The notes under the pieces were generated by a model. The model had not been told where the DNA came from. It saw only the letters and a program-made list of their open reading frames with translations, and searched no databases. From Thermoanaerobaculia bacterium (GTDB lineage Bacteria > Acidobacteriota > Thermoanaerobaculia > Gp7-AA8), in the NCBI GenBank assembly GCA_034664845.1, contig JAXDGW010000027.1:65687-129686 (forward strand): a DNA stretch of 64,000 nucleotides, read 5' to 3'. Of the stretch, positions 1 to 64,000 are shown in pieces. The position numbers and the translations under genes are program-made. The stretch's first letter is position 1. Every line of letters begins with the position of its first letter.

Positions 1-597
1 GTGGTCTGGAACGGCTCGGTATGGCTCGTCATCTGGGAAGAGCAGACGGTCACCGTCACCAGCGGCCCGGACTCCCATCTGGTCACCAAAGGGGCGGTCA
101 TCCGGGGAACCCGGCTTTCACCCGCGCTTACACCGCTCGACACCGAGCCGGTTCTGCTCATCGCCACGGCCAAAACGTCGATCTCCTCATCGCACCTTGC
201 CTCGGACGGCCACGACTTCCTCGCGGTCTGGTCGGACGCCACCGCGATTCATGCGCGGCGAATTTCCGCGGCGGGCGTCTTGTCGGAGGACCGGCAGGTC
301 GCGACAGGAAACGTCGAGGATCTCGTGTGGGACGGCGCCGCCTACTCGGTGGCGTTCACCACGCCGGACCTGCTCGATCTGGCCCTTCTGCGGCTACGCC
401 CCACCGGCCAGCCAATCGAATCGCTGCTCATCAACAGTGCGGCAGATGAAAAGCGCAGCGCCACGCTCGTCTCGCTCGGCGGAGGACGCGTCCTCGCGGC
501 CTACTCGCGTGTCGCGCACGAGGCGATTTACGGTGGCGTCGAGCGCGCCTTCATCGCCGCACCGCGTCCCGCGCGCGGACGTGCAGCTCGAAAGTAG
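1..597 (+). CDS. Secreted beta-propeller-like repeat protein, paralog A (5' truncated by window edge)
   Basis: ORF runs from the window edge to a TAG at 595-597. Recurrent ~50-60 aa units (SDGHDFLAVWSD, NGSVWLVIW, DGAAYSVAF). C-terminal tail VERAFIAAPRPARGRAARK is shared with the next two genes. Confidence 0.55.
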   Translation: MVWNGSVWLVIWEEQTVTVTSGPDSHLVTKGAVIRGTRLSPALTPLDTEPVLLIATAKTSISSSHLASDGHDFLAVWSDATAIHARRISAAGVLSEDRQVATGNVEDLVWDGAAYSVAFTTPDLLDLALLRLRPTGQPIESLLINSAADEKRSATLVSLGGGRVLAAYSRVAHEAIYGGVERAFIAAPRPARGRAARK

Positions 598-604
598 GTT
601 TGAC

Positions 605-2992
605 ATGAAGCGCTCGATCATCACGGCAATCTCGATCGGGTTCATCGCCGCGGCCTGCCTCGCCGAAATCGCCGGCGAACATCCCGTGTCATCGCCGGCA
701 TACGGCCCGCCACCGGGATACCGTCAAGCCACTGCCTCGGCATCCGACGGCCACGACTTTCTCGTCGCCTGGGTCGACACGACCCGCAGCCGTGGCTACA
801 GCTACGTGCGGATCTACGCAACCCGAATCAACGCCTCGGGTCAGGTGCTCGACCCACTCGGAATTCGCATTCCGACGCTCACGACAACAATCACGACGAA
901 TCCCACGCAACTCAATGTCGTCTACCTCGGCAATGCGTACCTCGTCTGCTGGAACGAAGGAGACGCCAGCGTATCCACGTCGACAGGGGAGCCGCTGGTG
1001 GGCGTTCGGATCAGCTCCCAGGGACAACTGCTGGACTCCACGCCACGCGTCTTCGCAGAGAAAGCGCGGTTGAACACCGGAGGCGTCGCAAGTAATGGAA
1101 GCCGCGCCGTCATTGCTTACACCACCCCGATCGCAGCCAGCCCGCGCGAAAGCCTGATGACTCTCATCCTCGACCGTGACGCCAACATCGTCGACGGTCC
1201 CAGGACAATCCCCAACCCCGACGGCACGTCAAACGAAACTGTTTTCGCGGCATCGAATGGCCGAGGCTTTCTCGTGGTCCGGACGTTCGGAAACGTCAGC
1301 TTCACGGCCACGACCGCGCTCGACGCGAACGGCGCTCCGCTCCCGGACGCACCGCTCATCCGAGACACTCCCGGACCCATCTTCGGTCTCGCATCCGATG
1401 CCGACAGTTACGTGGGCCTCTTCGAAGCTCCCGGGAAAATCGGCGCACAACACTTCGGCTCCTCCGGAGAAATCCTCGAGACGTCTCTCTTTCCGCTCCA
1501 GCAGATTCTTCCCGACTACTACCGGCATCAGCAGTCCTTTCAAGGCTTCGTCTTCAACGGTGACTCCTACCTGTTCATGGACGGCGATCCCACGCAAAAA
1601 ACGCTCGGCGTCCGGCGGCTTACCCGAGCCGGGCAACTCGTTGGCGGATACATCCCGATCGCGAAAGCATCCGGCTCCTTTTCAACCACTCTATGGGCCA
1701 CTACGCTGGCGTCGAACAGCTCCAGCGCGTTCGCGGGATGGGTGGAGTTGCAGGCCCGAAATCAGATTTTCAGCGGCTCCGTGATCGAAGCGCCATCGCT
1801 TGCCGCATCAGCGCCGTTCGTAATCGCTCGCGCCGCAGCCACGCAGATCGCGCCCGACGCCGCAACGAGCGGCACGAACACGGCCATCGTCTGGAATGAA
1901 GGCGACGGCGTGTATGCGGGGCGGCTCACGCTCGACGGGCAAATGTTGGATGGCAGAGGCATCCGAATCAGCGCATTGAGCCCCAACACATCGATCGCCA
2001 CGCAACCGAGCATCGCCTTCGACGGAGCGAACTACATCATCGCCTGGATCGAAAATCCGCCGAATTCGTACGACTTCATCCTGAAAGTGGCGCGCCTCGC
2101 GCCCGGCACAGGCGCGATCCTCGATCCGAACGGCATCGCCATCTACCAGAACGCTTTTGGCGCCGTGGCACTCTCATCGAGCCCGAACGGAACCCTCATG
2201 GCATGGGCAGTGGGCACGAACAAGATTCTAGCCACGATCCTCGCCCGCGATCTCTCGCACGGTCCAGCGGTCACCGTCAATCCGTTGGAGCAGATCGGCG
2301 GCGGCAACATCTCGGCAGCATGGAACGGTTCCGAGTGGCTTCTGGCATGGATAAAGCCCGTATACCCGCCCGACGGCGGCCCCATTTGCGACCCAACGCC
2401 GTGCTTCGAGTATCAGACCTATGCCGCCCGGCTGTCGTCCCAACTGACGCTGCTCGACCCGGCATCCATCGTCGTCTCCACCACGGCCGCTGGCTCCAAT
2501 CGGCCACTCGTTGCATCCGACGGCGACGGCTTTCTCGTCGCCTGGTCGGGCTACGGAGATTATGACTACACGGGGCAAGGTGGATATTTGTCTGCCGTCT
2601 TCGCGCAGAGGATTTCGCGGGACGGCACGCTCGCGGCACCCATCAACGGCGTTCGTCTCGCTGCCGGCCAGGTCAGGAGCATCGCCTGGGATGGTCTGCA
2701 ATACGACATCGCGTTCTCCGCGAGGCGCTACCCTCCATATTCTGCCTGGTCCTTCACGTCCCACATGGCCACGCTCAACGTCACTCATGTTGCCGCCCAC
2801 GGAGCAATCGAAAGCCTCGCGCCGCTGACGGTCGTCACCGATCTTTCGGACCCTGAAGCCGCTCTGATCGTCACCGGAACGGGCCGCGTCGCCATCGCCT
2901 ACACACGCGTCGCCTCGGAGCCCGAGTATGGCGACGTTGAACGTGTTTTCGTTTCCGCTCCTCACGCGCTTCGTGGGCGCGCAGCGCGGTAG
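605..2992 (+). CDS. Secreted repeat protein, paralog B (signal peptide, multiple D/N-G-x-x-F/Y-L-V-A-W blades)
   Basis: ATG at ~605 lies 8 nt after the paralog A stop. N-terminal hydrophobic signal MKRSIITAISIGFIAAACLA. Repeats: ASDGHDFLVAWVD, NGSEWLLAWIK, SDGDGFLVAWSG. C-terminal YTRVASEPEYGDVERVFVSAPHALRGRAAR. Confidence 0.6.
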   Translation: MKRSIITAISIGFIAAACLAEIAGEHPVSSPAYGPPPGYRQATASASDGHDFLVAWVDTTRSRGYSYVRIYATRINASGQVLDPLGIRIPTLTTTITTNPTQLNVVYLGNAYLVCWNEGDASVSTSTGEPLVGVRISSQGQLLDSTPRVFAEKARLNTGGVASNGSRAVIAYTTPIAASPRESLMTLILDRDANIVDGPRTIPNPDGTSNETVFAASNGRGFLVVRTFGNVSFTATTALDANGAPLPDAPLIRDTPGPIFGLASDADSYVGLFEAPGKIGAQHFGSSGEILETSLFPLQQILPDYYRHQQSFQGFVFNGDSYLFMDGDPTQKTLGVRRLTRAGQLVGGYIPIAKASGSFSTTLWATTLASNSSSAFAGWVELQARNQIFSGSVIEAPSLAASAPFVIARAAATQIAPDAATSGTNTAIVWNEGDGVYAGRLTLDGQMLDGRGIRISALSPNTSIATQPSIAFDGANYIIAWIENPPNSYDFILKVARLAPGTGAILDPNGIAIYQNAFGAVALSSSPNGTLMAWAVGTNKILATILARDLSHGPAVTVNPLEQIGGGNISAAWNGSEWLLAWIKPVYPPDGGPICDPTPCFEYQTYAARLSSQLTLLDPASIVVSTTAAGSNRPLVASDGDGFLVAWSGYGDYDYTGQGGYLSAVFAQRISRDGTLAAPINGVRLAAGQVRSIAWDGLQYDIAFSARRYPPYSAWSFTSHMATLNVTHVAAHGAIESLAPLTVVTDLSDPEAALIVTGTGRVAIAYTRVASEPEYGDVERVFVSAPHALRGRAAR

Positions 2993-3008
2993 GGAAGGAG
3001 AAAAAACA

Positions 3009-5153
3009 ATGCGCCGATTCGCGCCCGCCGCAATCCTGCTGCTACTCGCAACCGCAGGCTTCGGCCAGATCACATCGGAGCGTCCGGTCTCGACGCCGGT
3101 CTACGCGCCTGTTGACGCCTTCAGCAGCGCCTCCATCGCCTCCAATGGCGACGGGTTCCTGGCCGTGTGGGGCGACGGCAGAGCCAACTGGGCCGTGTAC
3201 GCGTCGCGCATCGACCGGTACGGCACGGTTCTCGACCCACTCGGGATTTACGTCGCCGCATACGATGGCTCGTATGCCTCGGTCGCCTGGAACGGCGACG
3301 CGTATCTGGTGGCCTGGTCCAATCCGAACGGGATCGCCGCGGCGCGCATCGCTCCCGATGGGCGCATCGTCAATCCGCCGCATCTCATTCTGCAGGGCAA
3401 CATGCTGCTTGCTTTCGCTGCCAATGCGAATGTGAGCGTGTTCAGGACTAACGAAGGCTACGCAGTCTTCGACCGCGACATGCGCCTCACCGGCTCGGGA
3501 ACCCTCTGCTGTTACCAGTCGCCGCAAAAGACCGGTCCGGACGAGTTCACCATCTTTGCAACAGCCGGTCTCGGTTCTCCAAACGTCACGTACCCCACTC
3601 TCCGTCTCGATTCATTCGGCCATCCCGTCTCCTCGGCCACTCTGCCGGCGCGGATTGACGGAACCATCAGTTGCCACCGCCAGGATTGCATCCGGGTCGC
3701 CTTCAATGAAGCAACCAAACGTCTCGACGTGATGCGCTACGACCCGATCGCGATGAAGAGCGGCACACCCTTCGACATGGGGATTCCCTGGGCTCCTCTC
3801 AACCTCCTGGCCACCGACTGGGGATACCTTCTGGTCTTGAGCTCGAACAAAACCTATCGATTGGATATGCAAGGCAACCCGAGCAGCGCCGTCAGCTCGA
3901 AGTGCTGTCCGAATACTGAGAGTTTTTCCGTCGCATCGAATGGCCGCGACGCCGTGATGCTCCGGCGAAGCTACTCGTCTCTGACCGCTACACTGATCAC
4001 GCCAACGACCGAGGGAGAGCCGCACGACGTCGCGATCAGCGCCACGTCTCAGGAGTACCCCGCCATCGCCCGCGGCGCCTCGAACTACCTCGCGGCGTGG
4101 ACGGAACACGACGGCATCTATGCCGGGCGCCTCTCCTTCGACGGAACGATCCTTGACGGCCGCGGACATTTGATTCGCAGCCGAAAGGGAGACCCCACCC
4201 CCTATGACGGGCCGCTTCAATGGTCCTCATCCGTGGCCTTCGACGGCACGTCCTACATCGTCGCGGCGTCGGCTGCGTTTGATCCCAATATCTACGATCC
4301 AAATGGAACCGCGGGCCGGTCGATTACCGTGGCGCGCGTCGATCCGGCTACGGGCGCGACTCTGGCCTCGAGCACGATCTGCGGCAACGAGATGCGCATC
4401 GCCCGCAATGGCAGCGCCACCCTTGCCGTCTGGATCGACTGCGCCGGCAGCGTCGTCGCTGCGTATCTGGACGTGAACGGCGCGCCGGCGTCGCTGCCCG
4501 TAACGCTGGCCAGATCAGCGACTGCCGCGTTTGGGAGTCCGTCCCCCGGAAAGCCATCGCTGGCCTGGAACGGCACGGAATGGCTCGTCACCTGGCATCT
4601 GCAGTACCTCTATCAACTTGACACGCCGTTCAGTGGCACAGCCATCGAAACGTACGGCGTTGCCGGAATGCGGCTCTCCGGCGCGCTTACGCCCCTCGAC
4701 AGAAAACCCATCCCGATCACTACCGGATGGATGACCTACCCGTCGTCGCGTGTGGCCTCTGATGGTCATGACTTCCTCGCCGTCTGGGGCGAAGGCACCG
4801 CCATTCACGCCCGGCGCATCTCCGCATCTGGAGAGGCTCTTGCGGAGCAAACCGCAGGCGTAGGCGCGCTGGTCGGGGATCTCGTATGGGACGGCGCGGC
4901 GTACTCACTGGCGTATGTCACCGCGACGGGCAATCTGTCACTTGTGCGCCTTCGCGACCAGGTTGGCCAGCCGCTGACCATCGACGCGGTCTCAGCCACC
5001 GGCGCGGCCTTGACGACGGCCGGCGACGGAGGCGTGATCGTCGCGTACACGCGCATCGCGCGCGAGCCTCTGTACGCAGGCGTGTCGCGAGTCTTCGTGT
5101 CCGCCCCGCATCCCTTCACAGGTGGACGGCTACCGGGAAGAAGAGCACCGTGA
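3009..5153 (+). CDS. Secreted repeat protein, paralog C
   Basis: GGAAGGAG RBS precedes ATG at 3009. Signal peptide MRRFAPAAILLLLATAGFG. Same repeat units (SNGDGFLAVWGD, NGTEWLVTWH, SDGHDFLAVWGE). Conserved C-terminal YTRIAREPLYAGVSRVFVSAPHPF plus an Arg-rich tail. Confidence 0.6.
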   Translation: MRRFAPAAILLLLATAGFGQITSERPVSTPVYAPVDAFSSASIASNGDGFLAVWGDGRANWAVYASRIDRYGTVLDPLGIYVAAYDGSYASVAWNGDAYLVAWSNPNGIAAARIAPDGRIVNPPHLILQGNMLLAFAANANVSVFRTNEGYAVFDRDMRLTGSGTLCCYQSPQKTGPDEFTIFATAGLGSPNVTYPTLRLDSFGHPVSSATLPARIDGTISCHRQDCIRVAFNEATKRLDVMRYDPIAMKSGTPFDMGIPWAPLNLLATDWGYLLVLSSNKTYRLDMQGNPSSAVSSKCCPNTESFSVASNGRDAVMLRRSYSSLTATLITPTTEGEPHDVAISATSQEYPAIARGASNYLAAWTEHDGIYAGRLSFDGTILDGRGHLIRSRKGDPTPYDGPLQWSSSVAFDGTSYIVAASAAFDPNIYDPNGTAGRSITVARVDPATGATLASSTICGNEMRIARNGSATLAVWIDCAGSVVAAYLDVNGAPASLPVTLARSATAAFGSPSPGKPSLAWNGTEWLVTWHLQYLYQLDTPFSGTAIETYGVAGMRLSGALTPLDRKPIPITTGWMTYPSSRVASDGHDFLAVWGEGTAIHARRISASGEALAEQTAGVGALVGDLVWDGAAYSLAYVTATGNLSLVRLRDQVGQPLTIDAVSATGAALTTAGDGGVIVAYTRIAREPLYAGVSRVFVSAPHPFTGGRLPGRRAP

Positions 5154-5172
5154 AACGCTAGAATCCAATGTC

Positions 5173-5910
5173 ATGACCACGACCACCGAACCGCAAGCAA
5201 AACCCGCAGCGTCTGACGCAACCCCCGCGCCGCGCCAGTTCGTCAACTTCATGTTCTTCAAAGTCGATCGCGCCTTCCGCCGCGAGACAGCTGCGGTGCG
5301 CGCCGAGGCGAAGGCTGAGTTCGCGGAGGTCGTGAGCAAATACACCGGCCCGATGATGGTGCTCCCCTACTCGACTGTCGGCCTGAAATCGAACACCGAC
5401 TTCATGTTCTGGCGCATCGGCTACGACATCGATCCCTTCCAGCAAATGGCCGCCGGCATCAACAAATCCATCCTCGGCCGCTATCTCGACATACCGGTCT
5501 CGTACTTCTCGATGACGAAGCACTCGCAATACGTCGACGAGCATTTTCACGAAGGCCAGGAAGGCCGCCGCCTTCGCATCGTCCCCGGCAAGAAGCCCTT
5601 CCTCTTCGTCTACCCGTTCGTGAAGACGCGCGACTGGTACCTGCTGCCGCAGAGCGAACGCCAGCGCATCATGAATGAGCACATCGCCATCGGCCACAAA
5701 TACCCCCGCGTGAAAATCAACACGACGTACTCCTTCGGCCTAGACGATCAGGATTTCGTCGTCGCCTTCGAAGCCGATTCCGCAGCGGAGTTTCTCGACC
5801 TGGTGCAGGAATTACGCGAGACGGAGTCGTCGAAGTTCACGCAGCGCGATACGCCGATGTACACGTGCCGGCGGGCGACGGTGGAGGAGATTTTGGATTC
5901 GTTGGCGTAG
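5173..5910 (+). CDS. Chlorite dismutase family protein (HemQ/ChdC-like coproheme decarboxylase)
   Basis: Motifs typical of the Cld/HemQ family (FMFFKVD, YPFVKTRDWYLL, ERQRIMNEHIAIG, YSFGLDDQDFVVAFE). Internal ATG at 5173 avoids overlap with the upstream gene. Confidence 0.7.
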   Translation: MTTTTEPQAKPAASDATPAPRQFVNFMFFKVDRAFRRETAAVRAEAKAEFAEVVSKYTGPMMVLPYSTVGLKSNTDFMFWRIGYDIDPFQQMAAGINKSILGRYLDIPVSYFSMTKHSQYVDEHFHEGQEGRRLRIVPGKKPFLFVYPFVKTRDWYLLPQSERQRIMNEHIAIGHKYPRVKINTTYSFGLDDQDFVVAFEADSAAEFLDLVQELRETESSKFTQRDTPMYTCRRATVEEILDSLA

Positions 5911-5992
5911 GGTGTGTCAATCACAAGTCTCGGCGATTGCGCGCTACAGGATACCCGCTCAGCTAAGATGTAAGCTATTCTGACGGCGGAGC

Positions 5993-6706
5993 TTGGCAAA
6001 GATGAAGACGCTTCGCGACTGGTGGAGGCTGAAGGGCAAGATCGCCGCTTACCAGATCATCCTTCTATTTCTTGTATTGGGATCATTGTTCAAAAACGTC
6101 CCCGCCATCAAAGCGCTTCTACCGGACGATCGGATCGCAATCCTGTTCTTAGCGGCAGCGCTATTTCTGCTACTACAGATCATCATGGCGCTTCTAGGAG
6201 ACAAGGTGGACGATGTTCGCATCGTAACTTTGAATCCGACGGCTCCAGATTTTATCAAATCAGTGATCAAGGCGAAGAATCTCGACGTCGCTTTTAGCTC
6301 AACCGAAACGTTATTTCCTTTCATACAGGAAGCACTATTAACAGCAACTATCGATTGCCGAGTACTGCTGCGCAATCCAGAGGCTGGCAACGAACGGATG
6401 AAACACAAGCTCCTAGACTACGAAGAGCGTTGGAAGGCCTTGAGCGAGACCAACCCTAACTGCAAGGTCGCTGTTAAATATTGCAACAATACAGTGTTTC
6501 GCTTGGTTATTCTCAACAAAACCGAAGTCTACTTTGGTTTTCATAAGGCAGCAGGCCGCCGACTTCTAGGCTACAACATTCCGATGCTCCACGTCGAACC
6601 TGGAACAGTGCTGGGCGATTACTTTGTGATGGTAGCTACGAACAGATTCGAGGCGAGTTGGGCCGAAGGCACTGACGTTATCAGTGAACGACCTTCACTA
6701 GTTTGA
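5993..6706 (+). CDS. Membrane protein, unknown function (low-GC island gene 1)
   Basis: Two or three N-terminal hydrophobic helices (IILLFLVLGSLF, ILFLAAALFLLLQIIMALL) followed by a soluble domain. Local GC is clearly lower (~50%) than the flanks. Confidence 0.5.
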   Translation: MAKMKTLRDWWRLKGKIAAYQIILLFLVLGSLFKNVPAIKALLPDDRIAILFLAAALFLLLQIIMALLGDKVDDVRIVTLNPTAPDFIKSVIKAKNLDVAFSSTETLFPFIQEALLTATIDCRVLLRNPEAGNERMKHKLLDYEERWKALSETNPNCKVAVKYCNNTVFRLVILNKTEVYFGFHKAAGRRLLGYNIPMLHVEPGTVLGDYFVMVATNRFEASWAEGTDVISERPSLV

Positions 6707-6707
6707 G

Positions 6708-7400
6708 TTGATAGCGATGAGAAACGAAATTGTGCTGATCGGGCCGTTGTCGGCGGGTAAGACAAGCGTAGCCTTATACGTGTCAACTAGGCTTCGAAAG
6801 CCAAACTATCCACTGGATCGGATCAAGTGGTATTACCGATTCCGCAATGGGTACGATTTGGCGCGCGGTACGGTCATACTGCGCTCGGCTGGGTTCGCTG
6901 CGCTGCTGGAGTACGCGAAGCCATATTTCTCCATGACCGACCTTAAGAGGTTTTTGGAGGAGTTTAAGGGCGGTGTCATCGACTTCGGTGCAAGCCACTC
7001 CGTCTTTGAAGATCGCGGATCTCTATGGGAAGCTCAACACATACTCAAGCCATTCATTAACGTCGTGCTCCTTCTGCCGACGCCAGATCCGCATCTAAAT
7101 ATCAGCATTCTGAGCGAGCGTATCCGGCAAAGATACAGCGAACGGGAAAGAACGCTCCACATCATCGAGTCATATGTGGACGTTAACAAACGCTTTGTGC
7201 TGAGCCCTTCAAATGCAACACTAGCAAAGCACACCGTCTACACTGAGGGGAAAACGGTAGAAGAGACCGGGGAGGAAGTTATTGCGAAATGCGGACTTAC
7301 CCCCATTGGCAATATTGGCGCAGATTCGAGAGATGAGGCGGGGTTCCTAGAATCCGCCGTATGGAGCGAGGCTCGAGCCGTCGTTCCGCCGTTCGCTTAG
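6708..7400 (+). CDS. P-loop NTPase/kinase-like protein (low-GC island gene 2)
   Basis: Walker A motif IGPLSAGKTS near the N-terminus. Start lies 2 nt after the upstream stop (translational coupling). Same low-GC composition. Confidence 0.55.
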   Translation: MIAMRNEIVLIGPLSAGKTSVALYVSTRLRKPNYPLDRIKWYYRFRNGYDLARGTVILRSAGFAALLEYAKPYFSMTDLKRFLEEFKGGVIDFGASHSVFEDRGSLWEAQHILKPFINVVLLLPTPDPHLNISILSERIRQRYSERERTLHIIESYVDVNKRFVLSPSNATLAKHTVYTEGKTVEETGEEVIAKCGLTPIGNIGADSRDEAGFLESAVWSEARAVVPPFA

Positions 7401-7441
7401 GACAGCGTCCGGCCTTCGGATTCTTGCCCCGAATCCGTCTG

Positions 7442-7681
7442 TCACGAGTGTTGCGTCCCACGGACCACCATCGCCCCCACCGCCGCCGCCACAATTCCCC
7501 CTCCCAGCACCATCATCGTCATCGGCAATCCACGGTGCTCGGCGATCGCGCCGGCGAGGAGGTTTCCGAAGGGGAGGAAGCCGAAGAAGCCGAAGGTGTA
7601 CATGCTGAGGACGCGGCCTCGCATCGTGTCGGGGACGCGTTGCTGGATGGCGGTGTTGCAGAGTGCGACGCAGACGACCAT
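7442..7681 (-). pseudogene. MFS transporter C-terminal remnant (5' part of gene missing)
   Basis: 79-aa ORF with typical MFS C-terminal helices (RGRVLSMYTFGFFGFLPFGNLLAGAIAEHRGLP). No in-frame upstream continuation; the repeat element at 7740-7930 follows immediately. Confidence 0.5.
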
Positions 7682-7739
7682 GGCGCAGCCGCAGATGGCC
7701 AGCAGCGGGACGATGTGCGATAGTCGGATTCGTAGAAAG

Positions 7740-7930
7740 CCTCAAACACGTTGTCGGTTGTCGGTTGATTGCGCTTCGCGCGTTAGAGACCGGAGACGCT
7801 GACATGGAGCGAAGCGCCGGAACACAACGCCGAACGCGCCACGCGAAGATAACCGACAACCGACAACGCGCGAAGCGCAACTAACCGAGAACGCGCGAAG
7901 CGCAGCAACCCAACGCGCGAAGCGCAATAA
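7740..7930. repeat. Composite repeat region: inverted GTCGGTTGTCGGTTG/AACCGACAACCGACAAC motifs plus three copies of ACGCGCGAAGCGCA
   Basis: Read directly: gttgtcggttgtcggttgattgcgcttcgcgcg at ~7748-7780 and gataaccgacaaccgacaacgcgcgaagcgcaa at ~7845-7878. These are followed by cgcgaagcgca repeats ~22 bp apart. Confidence 0.6.
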
Positions 7931-7937
7931 AAGTACA

Positions 7938-9482
7938 ATGCGCCGCTCTATGCCCGAAGCAGACCGGCGGCGTTCCGAGCGGCTTACCCTTCCCTCCCCG
8001 ATTCCTGCGCGTGTGGCCGAGAACCCCGTCCGCATCATCGACATCGGTCTCCTCGGTACGCGCATCGAGCACGACGAGCCGCTCATGGCCGGCCCGCACA
8101 CGCTGCACTTTGCGTGGGACGGCGAAGAGATCGAGATCGACTGCACGATCGTTCGCAGCGAGCGCTCCACGAACGCGTTCAACAGCGGCCTTCAGTTCAG
8201 CGACCGCGATCAACTCCTCCTCGGGCGCATCGTCTCCACGCTCGCCGACCGCGACGAGATGGAGCGCTTGCGCACGCTCGTCGAGGCCTCGAAGCTGATC
8301 AACTCCTCGATCGAGCCCAACGCGCTTTTCGCCTCAATCCTCACCGTGGCCCGCAACGAGCTGCACGTCGAGCGCGGCACGCTCTACTTCGTCGACGATC
8401 AGAAGAAAGAGATCTGGACGAAGATCGCAGGCGAGCTGGCCGGCGAGATCCGGCTGCCGATCGGAAAAGGTCTGGCCGGAAAAGTTGCGGAGACCGGCGA
8501 GGCCGTCATCCTTCACGACGCCTACAAGGACCCGCGCTTCGACCGCTCGCTCGATCAGAAGACCGGCTACCGGACGCGCTCGATGCTCTGCGTTCCGATC
8601 AAAAACCACGGCGAGCGCGTAGTCGGCGTGCTGCAGCTTCTCAACAAAACGAACGGCTCGTTCGGTCCGCGCGACCTGGAGTTCCTCAGCGGCATCTCCG
8701 ATCACATGGCCATCGCCATGGAGAACGCCACGCTGCATATGGAGCTGCTGGAGAAGCAGCGCATGGAGCAGGAGCTGGCCCTCGGGCGCGTGATCCAGAA
8801 TGGCCTGCTACCGTCGGCGCCGGTCGACATACGAGGGATCGAGCTCGGCGCGCTCAGCCTGCCGTGCTACGAGGTCGGCGGGGACTATTTCGATTTCATC
8901 GAGCTCCCCGGCGGCGACCTCGGCCTGGCCATCGGCGACGTCTCCGGCAAAGGCGTTGCCGCCGCGCTGATCATGTCGAGCGTGCAGGCGGCGTTGCGCG
9001 TGGCCGCACCGATCGAGGACGATCTCGCGCGCCTCGTGGCCCGTCTCAACGCGCTGATTTTCCGCAGCGCCAGCGGCCGCAAATACGCGACGTTTTTCTT
9101 TGCCCGCTACTCGCCCGCAACCGGCGTGCTTCGCTACGTGAACGCCGGCCACAACCCGCCGATTATCGCCACCGCCGAGGGGCTGACGGAGATCGCATCG
9201 ACGGGGCGACCGATCGGCATTCTTCCCGAGTCGTCGTACAGCGAAGGAACGATCGAGCTGCCGCACGGTTCCGTGCTATTCCTCTACACCGACGGCCTCA
9301 ATGAAGCCGCCGACCCCGACGAAGTCGAATTCGGCAACGACAAGCTGCGCGAGCTCTTCCTCGCCCAGCGCAACGAAGCGACCAACGAAATCCCCTCGCG
9401 CGTCCTCGCCGCCGTGACCGCATTCGAGCGCGGAGCAAAAGCGACAGACGACAAGACGATCGTGGTGATGCGGCGCGTGTGA
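7938..9482 (+). CDS. PilZ-GAF-PP2C (SpoIIE/RsbU-type) serine phosphatase
   Basis: N-terminal PilZ-like segment (RRSERL...HTLHFAWDGEEIEIDCTIV). Central GAF domain. C-terminal PP2C motifs (GDVSGKGVAAAL, LFLYTDGLNEA). Confidence 0.7.
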   Translation: MRRSMPEADRRRSERLTLPSPIPARVAENPVRIIDIGLLGTRIEHDEPLMAGPHTLHFAWDGEEIEIDCTIVRSERSTNAFNSGLQFSDRDQLLLGRIVSTLADRDEMERLRTLVEASKLINSSIEPNALFASILTVARNELHVERGTLYFVDDQKKEIWTKIAGELAGEIRLPIGKGLAGKVAETGEAVILHDAYKDPRFDRSLDQKTGYRTRSMLCVPIKNHGERVVGVLQLLNKTNGSFGPRDLEFLSGISDHMAIAMENATLHMELLEKQRMEQELALGRVIQNGLLPSAPVDIRGIELGALSLPCYEVGGDYFDFIELPGGDLGLAIGDVSGKGVAAALIMSSVQAALRVAAPIEDDLARLVARLNALIFRSASGRKYATFFFARYSPATGVLRYVNAGHNPPIIATAEGLTEIASTGRPIGILPESSYSEGTIELPHGSVLFLYTDGLNEAADPDEVEFGNDKLRELFLAQRNEATNEIPSRVLAAVTAFERGAKATDDKTIVVMRRV

Positions 9483-9616
9483 TTGTGCGGTAGCGAGGTT
9501 GCAGGGTTTCGAGGTCTCGCGGGAACGAAACATGGCTTCACCCCCGCGTAACCCCCAAACCTCGTAACTTCGCACCCGCCAACACGGCACCCCTTTCGCA
9601 GCGCACTCAACCGCAC

Positions 9617-12331
9617 ATGTACCGCGTCCCTCGGGCCACATACCGCCTTCAATTCAACGCCGGCTTCACCTTTGCCGATGCGCAAGCGATTGCGCCGTAT
9701 CTTGCGGAGCTGGGCATCAGCGATGTTTACGCATCGCCGATCCTGCGTGCACGCAAGGGGAGCAATCACGGTTACGACGTCGTCGACGCAAATGCCCTCA
9801 ATCCCGAGCTCGGAACCGACGACGATTTCGATGCCCTGCACGAAGAGCTGGAGCGTCATCAGCTCGGCCTTCTGCTCGACGTCGTTCCCAACCATATGGC
9901 AGCGACGTCCGAGAACGCCTGGTGGATGAGCGTCCTCGAAAACGGCGAGCATTCGCGTTACCTCCACTACTTCGACATCGATCTGGCCCCGGTGACGTCG
10001 CACGGCCAGACATCGACGAAGGTTCTTCTCCCCATCCTCGGCAAGCCCTACGGCGAGGCACTCGAGGCACAAGAGATTCAGCTTCACTTCGATGCCGACG
10101 GATTCTTTTTCACCTACTACGACAAACGTTTACCGCTCTCGCCCGGGTCGTATGGACAGGTGCTGCGCGAGTGCATTGAGAGTCTGCCGGCCGAGGGTGT
10201 GTCGATCGAGTTGAGGGAGCTTGTGGAGAGCGGCGACGCCGCGGTGAATAGCAGGTTTCTCAAGGAAACGCTCTGGCGCATCTACGAACAGGATGAGGCA
10301 TTCCGACGCGCGCTTCAGGATGCAATTACGAGCATCAACGGGATCGCCGGCGACGCGGAAAGTTTCAATGCGCTGGATTCATTGTTAGACGCACAGTCGT
10401 ATCGCCTCGCCTATTGGCGCATCGCCAGCGAGAAGATCAACTATCGGCGCTTTTTCGATGTCACGGACCTGGTCGGCGTGCGCGTCGAGAACCCGGAGGT
10501 TTTTGAAGCGCGCAACCGGCGAACGCTGGAGCTGATCGCCGAAGGTAAAGTGACCGGTCTGCGCATCGATCACATCGACGGCCTTTACGACCCTATTGGA
10601 CATATGCGCAAGCTGCAATTGCGCCTGGCCGGCAATGAGGCCGCTGACAACGGCTTCTACATAGTCCTCGAGAAGATACTGGAGGATGGGGAGCAGTTGC
10701 GGCCCGAGTTTCCGGTCAGCGGCACCACGGGCTATGACTTCCTGGCGTCCGTCAATGCGCTCTTCGTCGATCCCGAGGGACTGCAGCAACTCGGCCGGTT
10801 CTATCGATCCGTTACCGGCCTCAATGAGAGCTTTGCCGATGTCTGCTACGAGCGCAAACGGCAAGTCATTCACGAGCTCTTCTCTGGCGAGATGCGCGCC
10901 CTAGGCAAACAATTGGGTGCATTGGCGCTGTCCGACCGCAATGCGCGCGATTTCGCGCCTGTCGACCTCACCGCCGCGCTGACCGAAGTAACGGCCTGCA
11001 TGCGTGTTTACCGCACATACATTCGCAATGGAGAGGTCGAGCCGGCAGACCGGCAGTCGATTCATGAATCCGTCGCCGAGGCGCGACGCAGAGCGAAAAC
11101 GACAATCGACGAGCGCGTTTTCACGTTCCTCGAACGCGTCTTTCTTGTCGATCCTCCCTCCTACGTCGCCGCGGAACGCGAGCACTGGTTGTCATTCGTC
11201 ATGCGCTGGCAGCAGTTCACAGGGCGTGTCATGGCCAAAGGAGTCGAGGACACCGCCTTCTACAATTACAACCGCCTCGTCTCACTCAATGAAGTCGGCG
11301 CCGATCCCGGCCGCAGTTTCGATGCCGACGGTCTCGCGGAGTTTCATGCGCGGAACGTTCGAATGCAGCGCGATTGGCCGCATACGATGAACGCCACTGC
11401 CACGCACGACACGAAGCGAGGCGAGGACGTGCGTGCGCGGATCAATGTCCTCTCGGAAATGGCTCCGCAATGGGAACATCAGGTACGACGCTGGTCGAAA
11501 ATGAATGCGGCGCGCAAGAAAAACGGCGCCCCTCATCCCAATGAAGAGCTGCTCCTCTATCAAACGCTGATCGGAATGTGGCCGCTCGACGATAGCGAAT
11601 TGCCATCCGTCCCCGATCGCCTCCAACAATATCTGGAAAAGGCTGCGCGCGAAGCGAAGAATCACACGAGCTGGATCGCTCCGGACAAACAATACGAAGA
11701 GAGTCTCCTCAGTTTCGCCGCGGCTGTTCTCAACGATCACGAGTTTCGCACCGATTTCCTCCGCTTCCAGAAGCGAATCGCCTTCTATGGATTTCTCAAT
11801 AGCCTGTCACAGGTCGTGCTCAAAGCCACCGCGCCCGGCGCGCCCGATTTCTATCAGGGAACAGAACTATGGGACTTCAGCCTGGTCGACCCCGATAATC
11901 GCCGCCCCGTCGATTACCAGCGCCGCCGCACGATGCTGGCAGGCCTAAAGACTGCCTCCCCCGACACCCTTCTCCATCACTGGCAGGACGGCCGGATCAA
12001 GATGTTCGTCACGTGGAAGCTGCTGGAGCTGCGCGCCCGCCACGCCGCTCTGTTCCGCGACGGCGCATACGAACCAATCGACGCTGGTCCGAACGTCGTC
12101 GCATTCATCCGGCGTCACGAGGACGAGGCGGTGCTGGTCGCGGTGCCGCGCTTTACGGCTAGTCTCATAAAACCAGGAACGTTTCCAATCGCCGACGTGT
12201 GGAGCGACAGCACACTGATCGCTGCCGGTAAATGGCGGAATGTGTTTACCGGTGAAGAGAACAAGGGAGCAGCGTTCGCTCTAAGCCGCCTATTCGCCAC
12301 GTTTCCTCCTGCCGTGATGGAGAAGGCGTAA
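9617..12331 (+). CDS. treY: Malto-oligosyltrehalose synthase (GH13)
   Basis: 904 aa. N-terminal TYRLQFNAGFTFADA...YLAELGISDVYASPI...SNHGYDVVD and VPNHMA motifs characteristic of TreY. Confidence 0.8.
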   Translation: MYRVPRATYRLQFNAGFTFADAQAIAPYLAELGISDVYASPILRARKGSNHGYDVVDANALNPELGTDDDFDALHEELERHQLGLLLDVVPNHMAATSENAWWMSVLENGEHSRYLHYFDIDLAPVTSHGQTSTKVLLPILGKPYGEALEAQEIQLHFDADGFFFTYYDKRLPLSPGSYGQVLRECIESLPAEGVSIELRELVESGDAAVNSRFLKETLWRIYEQDEAFRRALQDAITSINGIAGDAESFNALDSLLDAQSYRLAYWRIASEKINYRRFFDVTDLVGVRVENPEVFEARNRRTLELIAEGKVTGLRIDHIDGLYDPIGHMRKLQLRLAGNEAADNGFYIVLEKILEDGEQLRPEFPVSGTTGYDFLASVNALFVDPEGLQQLGRFYRSVTGLNESFADVCYERKRQVIHELFSGEMRALGKQLGALALSDRNARDFAPVDLTAALTEVTACMRVYRTYIRNGEVEPADRQSIHESVAEARRRAKTTIDERVFTFLERVFLVDPPSYVAAEREHWLSFVMRWQQFTGRVMAKGVEDTAFYNYNRLVSLNEVGADPGRSFDADGLAEFHARNVRMQRDWPHTMNATATHDTKRGEDVRARINVLSEMAPQWEHQVRRWSKMNAARKKNGAPHPNEELLLYQTLIGMWPLDDSELPSVPDRLQQYLEKAAREAKNHTSWIAPDKQYEESLLSFAAAVLNDHEFRTDFLRFQKRIAFYGFLNSLSQVVLKATAPGAPDFYQGTELWDFSLVDPDNRRPVDYQRRRTMLAGLKTASPDTLLHHWQDGRIKMFVTWKLLELRARHAALFRDGAYEPIDAGPNVVAFIRRHEDEAVLVAVPRFTASLIKPGTFPIADVWSDSTLIAAGKWRNVFTGEENKGAAFALSRLFATFPPAVMEKA

Positions 12332-12369
12332 AACTGTCGGCGTGGCTATCATCGCGATCCCGACCATTC

Positions 12370-12660
12370 GGAAGTCGAAAGAACCTAACCACAGAGACAC
12401 TGAGGATCCAGCGCGGGTCGTGCCGGCAACCCAACCGCTGTCATCCTGAGACTGCCGGACATTCGTACTCGTGCGTTCGCGCTTAATCCTGTGGCGGCGT
12501 AGGACGGCGAAGGACACCCCCGCCCATGTGCAGGAAGGGAGGGGGTCCTTCGACCGTCCTACGGCACTTCGTGTCCTTCGGCGGCTCAGGATGACAGGCT
12601 GGATAATCTTTGCGTCGCGCGCAGAAACCGAGGGTTAGTAGTACAGAGTGAAACCCTTTC
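12370..12660. repeat. MITE-like palindromic element, family 1, copy 1 (GCTGTCATCCTGAG ... CTCAGGATGACAG termini)
   Basis: Long imperfect hairpin (gggggtccttcgaccgtcctacggcacttcgtgtcc... arms). Conserved 3' tail gataatcttTgcgtcgcGcgcagaaaccgaGggttagtagtacagagt. Confidence 0.7.
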
Positions 12661-12763
12661 TGCGACCTGCGTTTCTGTCGTGATCAGTGTTTCGCTGTCC
12701 TACGAGCAAGGCCGCTCACCCTCCACGTTCCCAATCGCGACGGTGAAGGCGTAAACTTTACCC

Positions 12764-13321
12764 ATGGCGCCGGAGACATCGACGAAGATGACCTATGAGG
12801 ACTTGCTCCTCCTCCCTGAGGACGGTCTCCGCCACGAGATCATCGATGGGGAGCACTACGTGAACGCATCGCCCGTTACGCGGCATCAACGAGTTTCGTA
12901 CCGGCTCATTCTTGCGATCGGCATCTACCTCGAGGAGCATCCCGTTGGTGAGCTCTTCCATGCACCGCTCGACATCGTCTTTTCCCGCTACGACGTCGTC
13001 GAGCCGGATCTCATGTACATCAGCAACGAGCGCCGCCAGATCGTCACCACGAAGAACATCCAAGGCTCTCCCGATCTCTTGATCGAGATCCTCTCCGAAT
13101 CGAATCGCAAGTACGACGAGGTCACCAAGCGCGCGCTCTACGAACGAACCGGCGTCGGCGAGTACTGGATCGTGGATCCTGCTGCGAACACGGTTCGCGT
13201 CTTTCGAAGCAACAATGCCGGCCAATATGAGCGCGCGGCCGAACTCTCACGCAACGACATCCTGGCCTCTCCCCTCTTCCCGAGTCTCGAGATCCGGCTT
13301 TCACGGATCTTCGCCGCGTGA
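12764..13321 (+). CDS. Uma2-family (DUF820) putative restriction-endonuclease-like protein
   Basis: Typical Uma2 sequence (EDLLLLPEDGLRHEIIDGE, ELFHAPLDIVFS, PDLMYIS, PDLLIEILSESN, GVGEYWIVDP). Confidence 0.7.
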   Translation: MAPETSTKMTYEDLLLLPEDGLRHEIIDGEHYVNASPVTRHQRVSYRLILAIGIYLEEHPVGELFHAPLDIVFSRYDVVEPDLMYISNERRQIVTTKNIQGSPDLLIEILSESNRKYDEVTKRALYERTGVGEYWIVDPAANTVRVFRSNNAGQYERAAELSRNDILASPLFPSLEIRLSRIFAA

Positions 13322-13359
13322 GTGCTCCCAGAAACGCTCGCCAAATAGGTGACGACGCT

Positions 13360-14418
13360 CTACCGCGCCGGATCGAGTAACCGCGAAAAGAACGGAAACA
13401 CAATCGTGGCCATCCTCTCCACGACATGCTCGCGGTGATCGCCTTCGTAAACGTCGAGCGTGTGCGGAACACGTAGAACACTCAGCAGGTCGGAGAAGTG
13501 CATGACGCCGCCGGGCACGTCGGCGAACTGGTCGGAGGTGCCGTAGTCGAGGGCGAGGCCGCGGAGTTTCTTGAGATTGTCGCGGCAGGTGCGGGCGTTC
13601 TGTGCGGGGAACTGGTCGAGGAAGGCGGTGTAGGCGGGATCGAGCGGCATCGCCATTCCGTGGTCTATCTTCATTGGGATGCTCACGCCGAGGGGCGATT
13701 GGGGATCGGGAAGCATCGCCGCGGTGAGGCCGAATGCGGCCACTGGATAGAACTCGCCGCGTTTCAGGGCAGCATCGGCATCATCGAATGACTTGAATGA
13801 CATCGCGCCGATCCAGGCGGCCTGATTGCCCCAGCTGATGTCGCCGACGGCATCGAGGCAGCACGGGCTCAGCGCGTACGCGGCGCTGAAGACCTCGGGG
13901 CGCGTCATCGCGAAGTGGACGGCGCCGAAACCACCCATCGAATGGCCGACGACACCGCGGCCTTCACGGCTGGCGATCGTGCGGAACTCCCTGTCGACCA
14001 TTGCCACAATCTCGGTGGCAACGTAGTCTGACCAGCGTCCGGTTGTCGATGAGTTGAGGTAATAGCTGCCGAGGAAACGGTTTCGCGCGTTCGGCATGAC
14101 GACCATCATCTCGCCGATCTTTTTCTCGGCGACGAGCTTGTCGAGCAGCGCAGGGATCTTCCAGACCTCGGTCCAGACTTCGTACGAATCGCCGATTCCG
14201 TGCAACAGGTAGACGACCGGATAGCGCTTCGCGCCGGACGCGTACGACGGAGGGAGGTAGACGGCAAACTTCTGATCGGCCGGATCGCCCACGCGGTTCC
14301 CCGCCAGCGCCTCGGAGTGAATCGACATCAAGCGGACGACGCCGCGCGGTGCGATCTCAGCGCTTCGTGCGGGGACGGCGAGCAGCAGAAGCAGGACGGC
14401 GAGCGGGACGAGTTTCAT
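13360..14418 (-). CDS. Secreted esterase (alpha/beta hydrolase, esterase D / enterochelin-esterase-like)
   Basis: Signal peptide MKLVPLAVLLLLLAVPARSA. YPVVYLLHG and GHSMGG nucleophile elbow. 4-bp overlap with the upstream tetR gene. Confidence 0.7.
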   Translation of the reverse strand: MKLVPLAVLLLLLAVPARSAEIAPRGVVRLMSIHSEALAGNRVGDPADQKFAVYLPPSYASGAKRYPVVYLLHGIGDSYEVWTEVWKIPALLDKLVAEKKIGEMMVVMPNARNRFLGSYYLNSSTTGRWSDYVATEIVAMVDREFRTIASREGRGVVGHSMGGFGAVHFAMTRPEVFSAAYALSPCCLDAVGDISWGNQAAWIGAMSFKSFDDADAALKRGEFYPVAAFGLTAAMLPDPQSPLGVSIPMKIDHGMAMPLDPAYTAFLDQFPAQNARTCRDNLKKLRGLALDYGTSDQFADVPGGVMHFSDLLSVLRVPHTLDVYEGDHREHVVERMATIVFPFFSRLLDPAR

Positions 14419-14998
14419 CGATGACTCCTTTTCTTCGGCACAGCGACGCCTCGGTACAAGCGCCGGACGGAACTGCGGTAAATGCTGCGGAAGGCCTCGG
14501 CGTCGGCGCCGAAACGTCCGAGGGTGAACATCGAGATGAGGCCGTGCGCGTGCGACCAGATGGTGAGCGTGGTCTCCAGCGCGTTGTCGCGACGCAACTT
14601 GCCATCGCGCATCTCCTGCTCGACGGCGGTGCGCAACGCGTCGAACGACGGCGAGCGATGCGCGGCGAAATCTTCCGGGTAGCGGCGGACGTCCCGGCGC
14701 GCGCGCAGGAACATGATGTCGTACAGACCGGGCTCGTCGAGCGCGAAGTCGAGAAAGCGCTGCATGAAGTCGAGGACTCCCGGTGTGCTGCTCCGCGTGA
14801 GGTACTCGACCAGCAACGCGAATCCTTCTGCGACCACGGCGGCCATGACCGCCTCTTTGTCGCGGTAGTGCCGGTAGAGCGCGGTCGGTGTGACGCCGAG
14901 CTTGCCCGCGATGTTGCGCATGGAGACGCCGGCATCGCCGTGGCGGGCGTGCAGCCCTCGGGCAACCGTGACGATCTCTTCTTTCTTGCTGACCATGT
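14415..14998 (-). CDS. TetR-family transcriptional regulator
   Basis: HTH region VTVARGLHARHGDAGVSMRNIAGKLGVTPTALYRHY. The internal ATG (VSKKEE start) is chosen because the upstream extension runs over the GTTAAC repeats. Confidence 0.7.
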
Positions 14999-15006
14999 TT
15001 ACACCG

Positions 15007-15027
15007 TTAACGTTAACAGCGTTAACA
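15007..15027. promoter_or_regulatory. Candidate TetR operator: three GTTAAC palindromes (GTTAACGTTAACAGCGTTAAC) immediately upstream of tetR start
   Basis: Read directly in the 50-bp gap between the malQ stop and the tetR start. Confidence 0.4.
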
Positions 15028-15051
15028 TGCAAACGCAACAATGACGCAGCG

Positions 15052-16563
15052 TCAGATTCGCCCTGAAATCTCCGCGAGCGCTCGCAACTTGTCCGCCAGT
15101 TCCTCGGTGAGCGCGCCATCAGCCAGCCGCCATGACCAGTTGTCTTTCTCTTCGCCGGGAAGGTTCATGCGCGCTTCGTTGCCGAGGGAGAGGATGTCCT
15201 GGGCGGGGACGATGGCGGTGTCCGCGACAGAGGTGTAGGCGGTGCGGATCAGCGTCCACGGAAGCTCCTCGGCGGTGCAGGCGCCGAGGTATAGCGCGGC
15301 GGCGTGGCGTTCCTCGGCGGACGACTGGTCGTACCAGCCGCGGGCGGTGTCGTTGTCGTGCGTGCCGGTGTAGACGACGGTGTTTGCGTCGTAGTGATGC
15401 GGCAAGTGAGGGCTGTTCGGTTGTGCGAAGGCGAACTGCAGGATTTTCATCCCCGGCACGCCGATGGCCTTTCGTAGTTCATGTACCTCGGCGGTAATGT
15501 GCCCCAGGTCTTCGGCGACGACGGGAAGACCGCCGAGGGCTTCGCGGATGGCGTCGAATAACGGGCGGCCGGGGCCGGGCATCCACCGGCCGTTGATCGC
15601 GGTCGGCTCGTTGGCGGGAATCTCCCAATACGCTTCAAACCCGCGGAAATGATCGACGCGCAGCAGGTCGGCGAAACGCAGCGCGGCGCGAAAACGCGAC
15701 ACCCACCACGCGTAGCTCGTCTCGCGCAATAGATCCCAGCGATAGAGCGGGTTGCCCCAGCGCTGGCCGGTCTCGCTGAAGTAATCGGGAGGAACGCCCG
15801 CAACGACGTCGGGCTCGCCATTATCGCCGAGCTGAAAAATCTCGCGATTGGCCCAGACGTCGGCACTATCCGCGGCGACGTAAATCGGAATGTCGCCCAT
15901 AATGCGAATACCGCGCTCTTTGGCCGCCTCGCGTACTGCGGCCCACTGCTTGAAAAAGAGCCATTGGGTGTATTCGTTAAAACGAATCTCGTCCGCCAAT
16001 TCGTTTCGCGCGGCGGCCATCGCTTCAGAATCTCGAACGACTAGCGGCGCCGGCCATTTCGTCCACGGCGCTCCCCCATGACGCTGCTTCAATGACGCGT
16101 AAAGCGTCCACTCGGGCAGCCATTTGTTGTCGCTCACAAAGGAGGCGAGCGCGTGGCGCTGTTCGCTCGACGCGTGCGCAGTAAAGTGCGCAAATGATTT
16201 GCGGAGAAGCGCGTTCTTTGTTTCGGCGACGCCCTCGAAATCTACTTTTCCATTGTGAAACTGCGGAAGCTCCTCGATTGCGTCCGCCGGCAACAACCCA
16301 TCCTGCAGAAGCCGCAACGGCGAGATCAATAGAGGATTACCCGCATACGACGACAGGCATCCGTAAGGGGAGTCCCCGTATCCGGGAGCATTGAGCGGAA
16401 GCACCTGCCAGATACTCATGCCGGCTTTTTTCGACCAATCAAGAAAGGCGACTAGTTCATCGCCGAGGTCGCCGATGCCGTAAGGACCCGGCAATGACGT
16501 TGGATGCAGGAGGACGCCGGCGGTGCGGTTGTCCTTGGCGGGGACTGGGGATGTGTGGGTCAT
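15052..16563 (-). CDS. malQ: 4-alpha-glucanotransferase (amylomaltase, GH77)
   Basis: AGVLLHPTSLPGPYGIGDLG near the N-terminus and GDIPIYVAADSADVW are hallmarks of GH77 MalQ. Start taken at MTHTSPV. Confidence 0.8.
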   Translation of the reverse strand: MTHTSPVPAKDNRTAGVLLHPTSLPGPYGIGDLGDELVAFLDWSKKAGMSIWQVLPLNAPGYGDSPYGCLSSYAGNPLLISPLRLLQDGLLPADAIEELPQFHNGKVDFEGVAETKNALLRKSFAHFTAHASSEQRHALASFVSDNKWLPEWTLYASLKQRHGGAPWTKWPAPLVVRDSEAMAAARNELADEIRFNEYTQWLFFKQWAAVREAAKERGIRIMGDIPIYVAADSADVWANREIFQLGDNGEPDVVAGVPPDYFSETGQRWGNPLYRWDLLRETSYAWWVSRFRAALRFADLLRVDHFRGFEAYWEIPANEPTAINGRWMPGPGRPLFDAIREALGGLPVVAEDLGHITAEVHELRKAIGVPGMKILQFAFAQPNSPHLPHHYDANTVVYTGTHDNDTARGWYDQSSAEERHAAALYLGACTAEELPWTLIRTAYTSVADTAIVPAQDILSLGNEARMNLPGEEKDNWSWRLADGALTEELADKLRALAEISGRI

Positions 16564-16574
16564 TGGGTTATCAC

Positions 16575-16860
16575 TGAAAAACAATGAACCACAGAGAGCC
16601 AGAGAGCACAGAGCGGGGCGCCCGCAAGCCAACCGCTGTCATCCTGAGACTGCCGAAGGACACGAAGTGCCGGAGGACGTCGAAGGACCCCCCGCGCTTT
16701 TGCATTGTCCGCAGTTCCTTCCGCCCAACCCTGCGAAAGCGCGGGGGGTCCTTCGACCGTCCTTCGGCACTTCGTGTCCTGCGGCGGCTCAGGATGACAG
16801 GCTTGATAATCTTCGCGTCGCACGCAGAAACCGATGGTTAGTAGTACAGAGTTTCTCTGT
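16575..16860. repeat. MITE-like palindromic element, family 1, copy 2
   Basis: ccaaccgctgtcatcctgagactgccgaaggacacgaagtgccg...cggcacttcgtgtcctgcggcggctcaggatgacagg. Same 3' tail gataatcttcgcgtcgcacgcagaaaccgatggttagtagtacagagt. Confidence 0.75.
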
Positions 16861-17011
16861 GATCTCGGCGCTTCAGTGGTGAGCGGTTCTTACACCATCG
16901 CCACCAACAAGAACGTAGCCGCTGTGGAGAACACCAAGAGCGGGATCGCCCCCGATAAGAATACGAACTGGCCAGCGCTATGCACTCGATTCCAGTCCGG
17001 AGGATACGCAA

Positions 17012-17506
17012 ATGCCTGAGAAAGAAACGCTGCGGCGCGCTCGGAAAGACAAGGCCGAAGGGAAGGCTCCGTCGACGCAGGCGGGCGAATTCGTCCATGA
17101 AGAGATCGAGCACATCCGCGAAGGAAAGCACGGCGCGCGGTCCGCGAAGCAGGCCATCGCCATCGGGTTGTCGAAGGCTCGCCGTGCAGGGGTGAAGCTT
17201 CCCCCTCCGCCGAAAACCGCCAGCGAGAGGACGCGCAAGTCGGCGGCCCGCGAATCGCGCAGCGGCGCGAGTCATAAGAAGCCATCGGCTGCGCGATCGA
17301 GAGCGGCATCGACAGCGCTGAAACACGAGGGTCGCGCGGCAGGCTCGCATCTCGCGCTCGAAAGGCAGGCGCTCAGTTCCGCGCGCAAGCGTGGACCAGC
17401 AGCGCGGCATCGGGCTGCGGAGAAAGCGGTGCGGACCAAAGGAGCGGGAGGCCTTCATCGTGCCGCCGTCAAGGCAGCCGCGACGAGAAGCAGGCGCCAC
17501 CACTAA
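17012..17506 (+). CDS. Small basic protein of the MPEKETLRRARKDKAEGKAPSTQAGEFVHEEIEHIREGKHGARS family (conserved hypothetical)
   Basis: GGAGGA RBS 8 nt upstream. The N-terminal 60 aa match a widespread small-protein family; the long antisense ORF 16838..17761 is judged spurious. Confidence 0.6.
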   Translation: MPEKETLRRARKDKAEGKAPSTQAGEFVHEEIEHIREGKHGARSAKQAIAIGLSKARRAGVKLPPPPKTASERTRKSAARESRSGASHKKPSAARSRAASTALKHEGRAAGSHLALERQALSSARKRGPAARHRAAEKAVRTKGAGGLHRAAVKAAATRSRRHH

Positions 17507-17533
17507 CCCCGAATCGCGAAGAGGAGCTCGCCG

Positions 17534-17731
17534 ATGAGACGGCTTCAATTGAGCTTTCCGCAGATGTTGTTTGTCGTCGCCACTCGTGCGGCACTGGCCG
17601 GCGGCGTCGCTTTGTTGGTGTCCGACCGGTTGAAGAAGGAGTCCCGGCGAAAACTCGGCTGGGTTCTGGCGGGTATCGGCGTGGCCACCACGTTGCCGGC
17701 GGCGCTGATGGTGAAGCGCAGTCTTGCCTGA
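17534..17731 (+). CDS. Small putative membrane protein
   Basis: 65 aa with two hydrophobic segments; GAGGAG RBS upstream. Confidence 0.35.
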   Translation: MRRLQLSFPQMLFVVATRAALAGGVALLVSDRLKKESRRKLGWVLAGIGVATTLPAALMVKRSLA

Positions 17732-17757
17732 TGCGGCGTCACCGCGCAGGTCAGAGC

Positions 17758-18423
17758 TCATGCCGCTCCGATCGTCCGCGACGCCCGATTGAGCAGTCCG
17801 TGAACTTCTTCGTCGGTCGTCTGCGCGAAGTCTTCGTACCAGAGTCCTACCGCTTGAAACGGCGACGGCGTTCGCAGGCAGACGATCTCATCAACCTCGG
17901 CGCGCATCTCCGCGCACGTTTCCCTGGCTGCTACCGGAATCGCCACGATCACTTCGCGCACGCCCATGTTGCGCAGCGCCTGGATGGCGGCGCGCATCGT
18001 CGAGCCGGTGGCCAGTCCGTCATCGACGACAACGACGCTTCTGCCTGCGACCTCGAGCGGAGGCCGGCTGCCGCGGTAGCTTTTCTCGCGCCGCTCCATT
18101 TCCAGCTGTTCGGCGTTGGCCACGCGGTCGATGATGCGATCCGGAATCGACGCGTAGCGGATGACGTCGTCGTTCAGCACCCGCACACCGCCGCTTGCGA
18201 TCGCGCCCATGGCCAGTTCTTCCTGCCCCGGCACGCCGAGCTTGCGGACGATGAAAACGTCGAGCGGCGCTCCCAACGCTTGCGCGACCTCAAATGCGAC
18301 CGGCACGCCGCCGCGCGGGAGCGCGAGGACGAGAGCGTCCGGGCGGTTGCCGTATCGCCGGTTCAGTTCCGCGCCGAGTAAGCGGCCGGCTTCCGTGCGG
18401 TCTCGGAACGGCTGATCGAACAT
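17758..18423 (-). CDS. Phosphoribosyltransferase-family protein
   Basis: PRTase PRPP-binding motif VVVVDDGLATGSTM. Conserved N-terminal FRDRTEAGRLLG. Confidence 0.7.
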   Translation of the reverse strand: MFDQPFRDRTEAGRLLGAELNRRYGNRPDALVLALPRGGVPVAFEVAQALGAPLDVFIVRKLGVPGQEELAMGAIASGGVRVLNDDVIRYASIPDRIIDRVANAEQLEMERREKSYRGSRPPLEVAGRSVVVVDDGLATGSTMRAAIQALRNMGVREVIVAIPVAARETCAEMRAEVDEIVCLRTPSPFQAVGLWYEDFAQTTDEEVHGLLNRASRTIGAA

Positions 18424-18429
18424 CTCGAG

Positions 18430-18570
18430 CTACTTGCTACAAGAGGGATGGCCGCAGGCGCAATCGCCCGCGGCATTTCCGTTCTTGCAGGCGTCAGAAC
18501 AGTAGCCGTCGCTGCGAACGTCATCGCCGGAACAGTTGCATGATTGGTGATTGCATTTCGCGGTTTGCAT
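18430..18570 (-). CDS. Small Cys-rich metallothionein-like protein (46 aa, absent from the ORF track)
   Basis: My translation: MQTAKCNHQSCNCSGDDVRSDGYCSDACKNGNAAGDCACGHPSCSK (8 Cys, 2 His). GGAGA RBS upstream; sits 6 nt upstream of the PRTase gene on the same strand. Confidence 0.5.
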   Translation of the reverse strand: MQTAKCNHQSCNCSGDDVRSDGYCSDACKNGNAAGDCACGHPSCSK

Positions 18571-18640
18571 GGAAATCTCCTTCTGCAAGACGCGCGCATG
18601 ATGACGGCGGCGAGACGCCGCCTCCGCTAACAGTGCAGAA

Positions 18641-21505
18641 TCACACTGCTCCCAGCAACACGATGTCGCGCGACTGGATGTAATGCGTCAGCACGATGCG
18701 CTTGCCGTCGGACGACCAGTCGTAGTTCGCGATGAAGCCATCCGTGAAATTCGTCAGCGCCACGGGCGGACCGCCAGCTAGTGGTTGCATGAAGAGATTG
18801 TCCTGCTTGCCGTCGTGCTTGATGTAGATGATGCCTTTGCCGTCGCGGGTCCAGCGGTAGAGACGGCCGTTCAGGTCGAGGACGCGCAGCGGAGCGCCGC
18901 CGTCGAGGTTCAGGATGGCCAGTTTCGCGGGTCCGAGTTGAGTCCCGCGATACGAGCATGCGATCAACGTTCCGTCGGGCGAGACCGAGCTGTAGTTCGA
19001 GCCTTCCGCGGCGAGCCGCGTGACTGCGCCGCCGGCGATGGCCACCTTGAACAACTTGATCGCCTGGCCTTCGAGCGTCGAGAAGATGACGGTGCGTCCG
19101 TCGGGCGTGATCTGAAGTGACCACAGTACCGCGGCCGCGTTGGTGATCGTCGCCGCCTTCCCCCCTTCGATGGGGACGCTGATGAGCGATGAGCGGCTCG
19201 TAGTCTCGTCGCCGGAAACATAGACAATCTGCTTTCCGTCGGGAGAGAGGATGAAGTCATAGATTGCGGCGGCGCTTGTGATCTCGCGCTGTTGCCCGCC
19301 GTCGGTGTTCATGCGCCAGAGCGATGACCGACCGTGAACGCGGCTGCTGTAGACGATCGTCTTTCCGTCGCTCGTGACGATCGGATGCGACTCCAATCGC
19401 GCGTCGTTCGTGAGTTGGCGGGCATCGGATCCGTCCGCGTTGGCAATCCAGAGATCCGCGGTTCCGCCGGCGGCGGACGAGTAGACGACGCGGCCGTCGC
19501 GCGTGGTCGTCAGGCCGGACATTCCGTCGGCGCTGCCGAGGCCGCGGGTCAACTGCGTCGATGCGCTGCCGGGAGCCACCGACCAGATCGCGGACTGATA
19601 TTTCGATTGAATTGCGGCGATCGACTTTCCGGTCCAGCGCGGCTCGGCGTAGTCGTCGGCATCGTCGGTTAGGTTGGCCACCGTGCGGCTGCCAAGGTCG
19701 ACGCGAAGCAGTTGCCAGTGCCCGGCCAAACGCTCGTCGAACGCGCTCACAAGCAGTGTGTCGTTCGTCGTCCACGTGATGTCGCGAATCGTGCCGGGTG
19801 CGACGATCGGGACGCTCTTTTTCGCGCCCGTGTTGACGTCGATGGTGAAGAGAGTGTGGCCGTGCGGGACCGCGATCTGCGTTCCGTCGGGGGACCATGA
19901 AGGCGACAGCGCCCCTTCCGGTCCCGGAAGCGACGCCAGAACCCGTTCGTGCGATCCGTCGCGCGCCGTGATGAGGAGGCGGCTTTCTCCCTTCTCCAGC
20001 ACGTCGCGCGTAACGGCCAGTTGTTTGCCGTCGGGCGACGGCGTAACCGCGGTGTCCGCATCGGCGATCAGGCGCGCTGGCGTGCCGCCCAGCAGCGGCA
20101 CTTCGACGACCGCGCCGAAGATCGTTCCTTCGTAGCGCGTCGCCAGCAGATGGTTTCCATCGGAGGAAAACGCCAGGCCGTGGTACTCGGCTTTCGGCAA
20201 TGGCGGAAGAATCGCGACGCGGCTGCCGGTGGCGATCTGCTGCAGCCACACTGCCGGACCGGCCGCTTCATCGTAGATCGTGTACGCGGCGAAACGGCCG
20301 TCGGGAGAGATGGCCAGATGACCGACGTGACCATTCGTCGTGATGCGTTGCAGCGCCGCGCGCGCGGCCGGAAGGGTTGGTGCCGATGCAGGCATACGGA
20401 GATTGATCTGCCAGCCGATGATTGCGACGACGACCGCTGCGGCGAATGCCGTCAGCCAACGTTTGGCGGGAAGGTTCTTGCGCCCATCGGCCTGAACAAC
20501 GAGACGGTCGATGTTGGCGGCCGCCGTGGTGCCGACGGCCGCGGCGCGCAGATCGAGTGCGACGTCGCGAATCGATTGATAGCGGTACTCGCGGTCTTTC
20601 TCGATGCACTTGCCGATGATGCGGCGGAGCTCGTTCTGGAGGTACTCGTTTGGATGCGCAACCGGCGGAGGCGTGCCGTGCAGCACGTCGTGGAGCGTGT
20701 CGACGAACGACTCACCGGTGAACGGCCGCGCGCCTGCGACCGTCTCATACACAATGCAGCCGAAGGAGAAAACGTCGGAGCGCTGATCGATCACCTTCCC
20801 CAGAATCTGCTCCGGCGACATGTAGCCAGCCGTTCCGATCAACTCTCCCTGCTGCGTGATGGCGCGCATCGTCGGCGAGTCGGCACCGATCGGATTCCAG
20901 CCGTTCGATGGCTCCACCAGCTTTGCCAATCCGAAGTCGACGACTTTCGCGTAACCCTCGGCCGACACCATGATGTTGTCCGGCTTGAGATCGCGATGAA
21001 CGATGCCGGCCGCGTGCGCTTTGCCGAGGCCCTCGGCAGTTTGCGCGAGCACTTCGAGACGGCGTGCGATCGGAGGGTTGCTCGTATTGAACTCGCGAAG
21101 CGTCTGGCCTTCGATCAACTCCATCGCGATGTAGTGAACCTCTTCCGGACGCTGACGCTGATTCGTTCCTGCGATCGGCTGCACGATGCAGGACGGGCGC
21201 GCCTGGCCGATCTCGTAAATCGTGACGATGTGCGGATGGTTCAGCGCCGAGGCCGACTTCGCTTCCTGCGCGAAACGCTCCAGTCGCTCTCGGTCATCGG
21301 TCAGACCGGTGGGGAGAACTTTGAGCGCGACGCTGCGTCCGAGGCGTTCGTCGCGGGCGCGGTAGACATCGCCCATCCCGCCGGACGCGAGCAACGAAAG
21401 GATGCTGTACGGCCCGATGCTCGTCCCCTCTGGCAGCGGTTGCCGCGGGGGTTCCTCGTCGGCTACAAATCCGTGAGCCAGAATCCCGGCATCGACTGAT
21501 TTCAT
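18641..21505 (-). CDS. Ser/Thr protein kinase with transmembrane segment and C-terminal TolB-like (PD40) beta-propeller repeats
   Basis: Hanks kinase motifs (GGMGDVYRA, ALKVL, HRDLKPDNIMV, DFGLAK). TM helix (AAAVVVAIIGW). Repeated SPDG/SPDGK propeller blades. Confidence 0.8.
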   Translation of the reverse strand: MKSVDAGILAHGFVADEEPPRQPLPEGTSIGPYSILSLLASGGMGDVYRARDERLGRSVALKVLPTGLTDDRERLERFAQEAKSASALNHPHIVTIYEIGQARPSCIVQPIAGTNQRQRPEEVHYIAMELIEGQTLREFNTSNPPIARRLEVLAQTAEGLGKAHAAGIVHRDLKPDNIMVSAEGYAKVVDFGLAKLVEPSNGWNPIGADSPTMRAITQQGELIGTAGYMSPEQILGKVIDQRSDVFSFGCIVYETVAGARPFTGESFVDTLHDVLHGTPPPVAHPNEYLQNELRRIIGKCIEKDREYRYQSIRDVALDLRAAAVGTTAAANIDRLVVQADGRKNLPAKRWLTAFAAAVVVAIIGWQINLRMPASAPTLPAARAALQRITTNGHVGHLAISPDGRFAAYTIYDEAAGPAVWLQQIATGSRVAILPPLPKAEYHGLAFSSDGNHLLATRYEGTIFGAVVEVPLLGGTPARLIADADTAVTPSPDGKQLAVTRDVLEKGESRLLITARDGSHERVLASLPGPEGALSPSWSPDGTQIAVPHGHTLFTIDVNTGAKKSVPIVAPGTIRDITWTTNDTLLVSAFDERLAGHWQLLRVDLGSRTVANLTDDADDYAEPRWTGKSIAAIQSKYQSAIWSVAPGSASTQLTRGLGSADGMSGLTTTRDGRVVYSSAAGGTADLWIANADGSDARQLTNDARLESHPIVTSDGKTIVYSSRVHGRSSLWRMNTDGGQQREITSAAAIYDFILSPDGKQIVYVSGDETTSRSSLISVPIEGGKAATITNAAAVLWSLQITPDGRTVIFSTLEGQAIKLFKVAIAGGAVTRLAAEGSNYSSVSPDGTLIACSYRGTQLGPAKLAILNLDGGAPLRVLDLNGRLYRWTRDGKGIIYIKHDGKQDNLFMQPLAGGPPVALTNFTDGFIANYDWSSDGKRIVLTHYIQSRDIVLLGAV

Positions 21506-21801
21506 GAGCAACCTCCACTACGAAGACCCGCGTGGATTTATACGCGAGCATTCCCCAAGGTTCGTGGCTGAGCGGTGACGGTTCAGCGGCGGAACTGGAA
21601 GGAATGCATGCTCCAATCAGAGCGCCGCTGCGAACATGCTAGAGTCGCGGCGATGGGTACACCGATCTGGTGAGCTCATCGGCGACGCGATCACACTGGC
21701 GCCGTTGCTGCAAAAGTTCCCATCGAGAGCTGCACCGCCAAAGTTTCGCGAGGTCATCCTCGTGCTCTTGGCTGCGGTCGAAACCCGCTGAAAGGCACCA
21801 G

Positions 21802-22779
21802 ATGTCCTCATGTTCCCTTGAGCCCTCGGCAGAATTGCCGGTATCGGCGTCATCGCGTCACTCGGATGCACCAATCGTATCGAGCCTCGGCCCGGAGCCA
21901 TGGAAGAGTCCGTGGTGGAAGACCGCCAAAGGCGACGCCGCGACGTTCTACTACATCGTCGCGATCCACATTCTTGCCGCGATCGGCCTCATCTTTTTCC
22001 CGACGCCCGGCTGGCGCGTGATCGTTGCAACCGTCGCTCTCGGATGGATCGGCGGACTGGGAGTCACGGTCTGCTATCACCGCGCACTCGCTCACACCGC
22101 GCTCCGGCTGCATCCCGTCGTCAAGCACGCGCTCATCTTTTTTGCGATGTTCAACGGCTCGGGCTCACCCGATTCGTGGACGGCGAATCATCGCCAGCAT
22201 CACTCCAAAGTCGAGACGATTGATGACATCTCCAGCCCTGCCATCGGCGGCTTCTGGTGGGCGCATCTTCGCTGGCTGTGGCAGGCGGGAAACGTACCGC
22301 TCAACCGCTGGTGCCCCGATCTCAACAAACCGGAGTATCGGTTCTGGAATCGGATACAGATCCCGATGCTGGCAGTCTCGCTCTTCGGCGGTCTCGCCTT
22401 CGGACTTCCCGCCTTCTTCTGGCTCGGCTCGATGCGCCTGGTGATGTCGCTTCATGCGCAGTGCTTCGTCAACAGCATCGCGCACATGCGCGAGCATCGC
22501 GAGCATGGCGAAGACTCGTCGCAGAACATCGGATGGCTGGCACCGCTCCAGTTTTTTCAGGGCGAGAACTGGCACCAGAATCATCACGCCTCGCCGTCGT
22601 CGGCGAAGTTCGGATGGAAGTTCTGGCAGATCGACTTCGGCTGGTACAGCATCTTCCTGCTTGAGCTGGCCGGCCTGGCGACGTCAGTGAAGCGCCCGTC
22701 GAATCGGGATCGTGCCGCGGTACCAGCGGCTGCTCCTCACAATGTTGTGTTGGACCCGGCGCTGGATACGATTGCCTGA
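21802..22779 (+). CDS. Membrane fatty-acid (acyl-CoA/lipid) desaturase
   Basis: Three histidine boxes (HRALAH, NHRQHH, HQNHH) and hydrophobic helices. The upstream part of the longer ORF is Arg/Ser-rich junk. Confidence 0.7.
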   Translation: MSSCSLEPSAELPVSASSRHSDAPIVSSLGPEPWKSPWWKTAKGDAATFYYIVAIHILAAIGLIFFPTPGWRVIVATVALGWIGGLGVTVCYHRALAHTALRLHPVVKHALIFFAMFNGSGSPDSWTANHRQHHSKVETIDDISSPAIGGFWWAHLRWLWQAGNVPLNRWCPDLNKPEYRFWNRIQIPMLAVSLFGGLAFGLPAFFWLGSMRLVMSLHAQCFVNSIAHMREHREHGEDSSQNIGWLAPLQFFQGENWHQNHHASPSSAKFGWKFWQIDFGWYSIFLLELAGLATSVKRPSNRDRAAVPAAAPHNVVLDPALDTIA

Positions 22780-22853
22780 TCGATTCACGGCGGTTGTCCC
22801 TCGGCGAAAGCAGGAATCGGAGTACGATCCGATGAGCAGCCGAGGAGGAAGCA

Positions 22854-23276
22854 TTGAACTGTCCGCGTGATGCCGCAGTCCTGGAGTTGAAGTCGTTCGG
22901 AACCACCCAGGTGCAGACCTGCCCGAATTGCGGCGGGATGTTCCTCGCGCACGGACAACTGAACGAAGTGGCCGGCCCCATTCGCGGCGACCTCGAATTC
23001 TCGACCGTCGATCTCGACTCATTCCAGCACGAGGACGACTACGGCCCGATCATCTGCCCGCACGACGGCGCGTCAATGGGCAAGGTCGATTTCAACATCG
23101 ACACGACCATCATCCTCGACTACTGCAAGACCTGCCTCGGCTTCTGGATGGACGGCAAAGAGCTCGTCCGCATCAACGAAGAAGTAAAGCGCCTGAACGA
23201 AGCCGACGCCGAGGTTTCCGACCCGCTGCTCGTCCGCATCTCGCAGTTCTTCTGGAACCTGCCGTTGCCGCACTGA
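22854..23276 (+). CDS. Zinc-ribbon domain protein (zf-TFIIB-like)
   Basis: CPRD...CPNCGG and CPHDG...CKTCLG cysteine pairs. Confidence 0.5.
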   Translation: MNCPRDAAVLELKSFGTTQVQTCPNCGGMFLAHGQLNEVAGPIRGDLEFSTVDLDSFQHEDDYGPIICPHDGASMGKVDFNIDTTIILDYCKTCLGFWMDGKELVRINEEVKRLNEADAEVSDPLLVRISQFFWNLPLPH

Positions 23277-23284
23277 CGCGCCCA

Positions 23285-23500
23285 AACCGCTGTCTTCCAG
23301 AACGCTGTCATCCAGAACGCTGTCATCCTGAGCCGCCGTAGGACACGAAGTGCCGAAGGACGGTCGAAGGACCCCCCGATTCCTGCAGGTTGGGAAGGCA
23401 ATCAAAACCATCGCACAAATCAGGGGGTCCTTCGACGTCCTCCGGCACTTCGTGTCCTACGGCGATCTCAGGATGACAGCGTTTCTTTACGACTCGGAAA
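23285..23500. repeat. MITE-like palindromic element, family 1, copy 3
   Basis: gctgtcatcctgagccgccgtaggacacgaagtgccgaaggacggtcgaaggacccccc ... ggggggtccttcgacgtcctccggcacttcgtgtcctacggcgatctcaggatgacagc. Confidence 0.75.
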
Positions 23501-23607
23501 AGTGACGCAGCGCCCACCTTCCTCTACTATAGCCAGCAATCCCTAATCACTTCCTCGGCATCCCCAACGCGTCCAGTTGTCCCACCCACCTGACGAATGG
23601 AGGAGAG

Positions 23608-25173
23608 ATGAGAACGAAACGGCTTCGCAACGTCGCGGTTCCTTTTTTTGCATTGCTGCTTTGCGCACTATTACTCGCAATCGCAGGCTGTAAAAACGAG
23701 CAAAGTGTGTCGAACACCGATACGTCTGCCACTACCACCGCTGCTGCTTCGACCGACACTGCCGCTGCGCCCGCCGCTCCTTCGGCCGCGGCGCTGGCGA
23801 GCGGTCCCTCCACGTTCAATCCGGTCCCGCTGCCGGATCCGCACATTCCGGGGTACACGTTCCCCGAGCCCGAGCCGACGATCATCGACTGGACCAAGAC
23901 GAACAACCAGAAGGCCATCAACCTGCACGCGTGGGGCATCTGGACGGCGCTGACGCAGGAGACGACCGAGCATTTCGCCGAGCAGAAGCTGCGGGTGTTC
24001 GAGACGTGGGCGGATCCGGACGATCTGCAGGCGGCAAACATGACGATGGCCGCTCTCCCCACGATGCCGCGTCTCGCGCATCGGATGAAGCGCCCTCGCC
24101 AGTTCGAGCACGGCGCCGCCGCGGCCACGAGCATGGGCGAACAGACAGTCCTCGCGTTCGTGAAGTACGACCCCACCGGCGCGAGCCACATTACGACCAA
24201 CAAACTGCTCTCGTCCACCGCCCTGACCGCGCTGCGCACTGCTGGCAAGCCGGCCGTTCCCGATTTTCCCAACACAGCCCTCACGCTCAAGCCGGTCTTC
24301 CAGACGCTCGCGGGAAGCACGGTCGGCGGCGGACGTTACTACCAGCAGGCAACGTGGCCCGGATCGCCGCAGCTCACGCTCAACCCGAAAGACAACCTCT
24401 ACCACTCGATCCCGTTCCCGCAAAACTTGTGGAAGCAATGCGTCTGGATCGACGTCCAGGTCAAAGGAAAAGGGACGGGCACGGGAGCCGTCGATACGAC
24501 ATGCGCCGCGGACGGCTCGTCGCGAACGGACGCGAACACGTACGGCGTCGATCAGTTCATCCGCTTCCAGTTGACGAAAGCGGAAGCGGACCTCGAAAAC
24601 GCGCAGGGCCAGACTCCGCCGGCGAAGGCAGGCGATTTCTCGGTGCTGCTGGCGATGCACGTCACCTCCCGCGAGATCACGCGCTGGACGTGGGAGACAT
24701 TCTGGTGGGTCCCGAACCCCGACAGCCCGACCGCGCCGAGCTCGCCCGCGATCGCCGCCGACCGCCCAGCGCAGCTTCAGGGCGCGCCGCGCAACTACGC
24801 GCACTGCACTGCCTACGACATGGAGAATCCCGCCACGCCGCTCGTGGGCGGCAACAACAACGGCGATTCCATCTACTGCTTCAACCCGTACCTCGAGGCG
24901 CCGTTCACGCCTCACACACTTGCCTCTTCGATCCCAGGCAACACAACGCTCAACGGCAAGACGGTAAAGACAGCGAACAACGTCGGTGCGCAGACAAACT
25001 GCATGAGCTGCCACGCTCAAGCGAACTGGAATCCGCCCGTCAACCACAGCCTCTACACCGGCGATCAATACATCGCCATGGACGCGCCGCAGTTCAAGGG
25101 AAACCTCAAGGTCGACTTCCTCTGGTCGCTTCCCGATCTGGCGTGCCCGCAGCCGGGGAGCCCGTGTCCGTAG
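23608..25173 (+). CDS. Lipoprotein with Thr/Ala-rich linker and a single C-terminal CxxCH motif
   Basis: Lipobox LLLAIAGC. Low-complexity TTTAAASTDTAAAPAAPSAAALA linker. NCMSCHAQ near the C-terminus. Confidence 0.55.
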   Translation: MRTKRLRNVAVPFFALLLCALLLAIAGCKNEQSVSNTDTSATTTAAASTDTAAAPAAPSAAALASGPSTFNPVPLPDPHIPGYTFPEPEPTIIDWTKTNNQKAINLHAWGIWTALTQETTEHFAEQKLRVFETWADPDDLQAANMTMAALPTMPRLAHRMKRPRQFEHGAAAATSMGEQTVLAFVKYDPTGASHITTNKLLSSTALTALRTAGKPAVPDFPNTALTLKPVFQTLAGSTVGGGRYYQQATWPGSPQLTLNPKDNLYHSIPFPQNLWKQCVWIDVQVKGKGTGTGAVDTTCAADGSSRTDANTYGVDQFIRFQLTKAEADLENAQGQTPPAKAGDFSVLLAMHVTSREITRWTWETFWWVPNPDSPTAPSSPAIAADRPAQLQGAPRNYAHCTAYDMENPATPLVGGNNNGDSIYCFNPYLEAPFTPHTLASSIPGNTTLNGKTVKTANNVGAQTNCMSCHAQANWNPPVNHSLYTGDQYIAMDAPQFKGNLKVDFLWSLPDLACPQPGSPCP

Positions 25174-25199
25174 CAACGTAGCGGGTCGTAAAAACTTGA

Positions 25200-25233
25200 G
25201 CGCCGGCCGTGATGTTTACGGCCGGCGCTTTTT
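25200..25233 (+). terminator. Rho-independent terminator (GCGCCGGCCG-loop-CGGCCGGCGC-TTTTT)
   Basis: Perfect 10-bp GC stem, 9-nt loop and T5 tract, ~27 nt after the lipoprotein stop. Confidence 0.7.
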
Positions 25234-25269
25234 CGTGCGCTAGCCCGCATTTCTCACAATCTCATCGCG

Positions 25270-25500
25270 ACGCTCTGCAATCGAGTGCCTTCTCCCCCGC
25301 GCTTTTCCGCGGGGGAGAAGGTGCCGAAGGCGGATGAGGGGGTTGCGGATGCGATAAACATGTTCTCGCCGGGAGCGCTGTCCGATTGCAGTGCATCGGA
25401 TTCCTTTCAACACTTACGCGACTGAAAACGCCCCCTCGTCCGGCTTCGCCGCCTTCTCCCCCGCAAAAAGCGCGGGGGAGAAGGCGCTCGATTGAGAACG
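25270..25500. repeat. Inverted-repeat element: two ~70-bp arms, each a CCTTCTCCCCCGCG/CGCGGGGGAGAAGG hairpin, around a ~90-bp core
   Basis: Left arm ctctgcaatcgagtgccttctcccccgcgcttttccgcgggggagaaggtgccgaaggcgg. Its reverse complement recurs at ~25432-25500. Confidence 0.6.
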
Positions 25501-25602
25501 CCGTGCGCGATTCCGATGCAAGTGCGAGAAATCGAGGCTAAGCAAGGGCTCGGCGCAGCATCTGGATTTCGCGGCCGTTCCATCGCGTTCCACGCGAGGC
25601 TA

Positions 25603-27138
25603 ATGAGTGAATCCAAGCCTGAAAACGACGACGAGCTTCCGTTCGATGAGCGCGTGCGCATCGCCGCGGAGCTGCTCGAATCGCTCGACCGTGATCGCGG
25701 CCAACTCGTGCAGGTGAGCGCGGAAGAGCGCCAGCGCCTGCTGCACGCGACTCGCCGCGTTGCCGAGCCCGATCATCGCGCTCGCCGCCGGCTCGTCAAG
25801 GCCAGTGTGCGGGAGCGCAAGGCGGCGCGGATGAAACAGGACGATCAAGTCCTCAACTCTGCCGGCATTCGCGAGCTGCGCCGCAAGCCGGTCTACTCCA
25901 CGCCGAATTCGTATCGCGAAGAATCGGCGACGAAGGAAGAGCCGCGCAACCTCACCGAGTCGCAGCATTGCTACGTTTGCAAACAGCATTACCTCACCGT
26001 CCATCATTTCTACGATCAGTTGTGCCCCGCGTGCGGCGATCTCAATTTCGCCAAGCGCACGGAGCTGGCGGATCTGCGCGGCCGCGTGGCGTTGCTGACC
26101 GGCGGCCGCGTGAAGATCGGATACCAGGCCGGCCTCAAACTGCTGCGCGCCGGCGCGCACCTCATCGTGACGACGCGCTTTCCGCGCGACTCCGCGGCAC
26201 GCTACGCCCGCGAGGACGATTTCGCGGATTGGTCGGATCGCCTCGAGATTTTCGGGCTCGACCTGCGCCACACGCCGAGCGTCGAGGCGTTCTGCCGCGA
26301 GATGCTGTCGTCGCGCGATCGCCTCGATTTCATTATCAACAACGCCTGCCAGACGGTGCGCCGCCCGCCGGCGTTCTACGAGCACATGATGGAGTCCGAG
26401 ACCGCCGCGCTCCATACGCTCTCCGACGCCGAGCGTCACCTCCTAGGCGCCTTCGAAGGACTGCGCGGCTACCGAATGCTCCCCGAGGGATCGGCGCCGA
26501 TGAAGACGCTGAATCTGGAGGAAGTGACCGGATTGATGCACTCCGCACAGCTCTCGCAGGTTCCGCTGCTCGCGGACGATCATCACGAAGAGCGGGATCT
26601 TTTCCCCGAGGGACGGCTGGATCAGGATTTACAACAGGTGGATTTGCGTGGGCGCAACTCCTGGCGATTGCTGATGGCCGAAGTGTCGTCGGTCGAATTG
26701 CTGGAAGTGCAGCTTGTCAATGCCGTCGCCCCGTTCATCATCAACGCCCGTCTCAAGCCGCTGATGCTGCGGACGGCGAACCGCGACAAGCACATCGTGA
26801 ACGTCTCGGCAGTCGAAGGGCAGTTCTACCGTAATCAGAAGACGACGCGGCATCCGCACACGAACATGGCCAAAGCCGCGCTCAACATGATGACGCGCAC
26901 GGCCGCCGCCGATTACTACACCGACGGCATCCACATGAACAGCGTCGACACGGGCTGGGTCACGGACGAAGATCCCGCCGCGATCGCCGAGCGCAAGACT
27001 GCCGTACATCGCTTCCATCCGCCGCTGGACATCGTCGACGGCGCCGCCCGCATCGCCGATCCGATCATCTCCGGGATCAACACGGGCGAGCATGTGTGGG
27101 GGCAGTTCCTGAAGGATTACAAGCCTACGGATTGGTAG
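25603..27138 (+). CDS. SDR-family oxidoreductase with N-terminal zinc-ribbon region
   Basis: Rossmann motif LLTGGRVKIGYQAGLKLL. Catalytic region NNAC...; CYVCKQH...CPACGD. Confidence 0.6.
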   Translation: MSESKPENDDELPFDERVRIAAELLESLDRDRGQLVQVSAEERQRLLHATRRVAEPDHRARRRLVKASVRERKAARMKQDDQVLNSAGIRELRRKPVYSTPNSYREESATKEEPRNLTESQHCYVCKQHYLTVHHFYDQLCPACGDLNFAKRTELADLRGRVALLTGGRVKIGYQAGLKLLRAGAHLIVTTRFPRDSAARYAREDDFADWSDRLEIFGLDLRHTPSVEAFCREMLSSRDRLDFIINNACQTVRRPPAFYEHMMESETAALHTLSDAERHLLGAFEGLRGYRMLPEGSAPMKTLNLEEVTGLMHSAQLSQVPLLADDHHEERDLFPEGRLDQDLQQVDLRGRNSWRLLMAEVSSVELLEVQLVNAVAPFIINARLKPLMLRTANRDKHIVNVSAVEGQFYRNQKTTRHPHTNMAKAALNMMTRTAAADYYTDGIHMNSVDTGWVTDEDPAAIAERKTAVHRFHPPLDIVDGAARIADPIISGINTGEHVWGQFLKDYKPTDW

Positions 27139-27227
27139 GGTTTCGGGTCTTATCGCAGATCGATCTCAACGCGCACTGGTGCTACAATTCTGTCTCCATT
27201 TTCAATTGAAAAAAAGGAGACTGAACG

Positions 27228-27683
27228 ATGAGATCCAGAACGCTTGTCTGCGGTTTTCTTCTGCTGTCCCTGCTCGTGTTTCCCTCTATCGCCGCGCCAA
27301 AATTCGTCAACATGACGTTCGTCGGCAATTGGTCGACGAAATGGGCGCGCATTGACTATCCGGACTGCTCCGGGTGCACCGGGCATTGGGCTATGACGGA
27401 CCTGACGGTCACTCAAGACACCCCAGGCTCGAATAACGTACTCGATGGCACATGGACCGCGACCACACCCGATAAGTCGAAGACGTTAACCGGATACATG
27501 CACGGTACGTTTACGCCGAAAGATGGTGTCTGGACCGGTGTCTGGTGGACCGGCGGAATGTACGAGCACGGTAACTTCACATTTACCCTCGGTAACGCCC
27601 GCGGTGTTCGCTCGTTCTCAGGCAAATACACAGCGGCCAAGCATGGGGATACCACGTACGACTGGAATGGCTTCCTGAAGTAG
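27228..27683 (+). CDS. Small secreted protein, unknown function
   Basis: AAGGAG RBS. Signal peptide MRSRTLVCGFLLLSLLVFPSIAAP. AT-rich upstream region. Confidence 0.5.
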   Translation: MRSRTLVCGFLLLSLLVFPSIAAPKFVNMTFVGNWSTKWARIDYPDCSGCTGHWAMTDLTVTQDTPGSNNVLDGTWTATTPDKSKTLTGYMHGTFTPKDGVWTGVWWTGGMYEHGNFTFTLGNARGVRSFSGKYTAAKHGDTTYDWNGFLK

Positions 27684-27745
27684 CTCGATGATTGGGAGGC
27701 TGGGCAGGTGTTGCCCAGCCTCGCCGCGGGAGCGCCTGCGGTAGC

Positions 27746-28555
27746 ATGCGGCGCATGTCCACCCAACCACGTTTCTTCGCGACGATCGCCGCAATCGCGC
27801 TCTCCACCGTCACTCTTCTCGCACAACCCGCCAGTTATCGCGCCAAAGTCCAGAGCACGCCTCGCTTTCTCCAGACGGACCGCGATGCCGGTTTCGAGAA
27901 CGCAGGCGATCAGTTCTGCGCGCCCACCGCCGTCTCGAATTCGCTGATGTGGCTGGCGAATCATGGTTACAAGGAATTGAAGCCGGCCGCGAGCTCCGAG
28001 AAGGCCGCGCAGATCCGCATGATCAAGCTGCTGGCAGATTCGGACCTCATGAACACGAATCCTCAGAAAGGGACCGACGTCAGTGAGGTGATCGCAGGCG
28101 TTCAGGGTTACGTCGAGAACGCGGGATACGAGGTCGAGTCGCTGCAATATTCAGGATGGCGTCCGGCGCCCGAGGATGCGGCGGCCGGTGAGACGCCCGA
28201 CATCGATGCGGTCAAGGAAGCCATCGCCAACCCGCGCGGTGCCGCATGGCTGAATGTTGGCTGGTACCGGTATGACGAGGAGAGCGGTGATTACGCCCGC
28301 AGCGGCGGACACTGGGTCACCGTGGTCGGCTACGACGGCGACGATCTTCTGATTCACGATCCATCGCCGCGCGCCGGTACAGGATTCTCCACACAACGAA
28401 TTACGCTCGAAGCGATCGAAGAAGGTCAATTGACCGGCCGGCAGGCGAATCTTCCTCGTTCGGCGGAGGGCTATTTCATTGTCGGCGGCGAAATGAAGGT
28501 GTCGAAGAACATTACGTGCATTCTCGATGGCGCGGTCGTGATGAAGTTGCGTTGA
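27746..28555 (+). CDS. Secreted papain-like (C39-like) cysteine peptidase-family protein
   Basis: Signal peptide. Candidate catalytic Cys in DQFCAPTAVSNSLMWL and His in GGHWVTVVGYDGDD. This arrangement is typical of C39-like peptidase domains. Confidence 0.45.
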   Translation: MRRMSTQPRFFATIAAIALSTVTLLAQPASYRAKVQSTPRFLQTDRDAGFENAGDQFCAPTAVSNSLMWLANHGYKELKPAASSEKAAQIRMIKLLADSDLMNTNPQKGTDVSEVIAGVQGYVENAGYEVESLQYSGWRPAPEDAAAGETPDIDAVKEAIANPRGAAWLNVGWYRYDEESGDYARSGGHWVTVVGYDGDDLLIHDPSPRAGTGFSTQRITLEAIEEGQLTGRQANLPRSAEGYFIVGGEMKVSKNITCILDGAVVMKLR

Positions 28556-28564
28556 AAGCTCGCG

Positions 28565-29470
28565 CTACGGCCTCGCTCCAGGAATGCCTTCGATTCGAAA
28601 GATCACCGCCGTCGATGGATTGGAGCGCCCGTTCGTAATACTGACCTGGCGCGGTTTTACTTCAACGGTGTGCGCCCGTTTTCCGATCGCCGCTCCTGAC
28701 TCGACCTCGCTGAAGTGATCGTCAGGAAACTCGAGCAGGGCCGTGGTTTTCGAGCCCTCTTTCTTCGGAGTGACCGTTCCGCGCAGGGCGATACTCGAAA
28801 TGTCGTCGCACTCAGTACTCTGGCACTGCAGTTCCGGCGTCCGCTCGGGCTTTACAGGCAAATCGAATCCACTAAGGAGCCCGAGCCGGATCACGTTGCC
28901 GTGCTCCTCAAACTCGTAGCCGTTGGCAGCGAGCAGCAGTTGAAGAAGTTTACGCGGCGAGACATCGGCCGCCTGCACAGTGACGTACCCCCGGAGCGGC
29001 AGGCCGTGCAGATCGAGTTTCATTGCAAGCAGCTTCTCGACAAGGATCGTTACGACGTCCTTCAGGCTGGCATTGACTACATTGAGTGCCATCGGCAGTT
29101 CGTCCTTCGGCGCCTGAACGAGCGCGAGCCTCGGGTCCATCAGTTGCTCGCCGTTGCGTCCGACGAGGAGAAAGGTATCCGCCACCCGATACGTGAGTTT
29201 ATTGGAAGCGACGATGCGGCTGATGATAGCGTCCCAGCGGTCGGAGAAGTCGCCAGTGATGCGAGGGCGCTGATTCGCGGCCATGACGAAGTTCAATCCC
29301 GTTTTCGAGCTGATCACATGGAGCGCCGCACTGACTTCGGCGTCCCGGAAATGCATTTCGTACGGCTCCCCGCTAAACGTCTCCGCGCCGTGAAGCCATG
29401 CGCCAACGAACGAGATAGCGAAAAAGAACACAACGCGATACTGGCTGCAGGTCAGTTTGCGCATCGTCAT
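28565..29470 (-). CDS. Secreted protein with two secretin/TonB N-terminal-like (STN-like) domains
   Basis: Signal peptide. Repeated motifs VSAALHVISSKTGLNFVMAAN and LKDVVTILVEKLL...YVTVQAADVSPRKLLQLLLAANGYEFEE. Confidence 0.4.
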   Translation of the reverse strand: MTMRKLTCSQYRVVFFFAISFVGAWLHGAETFSGEPYEMHFRDAEVSAALHVISSKTGLNFVMAANQRPRITGDFSDRWDAIISRIVASNKLTYRVADTFLLVGRNGEQLMDPRLALVQAPKDELPMALNVVNASLKDVVTILVEKLLAMKLDLHGLPLRGYVTVQAADVSPRKLLQLLLAANGYEFEEHGNVIRLGLLSGFDLPVKPERTPELQCQSTECDDISSIALRGTVTPKKEGSKTTALLEFPDDHFSEVESGAAIGKRAHTVEVKPRQVSITNGRSNPSTAVIFRIEGIPGARP

Positions 29471-29551
29471 AGCGTATCAATAACTCCGCGTTACGTCATG
29501 AAGTGCCATCCGCTGATACATTTTCCGCTGCCGCGATACGATTGAGACCCA

Positions 29552-30064
29552 ATGATGCATAAAGTCCTCGTAAGCGCCTGCCTGCTCGGCGAGCCGGTCC
29601 GCCATAACGGCGCGCACAAGCGTTCCAATGATCAGATCCTGCGGCGCTGGATTCAGGAGGGACGCGTCGTCGCCGTTTGTCCGGAGATCGCCGGCGGCCT
29701 GCCCGTGCCACGTCCCGCCGCGGAAATCGCAGGCGGCGCGGATGGCGCGAACGTGTTGGCGGGCGATGCCAAAGTGATCGACGTCAATGGCTGCGATGTA
29801 TCGCATCATTTTGTGAGCGGCGCCAATATCGCGCTTCAAACCGCCCGCGCTCACGGCATCCGCATCGCAATTCTCAAAGAAGGAAGCCCCTCGTGCGGCA
29901 GCAGCTTCACTTACGACGGCACCTTCACCTCCACAAGAGCTCCTCACAATCAGGGCGTGACTGCCGCACTGCTCCAACAGGAAGGCATCGCGGTTTTCAG
30001 CGAAGCGCAACTGGCGGAGGCGGAGAGTTGTCTCAAGAAGTTGGAGGATAGAGAATTACAGTGA
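29552..30064 (+). CDS. DUF523 family protein
   Basis: N-terminal KVLVSACLLGEPVRHNG is characteristic of DUF523. Confidence 0.65.
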   Translation: MMHKVLVSACLLGEPVRHNGAHKRSNDQILRRWIQEGRVVAVCPEIAGGLPVPRPAAEIAGGADGANVLAGDAKVIDVNGCDVSHHFVSGANIALQTARAHGIRIAILKEGSPSCGSSFTYDGTFTSTRAPHNQGVTAALLQQEGIAVFSEAQLAEAESCLKKLEDRELQ

Positions 30065-30223
30065 CCGGTAGCGGATCGCGGTGCTCGACGCGCTCGTTTC
30101 CGCGGCGGTGGTCGATTGCGGCGGCGCAGCTTCCTTCCGCGCGCATCCGGCCAGCATCAACGACACGAGGGCGATTCCAAAGGCAAACCGAGGCACCCGT
30201 GGTCTCCTTGTCGTGGATTGTAT

Positions 30224-31867
30224 CTACTCGATCCGCTTCCCAGGATGATCGCCGTTCTGGTGCAGGATCAATCTCGTGGCGCGGCCCTGGGCGTCCGTTT
30301 CGAATGTGAGCTGCGCGTCGACGACTTTGTAGAAAAAGTTGTGATCGTCTTCCGCGAAGAGCTCGAACCGCGGCTGCGCAGTGGCCTGCGCGTACAGATG
30401 GCTACCTTCGCGCGTGACGGCGATGATGAACGTTGGCGCAAATTCGTAGCGGCCCACGTAGCGGTCGTAGATCGCAGGATCGATGGCGACCTCTTTCCTC
30501 TCTTTCGGAAGGGGAGCGTCGGCGGCGAGGCGCTTTGCAGGCCGGTCGGCGCCATTTTGATGAAGGATCAGTTGGTCCTTCTCGAAGGTGATCCGCGCGT
30601 CGAGTCCTCTTGTGCGGAAGTTTTTCTCATCGTCGGCAGCCAGCTCGAACTTCTGCTGTCCGGTCGCTTGCGCGAAAAGGCGATCGCCGTTGTGCGTGAT
30701 GGTGAGGATGAAGTTCGGCGTGAGCGCGTAGCGTCCGACGTAGCTCTCGAGAATCTTCGGATCGACGGTTACGGCCGGAGTTTGCGCAGCCTTCGGAACC
30801 AGCGACGGATCGAGGAGCCCGCCCGCCAGGTCGTCCACGCTCGTCGAGATATTCGTGAGCACGACCACACCGACGCGTTTCTTCGGCTCGAAGCCGACGA
30901 ACGACCGGTAGCCGCCGGTGGCTCCGTTGTGCAAGACGACCTCATTTCCCGCCGGCGTGGTGAAGATATGCCAGCCGAGGGCGATGGAGAGATTGGGCGC
31001 GCCGGTGGGGCGGCGCGGCACGAGTTGCGCGGCCATCGCTGCGGCGAGCGGCGATTTCGTGTAGCCAAGCTCCGCGGCCAGGAACTCGAGCAGATCGTTT
31101 GCCGTCGATCGAATCGCGCCTGCTCCTGCCAGCGCGCCGAGGTCCCAGTTTGAAACGCGCGTGCCGCTGACGTCGTGACCGGGTGCCAGGCGCTGCTTGA
31201 GCGCGTCCGAGAGAGTAATCGTCGTGGACTTCATCCCTAACGGCGCGGTGATCCGAGTCCGAAGCAGCGTCTCGTAATCCATTCCGGCGCGGCGCGACAA
31301 GGCGTTGGCGAGCACACCGGCGCCGAGGTTGGAGTATTCGAACTTCGATCCGATGTCGCGCGGCAGTTGGTATCCGGAGAGGAACTCGTACAGCTCCTTC
31401 TCCGTGTAGGACGCATACGGATTTGCAGCGTCCGATACCGTTAGGTTCGTTGGCATCGGTGGCAACCCCGAGGTGTGCGTGGCCAGGTCGTGCAGCGTGA
31501 TCTTCTTACCGCCGCGCTCGGGCACTTTCACGTCAGGAGGCAGAAACTTGGCGACCGGATCCGTCAGCGCCACTTCGCCGCGCCTCACGGCCTCGGCAAG
31601 CAAAAGCGACGTGAAGACTTTCGTGACCGAGCCGATCTCGAACAGCGTGTCGCCGTTGAGCGGCCGTTTGTCACCCGCGTCGAGAACGCCGTCTGCGATC
31701 ACTCTGCGGCCGTCCGCATCGATGACGCCGACGACGATGCCGATGCTCGTCTGTCCTGCCAGACGTTCGTGAATCATCTTGCGGATCTCGGCGTCGGGCG
31801 GCGCGCCGGCGAACGCGCCCTGCGCGAGCAACAACACTCCGGCGGCAAGAGAAAGGACCCGTTTCAT
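30224..31867 (-). CDS. Beta-lactamase-family serine hydrolase with C-terminal duplicated extra domains
   Basis: Signal peptide. S-x-x-K motif FEIGSVTKVF; class-C-like YSN-like region. C-terminal repeated ~110-aa units. Confidence 0.65.
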   Translation of the reverse strand: MKRVLSLAAGVLLLAQGAFAGAPPDAEIRKMIHERLAGQTSIGIVVGVIDADGRRVIADGVLDAGDKRPLNGDTLFEIGSVTKVFTSLLLAEAVRRGEVALTDPVAKFLPPDVKVPERGGKKITLHDLATHTSGLPPMPTNLTVSDAANPYASYTEKELYEFLSGYQLPRDIGSKFEYSNLGAGVLANALSRRAGMDYETLLRTRITAPLGMKSTTITLSDALKQRLAPGHDVSGTRVSNWDLGALAGAGAIRSTANDLLEFLAAELGYTKSPLAAAMAAQLVPRRPTGAPNLSIALGWHIFTTPAGNEVVLHNGATGGYRSFVGFEPKKRVGVVVLTNISTSVDDLAGGLLDPSLVPKAAQTPAVTVDPKILESYVGRYALTPNFILTITHNGDRLFAQATGQQKFELAADDEKNFRTRGLDARITFEKDQLILHQNGADRPAKRLAADAPLPKERKEVAIDPAIYDRYVGRYEFAPTFIIAVTREGSHLYAQATAQPRFELFAEDDHNFFYKVVDAQLTFETDAQGRATRLILHQNGDHPGKRIE

Positions 31868-31971
31868 CAGGCGCTCCTTGGAAAACCGGACGTTGACAGT
31901 CATCGCGACGATCACGATAACAAACCGCGAGCAGCCCGCATCAATCGCCCGGAGGAGTGATGCGCGCTCGC

Positions 31972-32471
31972 GCTGTCATTTCGAATCGGCGGAACCGCGG
32001 GGGCGGCAGGGTGGTGGAGCGGTGGAGCACGATGAGAAATCCCCCGCCTCGGAGCGGTCCTCTCCACGTCCCGGTCATCTCCACATCGGCAGGGGATTCC
32101 TCGCCCCCCGCCGCCCCGCCCGCTCGGAGTGACAGCGATGGCGCGATCGCGCTGTCATTTCGAATCGGCGCAACCGCGGGCGGCAGGGTGGCGGAGCGGT
32201 GGAGCGCGATGAGAAATCCCCTGCCTCGGAGCGCTCGGAGTTCCTCTCCACATCGGCAGGGGATTCCTCGCCCCCCGCCGCCCCGCCCGCTCGGAATGAC
32301 AGCGATGGCGCGATCACGCTGTCATTTCGAATCGGCGCAACCGCGGGGGCGGCAGGGTGGTGGAGCGGTGGAGCGCGAGGAGAAATCCCCTGCCTCGGAG
32401 CGGTCGGAGTTCCTCTCCACATCGGCAGGGGATTCCTCGCCCCCGCCACTCCGCCCGCTCGGAATGACAGT
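31972..32471. repeat. Tandem array (3 copies, period ~167-179 bp) of a ~155-bp palindromic element with GCTGTCATTTCGAATCGG / CCGCTCGGAATGACAGC termini and inner GAAATCCCCTGCC / GGCAGGGGATTC hairpin
   Basis: Units read directly. A 13-bp linker gatggcgcgatc(a)c lies between units. The array sits in a divergent intergenic region. Confidence 0.8.
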
Positions 32472-32603
32472 GTGAATGACGGCCCAGCAACACGCGCTTC
32501 GCGTCACGCCGACGTGTGACACAATTCCGACCGAACGGTCCGTTCAATCAAACCACGTCTGCCGCACGCTCGCACCGCGTGGCGCGCATCGAGAGGAATC
32601 ACT

Positions 32604-34514
32604 ATGCCCATCACCAGAAGACGCGTCACCTTCGCGGATCATCTCCGCTACAACTTTGATAAGAGCATGGCGGCGGGACCGATCGCGCTGATCGGCTGGC
32701 TGGCGCTCGTATCGCTGGCCATGATCGTCGTCTTCTCGCTCGTTCTGGTGTTCTCCGGAATCGGTCCCGATCCCAAAGAGAAACTCTCGTTCGTCGAAGC
32801 GGCGTGGATGAGCCTCATGCGCACGCTCGACGCCGGAACGATGGGCGGCGATCAGGGCTGGTCCTTCCGCTTCGTCATGTTCCTCGTCACCCTCGGCGGC
32901 ATCTTCCTCGTCAGCAGTTTGATCGGCGTTCTGACCAGTGGCCTCGAGAGCAAGATGGACGAGCTCCGCAAAGGCCGCTCCTTCGTCATCGAGAAGAATC
33001 ACCAGGTGATCCTGGGCTGGTCGTCGAGCGTCTTCACGATCATCTCCGAGCTCGTCGTGGCAAACGAGAACCAGAAGAAGCCGCGCATCGTGGTGCTTGC
33101 CGAGAAGGACAAGGTGGAGATGGAGGAAGAGATCCGCTCCAAGGTCGGATCGACCAAGAACACCAAAGTCATCTGCCGCACCGGAAGTCCGATCGATCTC
33201 TACGACCTCGAGCTCGTGAATCCGCACGAATCGAAGTCGATCATCATCCTCTCGCCCGAGGCGGAGAACCCCGACTCACAGGTGATCAAGTCGATTCTCG
33301 CGCTGACCAACAACCCGGCCCGCCGCGCCGAGCCGTATCACATCGTCGCCGAGATCCGCGACGCCAAGAGCATGGAAGCAGCGCGGCTCGTCGGCCGCGA
33401 CGAAGCCACGCTGATCGAGGCCAACGACCTCATCGCCCGCATCACCGTGCAGACGTGCCGCCAGTCGGGCATGAGCGTCGTCTACACCGAGCTGCTCGAC
33501 TTCGACGGCGACGAAATGTACTTCCAGGAAGAGCCATCGCTCGTCGGCAAAACCTTCGGCGAGGCGCTGTTCGCGTACGAAGATTCGGCGGTGATGGGGA
33601 TGCAGTTCGCCAATGGTCACGTCAAGGCGAACCCGCCGATGGACACTGTGATCGCCGCCGGCGACAAGCTGATCGCCATCTCGGAAGACGACGACAAAGT
33701 GGTGGTCTCGGGGAAGACGGAATTCGGAGTGGATGTCTCCGCGATCCGCGAAGGAGTCGCGGTCGCTGCGTCGCCGGAGCGCACGCTCATCCTCGGCTGG
33801 AACCGCCGCGGCTGCGCCATCATCAATGAGCTCGACAACTACGTCGCGCCGGGATCGGAGATCATCGTCATCGCCGAAACCGACGGCCCGCAAACAGAGA
33901 TCACGCGATTCTGCGGCAACGCCAAAAACCAGCGCATCACGTTCCGCGAGGGCGACACTACCGATCGCGCCACGCTCGACAGCCTCGAGGTCACCGCGTT
34001 CTCCCACGTCATCGTGCTGGCCTATTCGGAAGCGCTCCCGCCACAGCAGGCCGATGCCAAGACGCTCATCACACTGCTCCACCTGCGCAACATCGAAGAG
34101 ACGACGGGCAAGCCGATCAGCATCGTCAGCGAGATGCTCGACGTCCGCAACCGCGAGCTGGCGGAAGTGACGCAGGCCGACGACTTCATCGTCAGCGACA
34201 AACTCATCAGCTTGTTGATGTCGCAGGTCTCTGAGAACAAGGCGCTGCACGCGCTCTTCGCGGACCTGTTCGACAGCGAAGGATCGGAGATTTACCTCAA
34301 GCCGGCCCGTAACTATGTCGCCCCCGGCTCGACCGTGAATTTCTACACGGTCGTCGAGGCCGCCCGCCGCCGCGGCGAGGTAGCCATCGGCTATCGCATC
34401 ATCGAGCACGCCCACAACGCCGGCGAACAGTACGGAATCACCGTCAATCCGTCGAAGAGCGAGACCGTGACGTTCTCCGCGGACGATCTCGTGATCGTGG
34501 TGGCCGAGGACTAA
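32604..34514 (+). CDS. Castor/Pollux-type ion channel with tandem RCK (TrkA-N) domains
   Basis: N-terminal TM helices plus a pore-like segment (TLDAGTMGGDQGW). Two RCK domains (HQVILGWSSSV..., TLILGWNRRG...). Confidence 0.6.
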   Translation: MPITRRRVTFADHLRYNFDKSMAAGPIALIGWLALVSLAMIVVFSLVLVFSGIGPDPKEKLSFVEAAWMSLMRTLDAGTMGGDQGWSFRFVMFLVTLGGIFLVSSLIGVLTSGLESKMDELRKGRSFVIEKNHQVILGWSSSVFTIISELVVANENQKKPRIVVLAEKDKVEMEEEIRSKVGSTKNTKVICRTGSPIDLYDLELVNPHESKSIIILSPEAENPDSQVIKSILALTNNPARRAEPYHIVAEIRDAKSMEAARLVGRDEATLIEANDLIARITVQTCRQSGMSVVYTELLDFDGDEMYFQEEPSLVGKTFGEALFAYEDSAVMGMQFANGHVKANPPMDTVIAAGDKLIAISEDDDKVVVSGKTEFGVDVSAIREGVAVAASPERTLILGWNRRGCAIINELDNYVAPGSEIIVIAETDGPQTEITRFCGNAKNQRITFREGDTTDRATLDSLEVTAFSHVIVLAYSEALPPQQADAKTLITLLHLRNIEETTGKPISIVSEMLDVRNRELAEVTQADDFIVSDKLISLLMSQVSENKALHALFADLFDSEGSEIYLKPARNYVAPGSTVNFYTVVEAARRRGEVAIGYRIIEHAHNAGEQYGITVNPSKSETVTFSADDLVIVVAED

Positions 34515-34524
34515 GTCCTCAGTA

Positions 34525-35040
34525 GCGCGCGAAGGCGCGCTCCACAATCCTAGCCCCGGGCTCGGCCCGGGGGACGGGATGTCACCAACCATGTCCGGCC
34601 GCGAAGGCGGCGGCTATAAAGGGCTGGTTCCGCAACGAGGCGCCGGTATCGCGCGGCCGCGTCCAATCCCGCCGGCAAATGTCATTCGGCGATCGGCGTT
34701 GTAGCGACCGCCTTCGCGGCCGCAAACATCCGGCGGCGCATTTTCATCCCCGGGCCGAGCCCGGGGCTAAGTTTGGGCAGCGCGCCTTCGCGCGCCCCGC
34801 GTGCGCGTCGAGAATCACGGGCCGAGCGCGGCCAAGCTTGTCCAGCGCGCCTTCGCGCGCACGGCGGGCGTTGCGAGAAACATCGATTCTTAGCGTATTG
34901 CTGACTGAAGCACGTGGGCACCAAGGGCGGAGGTGTTGCACGCGAAGGCGCGCTCCACAATCCTAGCCCCCGGGCTCCGCCCGCGGGACGGGATGTCGGC
35001 AACGAAACGCGGCCGCGAAGGCGGCCGCTATCAATCGCGC
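34525..35040. repeat. Cluster of GCGAAGGCGCGC-containing repeats: two ~95-bp direct copies flanking two shorter inverted copies
   Basis: gcgaaggcgcgctccacaatcctagccccgggctcggcccggggg at ~34530 and ~34941. Reverse-complement copies at ~34748-34797 and ~34818-34860. Confidence 0.65.
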
Positions 35041-35098
35041 CTAAGTCGTTTCGCCCCTCGGCATGCATCCCGCAGGTACGACATGAATCCCGAAGATC

Positions 35099-36541
35099 AT
35101 GCAAGGCCAAGCTGAGCGTCCGCTGTATTCGACAGAAGCGGATCCGCACTACGCGCAACAACTCGAGGCCATCAACGAGGTCGCGCGTATCGCCTCCCTC
35201 GATCTGGAGCTGCGCCCGATGTTGCAGCGCATCACCGACACACTGGCGCGCAGGTTCGGCTGGGAGTTCGTCGCGCTGGTGATGGTCGATGCGCGCAACG
35301 AGGCCTTCGTTTGTGAAGCCGTGACCAGCGCGGTTCGCACCGAGGTTCATGTCGGCTACAGCCGCCCGCTCGGGAGCGGCGTCGTCGGGACCGTGGCGTC
35401 GACGGAGTACGCAATTCTGCTCGACGACGTCAGCACCTATCCCGGCTTCGTCGAGACGATGCCGGGCACAAAGTCCGAGCTCTGCGTGCCCGTTTTCCAC
35501 GGCGGAAAACTCGTGGCCATCCTCAACCTGGAGAGCACACGCATCGGGGCGTTTCACGATCAGCTGCCACTGCTCATCACCGTCGCCGATCAAATCGCCG
35601 GAGCGGTCGCCAACGCCCGTCTGTTCGATGAAACACGGCAGCGCTCTCAGCTCATGGAGATGATGAGCGAGGTCTCGCGCACCGCGCTTGAGGCGAATGA
35701 TCTCAGCGAGCTTCTCGACCGCATCGTCCGCTATGTGCGCGAGCGTTTCCCGGTCGAGCGCGTGTCGATCACGCTGCGCAACATCAGCGCGCACGCCGGC
35801 GAGACGACGTCGCCGGCGCCGGCCGAGATCAGCATCCCGATCCGCTTTCGAGGAGAAGACCTCGGGCTGCTGGAGATCCACTGCGCCAACCCAGCTGTGC
35901 TCACGCCGGCGACCGAGCTCGCCTTCGAGACGCTGACGCATCAGGTTGCAGGAGCGATTCATCTCTCCGCGACCAAACGCGACCTCGAGCAGGCCAACGA
36001 GCATCTCGCCCGCGCCATCGAGACGCTTCATCACATCTCCACGACCGATCCGCTTACCGGCGCTGCCAACCGGCGCAACTTCGATGCGGTTCTCGATGTG
36101 GAATGGCGCCGCGCCGCCCGCGCCCGCTCTCCCCTCACCCTCATCATGATCGACATCGATGCCTTCAAGGCCTACAACGACGCGTACGGGCATCAGGCCG
36201 GCGACGACTGCCTGCGCCGCGTCGCGGAGTCACTGCAAGCGCGCTTTCATCGCGCCGGCGACCTGGTGACGCGCTACGGCGGCGAGGAGTTCGCCGTGCT
36301 CCTCTCCGGCGTCGCCAGCGATCACGCCAGCGACCTCGCGGAATCGCTTCGCGCGTCGGTCGAGCAGATGACGATCGAGCACCGAACATCCACGGCCTCC
36401 GACGTCGTCACGATCAGCGTCGGCGTCGCCACGATCGTCCCCGACGCGAGCGACGCTCCCGCCACTCTCCTCAAAGCTGCCGACCAGGCGCTTTACGCCG
36501 CCAAAGACGCCGGGCGGAATCGTGTGGCGGTGCACGGTTAG
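35099..36541 (+). CDS. GAF-GAF-GGDEF diguanylate cyclase
   Basis: Two GAF-like regions. GGDEF domain with RYGGEEFAVLL (GGEEF active site) and DAFKAYNDAYGHQAGDD. Confidence 0.8.
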   Translation: MQGQAERPLYSTEADPHYAQQLEAINEVARIASLDLELRPMLQRITDTLARRFGWEFVALVMVDARNEAFVCEAVTSAVRTEVHVGYSRPLGSGVVGTVASTEYAILLDDVSTYPGFVETMPGTKSELCVPVFHGGKLVAILNLESTRIGAFHDQLPLLITVADQIAGAVANARLFDETRQRSQLMEMMSEVSRTALEANDLSELLDRIVRYVRERFPVERVSITLRNISAHAGETTSPAPAEISIPIRFRGEDLGLLEIHCANPAVLTPATELAFETLTHQVAGAIHLSATKRDLEQANEHLARAIETLHHISTTDPLTGAANRRNFDAVLDVEWRRAARARSPLTLIMIDIDAFKAYNDAYGHQAGDDCLRRVAESLQARFHRAGDLVTRYGGEEFAVLLSGVASDHASDLAESLRASVEQMTIEHRTSTASDVVTISVGVATIVPDASDAPATLLKAADQALYAAKDAGRNRVAVHG

Positions 36542-36561
36542 GCTTCTGAAGAGGCCCGCTC

Positions 36562-36632
36562 ACCACAGAGACACTGAGATCACAGAGATCATCACTACAA
36601 CTCAGGACCTCTGCGTCTCTGTGGTTCACGAT
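36562..36632. terminator. Large hairpin (AACCACAGAGAC ... GTCTCTGTGGTT) between convergent genes; candidate bidirectional terminator / solo MITE-flank fragment
   Basis: 12-bp perfect stem read directly. The accacagagacactgag motif also flanks MITE copies 1 and 2. Confidence 0.4.
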
Positions 36633-36658
36633 TTTAGAAATACGGCTTAGGCGCGGAT

Positions 36659-37888
36659 CTAACGTTTTGCCCGCGCGAGGACCAAATCCCCCTTCCGCAC
36701 TCCCGGCTGGAGCGAAAACCCTTCGTTCAGCGTGAGATTGGCGCGATCGCTGATGGAGAAGACGAGCTTCGTGAACCCGGCGTCGATCCGCGCGCCGTTC
36801 GCTGCCGCGATGCGGCCCCACGGTCCCGTGACATCGAGCGACGGATAGGCGGTGCCGGCGTCTCCGAGGGGGACGACGGTGTACGGATCGAATCCGAATT
36901 GGGCGCCTTCCATCGGGATCTCGATCGTCGGTCCGTCGACGAGGAGCGCGCGGAACTTTGCGACCTTTTCTCTCTGCGCGCGATCGCGTTTCTCTTCTTC
37001 CGCGCGCAACGTGGCACCGTTGTACGCGGCTGCGCGGACGTCCGGATCGGATGGCGGCAACGGCTTCAGCGACTCGCGCAGTGTGTCGCCAAAGTCTGAG
37101 CCGATCTTGTACGTCTTTCGCCAGTTGGGATTGGCGACATCGAGTAGCAGCCCGTACGCCGGGCCGCTGCTGTAGGCAAACGAGCGAACGAACGAAGAGC
37201 CGCGATCGATGGCATCGAGACGCCGCGCCGTCGACAGCCGTGTCTCCTCGTCGCCAGTGCCGCGCAAGACAACGCCGGTGTACTCGGCCAGACCCTCATT
37301 GTTTTCGAGGCTGCGCTCATTGCTCGTTGCGCTCGGAAACAGCGCCCTCCGTTTGACCCGAAATGCCAGGGCGTCGGCAACCGCCTGCTTTCGATCGTCG
37401 CTGCGCAGAGCGGCGGCTAGTGCTCGCAACTCGAGGAGAAACCAAAAGCGGCCATCAAGCGAATCGAGATGCGCGTTGTCGTTTGCGCCGGCCGGAAATC
37501 CAACCTCGTCCTGAATGCGATGAAAGCACTCATGCAGCATCAGGCGCCGGCGCGGCACGGAGCGCTCCGCGATGGATCCCCACATCATCATCGTCCAATG
37601 CACACCGTTCCAATTCGTTGCTGTATTGGCGATGACGACTGACGGAGGAAGGGTCCCGACAAAAAGCGTCCCCTCCGCTTTCAACACGCCTTCCGCGTCG
37701 GCAACGTTCGCAACGGCATACCGCGTGGCCGGATCGACGAGCAACATCGGGCCATAAAGCGCTTTGCCCCAAAGCCGCCCGCCATCCTCCTCCGAGGCGA
37801 TGCGGGCGTCATCGAAGGCGCGGCGGGCGGCGTCGTGAGGAATCGGCGTGGAGATAGCGGCGGCAAGAGCGAGCGCAGCGAAGAACAT
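36659..37888 (-). CDS. Secreted protein with HExxH motif (putative zinc metallopeptidase-like)
   Basis: Signal peptide MFFAALALAAAIS. HECFH motif. Confidence 0.4.
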   Translation of the reverse strand: MFFAALALAAAISTPIPHDAARRAFDDARIASEEDGGRLWGKALYGPMLLVDPATRYAVANVADAEGVLKAEGTLFVGTLPPSVVIANTATNWNGVHWTMMMWGSIAERSVPRRRLMLHECFHRIQDEVGFPAGANDNAHLDSLDGRFWFLLELRALAAALRSDDRKQAVADALAFRVKRRALFPSATSNERSLENNEGLAEYTGVVLRGTGDEETRLSTARRLDAIDRGSSFVRSFAYSSGPAYGLLLDVANPNWRKTYKIGSDFGDTLRESLKPLPPSDPDVRAAAYNGATLRAEEEKRDRAQREKVAKFRALLVDGPTIEIPMEGAQFGFDPYTVVPLGDAGTAYPSLDVTGPWGRIAAANGARIDAGFTKLVFSISDRANLTLNEGFSLQPGVRKGDLVLARAKR

Positions 37889-37975
37889 CGCGAAATTGTA
37901 TGGTCCAGGGATGTGACGTGGACTGGCGTGGGAAGTTGCCGAATTGTCTCGAGCTAACCCGCCAGACCACGTCTC

Positions 37976-38384
37976 CTAAGCCGACCAGTCTTCGATCGAA
38001 AGGCTTGGGATACGACCCATATGATCCATGTTGGCCGTAACGAGGATGGCGTCATACACGATGGCGTGAGCTGCGATCGCCACGTCGAAATCTTCGATGC
38101 GCTGTCCCGTTCGCTCCAGAGCCGCCTTGATTTCACCAAACTTCTCGCTGACCGCGTCGGACCAATCGCAGCGCTTGAGCTCTGCGCGGAGAAGCTCAAA
38201 ACGACGGCGCAGATTTTTCGCGTCGCCTTGATTTCGGCAACCGTTCAATGCCGTAAGCGATCTCCGCCAGAACGGGCTGCGGAATACCAACCGCATCGCG
38301 CGATATCTGCGCAAGCCGGTCCACAACTCGCAAGTCTCCGCGCATCAGGGCGGAGGCGGCATTGGTGTCGAGCACGTACTTCAC
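37976..38384 (-). pseudogene. vapC: PIN-domain toxin, frameshifted (two overlapping ORFs)
   Basis: The N-terminal ORF MKYVLDTNAASALMRG... and the C-terminal ORF ...DFDVAIAAHAIVYDAILVTANMDHMGRIPSL lie in different frames. Removing one A from the A5 run in cgcgaaaaatctg restores a single ~135-aa VapC. Confidence 0.7.
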
Positions 38385-38629
38385 AGCTTCGGCGGTACCT
38401 TTGATCGCCGTTGCCTGCGGATCGCGGCGAGCATGAGTCCCGCGTCTTCAAACGTCCCGCGGTCCACAGCCCGCAACTTTTCGAAGAAGCCGGCAGACCA
38501 CTCCGATTGCCGTTCAACTTCTCGTTCAAGCGCTCGCAGAATCAGTCGGGTTCGACTGATGCGCAATGCCTGAGCACGTTGGTCAACGGCCTTCAGCAGC
38601 TCGATCGGGATGTGAACACTGACACGCAT
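38381..38629 (-). CDS. vapB: Ribbon-helix-helix (CopG-like) antitoxin
   Basis: MRVSVHIPIELLKAVDQRAQALRISRTRLILRALEREVE RHH fold. 4-bp ATGA overlap with vapC. Confidence 0.65.
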   Translation of the reverse strand: MRVSVHIPIELLKAVDQRAQALRISRTRLILRALEREVERQSEWSAGFFEKLRAVDRGTFEDAGLMLAAIRRQRRSKVPPKL

Positions 38630-38787
38630 TACTAGTGAAAACTACGATCGCCACGCGGATCTGACAAGGGAAAACGTTTGACAACATAGGCGGGCGCTCG
38701 CGTGAGGCCGTCAATTCTCTACCGCCAGTAGAAAAACTTGACTCCCCACCGATCCCGAGGGAGCCTCGGTGTCTACGGAGGTGAAGC

Positions 38788-39285
38788 ATGGCCAATGACT
38801 ACGATCCAATCGCCGAGATCGAACGGCTTGACCGATTCTTCGACGGTGACGAAGAAGGCGAACGTCCGATCGAAGTTCTGCGCAACAGGGGAATCTCCAT
38901 TCCCGATGAGCGCGAGCTCGACGACGATGCGCTGCACGCGAAACTGTGGGAGATCATCAACGGCATGTCCGCGGTCGGAATGGTCGTCGAATCGACGAAT
39001 CATCTGAGCGATCGCGATCTTTATCGCTATCTCGTCACCGACGCCATGCAGGAGGAAACAATTCTCCCAATGCCCGGAGGCGGCGGCCGATGGCATGTCA
39101 GCCCGATCGGCAGCGGTAGCGAGGAAGACAACGAGATCTATCTCCGCTACTACGCCGATGACGAGATCCGCAAGCAATGGCAGGACGACTTCGGATGTAC
39201 CCTTCCGGCGAAAGAGAAACCGCCGTTCGACCGCGATCGGCTGCTTCCGGTAAACGACTTTCTACCCGACGAAGAGATTCAATGA
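38788..39285 (+). CDS. Hypothetical acidic protein
   Basis: GGAGGTGAAGC RBS; 165-aa ORF with no recognisable domain. Confidence 0.4.
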   Translation: MANDYDPIAEIERLDRFFDGDEEGERPIEVLRNRGISIPDERELDDDALHAKLWEIINGMSAVGMVVESTNHLSDRDLYRYLVTDAMQEETILPMPGGGGRWHVSPIGSGSEEDNEIYLRYYADDEIRKQWQDDFGCTLPAKEKPPFDRDRLLPVNDFLPDEEIQ

Positions 39286-39376
39286 CGGCAAACGCCACTG
39301 AGTCTTAGTGCGTGGTTTTCGGCCGGCCGCTTCCGTGGCCGCGATCGCAGCCGGTTTGTTGACTAGAATCCTCGGC

Positions 39377-39964
39377 ATGGCCCGAAGCAGCTCCGACCTC
39401 GAGCAATGGCTGAGCCGCCGCGCAGAACTGAGCGAGCGCAGCGAGATCGACGCGAAAATCTGGCAGGAGTTCGGTGAGACGATGGCCATGCTCGTCACGG
39501 ACCTCTGCGGGTTCACGAGTGGCGTGGTAAAGCACGGGATCGTCCACTTTCTTCAACTGATCCATCAATCGAAAAACCTTCTGCTCCCGATCGCAATCAC
39601 GCACGGCGGCACGCTTCTCAAGGTCGAAGGAGACAGCCTGCTGCTCCTCTTTCCCAATCCAGTCCATGCTGTCGCTGCCGCGGTGGCCATGCAGCGCGCC
39701 ATCGCAACTGCGAACACGTTCTTACGCGAGGAGGATCGCGTCCTGCTCTCCTGCGGCCTCGGCTACGGCACTGTCCTCCGCGTCGGCGACTCCGACGTCT
39801 TCGGCGCCGAAGTCAATGCCGCCTATGTCCTCGGCGAGGACCACGCCAACGCGTACGAGATCCTCATGACCGATGCCGTCCGCGACGCCGTGCCCGGCCT
39901 GGAACTGGTGGAGCTGGAGGAGATCGTCACCGGACCGATCAAGCCGTGGCGGCTCGCGTACTGA
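39377..39964 (+). CDS. Class III nucleotidyl (adenylate/guanylate) cyclase catalytic-domain protein
   Basis: VTDLCGFTSG and EGDSLLLLF metal-binding Asp motifs typical of the CHD fold. Confidence 0.5.
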   Translation: MARSSSDLEQWLSRRAELSERSEIDAKIWQEFGETMAMLVTDLCGFTSGVVKHGIVHFLQLIHQSKNLLLPIAITHGGTLLKVEGDSLLLLFPNPVHAVAAAVAMQRAIATANTFLREEDRVLLSCGLGYGTVLRVGDSDVFGAEVNAAYVLGEDHANAYEILMTDAVRDAVPGLELVELEEIVTGPIKPWRLAY

Positions 39965-40087
39965 GAGCCCGCGCAAGCGGCCACCCCTCGACGACGACAC
40001 TGCCTTGAAACTCGAGAGCCCTTCAATCAGTACATAACAAAGTACGTGTGTGTTACCTTTAGGTCCCACTCCAACTGAAAGAAGGTC

Positions 40088-41443
40088 GTGATGCAGCGAG
40101 CGGCGCTGCTCCTCGGAAGAAAGGCTGACCTCTCTTCGCTCGACGCGCTCTGCTCCGGGGAACCGGAGATGGAGATTCACGCCCTGGAATGGGACCGCGT
40201 TCCGCTGGAGTCGCTGGCGGCACGGCCGGAGCTGATGATCGTTGCGGTGGGCGCTGCCGGCGTGCTCGAGAGCGCAGCCTTTTTCGCGCATCTGGCCTCA
40301 CGGCGCGTCCGCCAGGTCGTGCTGGCGCTGGCTCGCGCGGACGATCGGGAGACGCTGGCCGTGGCGATCGCTCATGCGGACGACTTCGCGCTCTGGCCGG
40401 CGGATCCAGTCGAGATCGGACTCCGCATCGCGCGGCTGATGTCGGTCGCCGATCCCACTCCGCGGGAGATCGGCGGCCGGCTCGCGGAATCGGTCGCGCT
40501 GGCCCAGCTCGTCGGAAGCGATCCCCGGTTCCTTGAGGCCATCCGCCCCATTCCGCTTTTTGCGCGCAGCGAAATGCCGGTGCTGATCATCGGCGAGACC
40601 GGTTCGGGAAAGGAGCTGTGCGCCCGCGCGCTGCACTTCCTCAGTCCGCGGCGCGATGAGCCCTTCATCGCCGCCGACTGCAGTGCCATCCCCGATCATC
40701 TCTTCGAGAATGAGATGTTCGGACACTCGCGGGGTGCGTATACGGATGCACATCTCGATCAGAAGGGTCTGGCCGCATTGGCTCGCAAGGGGACGCTGTT
40801 CCTCGACGAGATCGACGCGCTGTCACCGGCGGCGCAGGGAAAGCTGCTTCGATTTCTGCAGGAGAAGACGTACAGACCGCTCGGCAGCGAGAAGTTCCTC
40901 CCCGCCCAGGCGACGATCCTCGCCGCAACGAACTGCGATCTCGATGTTGAAGTGCGCGAGAAACGCTTTCGCTCGGACCTCTACTACCGGCTGAACGTAT
41001 TGCAGCTCCGCCTTCCGCCATTGCGCGAACGGCGCCACGACATCCCGCTGCTGGCCCGGCATTTCCTGGCCGCGGCCTCGGCGAAAATGAAAGTCGACCG
41101 AACGTTCTCCCCGCAGGCGCTCCGCAAGCTGAGCGCGTACGAATGGCCGGGTAACGTGCGCGAGCTCTGCAACCTCGTGCAGCGCGCGGCGGTGATTGCC
41201 GAGGGAGGCGTGGTGCTGCCGTGTCACATCGAGATTGCAGGAGCGTCGGACCAATGCGCCTCCGGCACCTTCCGCGCGGGCCGTACGCAGGCCATTCAGA
41301 TGTTCGAGCGCGAGTACGTCCGCGACATGCTGACCCGCCACTCCGGAAACATCACAAGAGCCGCGCGTGAGGCGGGACAGGAACGGCGGGCATTTGGGAG
41401 GCTGGTGAAGAAGTACCGGTTGACCGGCGCATTCAGTGGCTGA
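40088..41443 (+). CDS. Sigma-54-dependent transcriptional activator (NtrC-family EBP) with degenerate receiver-like N-domain
   Basis: Walker A GETGSGKE. GAFTGA-variant FGHSRGAYTDA. Walker B LFLDEID. C-terminal HTH. Lies ~1.7 kb upstream of the contractile-system locus. Confidence 0.75.
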   Translation: MMQRAALLLGRKADLSSLDALCSGEPEMEIHALEWDRVPLESLAARPELMIVAVGAAGVLESAAFFAHLASRRVRQVVLALARADDRETLAVAIAHADDFALWPADPVEIGLRIARLMSVADPTPREIGGRLAESVALAQLVGSDPRFLEAIRPIPLFARSEMPVLIIGETGSGKELCARALHFLSPRRDEPFIAADCSAIPDHLFENEMFGHSRGAYTDAHLDQKGLAALARKGTLFLDEIDALSPAAQGKLLRFLQEKTYRPLGSEKFLPAQATILAATNCDLDVEVREKRFRSDLYYRLNVLQLRLPPLRERRHDIPLLARHFLAAASAKMKVDRTFSPQALRKLSAYEWPGNVRELCNLVQRAAVIAEGGVVLPCHIEIAGASDQCASGTFRAGRTQAIQMFEREYVRDMLTRHSGNITRAAREAGQERRAFGRLVKKYRLTGAFSG

Positions 41444-41511
41444 CGAAAGGCTTAGGAGGGAGTGCAATGGACCGCAGTTTCCGTGACACGCTGACGCGAC
41501 ATCCGGCGGTC

Positions 41512-42927
41512 CTAACGGCGAACCACTTTAGCCGGCGCACCCTTCTGCACGTCCGCCTTCGCCTCTAATCCATTTAGAAGATCCTGGATCTCCGTCGAGA
41601 TGTCGAGGAAGGTACCGTACTTAACATCGGCGCTGATTCCGACGCTCTTAGGCTTCAATTTCGCAATTTCTTCAGCGGTAGTAGGCGTGAATTTCAAGCC
41701 ACCAACCGACTTCGAGGCTTCCCACTTGCTCTCGAACGACTGGAACTCTTTGATCCTCACCTTGCACGTCCATGGCGATTGTTTTCCGTCGAGGTTCTTC
41801 GTGAAGCTCATTTCCAATCCGAAATTGTCTTCTCCGCCCCGCAACGGAAACGCGACGGCAAGAGCCTCCTTAACATCTTCGAAGTCATGTCTCAGCAGCG
41901 CACGCCCGATTGCGCCTGCTCTGAGCAAGCCCTTGATACTCCGGGTGACCGCAGCCGGGTCGGCATCGGCATCTTCCATTTCGGCCTTGATCGCCATCGT
42001 TTTCTCGTGCAATGTGCCGTCGGTTACGCGGCGCGACAGGCGGAGATCGAACGACGACTTGCCAACCTTGGTTTTCACCGACGTGGCCGTTTCGGTAAAA
42101 CCAACCGTATTCGTTCTGCCAACATCTTTGAGACCGGCAAGCGTTTCGACGGCTATCTCGTCGTCCTTCTTATCGGTCATCCCCACACCAAGCCCAATCG
42201 CTGCCTCAAAGCCGACGGAGGGATCATTCGCGAGCCTGTTCTTATAGGTTTCCCACAGAGAGGGAGCCCAGAGAATCAGTGGAGCCAGCGACGGGTTGTA
42301 TTCAATCATCCGCATGCGCAACGCCTTCGATGTGGCCAACGCCTGCAGCCAGGCATCGGCTCCAGCTTTCTTCAACGCATAGTGAATAATCTGCTTTGCG
42401 GCGTCGACAAAAGCGTCGGTGAGATCCTCGCCTTCGAGTTTTACATACTGAAACTCCTTTGCCTCGAACCAGAGGAACGCCGCCTTGATGTCGAGTTGCA
42501 GCTCGAGCTCTTTTTCTTTACCAGACTTTGACCACTCGCCCTCAATCTTGAAGGCAACTGTAAGACCCGGGATCTCCATCGGCACAGTGACTTCGAGCGC
42601 GACGCTGATGAAGATACCGAATCCGCTCTCACTTTCGACGCTCTTCTTCTCTCCGGTCTCGTCCATCTCGGCCGCGAGCTCTTTGAGCGTGAGTTTGCGC
42701 GGAGGTGGTTTGTACTCCCCCAGATCCGATCTGATTGGACCCGGCTCTGGTGAGCTCCACACGTATCCATATTCGCCACCACTGTTCTTGCTTTTTGCAG
42801 CGATCGCTTGGTTTCCTACGCTGCGTTGCAACTGTGCGGACGGGCGCAGGCTCCCGATCTTCGCGTTTGGGCGTGTATCGAGGGCCGTTGGCTCTCTCTT
42901 TGGTATCGCGCTTCGCGAGTGGGGCAT
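41512..42927 (-). CDS. Hypothetical protein, low-GC, long disordered N-terminus (candidate contractile-system cargo)
   Basis: GC of this gene (~50-55%) is visibly below its neighbours. ~100 N-terminal residues are rich in P/S/G/K/R; the remainder is a globular domain with no recognised motif. Start ambiguous (ATG 42927 or GTG 43002). Confidence 0.4.
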   Translation of the reverse strand: MPHSRSAIPKREPTALDTRPNAKIGSLRPSAQLQRSVGNQAIAAKSKNSGGEYGYVWSSPEPGPIRSDLGEYKPPPRKLTLKELAAEMDETGEKKSVESESGFGIFISVALEVTVPMEIPGLTVAFKIEGEWSKSGKEKELELQLDIKAAFLWFEAKEFQYVKLEGEDLTDAFVDAAKQIIHYALKKAGADAWLQALATSKALRMRMIEYNPSLAPLILWAPSLWETYKNRLANDPSVGFEAAIGLGVGMTDKKDDEIAVETLAGLKDVGRTNTVGFTETATSVKTKVGKSSFDLRLSRRVTDGTLHEKTMAIKAEMEDADADPAAVTRSIKGLLRAGAIGRALLRHDFEDVKEALAVAFPLRGGEDNFGLEMSFTKNLDGKQSPWTCKVRIKEFQSFESKWEASKSVGGLKFTPTTAEEIAKLKPKSVGISADVKYGTFLDISTEIQDLLNGLEAKADVQKGAPAKVVRR

Positions 42928-43125
42928 GTTCGCAACGTACGCCCCACCACGGATTCGCGCAACGGGACAAACACCACTCTGATATGGGCGAAACCTGCCC
43001 ACCCCGTCACACTATCGGCCAATGCAGTCCATCGACGGTCAAGACCGGGTCATGAGTGACCCACCGCGCCCCACAACCCAGGAAAGCTTTCTTTTCAAAT
43101 CAACAACTTACTCCACTCATCGCTA

Positions 43126-43140
43126 TGGCCCCTCCCTTGC
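43126..43140 (+). promoter_or_regulatory. Sigma-54-type -24/-12 promoter candidate (TGGCCC-N5-TTGC)
   Basis: TGGC at 43126-43129 and TTGC at 43137-43140 give exact GG-N10-GC spacing, ~15-50 nt upstream of the first gene of the tail-like locus. Confidence 0.45.
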
Positions 43141-43155
43141 GAACCGCCCCTCCCA

Positions 43156-43428
43156 ATGGTCCGCCCTGCCCACGCGGTCATCAAAGAGATCATGCGTTAC
43201 TTTGTCGAACATCCTCATGCGCTCGATTCGCTGGAGGGCGTGGCCCGGTGGCGGCTGCTGCAGCGGCGCATCGATGACACGGTCTCCGAGACGGAGAGCG
43301 CATTGGAGTGGCTCGTCGCGAACGGATACCTCCAGCGCGTCGACGTCACGTTCGGACCTTCTCTCTTCCGTATCGCCGCGGAGAACCCGAATGGCGTCGA
43401 GCGCCTGCTGGCCGAGGAGACGTCGTGA
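43156..43428 (+). CDS. Small hypothetical protein, first gene of contractile-system locus
   Basis: ORF with GTGA overlap into the DUF4255 gene. An alternative start at MRYFVEH (43192) is preceded by AAAGAG. Confidence 0.4.
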   Translation: MVRPAHAVIKEIMRYFVEHPHALDSLEGVARWRLLQRRIDDTVSETESALEWLVANGYLQRVDVTFGPSLFRIAAENPNGVERLLAEETS

Positions 43429-44021
43429 GCGACTTCACCGCGGTGCGCGCGGTGAGCCAGACGCTGAAGGAGCTACTGGAGCGGGAGATCACCAACAGCG
43501 ACAACACGGAAGTATTCGGCGTTCCGATCTTCCTCAACTCGCCGCGCTTCCTCCGGGAAGAGAAGAACACATCGGGGATCTCGCTCTGGCTCTACATGAT
43601 GCGTCGCGAGCCCGACACGCTGAACCGGCCGCAGGAACGGCCGGCATCCTCGCAAATCAAGCGCCGTCCACTGCCGCTCACACTCCACTATCTGATCTGC
43701 GCCCTGCACAAGGAGCCGCTCGACGAGCAGAAGCTCCTCGGCAAGGTCGCTCAGGTCTTTCACGATCACGCCATCATCGAGCCGGGCGACCTGCGCGAAA
43801 CCCTGGCCGGCGAGGATCTGCAACTTCGGCTGGTGCTCGACGCCCCGACGCTCGAGGAGCTCTCGCGCGTCTGGGACGCGCTGAATGAGCCGTATCAGCT
43901 CTCGCTCGCCTACACGGTGCAGGTCGTCTCCATCGATTCCGATCGCGACGCCGCGGTTCGTCCGCCGGTGTTGGTGTCGACGCAGCAGCCATCGCAGATC
44001 GCCGGCGGAGGCGCGGCGTGA
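43425..44021 (+). CDS. DUF4255 (Pvc16/Afp16-like) tail-terminator/cap protein of extracellular contractile injection systems
   Basis: ISLWLYMMRREPDTLNRP matches the DUF4255 [IV]NLFLY..E....RN signature; ~200 aa; GTG start overlaps the upstream stop. Confidence 0.65.
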   Translation: MSDFTAVRAVSQTLKELLEREITNSDNTEVFGVPIFLNSPRFLREEKNTSGISLWLYMMRREPDTLNRPQERPASSQIKRRPLPLTLHYLICALHKEPLDEQKLLGKVAQVFHDHAIIEPGDLRETLAGEDLQLRLVLDAPTLEELSRVWDALNEPYQLSLAYTVQVVSIDSDRDAAVRPPVLVSTQQPSQIAGGGAA

Positions 44022-45076
44022 CGGTGTTCACTACTGACGAGCGTGTGTACAACGTCGTCCTCGACGGCGCGATCCGGCGCCGCGCGCTGATCATCGCGCG
44101 GGTCGTGGACGCGGTGGTGACAAGCGCCGGCGCGCCTGTACCGCCGCGAAACCCGCTCAGCGCTCATGTGGACCGGCGCGGCGCGACGGTGCGCATCGGC
44201 AGCGGAGGGACACTGGCCGTGTCCGGACGAACCGAGCAGCTCCTCCCCGATCCATCCTCGACGACTCCGATCACGTTCACGATCTCGATTCGAGCGCACG
44301 GCTACCGGACGCACGTCGAGGCGGTCATCATCGCTCCCACCGCCACGCTCCCCATCGACCTCGGCACGATCGCGCTTCAGCCCTTGCCGGTGCGGTTGGA
44401 GGGTCGGGTGACACACGAGAGGGATCGGACAGCGATCGCGGGGGCGTCGATCGTGGCGCGGAAGTCCGACAAGATCGTGCTTCTCCGCACGCCCCTTCAG
44501 CGCGACTACCTCAGAGGCACGACGGTGACTCCCCGAACGCTCACCCCCAGCGGAACACCCACGACGCTCGCCGCACCGGCCGCGCGGGGCTCGGGAATGG
44601 TGACGCTCGACGACGCAAGTTCATTCGCACCGGGCAATGTGGTTCGGTTCGCGGCCCGCGAATACGGCGTCATCGCCACGATCGCTGTCAATGACGTGAC
44701 GCTGATCGATCCGCTGCAGCACAGTCACGCCGCCGGAACATCGGTCTCGCACATCACCGCCAGCGCCGGAACCGCGATGACAACGCGGCGCGACGTGATC
44801 GCCGGCGACGCGCTTCTGCCGGTCGATACGGCAACCGATGCCACGGCGATCGAGATCGGCGGCGAGTACCACGACACCGGATTGCTTTCCGATTCGGACG
44901 GCTACTTCGCCGTCGACGGCATCGGCGGAGAGCGGGCGATCACGCTCATCACCATTGCGTCAGACCCGGCGCTCTCCGATGTCGAGACCACCGTAATCGT
45001 TGACTACAGCAAGCCAGAGAACAGCGTCAGCATGAGAGTCAAAAAGATACCGCCACCGCCGCTGCAATCGATGTAG
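44018..45076 (+). CDS. Hypothetical protein (possible carboxypeptidase-regulatory-like beta-sandwich), contractile-system accessory
   Basis: ORF with GTGA overlap to DUF4255 gene, consistent with translational coupling. No confident motif. Confidence 0.4.
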   Translation: MTVFTTDERVYNVVLDGAIRRRALIIARVVDAVVTSAGAPVPPRNPLSAHVDRRGATVRIGSGGTLAVSGRTEQLLPDPSSTTPITFTISIRAHGYRTHVEAVIIAPTATLPIDLGTIALQPLPVRLEGRVTHERDRTAIAGASIVARKSDKIVLLRTPLQRDYLRGTTVTPRTLTPSGTPTTLAAPAARGSGMVTLDDASSFAPGNVVRFAAREYGVIATIAVNDVTLIDPLQHSHAAGTSVSHITASAGTAMTTRRDVIAGDALLPVDTATDATAIEIGGEYHDTGLLSDSDGYFAVDGIGGERAITLITIASDPALSDVETTVIVDYSKPENSVSMRVKKIPPPPLQSM

Positions 45077-45098
45077 CGCGGAGAAAAGGAGACCAGTC

Positions 45099-47132
45099 GT
45101 GCCTCAATACCTAGCACCAGGCGTCTATGTCGAGGAAGTCGATACCGGGATCAAGACGATCGAAGGGGTAAGCACCAGCGTGGCGGGAATGGTGGGGGTA
45201 ACCCGCCGCGGCCCGACGAAGGGCCTGCCCCAGCTGGTGACGAGCTTCGCAGAATTCGAACGCCTGTACGGCGGCTACTTCGATTTCGGTACCGCGTTCG
45301 CCGGGCAACAGTTCCTCCCGCACGCCGTGAATGGGTTCTTCACGAATGGAGGGCGGCAGCTGTACGTGATGAGGGTGGCCAACGGTAATGCGTCAACCGG
45401 TGCTACGGCCGCGCAGAAACAGACAGAGGGCGGAATCGTGACACGGTTAAAGGCGAACGCCTCAGACGGTACAACTATGTTCACGCCACTGAGCACGCGT
45501 GGAATCCAGTTCCATACGAAAGTCCAACTTCGAATGATCAAGGACGGAGTCACCTACGATAGTGGAGCCGTCAGCGTCAGCGCAGTCGACCGCACGAGTG
45601 GTGAAGTGACGGTGGCGTCCGCCCTGAGCATCCCGACGGGTGGACCGACTGAATGGGACGCCCGATACACAATCGTCTACACAGATCGCAAGTCGACCGG
45701 CAGTCTCACGAATCCCACAGATACCCGTGAAAACAGCATCCTCATCGACGCCAGGGATCCGGGCTCATGGGGACGGGACATCACAGTCGAAGTCGCCGAT
45801 CAGGCGGCCGGCAAGGCGGAGTTGCTCAGCAACGATTCGTCGACCATTACCCTGAAATCGCCGTCTGTGGCCTTCTACCCCAACGCCTGGGTGGAGGTGG
45901 ATCAGGGCAAAACCAAGACGTTCATGAAGGTCACGGCCGTGAACGGTGCTGTGATCACCGTCAGCCCCGCTCCCGGCACGACCGACTTCAGTCCTGAGAC
46001 CCCGTTCTCGGTCACAACGCTGACAGTATGGGAGATGAATCTCACCGTAAGTCTTGGGAGCGCTTCGGAGCAGTACTCGGGCCTGACCCTCGAAAACGTT
46101 CCTGGAAAGTACATCGTCGATCGACTCAGCAACTCGTCTCTCGTTGCTGTCTCCCTGGCGTCTCTCACAGCCAGCGACACCGACCCTCTGCACTTCCCGG
46201 CAGCCGAGGACGGACGCACCATCCATCTAGACACCGGGGGTGCCGACGGCACCTCGTCCCCGGCCGTCACCGACTACGTCGGCTCCGGCGATCCCGGAAA
46301 CCGTACCGGCATCAAAGCCCTCGAAGACATCGACCGCATCAGCATCATCGCAGCGCCGGGGAACATCGACGTACCGGTTCAGAACGCGTTGATCGAGCAG
46401 TGCGAGCGTCTCAAAGACCGCTTCGCAATCCTTGATCCGAAAGGAACCACAGTCAACGACGTCACCACGCAGCGCCAGCAGTTCGACACCAAATACGCGG
46501 CCATCTACTACCCCAACCTCGTCGTCTTCGATCCCGTCACTTCGAACAACATCGTCGTCCCGCCCAGCGGCCACATGGCCGGCATTTATGCGCGCGTCGA
46601 CATCGAGCGCGGTGTCCACAAGGCGCCCGCTAACGAGGTCGTGCGCGGCATCGTCGACTTTGCCGCCACCATCAACAAAGAGACGCAGGATCTGCTCAAC
46701 CCCAGTCCGACGAACATCAACGTCTTCCGCGATTTTCGCGGTGACGGACGCGGGCTGCGCATCTGGGGCGCCCGGGTGATCACCAGCGACACCTCGTGGA
46801 AGTACGTCAACGTGCGGCGGCTCTTCCTCTTCCTCGAGGAATCGATCGACGAAGGGACTCAGTGGGTGGTCTTCGAGCCGAACGATGCGCCGTTGTGGTC
46901 GCGCGTGACGCAGAGCATCAGCGCTTTTCTGACGCGCGTCTGGCGCGACGGCGCGCTGCAGGGCGCGACTGCCGAGGAGGCATTTTTCGTCAAGTGCGAC
47001 CGGACGACGATGACGCAGGACGACATCGACAACGGCAAGCTGATCGCCATCGTCGGCGTCGCTCCCGTCAAGCCCGCCGAGTTCGTGATCATCCGCATCA
47101 GTCAATGGACCGCCGGCGCCTCCGCGGCGTGA
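45099..47132 (+). CDS. Contractile tail sheath protein, paralog 1
   Basis: N-terminal MPQYLAPGVYVEEVDTG sheath signature. C-terminal conserved sheath core (RVITSDTSWKYVNVRRLF...). Confidence 0.85.
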   Translation: MPQYLAPGVYVEEVDTGIKTIEGVSTSVAGMVGVTRRGPTKGLPQLVTSFAEFERLYGGYFDFGTAFAGQQFLPHAVNGFFTNGGRQLYVMRVANGNASTGATAAQKQTEGGIVTRLKANASDGTTMFTPLSTRGIQFHTKVQLRMIKDGVTYDSGAVSVSAVDRTSGEVTVASALSIPTGGPTEWDARYTIVYTDRKSTGSLTNPTDTRENSILIDARDPGSWGRDITVEVADQAAGKAELLSNDSSTITLKSPSVAFYPNAWVEVDQGKTKTFMKVTAVNGAVITVSPAPGTTDFSPETPFSVTTLTVWEMNLTVSLGSASEQYSGLTLENVPGKYIVDRLSNSSLVAVSLASLTASDTDPLHFPAAEDGRTIHLDTGGADGTSSPAVTDYVGSGDPGNRTGIKALEDIDRISIIAAPGNIDVPVQNALIEQCERLKDRFAILDPKGTTVNDVTTQRQQFDTKYAAIYYPNLVVFDPVTSNNIVVPPSGHMAGIYARVDIERGVHKAPANEVVRGIVDFAATINKETQDLLNPSPTNINVFRDFRGDGRGLRIWGARVITSDTSWKYVNVRRLFLFLEESIDEGTQWVVFEPNDAPLWSRVTQSISAFLTRVWRDGALQGATAEEAFFVKCDRTTMTQDDIDNGKLIAIVGVAPVKPAEFVIIRISQWTAGASAA

Positions 47133-47147
47133 GAGAGGAGTTGAGCC

Positions 47148-47588
47148 ATGCCACAGACAGGACAACGCAACGATCCGTACCGCGCCTATAACTTCGAGGT
47201 CCAGATCGACAGCTCCACCGTCGCCGGATTCCGCGAGGTCAGCGGCCTCAGTTTCACCACCGATCCCGTCGAATACCGCGAGGGCACCGACATCCCATTG
47301 CACGTGCGGAAGCTGACCGGCCTTCGCAAGTTCGCGAACCTCATGTTCAAGCGCGGCTTCACCAAGAACGACGAGTTGTGGAAGTGGTACAAGAACACGC
47401 TCAACGGTATCGAAGACCGGCGCAACGGTGCCATCGTCCTGCACGACGAGCTGCACAACGAAGTGCTGCGGTGGAACTTCGAGTTCGCCTGGATCACCAA
47501 GTGGGAAGGTCCGACGATGAACGCGACGAGCAACGACGTCGCCATCGAGACCATGGAGCTGGCCGTCGAGCGCGTCGAGCTCCAGTAG
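47148..47588 (+). CDS. Tail tube protein (T4 gp19/Afp1-like), paralog 1
   Basis: DPYRAYNFEVQIDSSTVAGFREVSGL is characteristic of tube proteins; 146 aa. Confidence 0.85.
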   Translation: MPQTGQRNDPYRAYNFEVQIDSSTVAGFREVSGLSFTTDPVEYREGTDIPLHVRKLTGLRKFANLMFKRGFTKNDELWKWYKNTLNGIEDRRNGAIVLHDELHNEVLRWNFEFAWITKWEGPTMNATSNDVAIETMELAVERVELQ

Positions 47589-47601
47589 GGCGGAGAGACC
47601 G

Positions 47602-50148
47602 ATGCCGCTCTACACCGCACCGGGAGTCCGGTTCGAGCCCGCCGATACCGGCAGCCAGGGCATCGCCGCGCTCCGCACGGACGTGGCGGGGTTCGTCGGC
47701 GTTTGCGAGCGGGGCCCGCTCGACGCACCGCTGCGCGCAGGCTCGTGGGAGCAGTTCCGGACGGCCTTCGGCGGCCTCGTTTCCAACGCCATCCTTCCCT
47801 GGTCGGTGAAGGCATTCTTCGAGAACGGCGGGCGCACCTGCTGGATCGTCCGCGTCGCTGCACAAACAACTTCGACCACGACCTCGGGCACACAGCCGTC
47901 CGACCGGCAATCGTCGAAGGTGCTCGATGCCAGCGGCTTTGCGGCCGGCGCCGTAGCGACGCTCGCACAGTCCATCGCCACGACGACCGCGACGATCGCG
48001 CAGCCCGCCGGCCGGCAATCGTCCGTCGTTGCCAGCGCCGCCGGCTTCATCGCAGGCGCGGTGGCGATGCTGTCGCAGACGACGCAAACGACGAGCACCG
48101 GCGCAGCGCAGCCGGCAGACCGACGTTCATCCCTTGTCGCCGATGTGACCGGCTTCACCCCCGGCGCGCTCGTCGAAGTCACCCAGGCGGGAAAGACGAC
48201 GCACCTGCTCGTGTCGGCCGCCGACGCCGCGACGAACACGCTCGTTTGGGACACGCCGCTCGACGCGACCTACAACCTCGCCGCCACTCTGCATTTCCGG
48301 ACGACGTGGCGCGACGCGCGGCGCGTTCATCGCGTCGACGGACCCACGATCCACTGGACCGTTGCGCTCGATCAGCAGTTTGATCTCGCCCGCGCGATTG
48401 CCATCGAGACCGTAGCCCGGAGTGAGCGATTGATCGCCGGCGTCACCGGTGCGACGGTCGCCTGGACGCGCCCATACGGCGGCGAATACGACCCGGCGCA
48501 GCCGATCGATGTCTCCACCGGCGCATCCGCGGCGAGCGGCGTACTGCTCGACGCGACCGGCACGCCGACGCTGCGCGTCGATGCAGCTAGCCCGGGAGCA
48601 TGGGGAAATGCGGTCAGCGTCGTCGTCTCGCGCACGAGCCGTCAGGCCACGCGCAGTGCCGGCGTGCAGCCGTCGAATGGTGCATTCAGCGTCGTCGAAA
48701 GCGTCGCCGGCATTTCCGCCGGAAGCGTGCTCCAGATTTTCCAGCCGGGCTCACGCACATTCCATCGCGTCGTCTCCTCCGTCGATGCGGCGCGCAAGCG
48801 CATCTTCTGGCGCGAGCCGCTCGGGAACCTCGATCTGACGCAGCCGTTTTCTCTGGAGAGCGACGAGATCACGATCGCTGTTTATGAGCGCGCCAACCTT
48901 CGCGAAGTTCTCGACCGGCTGACGCTGGTGGCGGGCGACGATCAACACGATGCGCCGGCGGTCGTCAACGCCGCCTCACGCTACCTCCGCCTGACCGATC
49001 TCGCCTCGCCGGCGCCGCCTCCCCTGTCGCATCCGAACCCGCAATCCCCCGCGCTCGACAACGGCCGGCTTCTGCTTGCCGGCGGCCGCGACGGCATCGC
49101 CGCGCTCCGGGCGGACGACATCACAGGAACCTTCACCACCGATGACCGCGCCGGCCTGCGGACGCTCGAGCTGGTGGATGAGGTTTCCTACATCGCCATC
49201 CCCGACGTCCTCATCGAGCGCGTTCCCGCGCTGGAAGTTCTCCCCGATCCGCCGCCCCCGCCGCCCGATCCATGCCTGCTCGCGCCGCCGCCGCTCTCGC
49301 TCGTCGCCGCTCCTCCGCCTCCGGCGATCCGCGAGCAGAGCGCGCACTTCAACCTCGACGAGGTGCTGCGCGTGCAGAACGCGATGATCGATCACTGCGA
49401 GCGTTTGCGCGACCGGATGGCGCTGCTCGACCCGCCGAACTTCCGCGCAACCGAGCTGGCGGAGATCGATAGCTGGCGGCGACGCTTCGATACGAAATAC
49501 GCCGCGCTCTACTTTCCCTGGATCGTCGTCCTCGATCCGCAGAACAGCCGCGATCTCACGCGGGCCATCCCGCCGAGCGGACACGTCGCCGGCATCTGGG
49601 CGCGCACCGACCTCACCACCGGCGTACACAAGGCGCCAGCGAATGAAGAGCTTCGCTGGGCGCAGGACTCAACGATCGACGTGACCGAGGCGGTGCATGA
49701 GATCCTCAATCCGGCGGGCATCAACGCCATTCGTCTCCTGCCGGCCCGCGGACTGCGCGTCTACGGAGCGCGCACCGTGAGCAGCGATCCGTCGTGGCGC
49801 TACGTCAGCGTGCGGCGGCTGCTGATCATGATCGAAGAGGCGGTCGAGGAAGCGCTGCAGTGGGCGGTCTTCGAGCCTCACGACGCCGCGCTTCGGGAAA
49901 AGGTAGCGATGTCGATCTACTCGTTCCTGGAGCGGCTCTGGGAACGGGGAGCACTGGCCGGCGCGACCGCGGGGGAGGCGTTCTACATCCGCTGCAACGA
50001 GTCCAACAACCCTCCCGACGCGGTCGCAAACGGCCACCTCCTCGCCGAGGTCGGCGTCGCGCCGGTCATCCCGGCGGAGTTCATCGTCTTCCGCATCGGC
50101 CGCACCGAGGATGTGCTCGAGACGAGCGAGCCGGAAGGGGGCGCGTGA
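47602..50148 (+). CDS. Contractile tail sheath protein, paralog 2, with large insertion containing a triplicated ~39-aa repeat
   Basis: N-terminal MPLYTAPGVRFEPADTG. C-terminal core RTVSSDPSWRYVSVRRLL. Internal repeats TQPSDRQSSKVLDASGFAAGAVATLAQS x3. Confidence 0.85.
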   Translation: MPLYTAPGVRFEPADTGSQGIAALRTDVAGFVGVCERGPLDAPLRAGSWEQFRTAFGGLVSNAILPWSVKAFFENGGRTCWIVRVAAQTTSTTTSGTQPSDRQSSKVLDASGFAAGAVATLAQSIATTTATIAQPAGRQSSVVASAAGFIAGAVAMLSQTTQTTSTGAAQPADRRSSLVADVTGFTPGALVEVTQAGKTTHLLVSAADAATNTLVWDTPLDATYNLAATLHFRTTWRDARRVHRVDGPTIHWTVALDQQFDLARAIAIETVARSERLIAGVTGATVAWTRPYGGEYDPAQPIDVSTGASAASGVLLDATGTPTLRVDAASPGAWGNAVSVVVSRTSRQATRSAGVQPSNGAFSVVESVAGISAGSVLQIFQPGSRTFHRVVSSVDAARKRIFWREPLGNLDLTQPFSLESDEITIAVYERANLREVLDRLTLVAGDDQHDAPAVVNAASRYLRLTDLASPAPPPLSHPNPQSPALDNGRLLLAGGRDGIAALRADDITGTFTTDDRAGLRTLELVDEVSYIAIPDVLIERVPALEVLPDPPPPPPDPCLLAPPPLSLVAAPPPPAIREQSAHFNLDEVLRVQNAMIDHCERLRDRMALLDPPNFRATELAEIDSWRRRFDTKYAALYFPWIVVLDPQNSRDLTRAIPPSGHVAGIWARTDLTTGVHKAPANEELRWAQDSTIDVTEAVHEILNPAGINAIRLLPARGLRVYGARTVSSDPSWRYVSVRRLLIMIEEAVEEALQWAVFEPHDAALREKVAMSIYSFLERLWERGALAGATAGEAFYIRCNESNNPPDAVANGHLLAEVGVAPVIPAEFIVFRIGRTEDVLETSEPEGGA

Positions 50149-50675
50149 TGGCGATCGGAATCCCCGGGCTCCGTTTCGATCCCGTCCGCTCCTACAACTT
50201 CCTCATCACGCTCGTCGACTCGACGAGCGCACTCGGCACCCTCGCTTCCGCGGTACAGAACATCGTCCTCGGCGGCTTCACCGAGTGCAGCGGCCTGGAG
50301 ATGGAACTGGAGATGGAGTCGTACAACGAGGGAGGCAACAACGGGCGCGCGCTCATTTTTCCGACGCGCGTGAAGTGGTCGCACATCCGCCTCAAGCGCG
50401 GCGCGGCGTTAAGCATGGAGCTGTGGAAGTGGCACTACAGCTTCGTCGAAGGAAAAGGGAAGCGGCGCGACGGCATCATCGTGCTGCAGGACGACCTTCA
50501 TATCCCCGTCCAGCTCTGGGCCTTCTCGCGCGGTCTGCCGGTGAAGTGGACCGGCCCTTCGATGAACGCGTCGCAGAGTCAGGTGGCGATCGAGGAGCTG
50601 GAGATCGCGCACGAAGGGCTGCGAAGCCATACGCCTGGCTCGGTGATCGGCGGCGTGGTGGAGAGTCTTTTCTAA
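50148..50675 (+). CDS. Tail tube protein, paralog 2 (Afp5-like)
   Basis: RSYNFLITLVD...GGFTECSGL; ATGA overlap with sheath 2. Confidence 0.8.
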   Translation: MAIGIPGLRFDPVRSYNFLITLVDSTSALGTLASAVQNIVLGGFTECSGLEMELEMESYNEGGNNGRALIFPTRVKWSHIRLKRGAALSMELWKWHYSFVEGKGKRRDGIIVLQDDLHIPVQLWAFSRGLPVKWTGPSMNASQSQVAIEELEIAHEGLRSHTPGSVIGGVVESLF

Positions 50676-50684
50676 GGAGGAGCG

Positions 50685-50885
50685 ATGGACGTGCACGTCG
50701 GCGAAATGAACAGCACCGTGCGGATGACCGACGCACAGTCGATGCTCAGCCCCGAGGTCTTCGAGCGGATCGTGCGCGCGGTGATGCAGCGGATGCGCGA
50801 AGAGCGGTCGCACGAGGAGCGCGTGGAGAAGGAGCGGCGCATCCGGCCGCGTGCGTCCGCGGTCGAAGGGACTTCCTGGGAGTAG
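50685..50885 (+). CDS. Small conserved-position protein (Afp6-like slot)
   Basis: Strong AAGGAGGAG RBS; 66 aa. Confidence 0.45.
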   Translation: MDVHVGEMNSTVRMTDAQSMLSPEVFERIVRAVMQRMREERSHEERVEKERRIRPRASAVEGTSWE

Positions 50886-50888
50886 ACG

Positions 50889-51590
50889 ATGGCGATCGCG
50901 AAGGCAAAGTTTGAGCGACTGAACGGCAGGCTGGCTGCCGTCGGCGACGCGATCGAGGTCTCGTTCAATCCGAACGAGCTGACCTACAACAAGGGCGTGC
51001 AACTCTCTGAGATCGCCATCCCCGGTCTCGACTCTCCGATCCTCCAATTCGTTCGCGGCCAGGCGGAGACGCTCGCAGTCGACCTCTTCTTCGACAGCAC
51101 GGATGAAGGGGGGACAGGCGCCGGCGCCGTATCTGTCACGACCCACACCGACCAGTTCTACAAACTGATCAAGATCGATCGGGCCACGCACGCACCACCT
51201 GTTTGCCGGTTTGTCTGGGGAAAAGGGCTGCCCTCCTCGAACATCATCGGAGCGTCATCGACGCAGGCGCACGGCACCTTCCAATGCGTCGTGGAGAGCG
51301 TGCGGCAGAAGTTCAGCCTCTTCAGCGCCGAAGGCGTGCCGTTGCGGGCGACGCTCTCGCTGTCGCTGAAGGAATACAAAACGCTGGAGGATCAGGTCAC
51401 CGAGATCGGCAAAGAGTCGGCCGATCACACACACGCGCGGGTTGTGCAACGCGGCGACACAGTGACGAGCATCGCGGCCGAGGCCTATGACGATCCGGCG
51501 CCGTGGCGCGCCATCGCCCTCCACAACGACATCGACGATCCGCTCGATCTCGAAGTGGGGACGATTCTGGAGGTCCCGGCGCTCCGCTGA
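50889..51590 (+). CDS. Tube-like tail protein with C-terminal LysM domain (Afp7/gpX-like)
   Basis: C-terminal LysM (VQRGDTVTSIAAEAYDDPAPWRAIALHNDIDDPLDLEVGTILEVP). Confidence 0.65.
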   Translation: MAIAKAKFERLNGRLAAVGDAIEVSFNPNELTYNKGVQLSEIAIPGLDSPILQFVRGQAETLAVDLFFDSTDEGGTGAGAVSVTTHTDQFYKLIKIDRATHAPPVCRFVWGKGLPSSNIIGASSTQAHGTFQCVVESVRQKFSLFSAEGVPLRATLSLSLKEYKTLEDQVTEIGKESADHTHARVVQRGDTVTSIAAEAYDDPAPWRAIALHNDIDDPLDLEVGTILEVPALR

Positions 51591-51598
51591 GGAAGACC

Positions 51599-52738
51599 AT
51601 GACCACCGCCGCCACTCCGATTTACGCCGATAAGAGGACGTTCTACGCGCCGGAGTTTCGGGTGACCGTCGGAAAGGATGTACCGCAACGGCCCATCTTC
51701 GACATCATCGACGTCACCTTCCACGACAAGATCAACACCATCGACTGGTTCGAGATCACGCTGAGCAACTGGGATTCGCAAGACCAGACATTCAAGTACG
51801 AGCCGCCACTCCTGCGATTCAAAGGACTCATCGAACCCGATTACCGCATCGACGTTCACATGGGTTATGCCGCCAAGGGCGAATTGCGCCTGATGAGCCG
51901 CGGAGTGATCACCGCCATCGAGCCGAACTATCCCGAAAGTGGCGCTCCCACACTCACAGTTCGAGGCCAGCATCTGCTTCATCGCGCCGAGCGCCGCCAA
52001 TACACGAAAACCTGGGAAAGAATGCGCGATAGCGAAGTTGCCAAAGAACTCGGCAACAAACCGCCCGACGTCAAGCAACCCAGCCTCGGCATTCCAATCG
52101 AGATCGATGAGAGCGCCAAGAGCCGCGAACCGAACGAAAAGATCGTTCTCGACAATCTGTCTCTCGTCAACTTCCTGCAGAAGCGCGCGAACCGCCGCGG
52201 CTATGTCTTCTATGTCGATCCGGCTGACGAAAAGAACGAGCTTCTCTATTTCGGCCCATCCGATCGGCCCAACCGCACCCAGTACGGCCTGAATTGGGGC
52301 GCCACGCTGATCAGCTTCCGCCCGACGTTCGCCGTAACGCAGCAAGCCGGACGTGTGACGGTGTGCGGAAAAGACCGGCTCACAGGCGAAAAAATCGCCG
52401 AGACCGCCGAGTTCCCAACCGACAACGACCTCAATCCCGAACTGCTGCCGCCGAAAGACAGTCACGACATCATCACGGATCCCCCGGCGCGATCGATCGC
52501 GGAGGCCAAGGCACGCGCGCATGAGGCCTTGAGCCAGTTCCGCCGCAACGTGATCAACGCCAGCGGATCCACCGTCGGTCTGCCCGATCTCCGCGCAGGA
52601 AGCTACGTCGTCATCGGTGGCCTCGGCAACGGCAGCCGCTTCAATGGCCGCTACTTCATCACCGGGACAACCCACACCATCGGATCGGGCGGCTACACCA
52701 CTTCGTTCGAGGCCCGCCGCGAGGACAAGGAGAGCTGA
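51599..52738 (+). CDS. Phage late-control gpD-like tail hub protein
   Basis: C-terminal GRYFITGTTHTIGSGGYTTSFEARRE is the hallmark of the P2 gpD family. Confidence 0.75.
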   Translation: MTTAATPIYADKRTFYAPEFRVTVGKDVPQRPIFDIIDVTFHDKINTIDWFEITLSNWDSQDQTFKYEPPLLRFKGLIEPDYRIDVHMGYAAKGELRLMSRGVITAIEPNYPESGAPTLTVRGQHLLHRAERRQYTKTWERMRDSEVAKELGNKPPDVKQPSLGIPIEIDESAKSREPNEKIVLDNLSLVNFLQKRANRRGYVFYVDPADEKNELLYFGPSDRPNRTQYGLNWGATLISFRPTFAVTQQAGRVTVCGKDRLTGEKIAETAEFPTDNDLNPELLPPKDSHDIITDPPARSIAEAKARAHEALSQFRRNVINASGSTVGLPDLRAGSYVVIGGLGNGSRFNGRYFITGTTHTIGSGGYTTSFEARREDKES

Positions 52739-52741
52739 CCG

Positions 52742-52987
52742 ATGCCCATCCCGCCCATCCTCCAACCCGGCGCCGTTGACGACGACGGCAACTGGATCAA
52801 TCCCGACGTCATGGCCAGGTACATGGACGACGCCCTTCCTCCTCCCGACGACCCGGAGGACTCGGGGAAAGCAGGCCGCCGGCAGTTTTTCATCGCCATC
52901 TCCAAAGGAGTCATCGGGTATCTGCGTGCGCATCCAGAAGCGTTCGTCGACGGCAGCGGCAACCAGGTGATCGGACAGATCAAGTGA
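52742..52987 (+). CDS. Small hypothetical protein between hub and spike
   Basis: 81-aa ORF, tightly packed between neighbours. Confidence 0.35.
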   Translation: MPIPPILQPGAVDDDGNWINPDVMARYMDDALPPPDDPEDSGKAGRRQFFIAISKGVIGYLRAHPEAFVDGSGNQVIGQIK

Positions 52988-53000
52988 TCGAGGAAAAACA

Positions 53001-53504
53001 ATGACGCGATTCACCGGAGTGATCGTCGGAACCGTTCAGGACGTCAACGACCCGAACGGGCTCGGGCGAATCCGTGTCGAGTTCCCCTGGATGGGCGGCG
53101 CCAGTCAGAGTCACTGGGCGCCGGTGGCCGCCGGAATGGCCGGCGGAGGCCGCGGCATGTTCTTCATGCCGGAGGTGGGCGACGAAGCGCTGGTCGCGTT
53201 CGATCATGGCGACGTCGATCAGGCCATCGTCCTCGGCTTTCTCTGGAACGGCCGCGATCTTCCGCCATCGAAAAACGTTCACGAGCGGGCGATCCGCTCC
53301 GTCAATGGCCACACCATCCGCTTCCTCGACTCCACTCCGGACGGCGGCAACCTCGGCGGAATCGTCATTGAAGACGGCCACCACAACCGCATCGTCCTCT
53401 CCAACGCAAAGATCACCATCCAGAGCACGGCCGTGCTCGACCTCCGCGCGCCGACGATCCTGATCAACGGCCGCGTCGTTACGCCGAACAGCAATCCGAT
53501 CTGA
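53001..53504 (+). CDS. gpV/gp5-like baseplate spike (OB-fold, VgrG spike domain)
   Basis: GVIVGTVQDVNDPNGLGRIRVEFPWM...PEVGDEALVAFDHGDVDQAIVLG typical of P2 gpV / VgrG spike. Confidence 0.8.
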   Translation: MTRFTGVIVGTVQDVNDPNGLGRIRVEFPWMGGASQSHWAPVAAGMAGGGRGMFFMPEVGDEALVAFDHGDVDQAIVLGFLWNGRDLPPSKNVHERAIRSVNGHTIRFLDSTPDGGNLGGIVIEDGHHNRIVLSNAKITIQSTAVLDLRAPTILINGRVVTPNSNPI

Positions 53505-53518
53505 CGAGAAACCGCGAA

Positions 53519-54280
53519 ATGAGCGCCATCGACATCCCGATCTCCGCCGAACTGCAGGCACTCATGAAAGTGCCGTCCGCGGCGGAGATCCGTCTGCCAA
53601 AGCCGGTCGATCTGAAGATCACGCTACCGACCGGCGCCGTGCTCAAAGCTCCCAATGACATCTCGAAGGGCTCACCGACGCCGGCATCGGCCAGCTTCGG
53701 TCTCCTCCTGCAACTCGGACCACTGCTCGGCAGCCTGGAGTGTCTTCTCAAGATTCTCAAGCTCCTCAAGCCGCTCATCGACGTCATCAAAGGCCTCCCC
53801 TTTCCACCGGTGAAAGCAATCAAAGATTTCGTGCTGGCGGCGAAGGACCTCATCCCCTGTTTCGGCGTCGTGCTGCCGACGAGTCTCATCCCCTTCATCA
53901 AAGACATCCTCTGCCTGATCCACTCGATGCTCCAGGGCATACACGACGGTCTGAAGAGCGTGGCTGACGTGATCGAGAGCGTCTCCTCGCAGATGGCCGC
54001 CGCTGACGAAAGCGGCAACGACGAGCTGAAGAAAGTGCTCGAGGCGGCGCAGGAAAATGCCATGACCTCGGCCTCGCAATTCACGGCCGCGCTCGCGCCC
54101 CTGAGCGCGCTCCTGACGATGGTCGAGCCGATCATGAGCCTGGCCGGGCTCCAGCCGTTCAAGCTGCCGGAGATGGGCGAGGCCGCCGACGCCGCCGCAT
54201 TGAAGCAGGTGGTCGGCGCGCTCGAAGGCGCCATCGACGCGCTTGGCAACGTCACGCAGGCGCTGGGAGGCTGCTCATGA
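53519..54280 (+). CDS. Helical Leu-rich hypothetical protein in the slot between spike and gp25 (tape-measure-like or spike-tip candidate)
   Basis: 253 aa, no PAAR motifs, predicted largely alpha-helical (LLLQLGPLLGSLECLLKILKLLKPLIDVIKGL). Confidence 0.4.
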   Translation: MSAIDIPISAELQALMKVPSAAEIRLPKPVDLKITLPTGAVLKAPNDISKGSPTPASASFGLLLQLGPLLGSLECLLKILKLLKPLIDVIKGLPFPPVKAIKDFVLAAKDLIPCFGVVLPTSLIPFIKDILCLIHSMLQGIHDGLKSVADVIESVSSQMAAADESGNDELKKVLEAAQENAMTSASQFTAALAPLSALLTMVEPIMSLAGLQPFKLPEMGEAADAAALKQVVGALEGAIDALGNVTQALGGCS

Positions 54281-54681
54281 GCGGCCGCGATTTCCTCGGC
54301 ACCGGCTGGAGCTTCCCGGTCCGGCCCGGCCCGCGCGGCGGCTTTGTCTGGTCGTCCGCCGAAACCGACATCGAGGAGTCGATCTGGATCATCCTCGGCA
54401 CCGCCAAAGGGGAGCGCCAGATGCTTCCGCAGTTCGGATGCGGGATTCACAACTACGTCTTCGCGCCGAACAGCCCCACCACCCGCACGAGCATCGCCGA
54501 GGACGTCCGCGGCGCGCTCACCACCTTCGAGCCGCGCATCGATCTGACCGGCGTGCGCGTCGACGCCGCACCTGACGATCCCGCGCGGCTGTTCATCCGC
54601 ATCGACTACCGCGTCAGGAAAACGAACGCCTTCCACAACCTCGTCTATCCCTTTTATCTCAGCGAAGGGAAAGAGAGCTGA
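54277..54681 (+). CDS. gp25/GPW-like baseplate wedge protein
   Basis: GTGWSFP...[25 protein letters not shown]...ALTTFEPRI matches GPW_gp25. Confidence 0.8.
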
Positions 54682-54683
54682 CC

Positions 54684-56666
54684 ATGCCTTTGCTGCCGCC
54701 GAATCTCGATGACCGAACCTACGCGCAACTCGTCGCCGAGGCGAAGACGCTCATCCCGAGGTACACGCCGGAGTGGACGGATCACAACGAGAGCGACCCC
54801 GGCATCACCCTGATCGAGCTCTTCGCCTGGCTCACGGAGATGCTCCTCTACCGCGTCAACCGTATCCCGGAGCGCAACTACATCGAGTTCCTGCGGCTAC
54901 TCGGCATTGAGCTGCTGCCTGCCGGTCCGGCGCGCGCAGAGCTGACGTTCACACTCGCGCGCAACGACGTCGACACCGTCTTCATCCCGAAAGGGACGCG
55001 CATCGCCGCTCCCGCGAATGGCGGCGAGGCACCGCTGCTCTTCGAGACCAATGAGACGCTCATCGCCCTCGGCGCGAAACTGAAAGCGATCCAGAGTTTC
55101 GACGGCTTCAGCTTCACGAACGTGACGACGCACAACGCCGCCGCGGGCCAGACCTTCTTCCCGTTCGGGCCGCGCGTGCGCAAGGACGCTGCCTTCTACC
55201 TCGGCTTCGAATCTCCGCTCCCCTTCACCAGCCAGCAGGTCAATCTGGTGTTCTTCGTTCACACCGACGAGCAGAAGGGAGCGACGCACTGCGACCTCGA
55301 TCTCGCCACGCTTCCGCCGCCCGCGGAAATCGCCTGGGAGTTCTGGAGCAACGGTTTCTGGCAGCAGTTCGAAGTCGACCGCGACGACACCCGCGCCTTC
55401 ACTCGCAGCGGTCATCTCTACTTCCCCGGTCCCGGCGCCGCTCTGCAAAGGCGCGCCCTCGGCGAGGTGAAAGTGCCGCTCTACTGGATTCGCGCGCGTC
55501 TCGTCGAGCCAACCTACGAACAGGCGCCCGAGCTCGAGGCGGTGATGACGAACACCATCTCCGCGACTGCCGCCGTCACCGTGCGCAACGAAGTCGTCGG
55601 CTCCACCACCGGCCAACCGGCGACGACGCTGCGGCTGGCCAACACGTCCATCGTCGAGCGCGACCGGCCGGAGCAGGCAACGAGCTCCGCGGGTGTGGTC
55701 ACCATCACGAGCGTCCGTCTCGAGATCGACGAAGGTCTCGGATTCGAGGTTTGGCAGGAGGTCGATGACTTCTACGCCTCGGGGCCCGACGACCAGCACT
55801 TCCGGCTCAACCGGAACACCGGCGAGATCGCATTCGGCGACGGCGACCACGGCCGCATTCCGCTCGCGAATCCGACCGGCGATCCGAATGTCATCGCACG
55901 CGAGTATCGCCAGGGCGGCGGGCGGCGGGGCAATGTCGCGCCGGGCCAGCTCAACGCGCTCCAGAGCTCGATCGACGGCGTCTCGGGTGTGACGAACCTC
56001 CGCGCCGCCCTCGGCGGCTCGGACGAGGAGACGATCGAAGACGCCAAGTTGCGCGCGCCGCAGGCGCTCAAGAGCAAAGGGCGGGCGGTGACCGCCGAGG
56101 ACTTCGAGTACCTCGCCATCAGCACGCCGGCGGTCCGGCTCCGCCGCGCCAAAGCTCTGCCGCTGTATCACCCGCGCTTCACCGGCGCGCCGATTCCCGG
56201 CACCGTCACGGTCGTCATCGTGCCGGACAGCGACGCTCCGAATCCCACGCCGAGCGAGGCCACGCGACGCATCGTCTGCCAGCACCTCGAGAAACATCGC
56301 CTTCTCACGTCCGAGGTTTTCATCATCGCGCCAACCTACCGGCTGGTGCGGATCGAAGCGGACGTCGCCGTCGCCACCAGCGCGGATCTGGCCGAGGTCA
56401 AGCACGGCGTCGAAGACGCGCTGACGCGCTACTTCCATCCGCTCACCGGCGGCAGCGACGGCACCGGCTGGCCGTTCGGCGGCGAGATCTTCTACTCCAG
56501 CGTGCTCCGCGTCCTGCTGCAAGTGCCGGGCGTGGAACGCATCCGCGACAACCAGTTGCTGATCTGGCTCGACGACGAGCGGCAGACCTTCTGCCGCGAT
56601 GTGCCGGTCAACACCGGCGAGCTGCTCTACACACAAGGACACGACATCCGCGTCTCGTACGCGTGA
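54684..56666 (+). CDS. Baseplate J-like protein (gp6/gpJ family)
   Basis: Conserved baseplate-J N-terminal region ([35 protein letters not shown]); 660 aa. Confidence 0.75.
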
Positions 56667-56670
56667 GGAG

Positions 56671-64000: not shown

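Follow-up and report, generated by a model that had tools for sequence, protein, structure and literature searches.

A low-GC gene divergent from a contractile injection system operon encodes a candidate effector with a leader box shared by a DUF4157 protein of the same locus

Here we report that a gene adjoining the complete operon of a contractile injection system (CIS) probably encodes cargo, i.e. an effector, of that system, a reading to which, on the sequence evidence, we assign a probability of about 0.65. The gene (hereafter the target) occupies positions 41512..42927 of the minus strand in a 64,000-nucleotide stretch of DNA from a Thermoanaerobaculia bacterium (GCA_034664845.1 JAXDGW010000027.1:65687-129686), referred to throughout as the window. 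A preliminary description had named the target a candidate cargo gene, and this reading is favoured by a leader box shared with a second putative cargo protein of the locus, by the fusion of its C-terminal domain to DUF4157 in 9 of 22 relatives, by the position of one relative (P0016) directly after an Afp15-like ATPase, and by a low GC content common to the putative cargo genes. Counting against it are the location of the target at the 5' flank of the operon on the opposite strand, a leader match confined to the core of the box, relatives that lack nearby CIS genes, and an uninformative fold.

The open reading frame described at this position is real: it encodes 471 residues from ATG 42927 to a stop codon at 41512-41514, is unbroken over its 471 codons with GC3 exceeding both GC1 and GC2, and its translation contains the peptides that had been quoted from it. 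Alternative starts are GTG 43002, which gives the longest product (496 aa), and TTG 42831 (439 aa, beginning at residue L33), the start called by JGI in an identical metagenome contig (3300044722, Ga0467039_0000090). Its reported compositional divergence was borne out by a windowed GC and codon analysis, with a GC content of 0.555 vs 0.627 for the window (z = -2.4 relative to same-length sliding windows, lower values occurring only at ~5.1-7.4 kb) and a GC3 of 0.65-0.66 vs a mean of 0.77 (sd 0.07) across 46 ORFs. The protein is likewise devoid of any recognisable domain, as had been stated: Pfam and NCBIfam scans returned zero matches and a profile search of PDB sequences returned none, while the translation contains neither an HExxH motif nor a match to PF13699, so that, without the HExxH peptidase domain, the target is not a member of that family.

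The minus-strand target was correctly placed beside the injection locus, from whose first ORF it is separated by a divergent gap of 229 bp, and is thus encoded next to the CIS cluster. The operon runs along the plus strand from 43156 to 64000 and continues past the window end. It begins with a 90-aa ORF (43156-43428), the cap gene Pvc16_N (43425-44021) and a 352-aa ORF (44018-45076), followed by a sheath gene (45099-47132), a gp19-type tube gene (47148-47588), a further sheath (47602-50148) and gp19-type tube gene (50148-50675), and genes for CIS_tube-LysM (50889-51590), gpD-like (51599-52738), Phage_base_V (53001-53504), gp25 (54277-54681), Baseplate_J (54684-56666), Tail_P2_I with NHL repeats (56671-58683), a collagen-repeat fibre (58699-61767) and a 601-aa ORF (61764-63569). 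Beyond the window, on the same contig (locus L005), are two further fibre-like genes, a tape measure protein, an Afp15-like WHD+AAA ATPase, a 297-aa HExxH protein and, at the operon's 3' end, a 787-aa PF13699 (DUF4157/eCIS_core) protein. Low GC is common to the three putative cargo genes, i.e. the target, the 297-aa protein (GC 0.548, GC3 0.62) and the 787-aa DUF4157 protein (GC 0.552, GC3 0.59), unlike the structural genes of the locus (GC 0.60-0.69, GC3 0.74-0.88), a pattern consistent with a stable core surrounded by exchangeable cargo. Most eCIS toxins are encoded at the 3' end of their clusters (PMC8213781); the target instead sits at the 5' flank and on the opposite strand, whereas its relative P0016 is in the 3' position; a DUF4157 gene in a metagenomic locus described below also occupies a 5' flank.

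The 229-bp gap contains two sigma-54-type boxes that form the arms of one inverted repeat. A -24/-12 box, TGGGGC-N5-TTGCGAAC, faces the target (42928..42946, minus strand), and its mirror image, TGGCCC-N5-TTGCGAAC, faces the CIS operon (43126..43144, plus strand), such that each transcription unit is preceded by a TGG-N8-TTGCGAAC box. The entire 64 kb has only 9 TGG-N8-TTGC sites and L005 has none, so that nothing in L005 indicates that the 3' cargo genes have a sigma-54 promoter of their own; a sigma-70 promoter scan of 41300-43300 yielded nothing, and terminator-like matches there were not above chance. On its other side the target converges with a sigma-54-dependent transcriptional activator (Sigma54_activat, AAA_lid_14, HTH_8; 40088..41443, plus strand). 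Together, the mirrored boxes and the adjacent activator suggest that target and operon may be co-regulated. If the minus-strand box acts as a promoter, the transcript would begin at about 42920, a point downstream of ATG 42927, rendering the start codon uncertain and placing the leader box at the very N-terminus, unlike other instances of the box.

The N-terminal leader and linker of the target (residues 1-87; 42667..42927, minus strand) are hydrophilic, basic and rich in P/S/G/K/R. The preliminary description of a low-complexity N-terminus of ~100 residues agrees with its composition: P/S/G/K/R account for 48% of residues 1-105 vs 30% of the remainder, mean Kyte-Doolittle hydropathy is -0.87 vs -0.20, and the first 50 residues carry a net charge of +7. 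A check of sequence composition found neither a signal peptide nor a transmembrane segment. In the alignment of the family it is hypervariable; a conserved G-x-Y-x-W-x-P box (residues ~51-62) is common to the target and close relatives. By its composition the N-terminus is therefore a hydrophilic, disorder-prone candidate for a loading region.

Within this leader, residues 33-42 (42802..42831, minus strand) read LQRSVGNQAI, the only match to [LIVM]Q[RK]xxGN in six frames of the window. The box aligns with LQRTAGNQAV at residues 37-46 of the 787-aa DUF4157 protein encoded at the other end of the operon, the wider segments being LHLQRTAGNQAVLRK at residues 35-49 of the latter and AQLQRSVGNQAIAAK at residues 31-45 of the target. 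The start of the DUF4157 protein reads ...PAPLLHSTLHLQRTAGNQAVLRK and the matching stretch of the target ...SLRPSAQLQRSVGNQAIAAK; the box is the sole similarity between the two proteins (BLASTP E = 5e-4). The target resembles the other putative cargo of its own locus at equivalent N-terminal positions, as would be expected of cargo. A full box was found in no other member of the family defined by the C-terminal domain of the target, and its presence both here and in the DUF4157 protein of the same locus points to either local recombination with, or selection for, the leader of the target's own system.

To place this box in a wider context, JGI metagenome contigs were scanned for DNA encoding LQR-[ST..]-[IVAT]-GNQAV, a pattern whose fixed Val after GNQA left the GNQAI variant of the target out of the sample. 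At least 120 stretches matched, and at least 91 instances were recovered in at least 80 loci, nearly all within long ORFs with extended flanking conservation, and the matches listed share the consensus ...SILHLQRTIGNQAVQRLLQSGALQAK. Among these, the median distance from the box to the first in-frame ATG was 41 aa (IQR 38-43; 30-65 aa in 66 of 71), and PF13699 was present in 41 of the 77 box-bearing ORFs scanned. Other box-bearing ORFs among the matches listed encode Tse3 muramidase, AvrRpt2-type Peptidase_C70, AHH nuclease, PT-HINT, ribonuclease, M35 and M15 domains. The box is an N-terminal signature whose distance from the start is fixed, and it marks a large class of proteins bearing DUF4157 or toxin domains. 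Again among the matches listed, 11 of 80 loci have two box-bearing genes (e.g. L052), and additional PF13699 genes account for 14 of 102 ORFs that neighbour them in the longest loci; some neighbours of box-bearing ORFs are Baseplate_J, Tail_P2_I or DUF4280. Searches by tblastn with the proteins of the target locus detected structural or fibre homologues in 8 of 80 loci among the matches listed, most of which are short contigs (L022, L032, L047, L054, L063, L066, L074 and L087), and in a ninth (L077) the 297-aa putative cargo protein alone has a homologue. The L032 locus has a DUF4157 gene with the box immediately 5' of a small ORF, Pvc16_N and sheath, the site that the target occupies. A leader profile built from 81 independent metagenomic instances, none with GNQAI, was run over the window and related loci, divided into 1,454 six-frame segments; it recovered the DUF4157 protein with E = 6.8e-10 and the target with E = 3.7e-4, the next best segment scoring 0.28. 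The match of the target to the leader is confined to the 10-residue core, and the usual flanks, IL-x-L before and RL-x-x-SG-x-LQAK after, are missing.

These features invite comparison with three kinds of previously characterized cargo. Loading of AlgoCIS cargo needs a disordered N-terminal domain and an AAA+ ATPase, DUF4157 is dispensable, and cargo pairs of one system are alike at the N-terminus (bioRxiv 10.64898/2026.05.27.728243; PMC8894135). The target similarly is encoded with a CIS and has a disorder-prone, hydrophilic N-terminus followed by a variable C-terminal domain, its locus encodes two putative cargo proteins that are N-terminally similar, and the operon includes an Afp15-type AAA+ ATPase. 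It differs from AlgoCIS cargo in its location (5' flank, opposite strand), in having an unrelated C-terminal domain and in lacking DUF4157; since DUF4157 is dispensable for loading in AlgoCIS, cargo without it is plausible. Polymorphic toxins of the PVC type carry an N-terminal PVC-metallopeptidase, DUF4157 / PF13699 eCIS_core (Zhang et al. 2012, PMC3482391; Geller et al. 2021, PMC8213781). The target resembles these in that 9 of its 22 relatives consist of the peptidase followed by the target's C-terminal domain, in bearing the leader box, as do PF13699 proteins among the matches listed, and in the absence from its locus of the partner gene discussed below, immunity genes of PVC toxins being often missing; it differs in having no HExxH peptidase domain. 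Finally, the PVC/Afp payloads Pdp1, Pnf and Afp18 have N-terminal packaging signals of ~50 residues, reportedly without a conserved motif, and their loading is thought to use the Pvc15/Afp15 ATPase (PMC11297309). In features, rather than by sequence alignment, the hydrophilic, positively charged and disorder-prone N-terminus of the target is like theirs, and DUF4157 is likewise absent, but the target leader differs in having a discrete conserved box. The first eight residues of the target are without aromatics, one feature scored by Danov et al.

The C-terminal domain (residues 88-471; 41515..42666, minus strand) belongs, on the basis of sequence similarity, to a rare and so far unannotated family that comprises the target and P0002-P0026. 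When 1.84 billion proteins were searched exhaustively with phmmer, only 22 representatives were recovered (E-values 4e-42 to 3e-4; identity 22-48%), alignable over ~385 residues and sharing the conserved boxes VPGL, L-x-G-x-x-L-G-x-A-F-x-D-A-x-K-Q, FF-x-N-x-x-x-VGFE, G-x-EDV and YGTF-x-D-x-S. The family was found through this exhaustive search; a word-index homology search with the target protein returned only itself, and one with the 22-sequence alignment returned 5 proteins. A genome search with the family alignment identified one locus, in a Thermoanaerobaculia MAG, with the gene at a contig edge. In a comparison with Pfam, no family matched the domain. PF13699 is N-terminal to the domain in 9 of the 22 representatives, and a later search added three more PF13699-bearing members (P0024-26). 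By the logic of PVC-type toxins, in which the N-terminal peptidase is constant and the C-terminal toxin behind it varies (PMC3482391), the family domain occupies the toxin position, and we infer that the C-terminal ~385 residues would constitute a toxin-type module.

That homologues might sit beside eCIS loci in other genomes, a check proposed in the preliminary description, was upheld for one relative and not for most of the others. P0016 (L131/L132), encoded on a contig of 267 kb in GCA_947483555.1, is separated by 90 nt from an upstream WHD+AAA ATPase of the Afp15-like type that is 46% identical over 269 residues to the ATPase of the target locus. Downstream of P0016 come a 164-aa partner ORF and then a second DUF4157 protein, of the Het-C type, whose N-terminus resembles that of P0016 itself; the matching N-termini of these neighbours indicate a different leader type, common to that system. 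The same arrangement, with a partner ORF of 164 aa and then a DUF4157-Het-C protein, follows P0026 (L133), whose short contig (10.5 kb) reveals no upstream ATPase or other CIS genes. Most remaining homologues are on short contigs, and no CIS structural genes were found within 2-10 kb of P0003 (L007, 13.9 kb contig), P0004 (L002, gene at the contig edge), P0005 (L009, 14 kb), P0015 (L004, 3.9 kb) or P0020 (L003, 5.9 kb), nor on the 2.6 kb contig of P0006 (L010). These results bear on the refuting condition set in the preliminary description, namely homologues located consistently apart from contractile loci. Homologous downstream partner ORFs of 146-164 aa accompany P0003, P0006, P0015, P0016, P0020 and P0026 and are missing at P0004 and P0005, giving 6 of 9 contexts when that of the target is counted; a profile search found no partner gene in the window, L001 or L005. 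The partner protein has no Pfam match and no transmembrane segment obvious by eye, and is probably an immunity protein or a chaperone, which makes its family a candidate that is also unannotated.

The main alternative, which we consider unlikely, is that the target is an orphan polymorphic-toxin cassette, horizontally acquired, which lies beside the CIS by chance and is not loaded; it may be a copy in decay, its peptidase and partner genes already lost. The low GC of the target could be a mark of such an origin, but the operon's own 3' cargo genes are equally low in GC. Similarly, the conservation of the leader in its core only would suit an orphan, yet that core matches the DUF4157 protein of the same locus at the equivalent position and occurs in no other family member. 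Decay might account for the absence from the window and L005 of a partner gene found in 6 of 9 contexts; against this, the 471-codon ORF is unbroken and its GC3 is higher than GC1 and GC2. The location of target and operon on opposite strands also favours chance adjacency, while the mirrored promoter-like boxes suggest shared control. The scarcity of CIS genes near most homologues remains in favour of an orphan.

A quite improbable alternative is that the target is an accessory CIS factor that is not injected, with a role in assembly, anchoring or release/lysis, or that its box marks a substrate of the DUF4157 peptidase as opposed to a loading signal. This is prompted by the position of the target directly upstream of the cap gene (Pvc16_N) module, by the unsettled role of DUF4157 and its surrounding sequences (PMC8213781, PMC11297309), and by a beta-rich structural model that is locally like membrane barrels. 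However, because the family has only 22 representatives, it is far too rare to be a core CIS component, its architecture is that of polymorphic toxins with variable C-termini and an immunity-like partner, and the target has no signal peptide or transmembrane segment.

Under the cargo reading, the basic, hydrophilic N-terminal ~50-90 residues with their LQRxxGNQA[VI] box would serve as the loading sequence. The Afp15-like WHD+AAA ATPase of the operon may recognize this sequence, unfold the protein and thread it into the tube lumen, and the DUF4157 effector of the locus, with the same box, would be loaded likewise. The C-terminal ~385 residues would then be the active part, a rare toxin-type module that relatives put behind the DUF4157 PVC-metallopeptidase and pair with a small downstream partner. 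The copy in the target, without peptidase or partner, would have kept the leader and was probably acquired through recombination or horizontal transfer; it is perhaps co-transcribed with the machine from the mirrored sigma-54 promoters under the neighbouring activator.

CIS effectors as such are a known kind; what is new here is a previously unannotated toxin-type domain family together with a candidate immunity or chaperone family. If the target is cargo, then cargo prediction should extend to the 5' flank, to the opposite strand and to proteins lacking DUF4157. Possibly the more useful result is the leader box, which provides a concrete handle for finding cargo and designing loading tags: were it a loading signal, sequence alone would suffice to find cargo, and loading could be engineered by means of the box. 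Published work states that eCIS loading signals have no conserved sequence motif (PMC11297309; bioRxiv 10.64898/2026.05.27.728243), and we found no paper with the literal motif strings in open-access text, an earlier description elsewhere being possible. A more ambitious proposal is that Afp15-type ATPases throughout a large CIS clade recognize the LQRT[IVA]GNQAV box, at about residue 40, as a sequence-specific signal for loading, and that the attached domain represents a new class of injected beta-barrel toxins, possibly membrane-active and with its own immunity family; we regard this combination as conceivable, and well short of probable.

A suggested search for toxin or enzyme folds in the C-terminal region was uninformative, since its model is confident and yet, as well as the blank PDB profile search, Foldseek against PDB and BFVD gave no true structural match. 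AF2 with the 22-sequence alignment yielded a pLDDT of 83.7 and a pTM of 0.79 (a pLDDT of 35 from the single sequence), with 12-13 long antiparallel beta-strands arranged as a long-stranded beta-meander, two helical inserts and terminal helices. The Foldseek matches were all outer-membrane barrels (e.g. FadL, OmpC and CymA; E ~3e-6), and barrel homology was rejected because TM-scores of 0.2-0.3 and an rmsd of ~20 A, i.e. no global superposition, denote a local likeness between beta-meanders. The notion that the target is a host outer-membrane beta-barrel of the porin/FadL-like type, unrelated to the CIS, finds its support in these top matches and is close to refuted by the local nature of the likeness, by a hydrophilic and basic N-terminus without signal peptide, by a C-terminus (...AKVVRR) without an aromatic beta-signal, and by relatives that bear a DUF4157 N-terminus of cytoplasmic type. 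For the target as a cargo protein, we offer as a tentative guess, and an unlikely one, that this long-stranded domain acts on membranes.

The gene for the putative cargo (41512-42927, minus strand) is separated from the divergently transcribed contractile injection system (CIS) operon by a 229-bp gap in which two sigma-54-type -24/-12 boxes of the pattern TGGNNC-N5-TTGCGAAC point outward as mirror images, one at 42928-42946 (minus strand) and the other at 43126-43144 (plus strand). Given that a sigma-54 activator gene (40088-41443, plus strand) lies close by, on the other side of the putative cargo gene, and that TGG-N8-TTGC sites number only nine in the whole window, the sequence suggests that the injection system is under sigma-54 control. 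Within the CIS operon, the Tail_P2_I baseplate protein (56671-58683, plus strand) contains NHL repeats and the following 1,022-aa fibre (58699-61767, plus strand) carries collagen triple-helix repeats, an uncommon combination for a receptor-binding module.

The low GC of the putative cargo gene is shared by two genes past the window end on the same contig (locus L005), encoding a 297-aa HExxH protein (L005:17959-18852, window-equivalent 69722-70615; GC 0.548) and the 787-aa DUF4157 protein (L005:18881-21244, window-equivalent 70644-73007; GC 0.552). Among 80 metagenome loci sampled for the leader box, 11 (L012, L014, L026, L039, L044, L051, L052, L063, L065, L069 and L085) possess two leader-bearing genes a few kb apart, representing DUF4157-type toxin arrays with near-identical leaders. 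At L131/L132 (10001-15399; GCA_947483555.1, CANKMW010000001.1) and L133, two DUF4157 toxins stand side by side, one bearing the C-terminal domain of the putative cargo and the other of Het-C type, and the two have in common an N-terminal leader of a different type (M-x-EHDQL...VQR[KR]ASAD...F-x-DA[VI]N-x-GV). These pairs fit a scenario in which the cargo of each system would share its own system-specific leader.

Six relatives are each followed directly, on the 3' side, by a small ORF of 146-164 aa belonging to one conserved family (L007:4419-4898, L010:2079-2519, L004:3100-3585, L003:3359-3811, L131:11836-12330 and L133:3227-3721), whose products are candidate immunity proteins or chaperones. 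These ORFs have no Pfam match, and the family was not found in the window or in L005.

Elsewhere in the window, two adjacent plus-strand ORFs (5993-6703 and 6708-7397) have its lowest GC (0.485 and 0.525; GC3 0.56 and 0.60) and may represent a further acquired segment. An RHH-type antitoxin ORF (38381-38629, minus strand) is followed by an ORF whose sequence was judged by eye to be VapC-like (the two together span 37976-38629) and which is apparently broken across two frames (38196-38384 and 37976-38326). Either the toxin gene has suffered a frameshift or the break may be an error in the sequence.

What the first reader, a model, noticed from the sequence alone, without database searches (positions are those of the whole stretch)
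43100..43160. Sigma-54-type promoter in front of the tail-like locus, 1.7 kb from a sigma-54 enhancer-binding protein gene
ctaTGGCCCctcccTTGCGaac at 43126-43140 has the canonical GG-N10-GC spacing of RpoN -24/-12 promoters. It lies just upstream of the first locus gene.

The nearest upstream plus-strand gene (40088..41443) is an NtrC-family sigma-54 activator with GAFTGA-like FGHSRGAYTDA and a degenerate receiver domain. This suggests signal-dependent, RpoN-controlled expression of the injection machinery.
Basis: partly seen in the sequence, partly recalled or inferred. Interest (0 to 1): 0.55.

Follow-up and report, generated by a model that had tools for sequence, protein, structure and literature searches.

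The report
Conserved sigma-54 promoter driving injection-system operon
The short motif is very probably a real sigma-54 promoter: with its activator gene and activator-binding sites it forms a control cassette conserved in 80 related soil-bacterium loci, giving a testable answer to how these phage-tail-like injection machines are switched on.

Summary
TGGCCC-CTCCC-TTGCG lies at 43126-43141 (+), 15 nt before the ATG of the first locus gene (43156).

In this window alone the motif is not convincing. TGGC-N7-TTGC occurs 6 times against 2.3 expected. An independent Desulfovibrio sigma-54 matrix gives it 8.6 bits, rank 4 of about 128,000 positions.

Comparison settles it. In all 80 non-redundant acidobacterial loci holding a homolog of that first gene, a [T]GG[C]-N8-[T]TGC[W] motif sits at the same place. 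GG and TGC are invariant and the spacer varies freely.

- 45 of 52 loci with enough upstream DNA have the same activator (EBP) gene directly upstream.
- 51 of 73 carry the palindrome GGGTC-N6-GACCC, in two clusters about 100 bp apart. The window has a perfect copy at 43047-43062.
- An IHF-consensus site (43098-43110) lies between enhancer and promoter.
- The EBP has a pseudo-receiver domain and a GAYTDA loop, a natural variant reported as compatible with sigma-54 activation.

The cassette is portable: in other loci it heads polysaccharide-export operons instead.

Verdict: a canonical enhancer-dependent sigma-54 promoter and a new regulon member. No experiment supports it yet.

The parts
40088..41443 (+). 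Enhancer-binding protein (bEBP): pseudo-receiver domain, AAA+ sigma-54 interaction domain with a GAYTDA loop, and a C-terminal Fis-type HTH
   Evidence: - Pfam: Sigma54_activat 4.3e-57, AAA_lid_14 2.6e-22, HTH_8 1.8e-4.
- Best solved relatives are ZraR, NifA, NtrC1 and LuxO.
- The GAYTDA loop is seen.
- The N-terminal family against CheY/NtrC/Spo0F/PhoB receivers gives hhalign probability 97.4%, E 1.2e-11. D57 is replaced by V, K109 by W, and the DD pair by GR.
- Homologs are adjacent to the promoter in 45 of 52 loci.
41512..42927 (-). Inserted gene (471 aa from ATG 42927; longest ORF runs to 43002) within a ~1.5-kb insertion (~41423-42932) between the EBP stop codon and the enhancer. Not part of the conserved cassette.
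   Evidence: - L030 aligns to window 40022-41422 and to 42933-43500, with only about 96 nt in between.
- No homolog in any of 108 related loci.
- No Pfam or NCBIfam match.
42986..43000 (.). Degenerate remnant of the distal activator-binding site (GGGCGAAACCTGCCC)
   Evidence: - It aligns with the perfect copy GGGTCAATCTCGACCC of L029.
- It falls near the distal position cluster seen across loci.
- It does not itself match the consensus within 1 mismatch.
43047..43062 (.). Proximal upstream activating sequence: perfect palindrome GGGTCATGAGTGACCC, centred about 97 nt before the predicted start site
   Evidence: - It is the only perfect copy in the 64-kb window.
- GGGTC-N6-GACCC with up to 1 mismatch occurs in 51 of 73 loci: 73 sites, against 0.015 expected per locus.
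- Sites cluster at -57..-93 and -160..-215 from the T of TGGC.
43098..43110 (+). IHF-consensus site AATCAACAACTTA (WATCARNNNNTTR), preceded by a T-rich tract, lying between enhancer and promoter
   Evidence: - Conserved in L029, L030 and L011 at -28/-30.
- Strict matches in 7 of 79 loci against about 0.24 expected.
- A+T content rises at -40..-10 across loci.
- Candidate only.
43126..43141 (+). Sigma-54 -24/-12 promoter TGGCCC-CTCCC-TTGCG (GG at 43127-43128, GC at 43139-43140)
   Evidence: - Sequence read.
- Top hit of the whole window with the family matrix, 14.2 bits.
- Rank 4 of 127,964 positions with the independent D. vulgaris matrix.
- A homologous motif is present in 80 of 80 loci.
43150..43154 (+). 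Predicted transcription start, about 12 nt after the C of the -12 GC. It would give a leader of only 2-6 nt before ATG 43156.
   Evidence: - This is inferred from the standard geometry of sigma-54 promoters; it was not measured.
- Six loci from other parts of the family also place the ATG at +2..+4.
- Most other loci have a 12-25 nt leader, in many of which a purine-rich (GGAG-like) stretch precedes the start (my reading of the sequences; not counted).
43156..43428 (+). First gene: conserved ~90-aa protein with an invariant LEGVARWRLL motif, part of the regulatory cassette
   Evidence: - The family has 1,339 or more clusters and no Pfam domain.
- AlphaFold2 gives pLDDT 87.5: two helices, a beta-hairpin and a third helix.
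- Only weak fold matches, mostly winged-helix proteins, E 0.67 or worse.
- Residues before the internal Met are conserved in distant homologs, so the start is ATG 43156.
43425..44021 (+). Pvc16_N / Afp16-like tail terminator. Its GTG start overlaps the stop codon of the small gene (GTGA).
   Evidence: - Pfam Pvc16_N 1.5e-41.
- The overlap is read.
- 79 homologs found.
44018..63569 (+). Remainder of the eCIS operon. It comprises an unknown 352-aa gene, sheath (45099-47132), tube (47148-47588) and a second sheath (47602-50148). These are followed by CIS_tube+LysM (50889-51590), a GPD-like hub (51503-52738; sub-threshold Phage_GPD match) and the spike OB domain (53001-53504). Last come Baseplate_J (54684-56666), NHL + Tail_P2_I (56599-58683) and a collagen-repeat fibre (58699-61767).
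   Evidence: - Pfam hits.
- All genes are on the plus strand.
- No sigma-70-like promoter was found in 41300-61000.
- No plus-strand terminator-like site lies before 57880.
- No further sigma-54 matrix hit lies on the plus strand inside the locus.

Best explanation
Window 43126-43141 is the -24/-12 element of an enhancer-dependent sigma-54 promoter that drives the eCIS operon.

**Shown by sequence and comparison**
- The promoter motif.
- A perfect GGGTC-N6-GACCC palindrome 79 nt upstream of it.
- An IHF-consensus site in between.
- A bEBP gene with an intact sigma-54 contact loop upstream on the same strand.
- All of these are conserved as one cassette across Acidobacteriota.

**Inferred mechanism**
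1. RNA polymerase with sigma-54 sits on the promoter as a closed complex.
2. The EBP binds the palindrome(s) through its Fis-type HTH and oligomerises.
3. A bend in the DNA, IHF-assisted or intrinsic, brings the EBP to the polymerase.
4. ATP hydrolysis, transmitted through the GAYTDA loop, opens the promoter.
5. Transcription starts near 43152, giving an almost leaderless mRNA.
6. The first cistron is the ~90-aa cassette protein. It is translationally coupled (GTGA overlap) to the Pvc16-like gene and followed by more than 20 kb of sheath, tube, baseplate and fibre genes.

**Control.** The EBP's N-terminal domain has a receiver fold but lacks the phospho-acceptor Asp, the acidic pair and the Lys. 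Control is therefore probably by a protein partner or a ligand, not by phosphorylation. The signal is unknown.
For: 1. **Motif at the stated site.** Confirmed.
2. **Conservation.** All 80 non-redundant loci have GG-N10-GC with T1 74%, C4 86%, T12 76%, T13 near 100% and W16 83%. The motif lies -105 to -145 nt from a fixed codon of the first gene.
3. **Controls.** 96% of these zones score 10 bits or more, against about 1% for the reverse strand, shuffled zones or random zones.
4. **Strict patterns.** TGGC-N7-TTGC is found in 38 of 80 loci against 0.17 expected. TGGY-N8-TGC is found in 56 of 80 against 1.1 expected.
5. **Independent matrix.** The D. vulgaris sigma-54 matrix (PMC4641369, Additional file 6) picks the same site as the best hit in 74 of 80 loci. 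The zone median is 9.6 bits, against -2.3 for random zones.
6. **Non-coding in several loci.** At least six loci have in-frame stop codons between the motif and the start codon.
7. **Activator synteny.** An EBP homolog lies on the same strand directly upstream in 45 of 52 loci. Its stop codon is typically about 100-330 nt from the promoter.
8. **Contact loop.** GAFTDA in 36 loci, GAYTDA in 6, GAFTGA in 3. GAFTDA and GAYTDA are listed among D. vulgaris EBP variants expected to keep activating ability.
9. **Enhancer.** The palindrome is found in 51 of 73 loci in two clusters about 100 bp apart. The EBP's HTH is highly conserved across loci.
10. **IHF-like site.**
11. **No competing signals.** No sigma-70-like promoter, no early plus-strand terminator and no Rfam family.
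12. **Sigma-54 in the phylum.** All 3 Acidobacteria genomes surveyed in PMC3372290 Table 1 have RpoN. Kazakov et al. count 7-26 EBPs per acidobacterial genome.
Against: - There is no transcript, start-site or genetic data of any kind.
- rpoN is not in the 64-kb window or in the fetched loci. I could not search the rest of the MAG.
- In this window the site is only a moderate match to an independent matrix: 8.6 bits, with three other positions equal or better. Its -12 element ends in G rather than A/T.
- The distal enhancer copy is degenerate in the window and in L030.
- A 1.5-kb insertion separates the EBP gene from its target.
- The predicted start leaves only about 4 nt before the ATG, so translation would have to be leaderless-like. 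Whether this clade can do that is unknown.
- The IHF consensus is found in only 7 of 79 loci.
Confidence: 0.85

Rival explanations
1. Decayed cassette. The promoter family is real, but in this genome it no longer works as an EBP-activated unit. The reasons would be the 1.5-kb insertion, a degenerate distal enhancer copy and weak -24/-12 flanks. The operon would then be silent or driven from another, unrecognised promoter.
For: - The insertion is unique to the window.
- The distal site fails the consensus.
- The site scores below the 10th percentile of D. vulgaris promoters.
- L030, the closest full locus, also lacks any enhancer copy within 1 mismatch.
Against: - The insertion lies upstream of both enhancer positions and leaves 193 nt of conserved upstream DNA intact.
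- The proximal palindrome is perfect.
- The stretch from promoter to ATG is the best-conserved part of the intergenic region among the window, L029 and L030.
- The EBP ORF is intact, with all its domains.
- An EBP can act in trans, so its gene's distance from the target does not matter.
Confidence: 0.08
2. The conserved sigma-54 site serves only the small first gene, for example as an autoregulatory loop or a poised non-productive sigma-54 binding site. The tail genes would be transcribed from separate promoters.
For: - In related loci the small gene is followed by quite different cargo: eCIS, polysaccharide-export genes or a toxin-like protein. The conserved unit is therefore EBP, promoter and small gene.
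- Promoter types of Acidobacteriota are poorly known, so the sigma-70 scan could miss internal promoters.
Against: - In the window the small gene's stop codon overlaps the Pvc16 start (GTGA).
- No terminator-like site follows on the plus strand for about 14 kb.
- In the window, gaps between the first locus genes are small, and all genes share one strand.
Confidence: 0.05
3. A chance GC-rich match that happens to resemble GG-N10-GC, with no promoter function.
For: - Pattern counts within the window are not above expectation.
- Several intragenic positions score as well with the independent matrix.
Against: - The motif is invariant at the homologous position in 80 of 80 diverged loci while the spacer and flanks vary.
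- It co-occurs with an EBP gene and a positioned palindrome.
Confidence: 0.02

Closest known systems
Classical enhancer-dependent sigma-54 promoters with an NtrC-family activator and IHF (glnAp2/NtrC, nifH/NifA, Pu/XylR; my own knowledge)
   Same: - GG-N10-GC core with TGGC...TTGC.
- Dyad-symmetric activator sites about 100 and 200 bp upstream.
- An IHF-type site in between.
- An AAA+ activator with a GAFTGA-type loop and a Fis-type HTH.
   Different: - The activator has a pseudo-receiver with no phospho-acceptor.
- The contact loop is GAFTDA/GAYTDA.
- The enhancer sequence, GGGTC-N6-GACCC, was not found described (not searched for in the literature).
- In this clade the predicted leader is only about 4 nt.
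- The target is a phage-tail-like injection operon.
Sigma-54/EBP control of type VI secretion clusters (VasH in Vibrio and Aeromonas; RpoN control of the P. aeruginosa H2/H3 clusters; PMC3166118, PMC3804575, PMC8710571; review PMC10482370)
   Same: An EBP gene embedded in or next to a contractile-injection gene cluster activates sigma-54 promoters of sheath and tube genes. IHF involvement is reported for Vibrio fluvialis T6SS2 (PMC5963220).
   Different: - This is an extracellular (Afp/PVC-type) system with Pvc16, not a T6SS.
- The EBP is not an ortholog of any named family; all NCBIfam equivalog scores are far below their cut-offs.
- A conserved small protein always follows the promoter.
Known eCIS regulators: GerE/LuxR-type 'first conserved eCIS transcriptional regulator' (Geller et al. 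2021, PMC8213781); RfaH-like AnfA1 of Serratia Afp (my own knowledge); PrtN/PrtR of R-pyocins (review PMC10598620)
   Same: A locus-linked regulator placed at the head of an eCIS operon.
   Different: - The mechanism differs: sigma-54 with an ATP-driven activator.
- Sigma54_activat appears only in Geller's supplementary tables, as a 'shell' domain (49 genes, 4 phyla).
- The word sigma does not occur in the main texts of PMC8213781, PMC6899500 or PMC10598620.
- No paper in the library combines eCIS with RpoN.
PspF/PspA and HrpS/HrpV circuits (my own knowledge)
   Same: The first product of a sigma-54 operon is a small protein genetically tied to its EBP.
   Different: This is an analogy only. 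There is no sequence or fold similarity, and no interaction was tested.

Membership tests
Sigma-54 (RpoN) -24/-12 promoter | GG and GC doublets exactly 10 nt apart within TGGCAC-N5-TTGCW | tested here: met
   TGGCCC-CTCCC-TTGCG at 43126-43141. It matches 9 of the 12 specified consensus positions, and both doublets are present.
Sigma-54 (RpoN) -24/-12 promoter | Score with an independent sigma-54 weight matrix clearly above genomic background | tested here: inconclusive
   The D. vulgaris matrix gives 8.6 bits, rank 4 of 127,964 positions. That is below the 10th percentile of training sites, and three intragenic positions score as well.
Sigma-54 (RpoN) -24/-12 promoter | Intergenic, oriented toward a gene, at a distance compatible with its start codon | tested here: met
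   The site lies in the 43003-43155 gap on the plus strand. The C of GC is 16 nt before ATG 43156.
Sigma-54 (RpoN) -24/-12 promoter | Conservation of the two doublets, but not the spacer, at orthologous positions | tested here: met
   80 of 80 loci. GG and TGC are invariant, while spacer columns carry 0.3 bit or less. Controls give about 1%.
Sigma-54 (RpoN) -24/-12 promoter | Cognate bEBP and upstream activating sequences | tested here: met
   The EBP is adjacent in 45 of 52 loci. The palindrome is found in 51 of 73 loci in two position clusters, with a perfect copy at 43047-43062.
Sigma-54 (RpoN) -24/-12 promoter | rpoN present in the genome | not testable with these tools
All 3 surveyed Acidobacteria have RpoN (PMC3372290).
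Sigma-54 (RpoN) -24/-12 promoter | Transcription start about 12 nt after the GC, dependent on rpoN and the EBP | not testable with these tools
   This needs 5' end mapping and genetics.
Bacterial enhancer-binding protein (NtrC family) | AAA+ Sigma54_activat domain | tested here: met
   PF00158 4.3e-57 over residues 141-307, with AAA_lid_14. ZraR 1ojl gives 8.5e-68.
Bacterial enhancer-binding protein (NtrC family) | GAFTGA sigma-54 contact loop | tested here: met
   The loop is GAYTDA. The family uses GAFTDA or GAYTDA. Both are listed among D. vulgaris EBP variants expected to keep activating ability.
Bacterial enhancer-binding protein (NtrC family) | C-terminal Fis-type HTH | tested here: met
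   HTH_8 scores 21.6 bits against a cut-off of 22, E 1.8e-4. The alignment to ZraR runs through the HTH.
Two-component response regulator (phosphorylatable receiver) | Receiver fold with the acidic pair, the phospho-acceptor Asp, Thr/Ser and Lys | tested here: not met
   The fold is present (hhalign 97.4%, E 1.2e-11). However D57 is replaced by V, the DD pair by GR and K109 by W, and these columns are not conserved in the family. Pfam Response_reg is only sub-threshold in orthologs.
Extracellular contractile injection system (Afp/PVC type) | Pvc16/Afp16, sheath, tube, LysM-tube, spike/hub and gp6/gp7-like baseplate genes in one plus-strand cluster | tested here: met
   Pfam hits. An Afp15-type ATPase was not seen before the window ends.

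The most novel reading that the evidence does not exclude
The EBP with its pseudo-receiver and the invariably following ~90-aa LEGVARWRLL protein form a previously undescribed two-protein regulatory cassette, carrying its own enhancer and sigma-54 promoter. The cassette moves between large cell-exterior operons: eCIS in most loci, and NusG-paralog plus Wza/Wzc polysaccharide-export clusters in others. The small protein would act on the EBP or on the promoter, as a feedback partner (as PspA does for PspF) or as a winged-helix co-factor.
Probability: 0.3. Interest if true: 0.65.

Novelty: new member of a known kind. Interest (0 to 1): 0.52.

Why it matters
How eCIS loci are switched on is largely unknown. 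[quoted passage not shown]

This work defines a complete, conserved control region for a large acidobacterial group of eCIS loci: the promoter, the enhancer sequence, the activator, and probably a bend site.

That makes induction directly testable. N-terminally truncated EBPs are often constitutively active (my own knowledge), so expressing such a form could turn on silent loci, in the native host or in a heterologous rpoN+ host. Neither requires knowing the natural signal.

It extends sigma-54 control of contractile injection machines from the T6SS to the extracellular type. It also fits the view of sigma-54 as a controller of the cell exterior (my own knowledge), because the same cassette heads polysaccharide-export operons.

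Tried and rejected
- **Pattern counts in the window alone.** Not significant, so they cannot carry the claim.
- **The search for related loci with the single Pvc16 protein in genomes.** No relatives found. I switched to an alignment of the small protein.
- **Is the motif coding sequence of an N-terminally longer small protein?** Rejected. Several loci have in-frame stop codons between the motif and the start.
- **Is translation from the internal ATG 43192, giving a 40-nt leader?** Considered unlikely. Residues before it (VIKEI / VKQIL / AKEVL) are conserved in distant homologs, and no other start codon lies between 43156 and 43192.
- **A known RNA element in 41000-45000.** None at E up to 1.
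- **Sigma-70-like promoters in 41300-61000.** None found. The scan may not suit this phylum.
- **rpoN in the window or the loci.** None found.
- **A general IHF site.** Only 7 of 79 loci match strictly, so it is kept as a clade-level candidate.
- **Identity of the small protein.**
  - Pfam and NCBIfam give nothing significant.
  - 19 of 38 members have a sub-threshold 26-residue match to phage GP46 (E 0.006 or worse). I set this aside, because the protein also heads polysaccharide operons.
  - Foldseek against the PDB finds nothing below E 0.67.
- **Assigning the EBP to a named family (AtoC, PEP-CTERM PrsR, NifA, NorR and others).** All scores are far below the curated cut-offs.
Full report
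**1. The observation**

One search shows cgctaTGGCCCctcccTTGCGaacc with the T of TGGC at 43126 and the C of TTGC at 43140. The motif is on the plus strand, in the gap between a minus-strand ORF (41512-43002 in its longest form) and the first plus-strand gene of the locus (ATG 43156).

Pfam confirms the surroundings:
- 40088-41443 is an enhancer-binding protein: Sigma54_activat 4.3e-57, AAA_lid_14 and HTH_8.
- 43425-44021 is Pvc16_N.
- Two sheath genes, a gp19-type tube, CIS_tube+LysM, a GPD-like hub (sub-threshold match), the spike OB domain, Baseplate_J, Tail_P2_I with NHL repeats and a collagen-repeat fibre follow. All are on the plus strand.

This is an Afp/PVC-type extracellular contractile injection system (eCIS). 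The contig belongs to a Thermoanaerobaculia MAG of the Acidobacteriota.

**2. Is it more than chance?**

Within the window alone, barely.
- TGGC-N7-TTGC occurs 6 times against 2.27 expected.
- The fuller consensus with two mismatches is at or below expectation.

For an independent matrix I used 87 Desulfovibrio vulgaris sigma-54 promoters from Kazakov et al. 2015 (PMC4641369, Additional file 6). It gives the site 8.6 bits. That is rank 4 of 127,964 positions, but below the 10th percentile of the training sites, and three intragenic positions score as well.

**3. Comparative test**

The first gene encodes a ~90-aa protein with an invariant LEGVARWRLL motif and many homologs. An alignment of these homologs retrieved 28 genome loci and 80 metagenome loci. 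All of the named genome loci are Acidobacteriota. After removing near-duplicates, 80 loci remained.

- In every one, a [T]GG[C]-N8-[T]TGC[W] motif lies 105-145 nt upstream of the LEGVARWRL codons.
- GG and TGC are invariant. T1 is 74%, C4 86%, T12 76% and W16 83%. Spacer columns carry almost no information.
- The best score in this zone reaches 10 bits in 96% of loci. The reverse strand gives 1.3%, shuffled zones 1.0% and random zones of the same loci 0.9%.
- The strict patterns are enriched 50- to 200-fold over the loci's own background.
- The independent D. vulgaris matrix picks the same site as the best hit in 74 of 80 loci.
- In at least six loci, in-frame stop codons lie between the motif and the start codon, so the motif is not coding.

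With the family matrix, the window's site is the top hit of the whole 64 kb.

**4. The activator**

A homolog of the EBP lies on the same strand directly upstream in 45 of 52 loci with at least 2.2 kb of upstream DNA. Its stop codon is typically about 100-330 nt from the promoter.

The window is the exception. Against L030 (EBP region 84% identical in DNA), the window carries about 1.5 kb of extra DNA (~41423-42932) holding one minus-strand gene. That gene has no homolog in any related locus and no family match. It lies upstream of the enhancer region, which stays attached to the promoter.

- **Contact loop.** The family's sigma-54 contact loop is GAFTDA in 36 loci, GAYTDA in 6 (including the window) and GAFTGA in 3. 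GAFTDA and GAYTDA are listed among D. vulgaris EBP variants expected to keep activating ability.
- **N-terminal domain.** A profile of 18 orthologs matches canonical receivers at 97.4% probability (E 1.2e-11). The phospho-acceptor Asp, the acidic pair and the conserved Lys are all replaced (V, GR and W in the window), and these columns are not conserved in the family.
- **Family assignment.** No curated NCBIfam equivalog claims the protein.

**5. Enhancer and bend**

The palindrome GGGTC-N6-GACCC, with up to 1 mismatch, occurs in 51 of 73 loci. That is 73 sites, against 0.015 expected per 330 nt. The sites fall in two clusters, at -57..-93 and at -160..-215 from the T of TGGC, about 100 bp apart.

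- The window has a perfect copy at 43047-43062, the only one in 64 kb.
- At the position where L029 has a perfect distal copy, the window has only a degenerate remnant (42986-43000).
- The EBP's C-terminal HTH is highly conserved across loci, which fits a conserved target sequence.

Between enhancer and promoter lies AATCAACAACTTA (43098-43110), which matches the IHF consensus WATCARNNNNTTR. It is conserved in L029, L030 and L011. Strict matches occur in 7 of 79 loci against about 0.24 expected. I treat it as a clade-level candidate.

**6. Start site and operon**

With the GC at 43139-40, the start is predicted near 43152, about 4 nt before ATG 43156. This is an inference, not a measurement.

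- Residues before the internal Met13 are conserved in distant homologs, and no other start codon is available, so 43156 is the likely start.
- Six loci from other parts of the family also place an ATG at +2..+4. Most others have a 12-25 nt leader, and many show a purine-rich (GGAG-like) stretch before the start when the sequences are read; I did not count these.
- The small gene's stop codon overlaps the Pvc16 start (GTGA).
- No sigma-70-like promoter was found in 41300-61000, and no plus-strand terminator-like site lies before 57880.
- No Rfam family matches 41000-45000.

**7. What the cassette is**

Of 45 loci with at least 4 kb downstream, 34 continue into eCIS genes. Eleven do not.
- L009, L013 and L026 carry Wza/Wzc-type polysaccharide-export genes.
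- L013, L019, L026 and L105 have a NusG paralog directly after the small gene. L019 also carries a Wzc-type gene.
- L028 continues with an amidase plus C70-peptidase protein.

The conserved unit is therefore EBP, enhancer, sigma-54 promoter and small protein. Its cargo varies.

The small protein has a confident model (pLDDT 87.5): helix, long helix, beta-hairpin, helix. Its fold matches are weak, mostly to winged-helix proteins. Its role is unknown. A feedback or co-factor role is a hypothesis only.

**8. Comparison with what is known**

- The architecture is that of classical NtrC/NifA/XylR-type promoters (my own knowledge).
- Sigma-54/EBP control of contractile machines is established for the T6SS (VasH; RpoN control of the P. 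aeruginosa H2/H3 clusters; PMC3166118, PMC3804575, PMC10482370).
- For eCIS the library holds no paper combining eCIS with RpoN. The word sigma does not occur in the main texts of three eCIS papers.
- Geller et al. 2021 call GerE the first conserved eCIS regulator.
- Their supplementary tables list Sigma54_activat as a 'shell' domain (49 genes, 4 phyla).
- The same tables show Leptothrix cholodnii Lcho_3032 (EBP), 3033 (72 aa, no Pfam), 3034 (afp16), 3035, 3036 (sheath) and 3037 (tube). This is the gene order of the window, in a betaproteobacterium, so the arrangement probably extends beyond Acidobacteriota. I could not fetch that DNA.
- Sigma-54 is usual in Acidobacteria.

**9. Verdict**

The site is a new member of a well-known kind of promoter. 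It is documented here by strong comparative evidence and completed by an enhancer, a candidate bend site and a pseudo-receiver activator.

What remains unshown is transcription itself, the presence of rpoN in this MAG, the inducing signal and the role of the small protein.

Noticed in passing
window 41423-42932 (ORF 41512-42927, minus strand): A 1.5-kb insertion with one 471-aa gene of unknown function sits exactly between the EBP stop codon and the enhancer. It is absent from the close relative L030, has no homolog in 108 related loci, and has no Pfam or NCBIfam match.
   Followed up: partly
L009, L013, L019, L026, L105 and L028, downstream of the small gene: The same cassette (EBP, enhancer, sigma-54 promoter, small protein) sometimes heads cargo other than eCIS. 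L009, L013 and L026 carry Wza/Wzc-type polysaccharide-export genes. L013, L019, L026 and L105 have a NusG paralog right after the small gene, and L019 also a Wzc-type gene. In L028 it heads a 1,108-aa amidase_2 + peptidase_C70 protein.
   Followed up: partly
window 43156-43428: The ~90-aa LEGVARWRLL protein family is large (1,339 or more 90%-identity clusters) and has no Pfam or NCBIfam family. Its AlphaFold2 model is confident, but it has only weak winged-helix-like fold matches. 19 of 38 members show a sub-threshold 26-residue match to phage GP46.
   Followed up: partly
window 43128-43136 and 43146-43154: A direct 9-mer repeat, GCCCCTCCC, occurs once in the promoter spacer and once just before the ATG. 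The C-rich stretch from promoter to ATG is the best-conserved part of the intergenic region in the window, L029 and L030. No Shine-Dalgarno sequence is visible before ATG 43156.
   Followed up: no
L012, L020, L025, L078, L085, L096, L097, L107, between the predicted start site and the start codon: A clade-specific inverted repeat (GGAGTGTC-N3-5-GTGACAC) overlaps the GTG start of the small gene. It might be an operator or a translational hairpin.
   Followed up: no
window 9585-9600 (+): A weaker sigma-54-like motif, CGGCAC-CCCTT-TCGCA (GG-N10-GC), lies in an intergenic gap 17 nt before the ATG of a 904-aa alpha-amylase-family gene (9617-12331). No second EBP gene is present in the window.
   Followed up: no
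window 21697 (+), 47544 (-), 46084 (-): Three positions score as well as the real site with the D. vulgaris sigma-54 matrix. Two lie within the sheath/tube gene coordinates on the antisense strand, and one is at the 5' edge of ORF 21670-22779. They are probably background.
   Followed up: no
window 56599-61767: The locus's putative fibre and baseplate-periphery genes carry NHL repeats fused to Tail_P2_I and a long collagen-triple-helix repeat protein. These are possible target-binding parts.
   Followed up: no
PMC8213781 supplementary data (Leptothrix cholodnii Lcho_3032-3037; Pelobacter propionicus Ppro_0378-0379): In the Leptothrix locus the order is EBP, small unannotated ORF (72 aa), afp16, an unannotated gene, sheath and tube, the same as in the window. 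In Pelobacter only the EBP and a following small ORF (about 75 aa) were seen. The cassette therefore probably extends beyond Acidobacteriota.
   Followed up: partly
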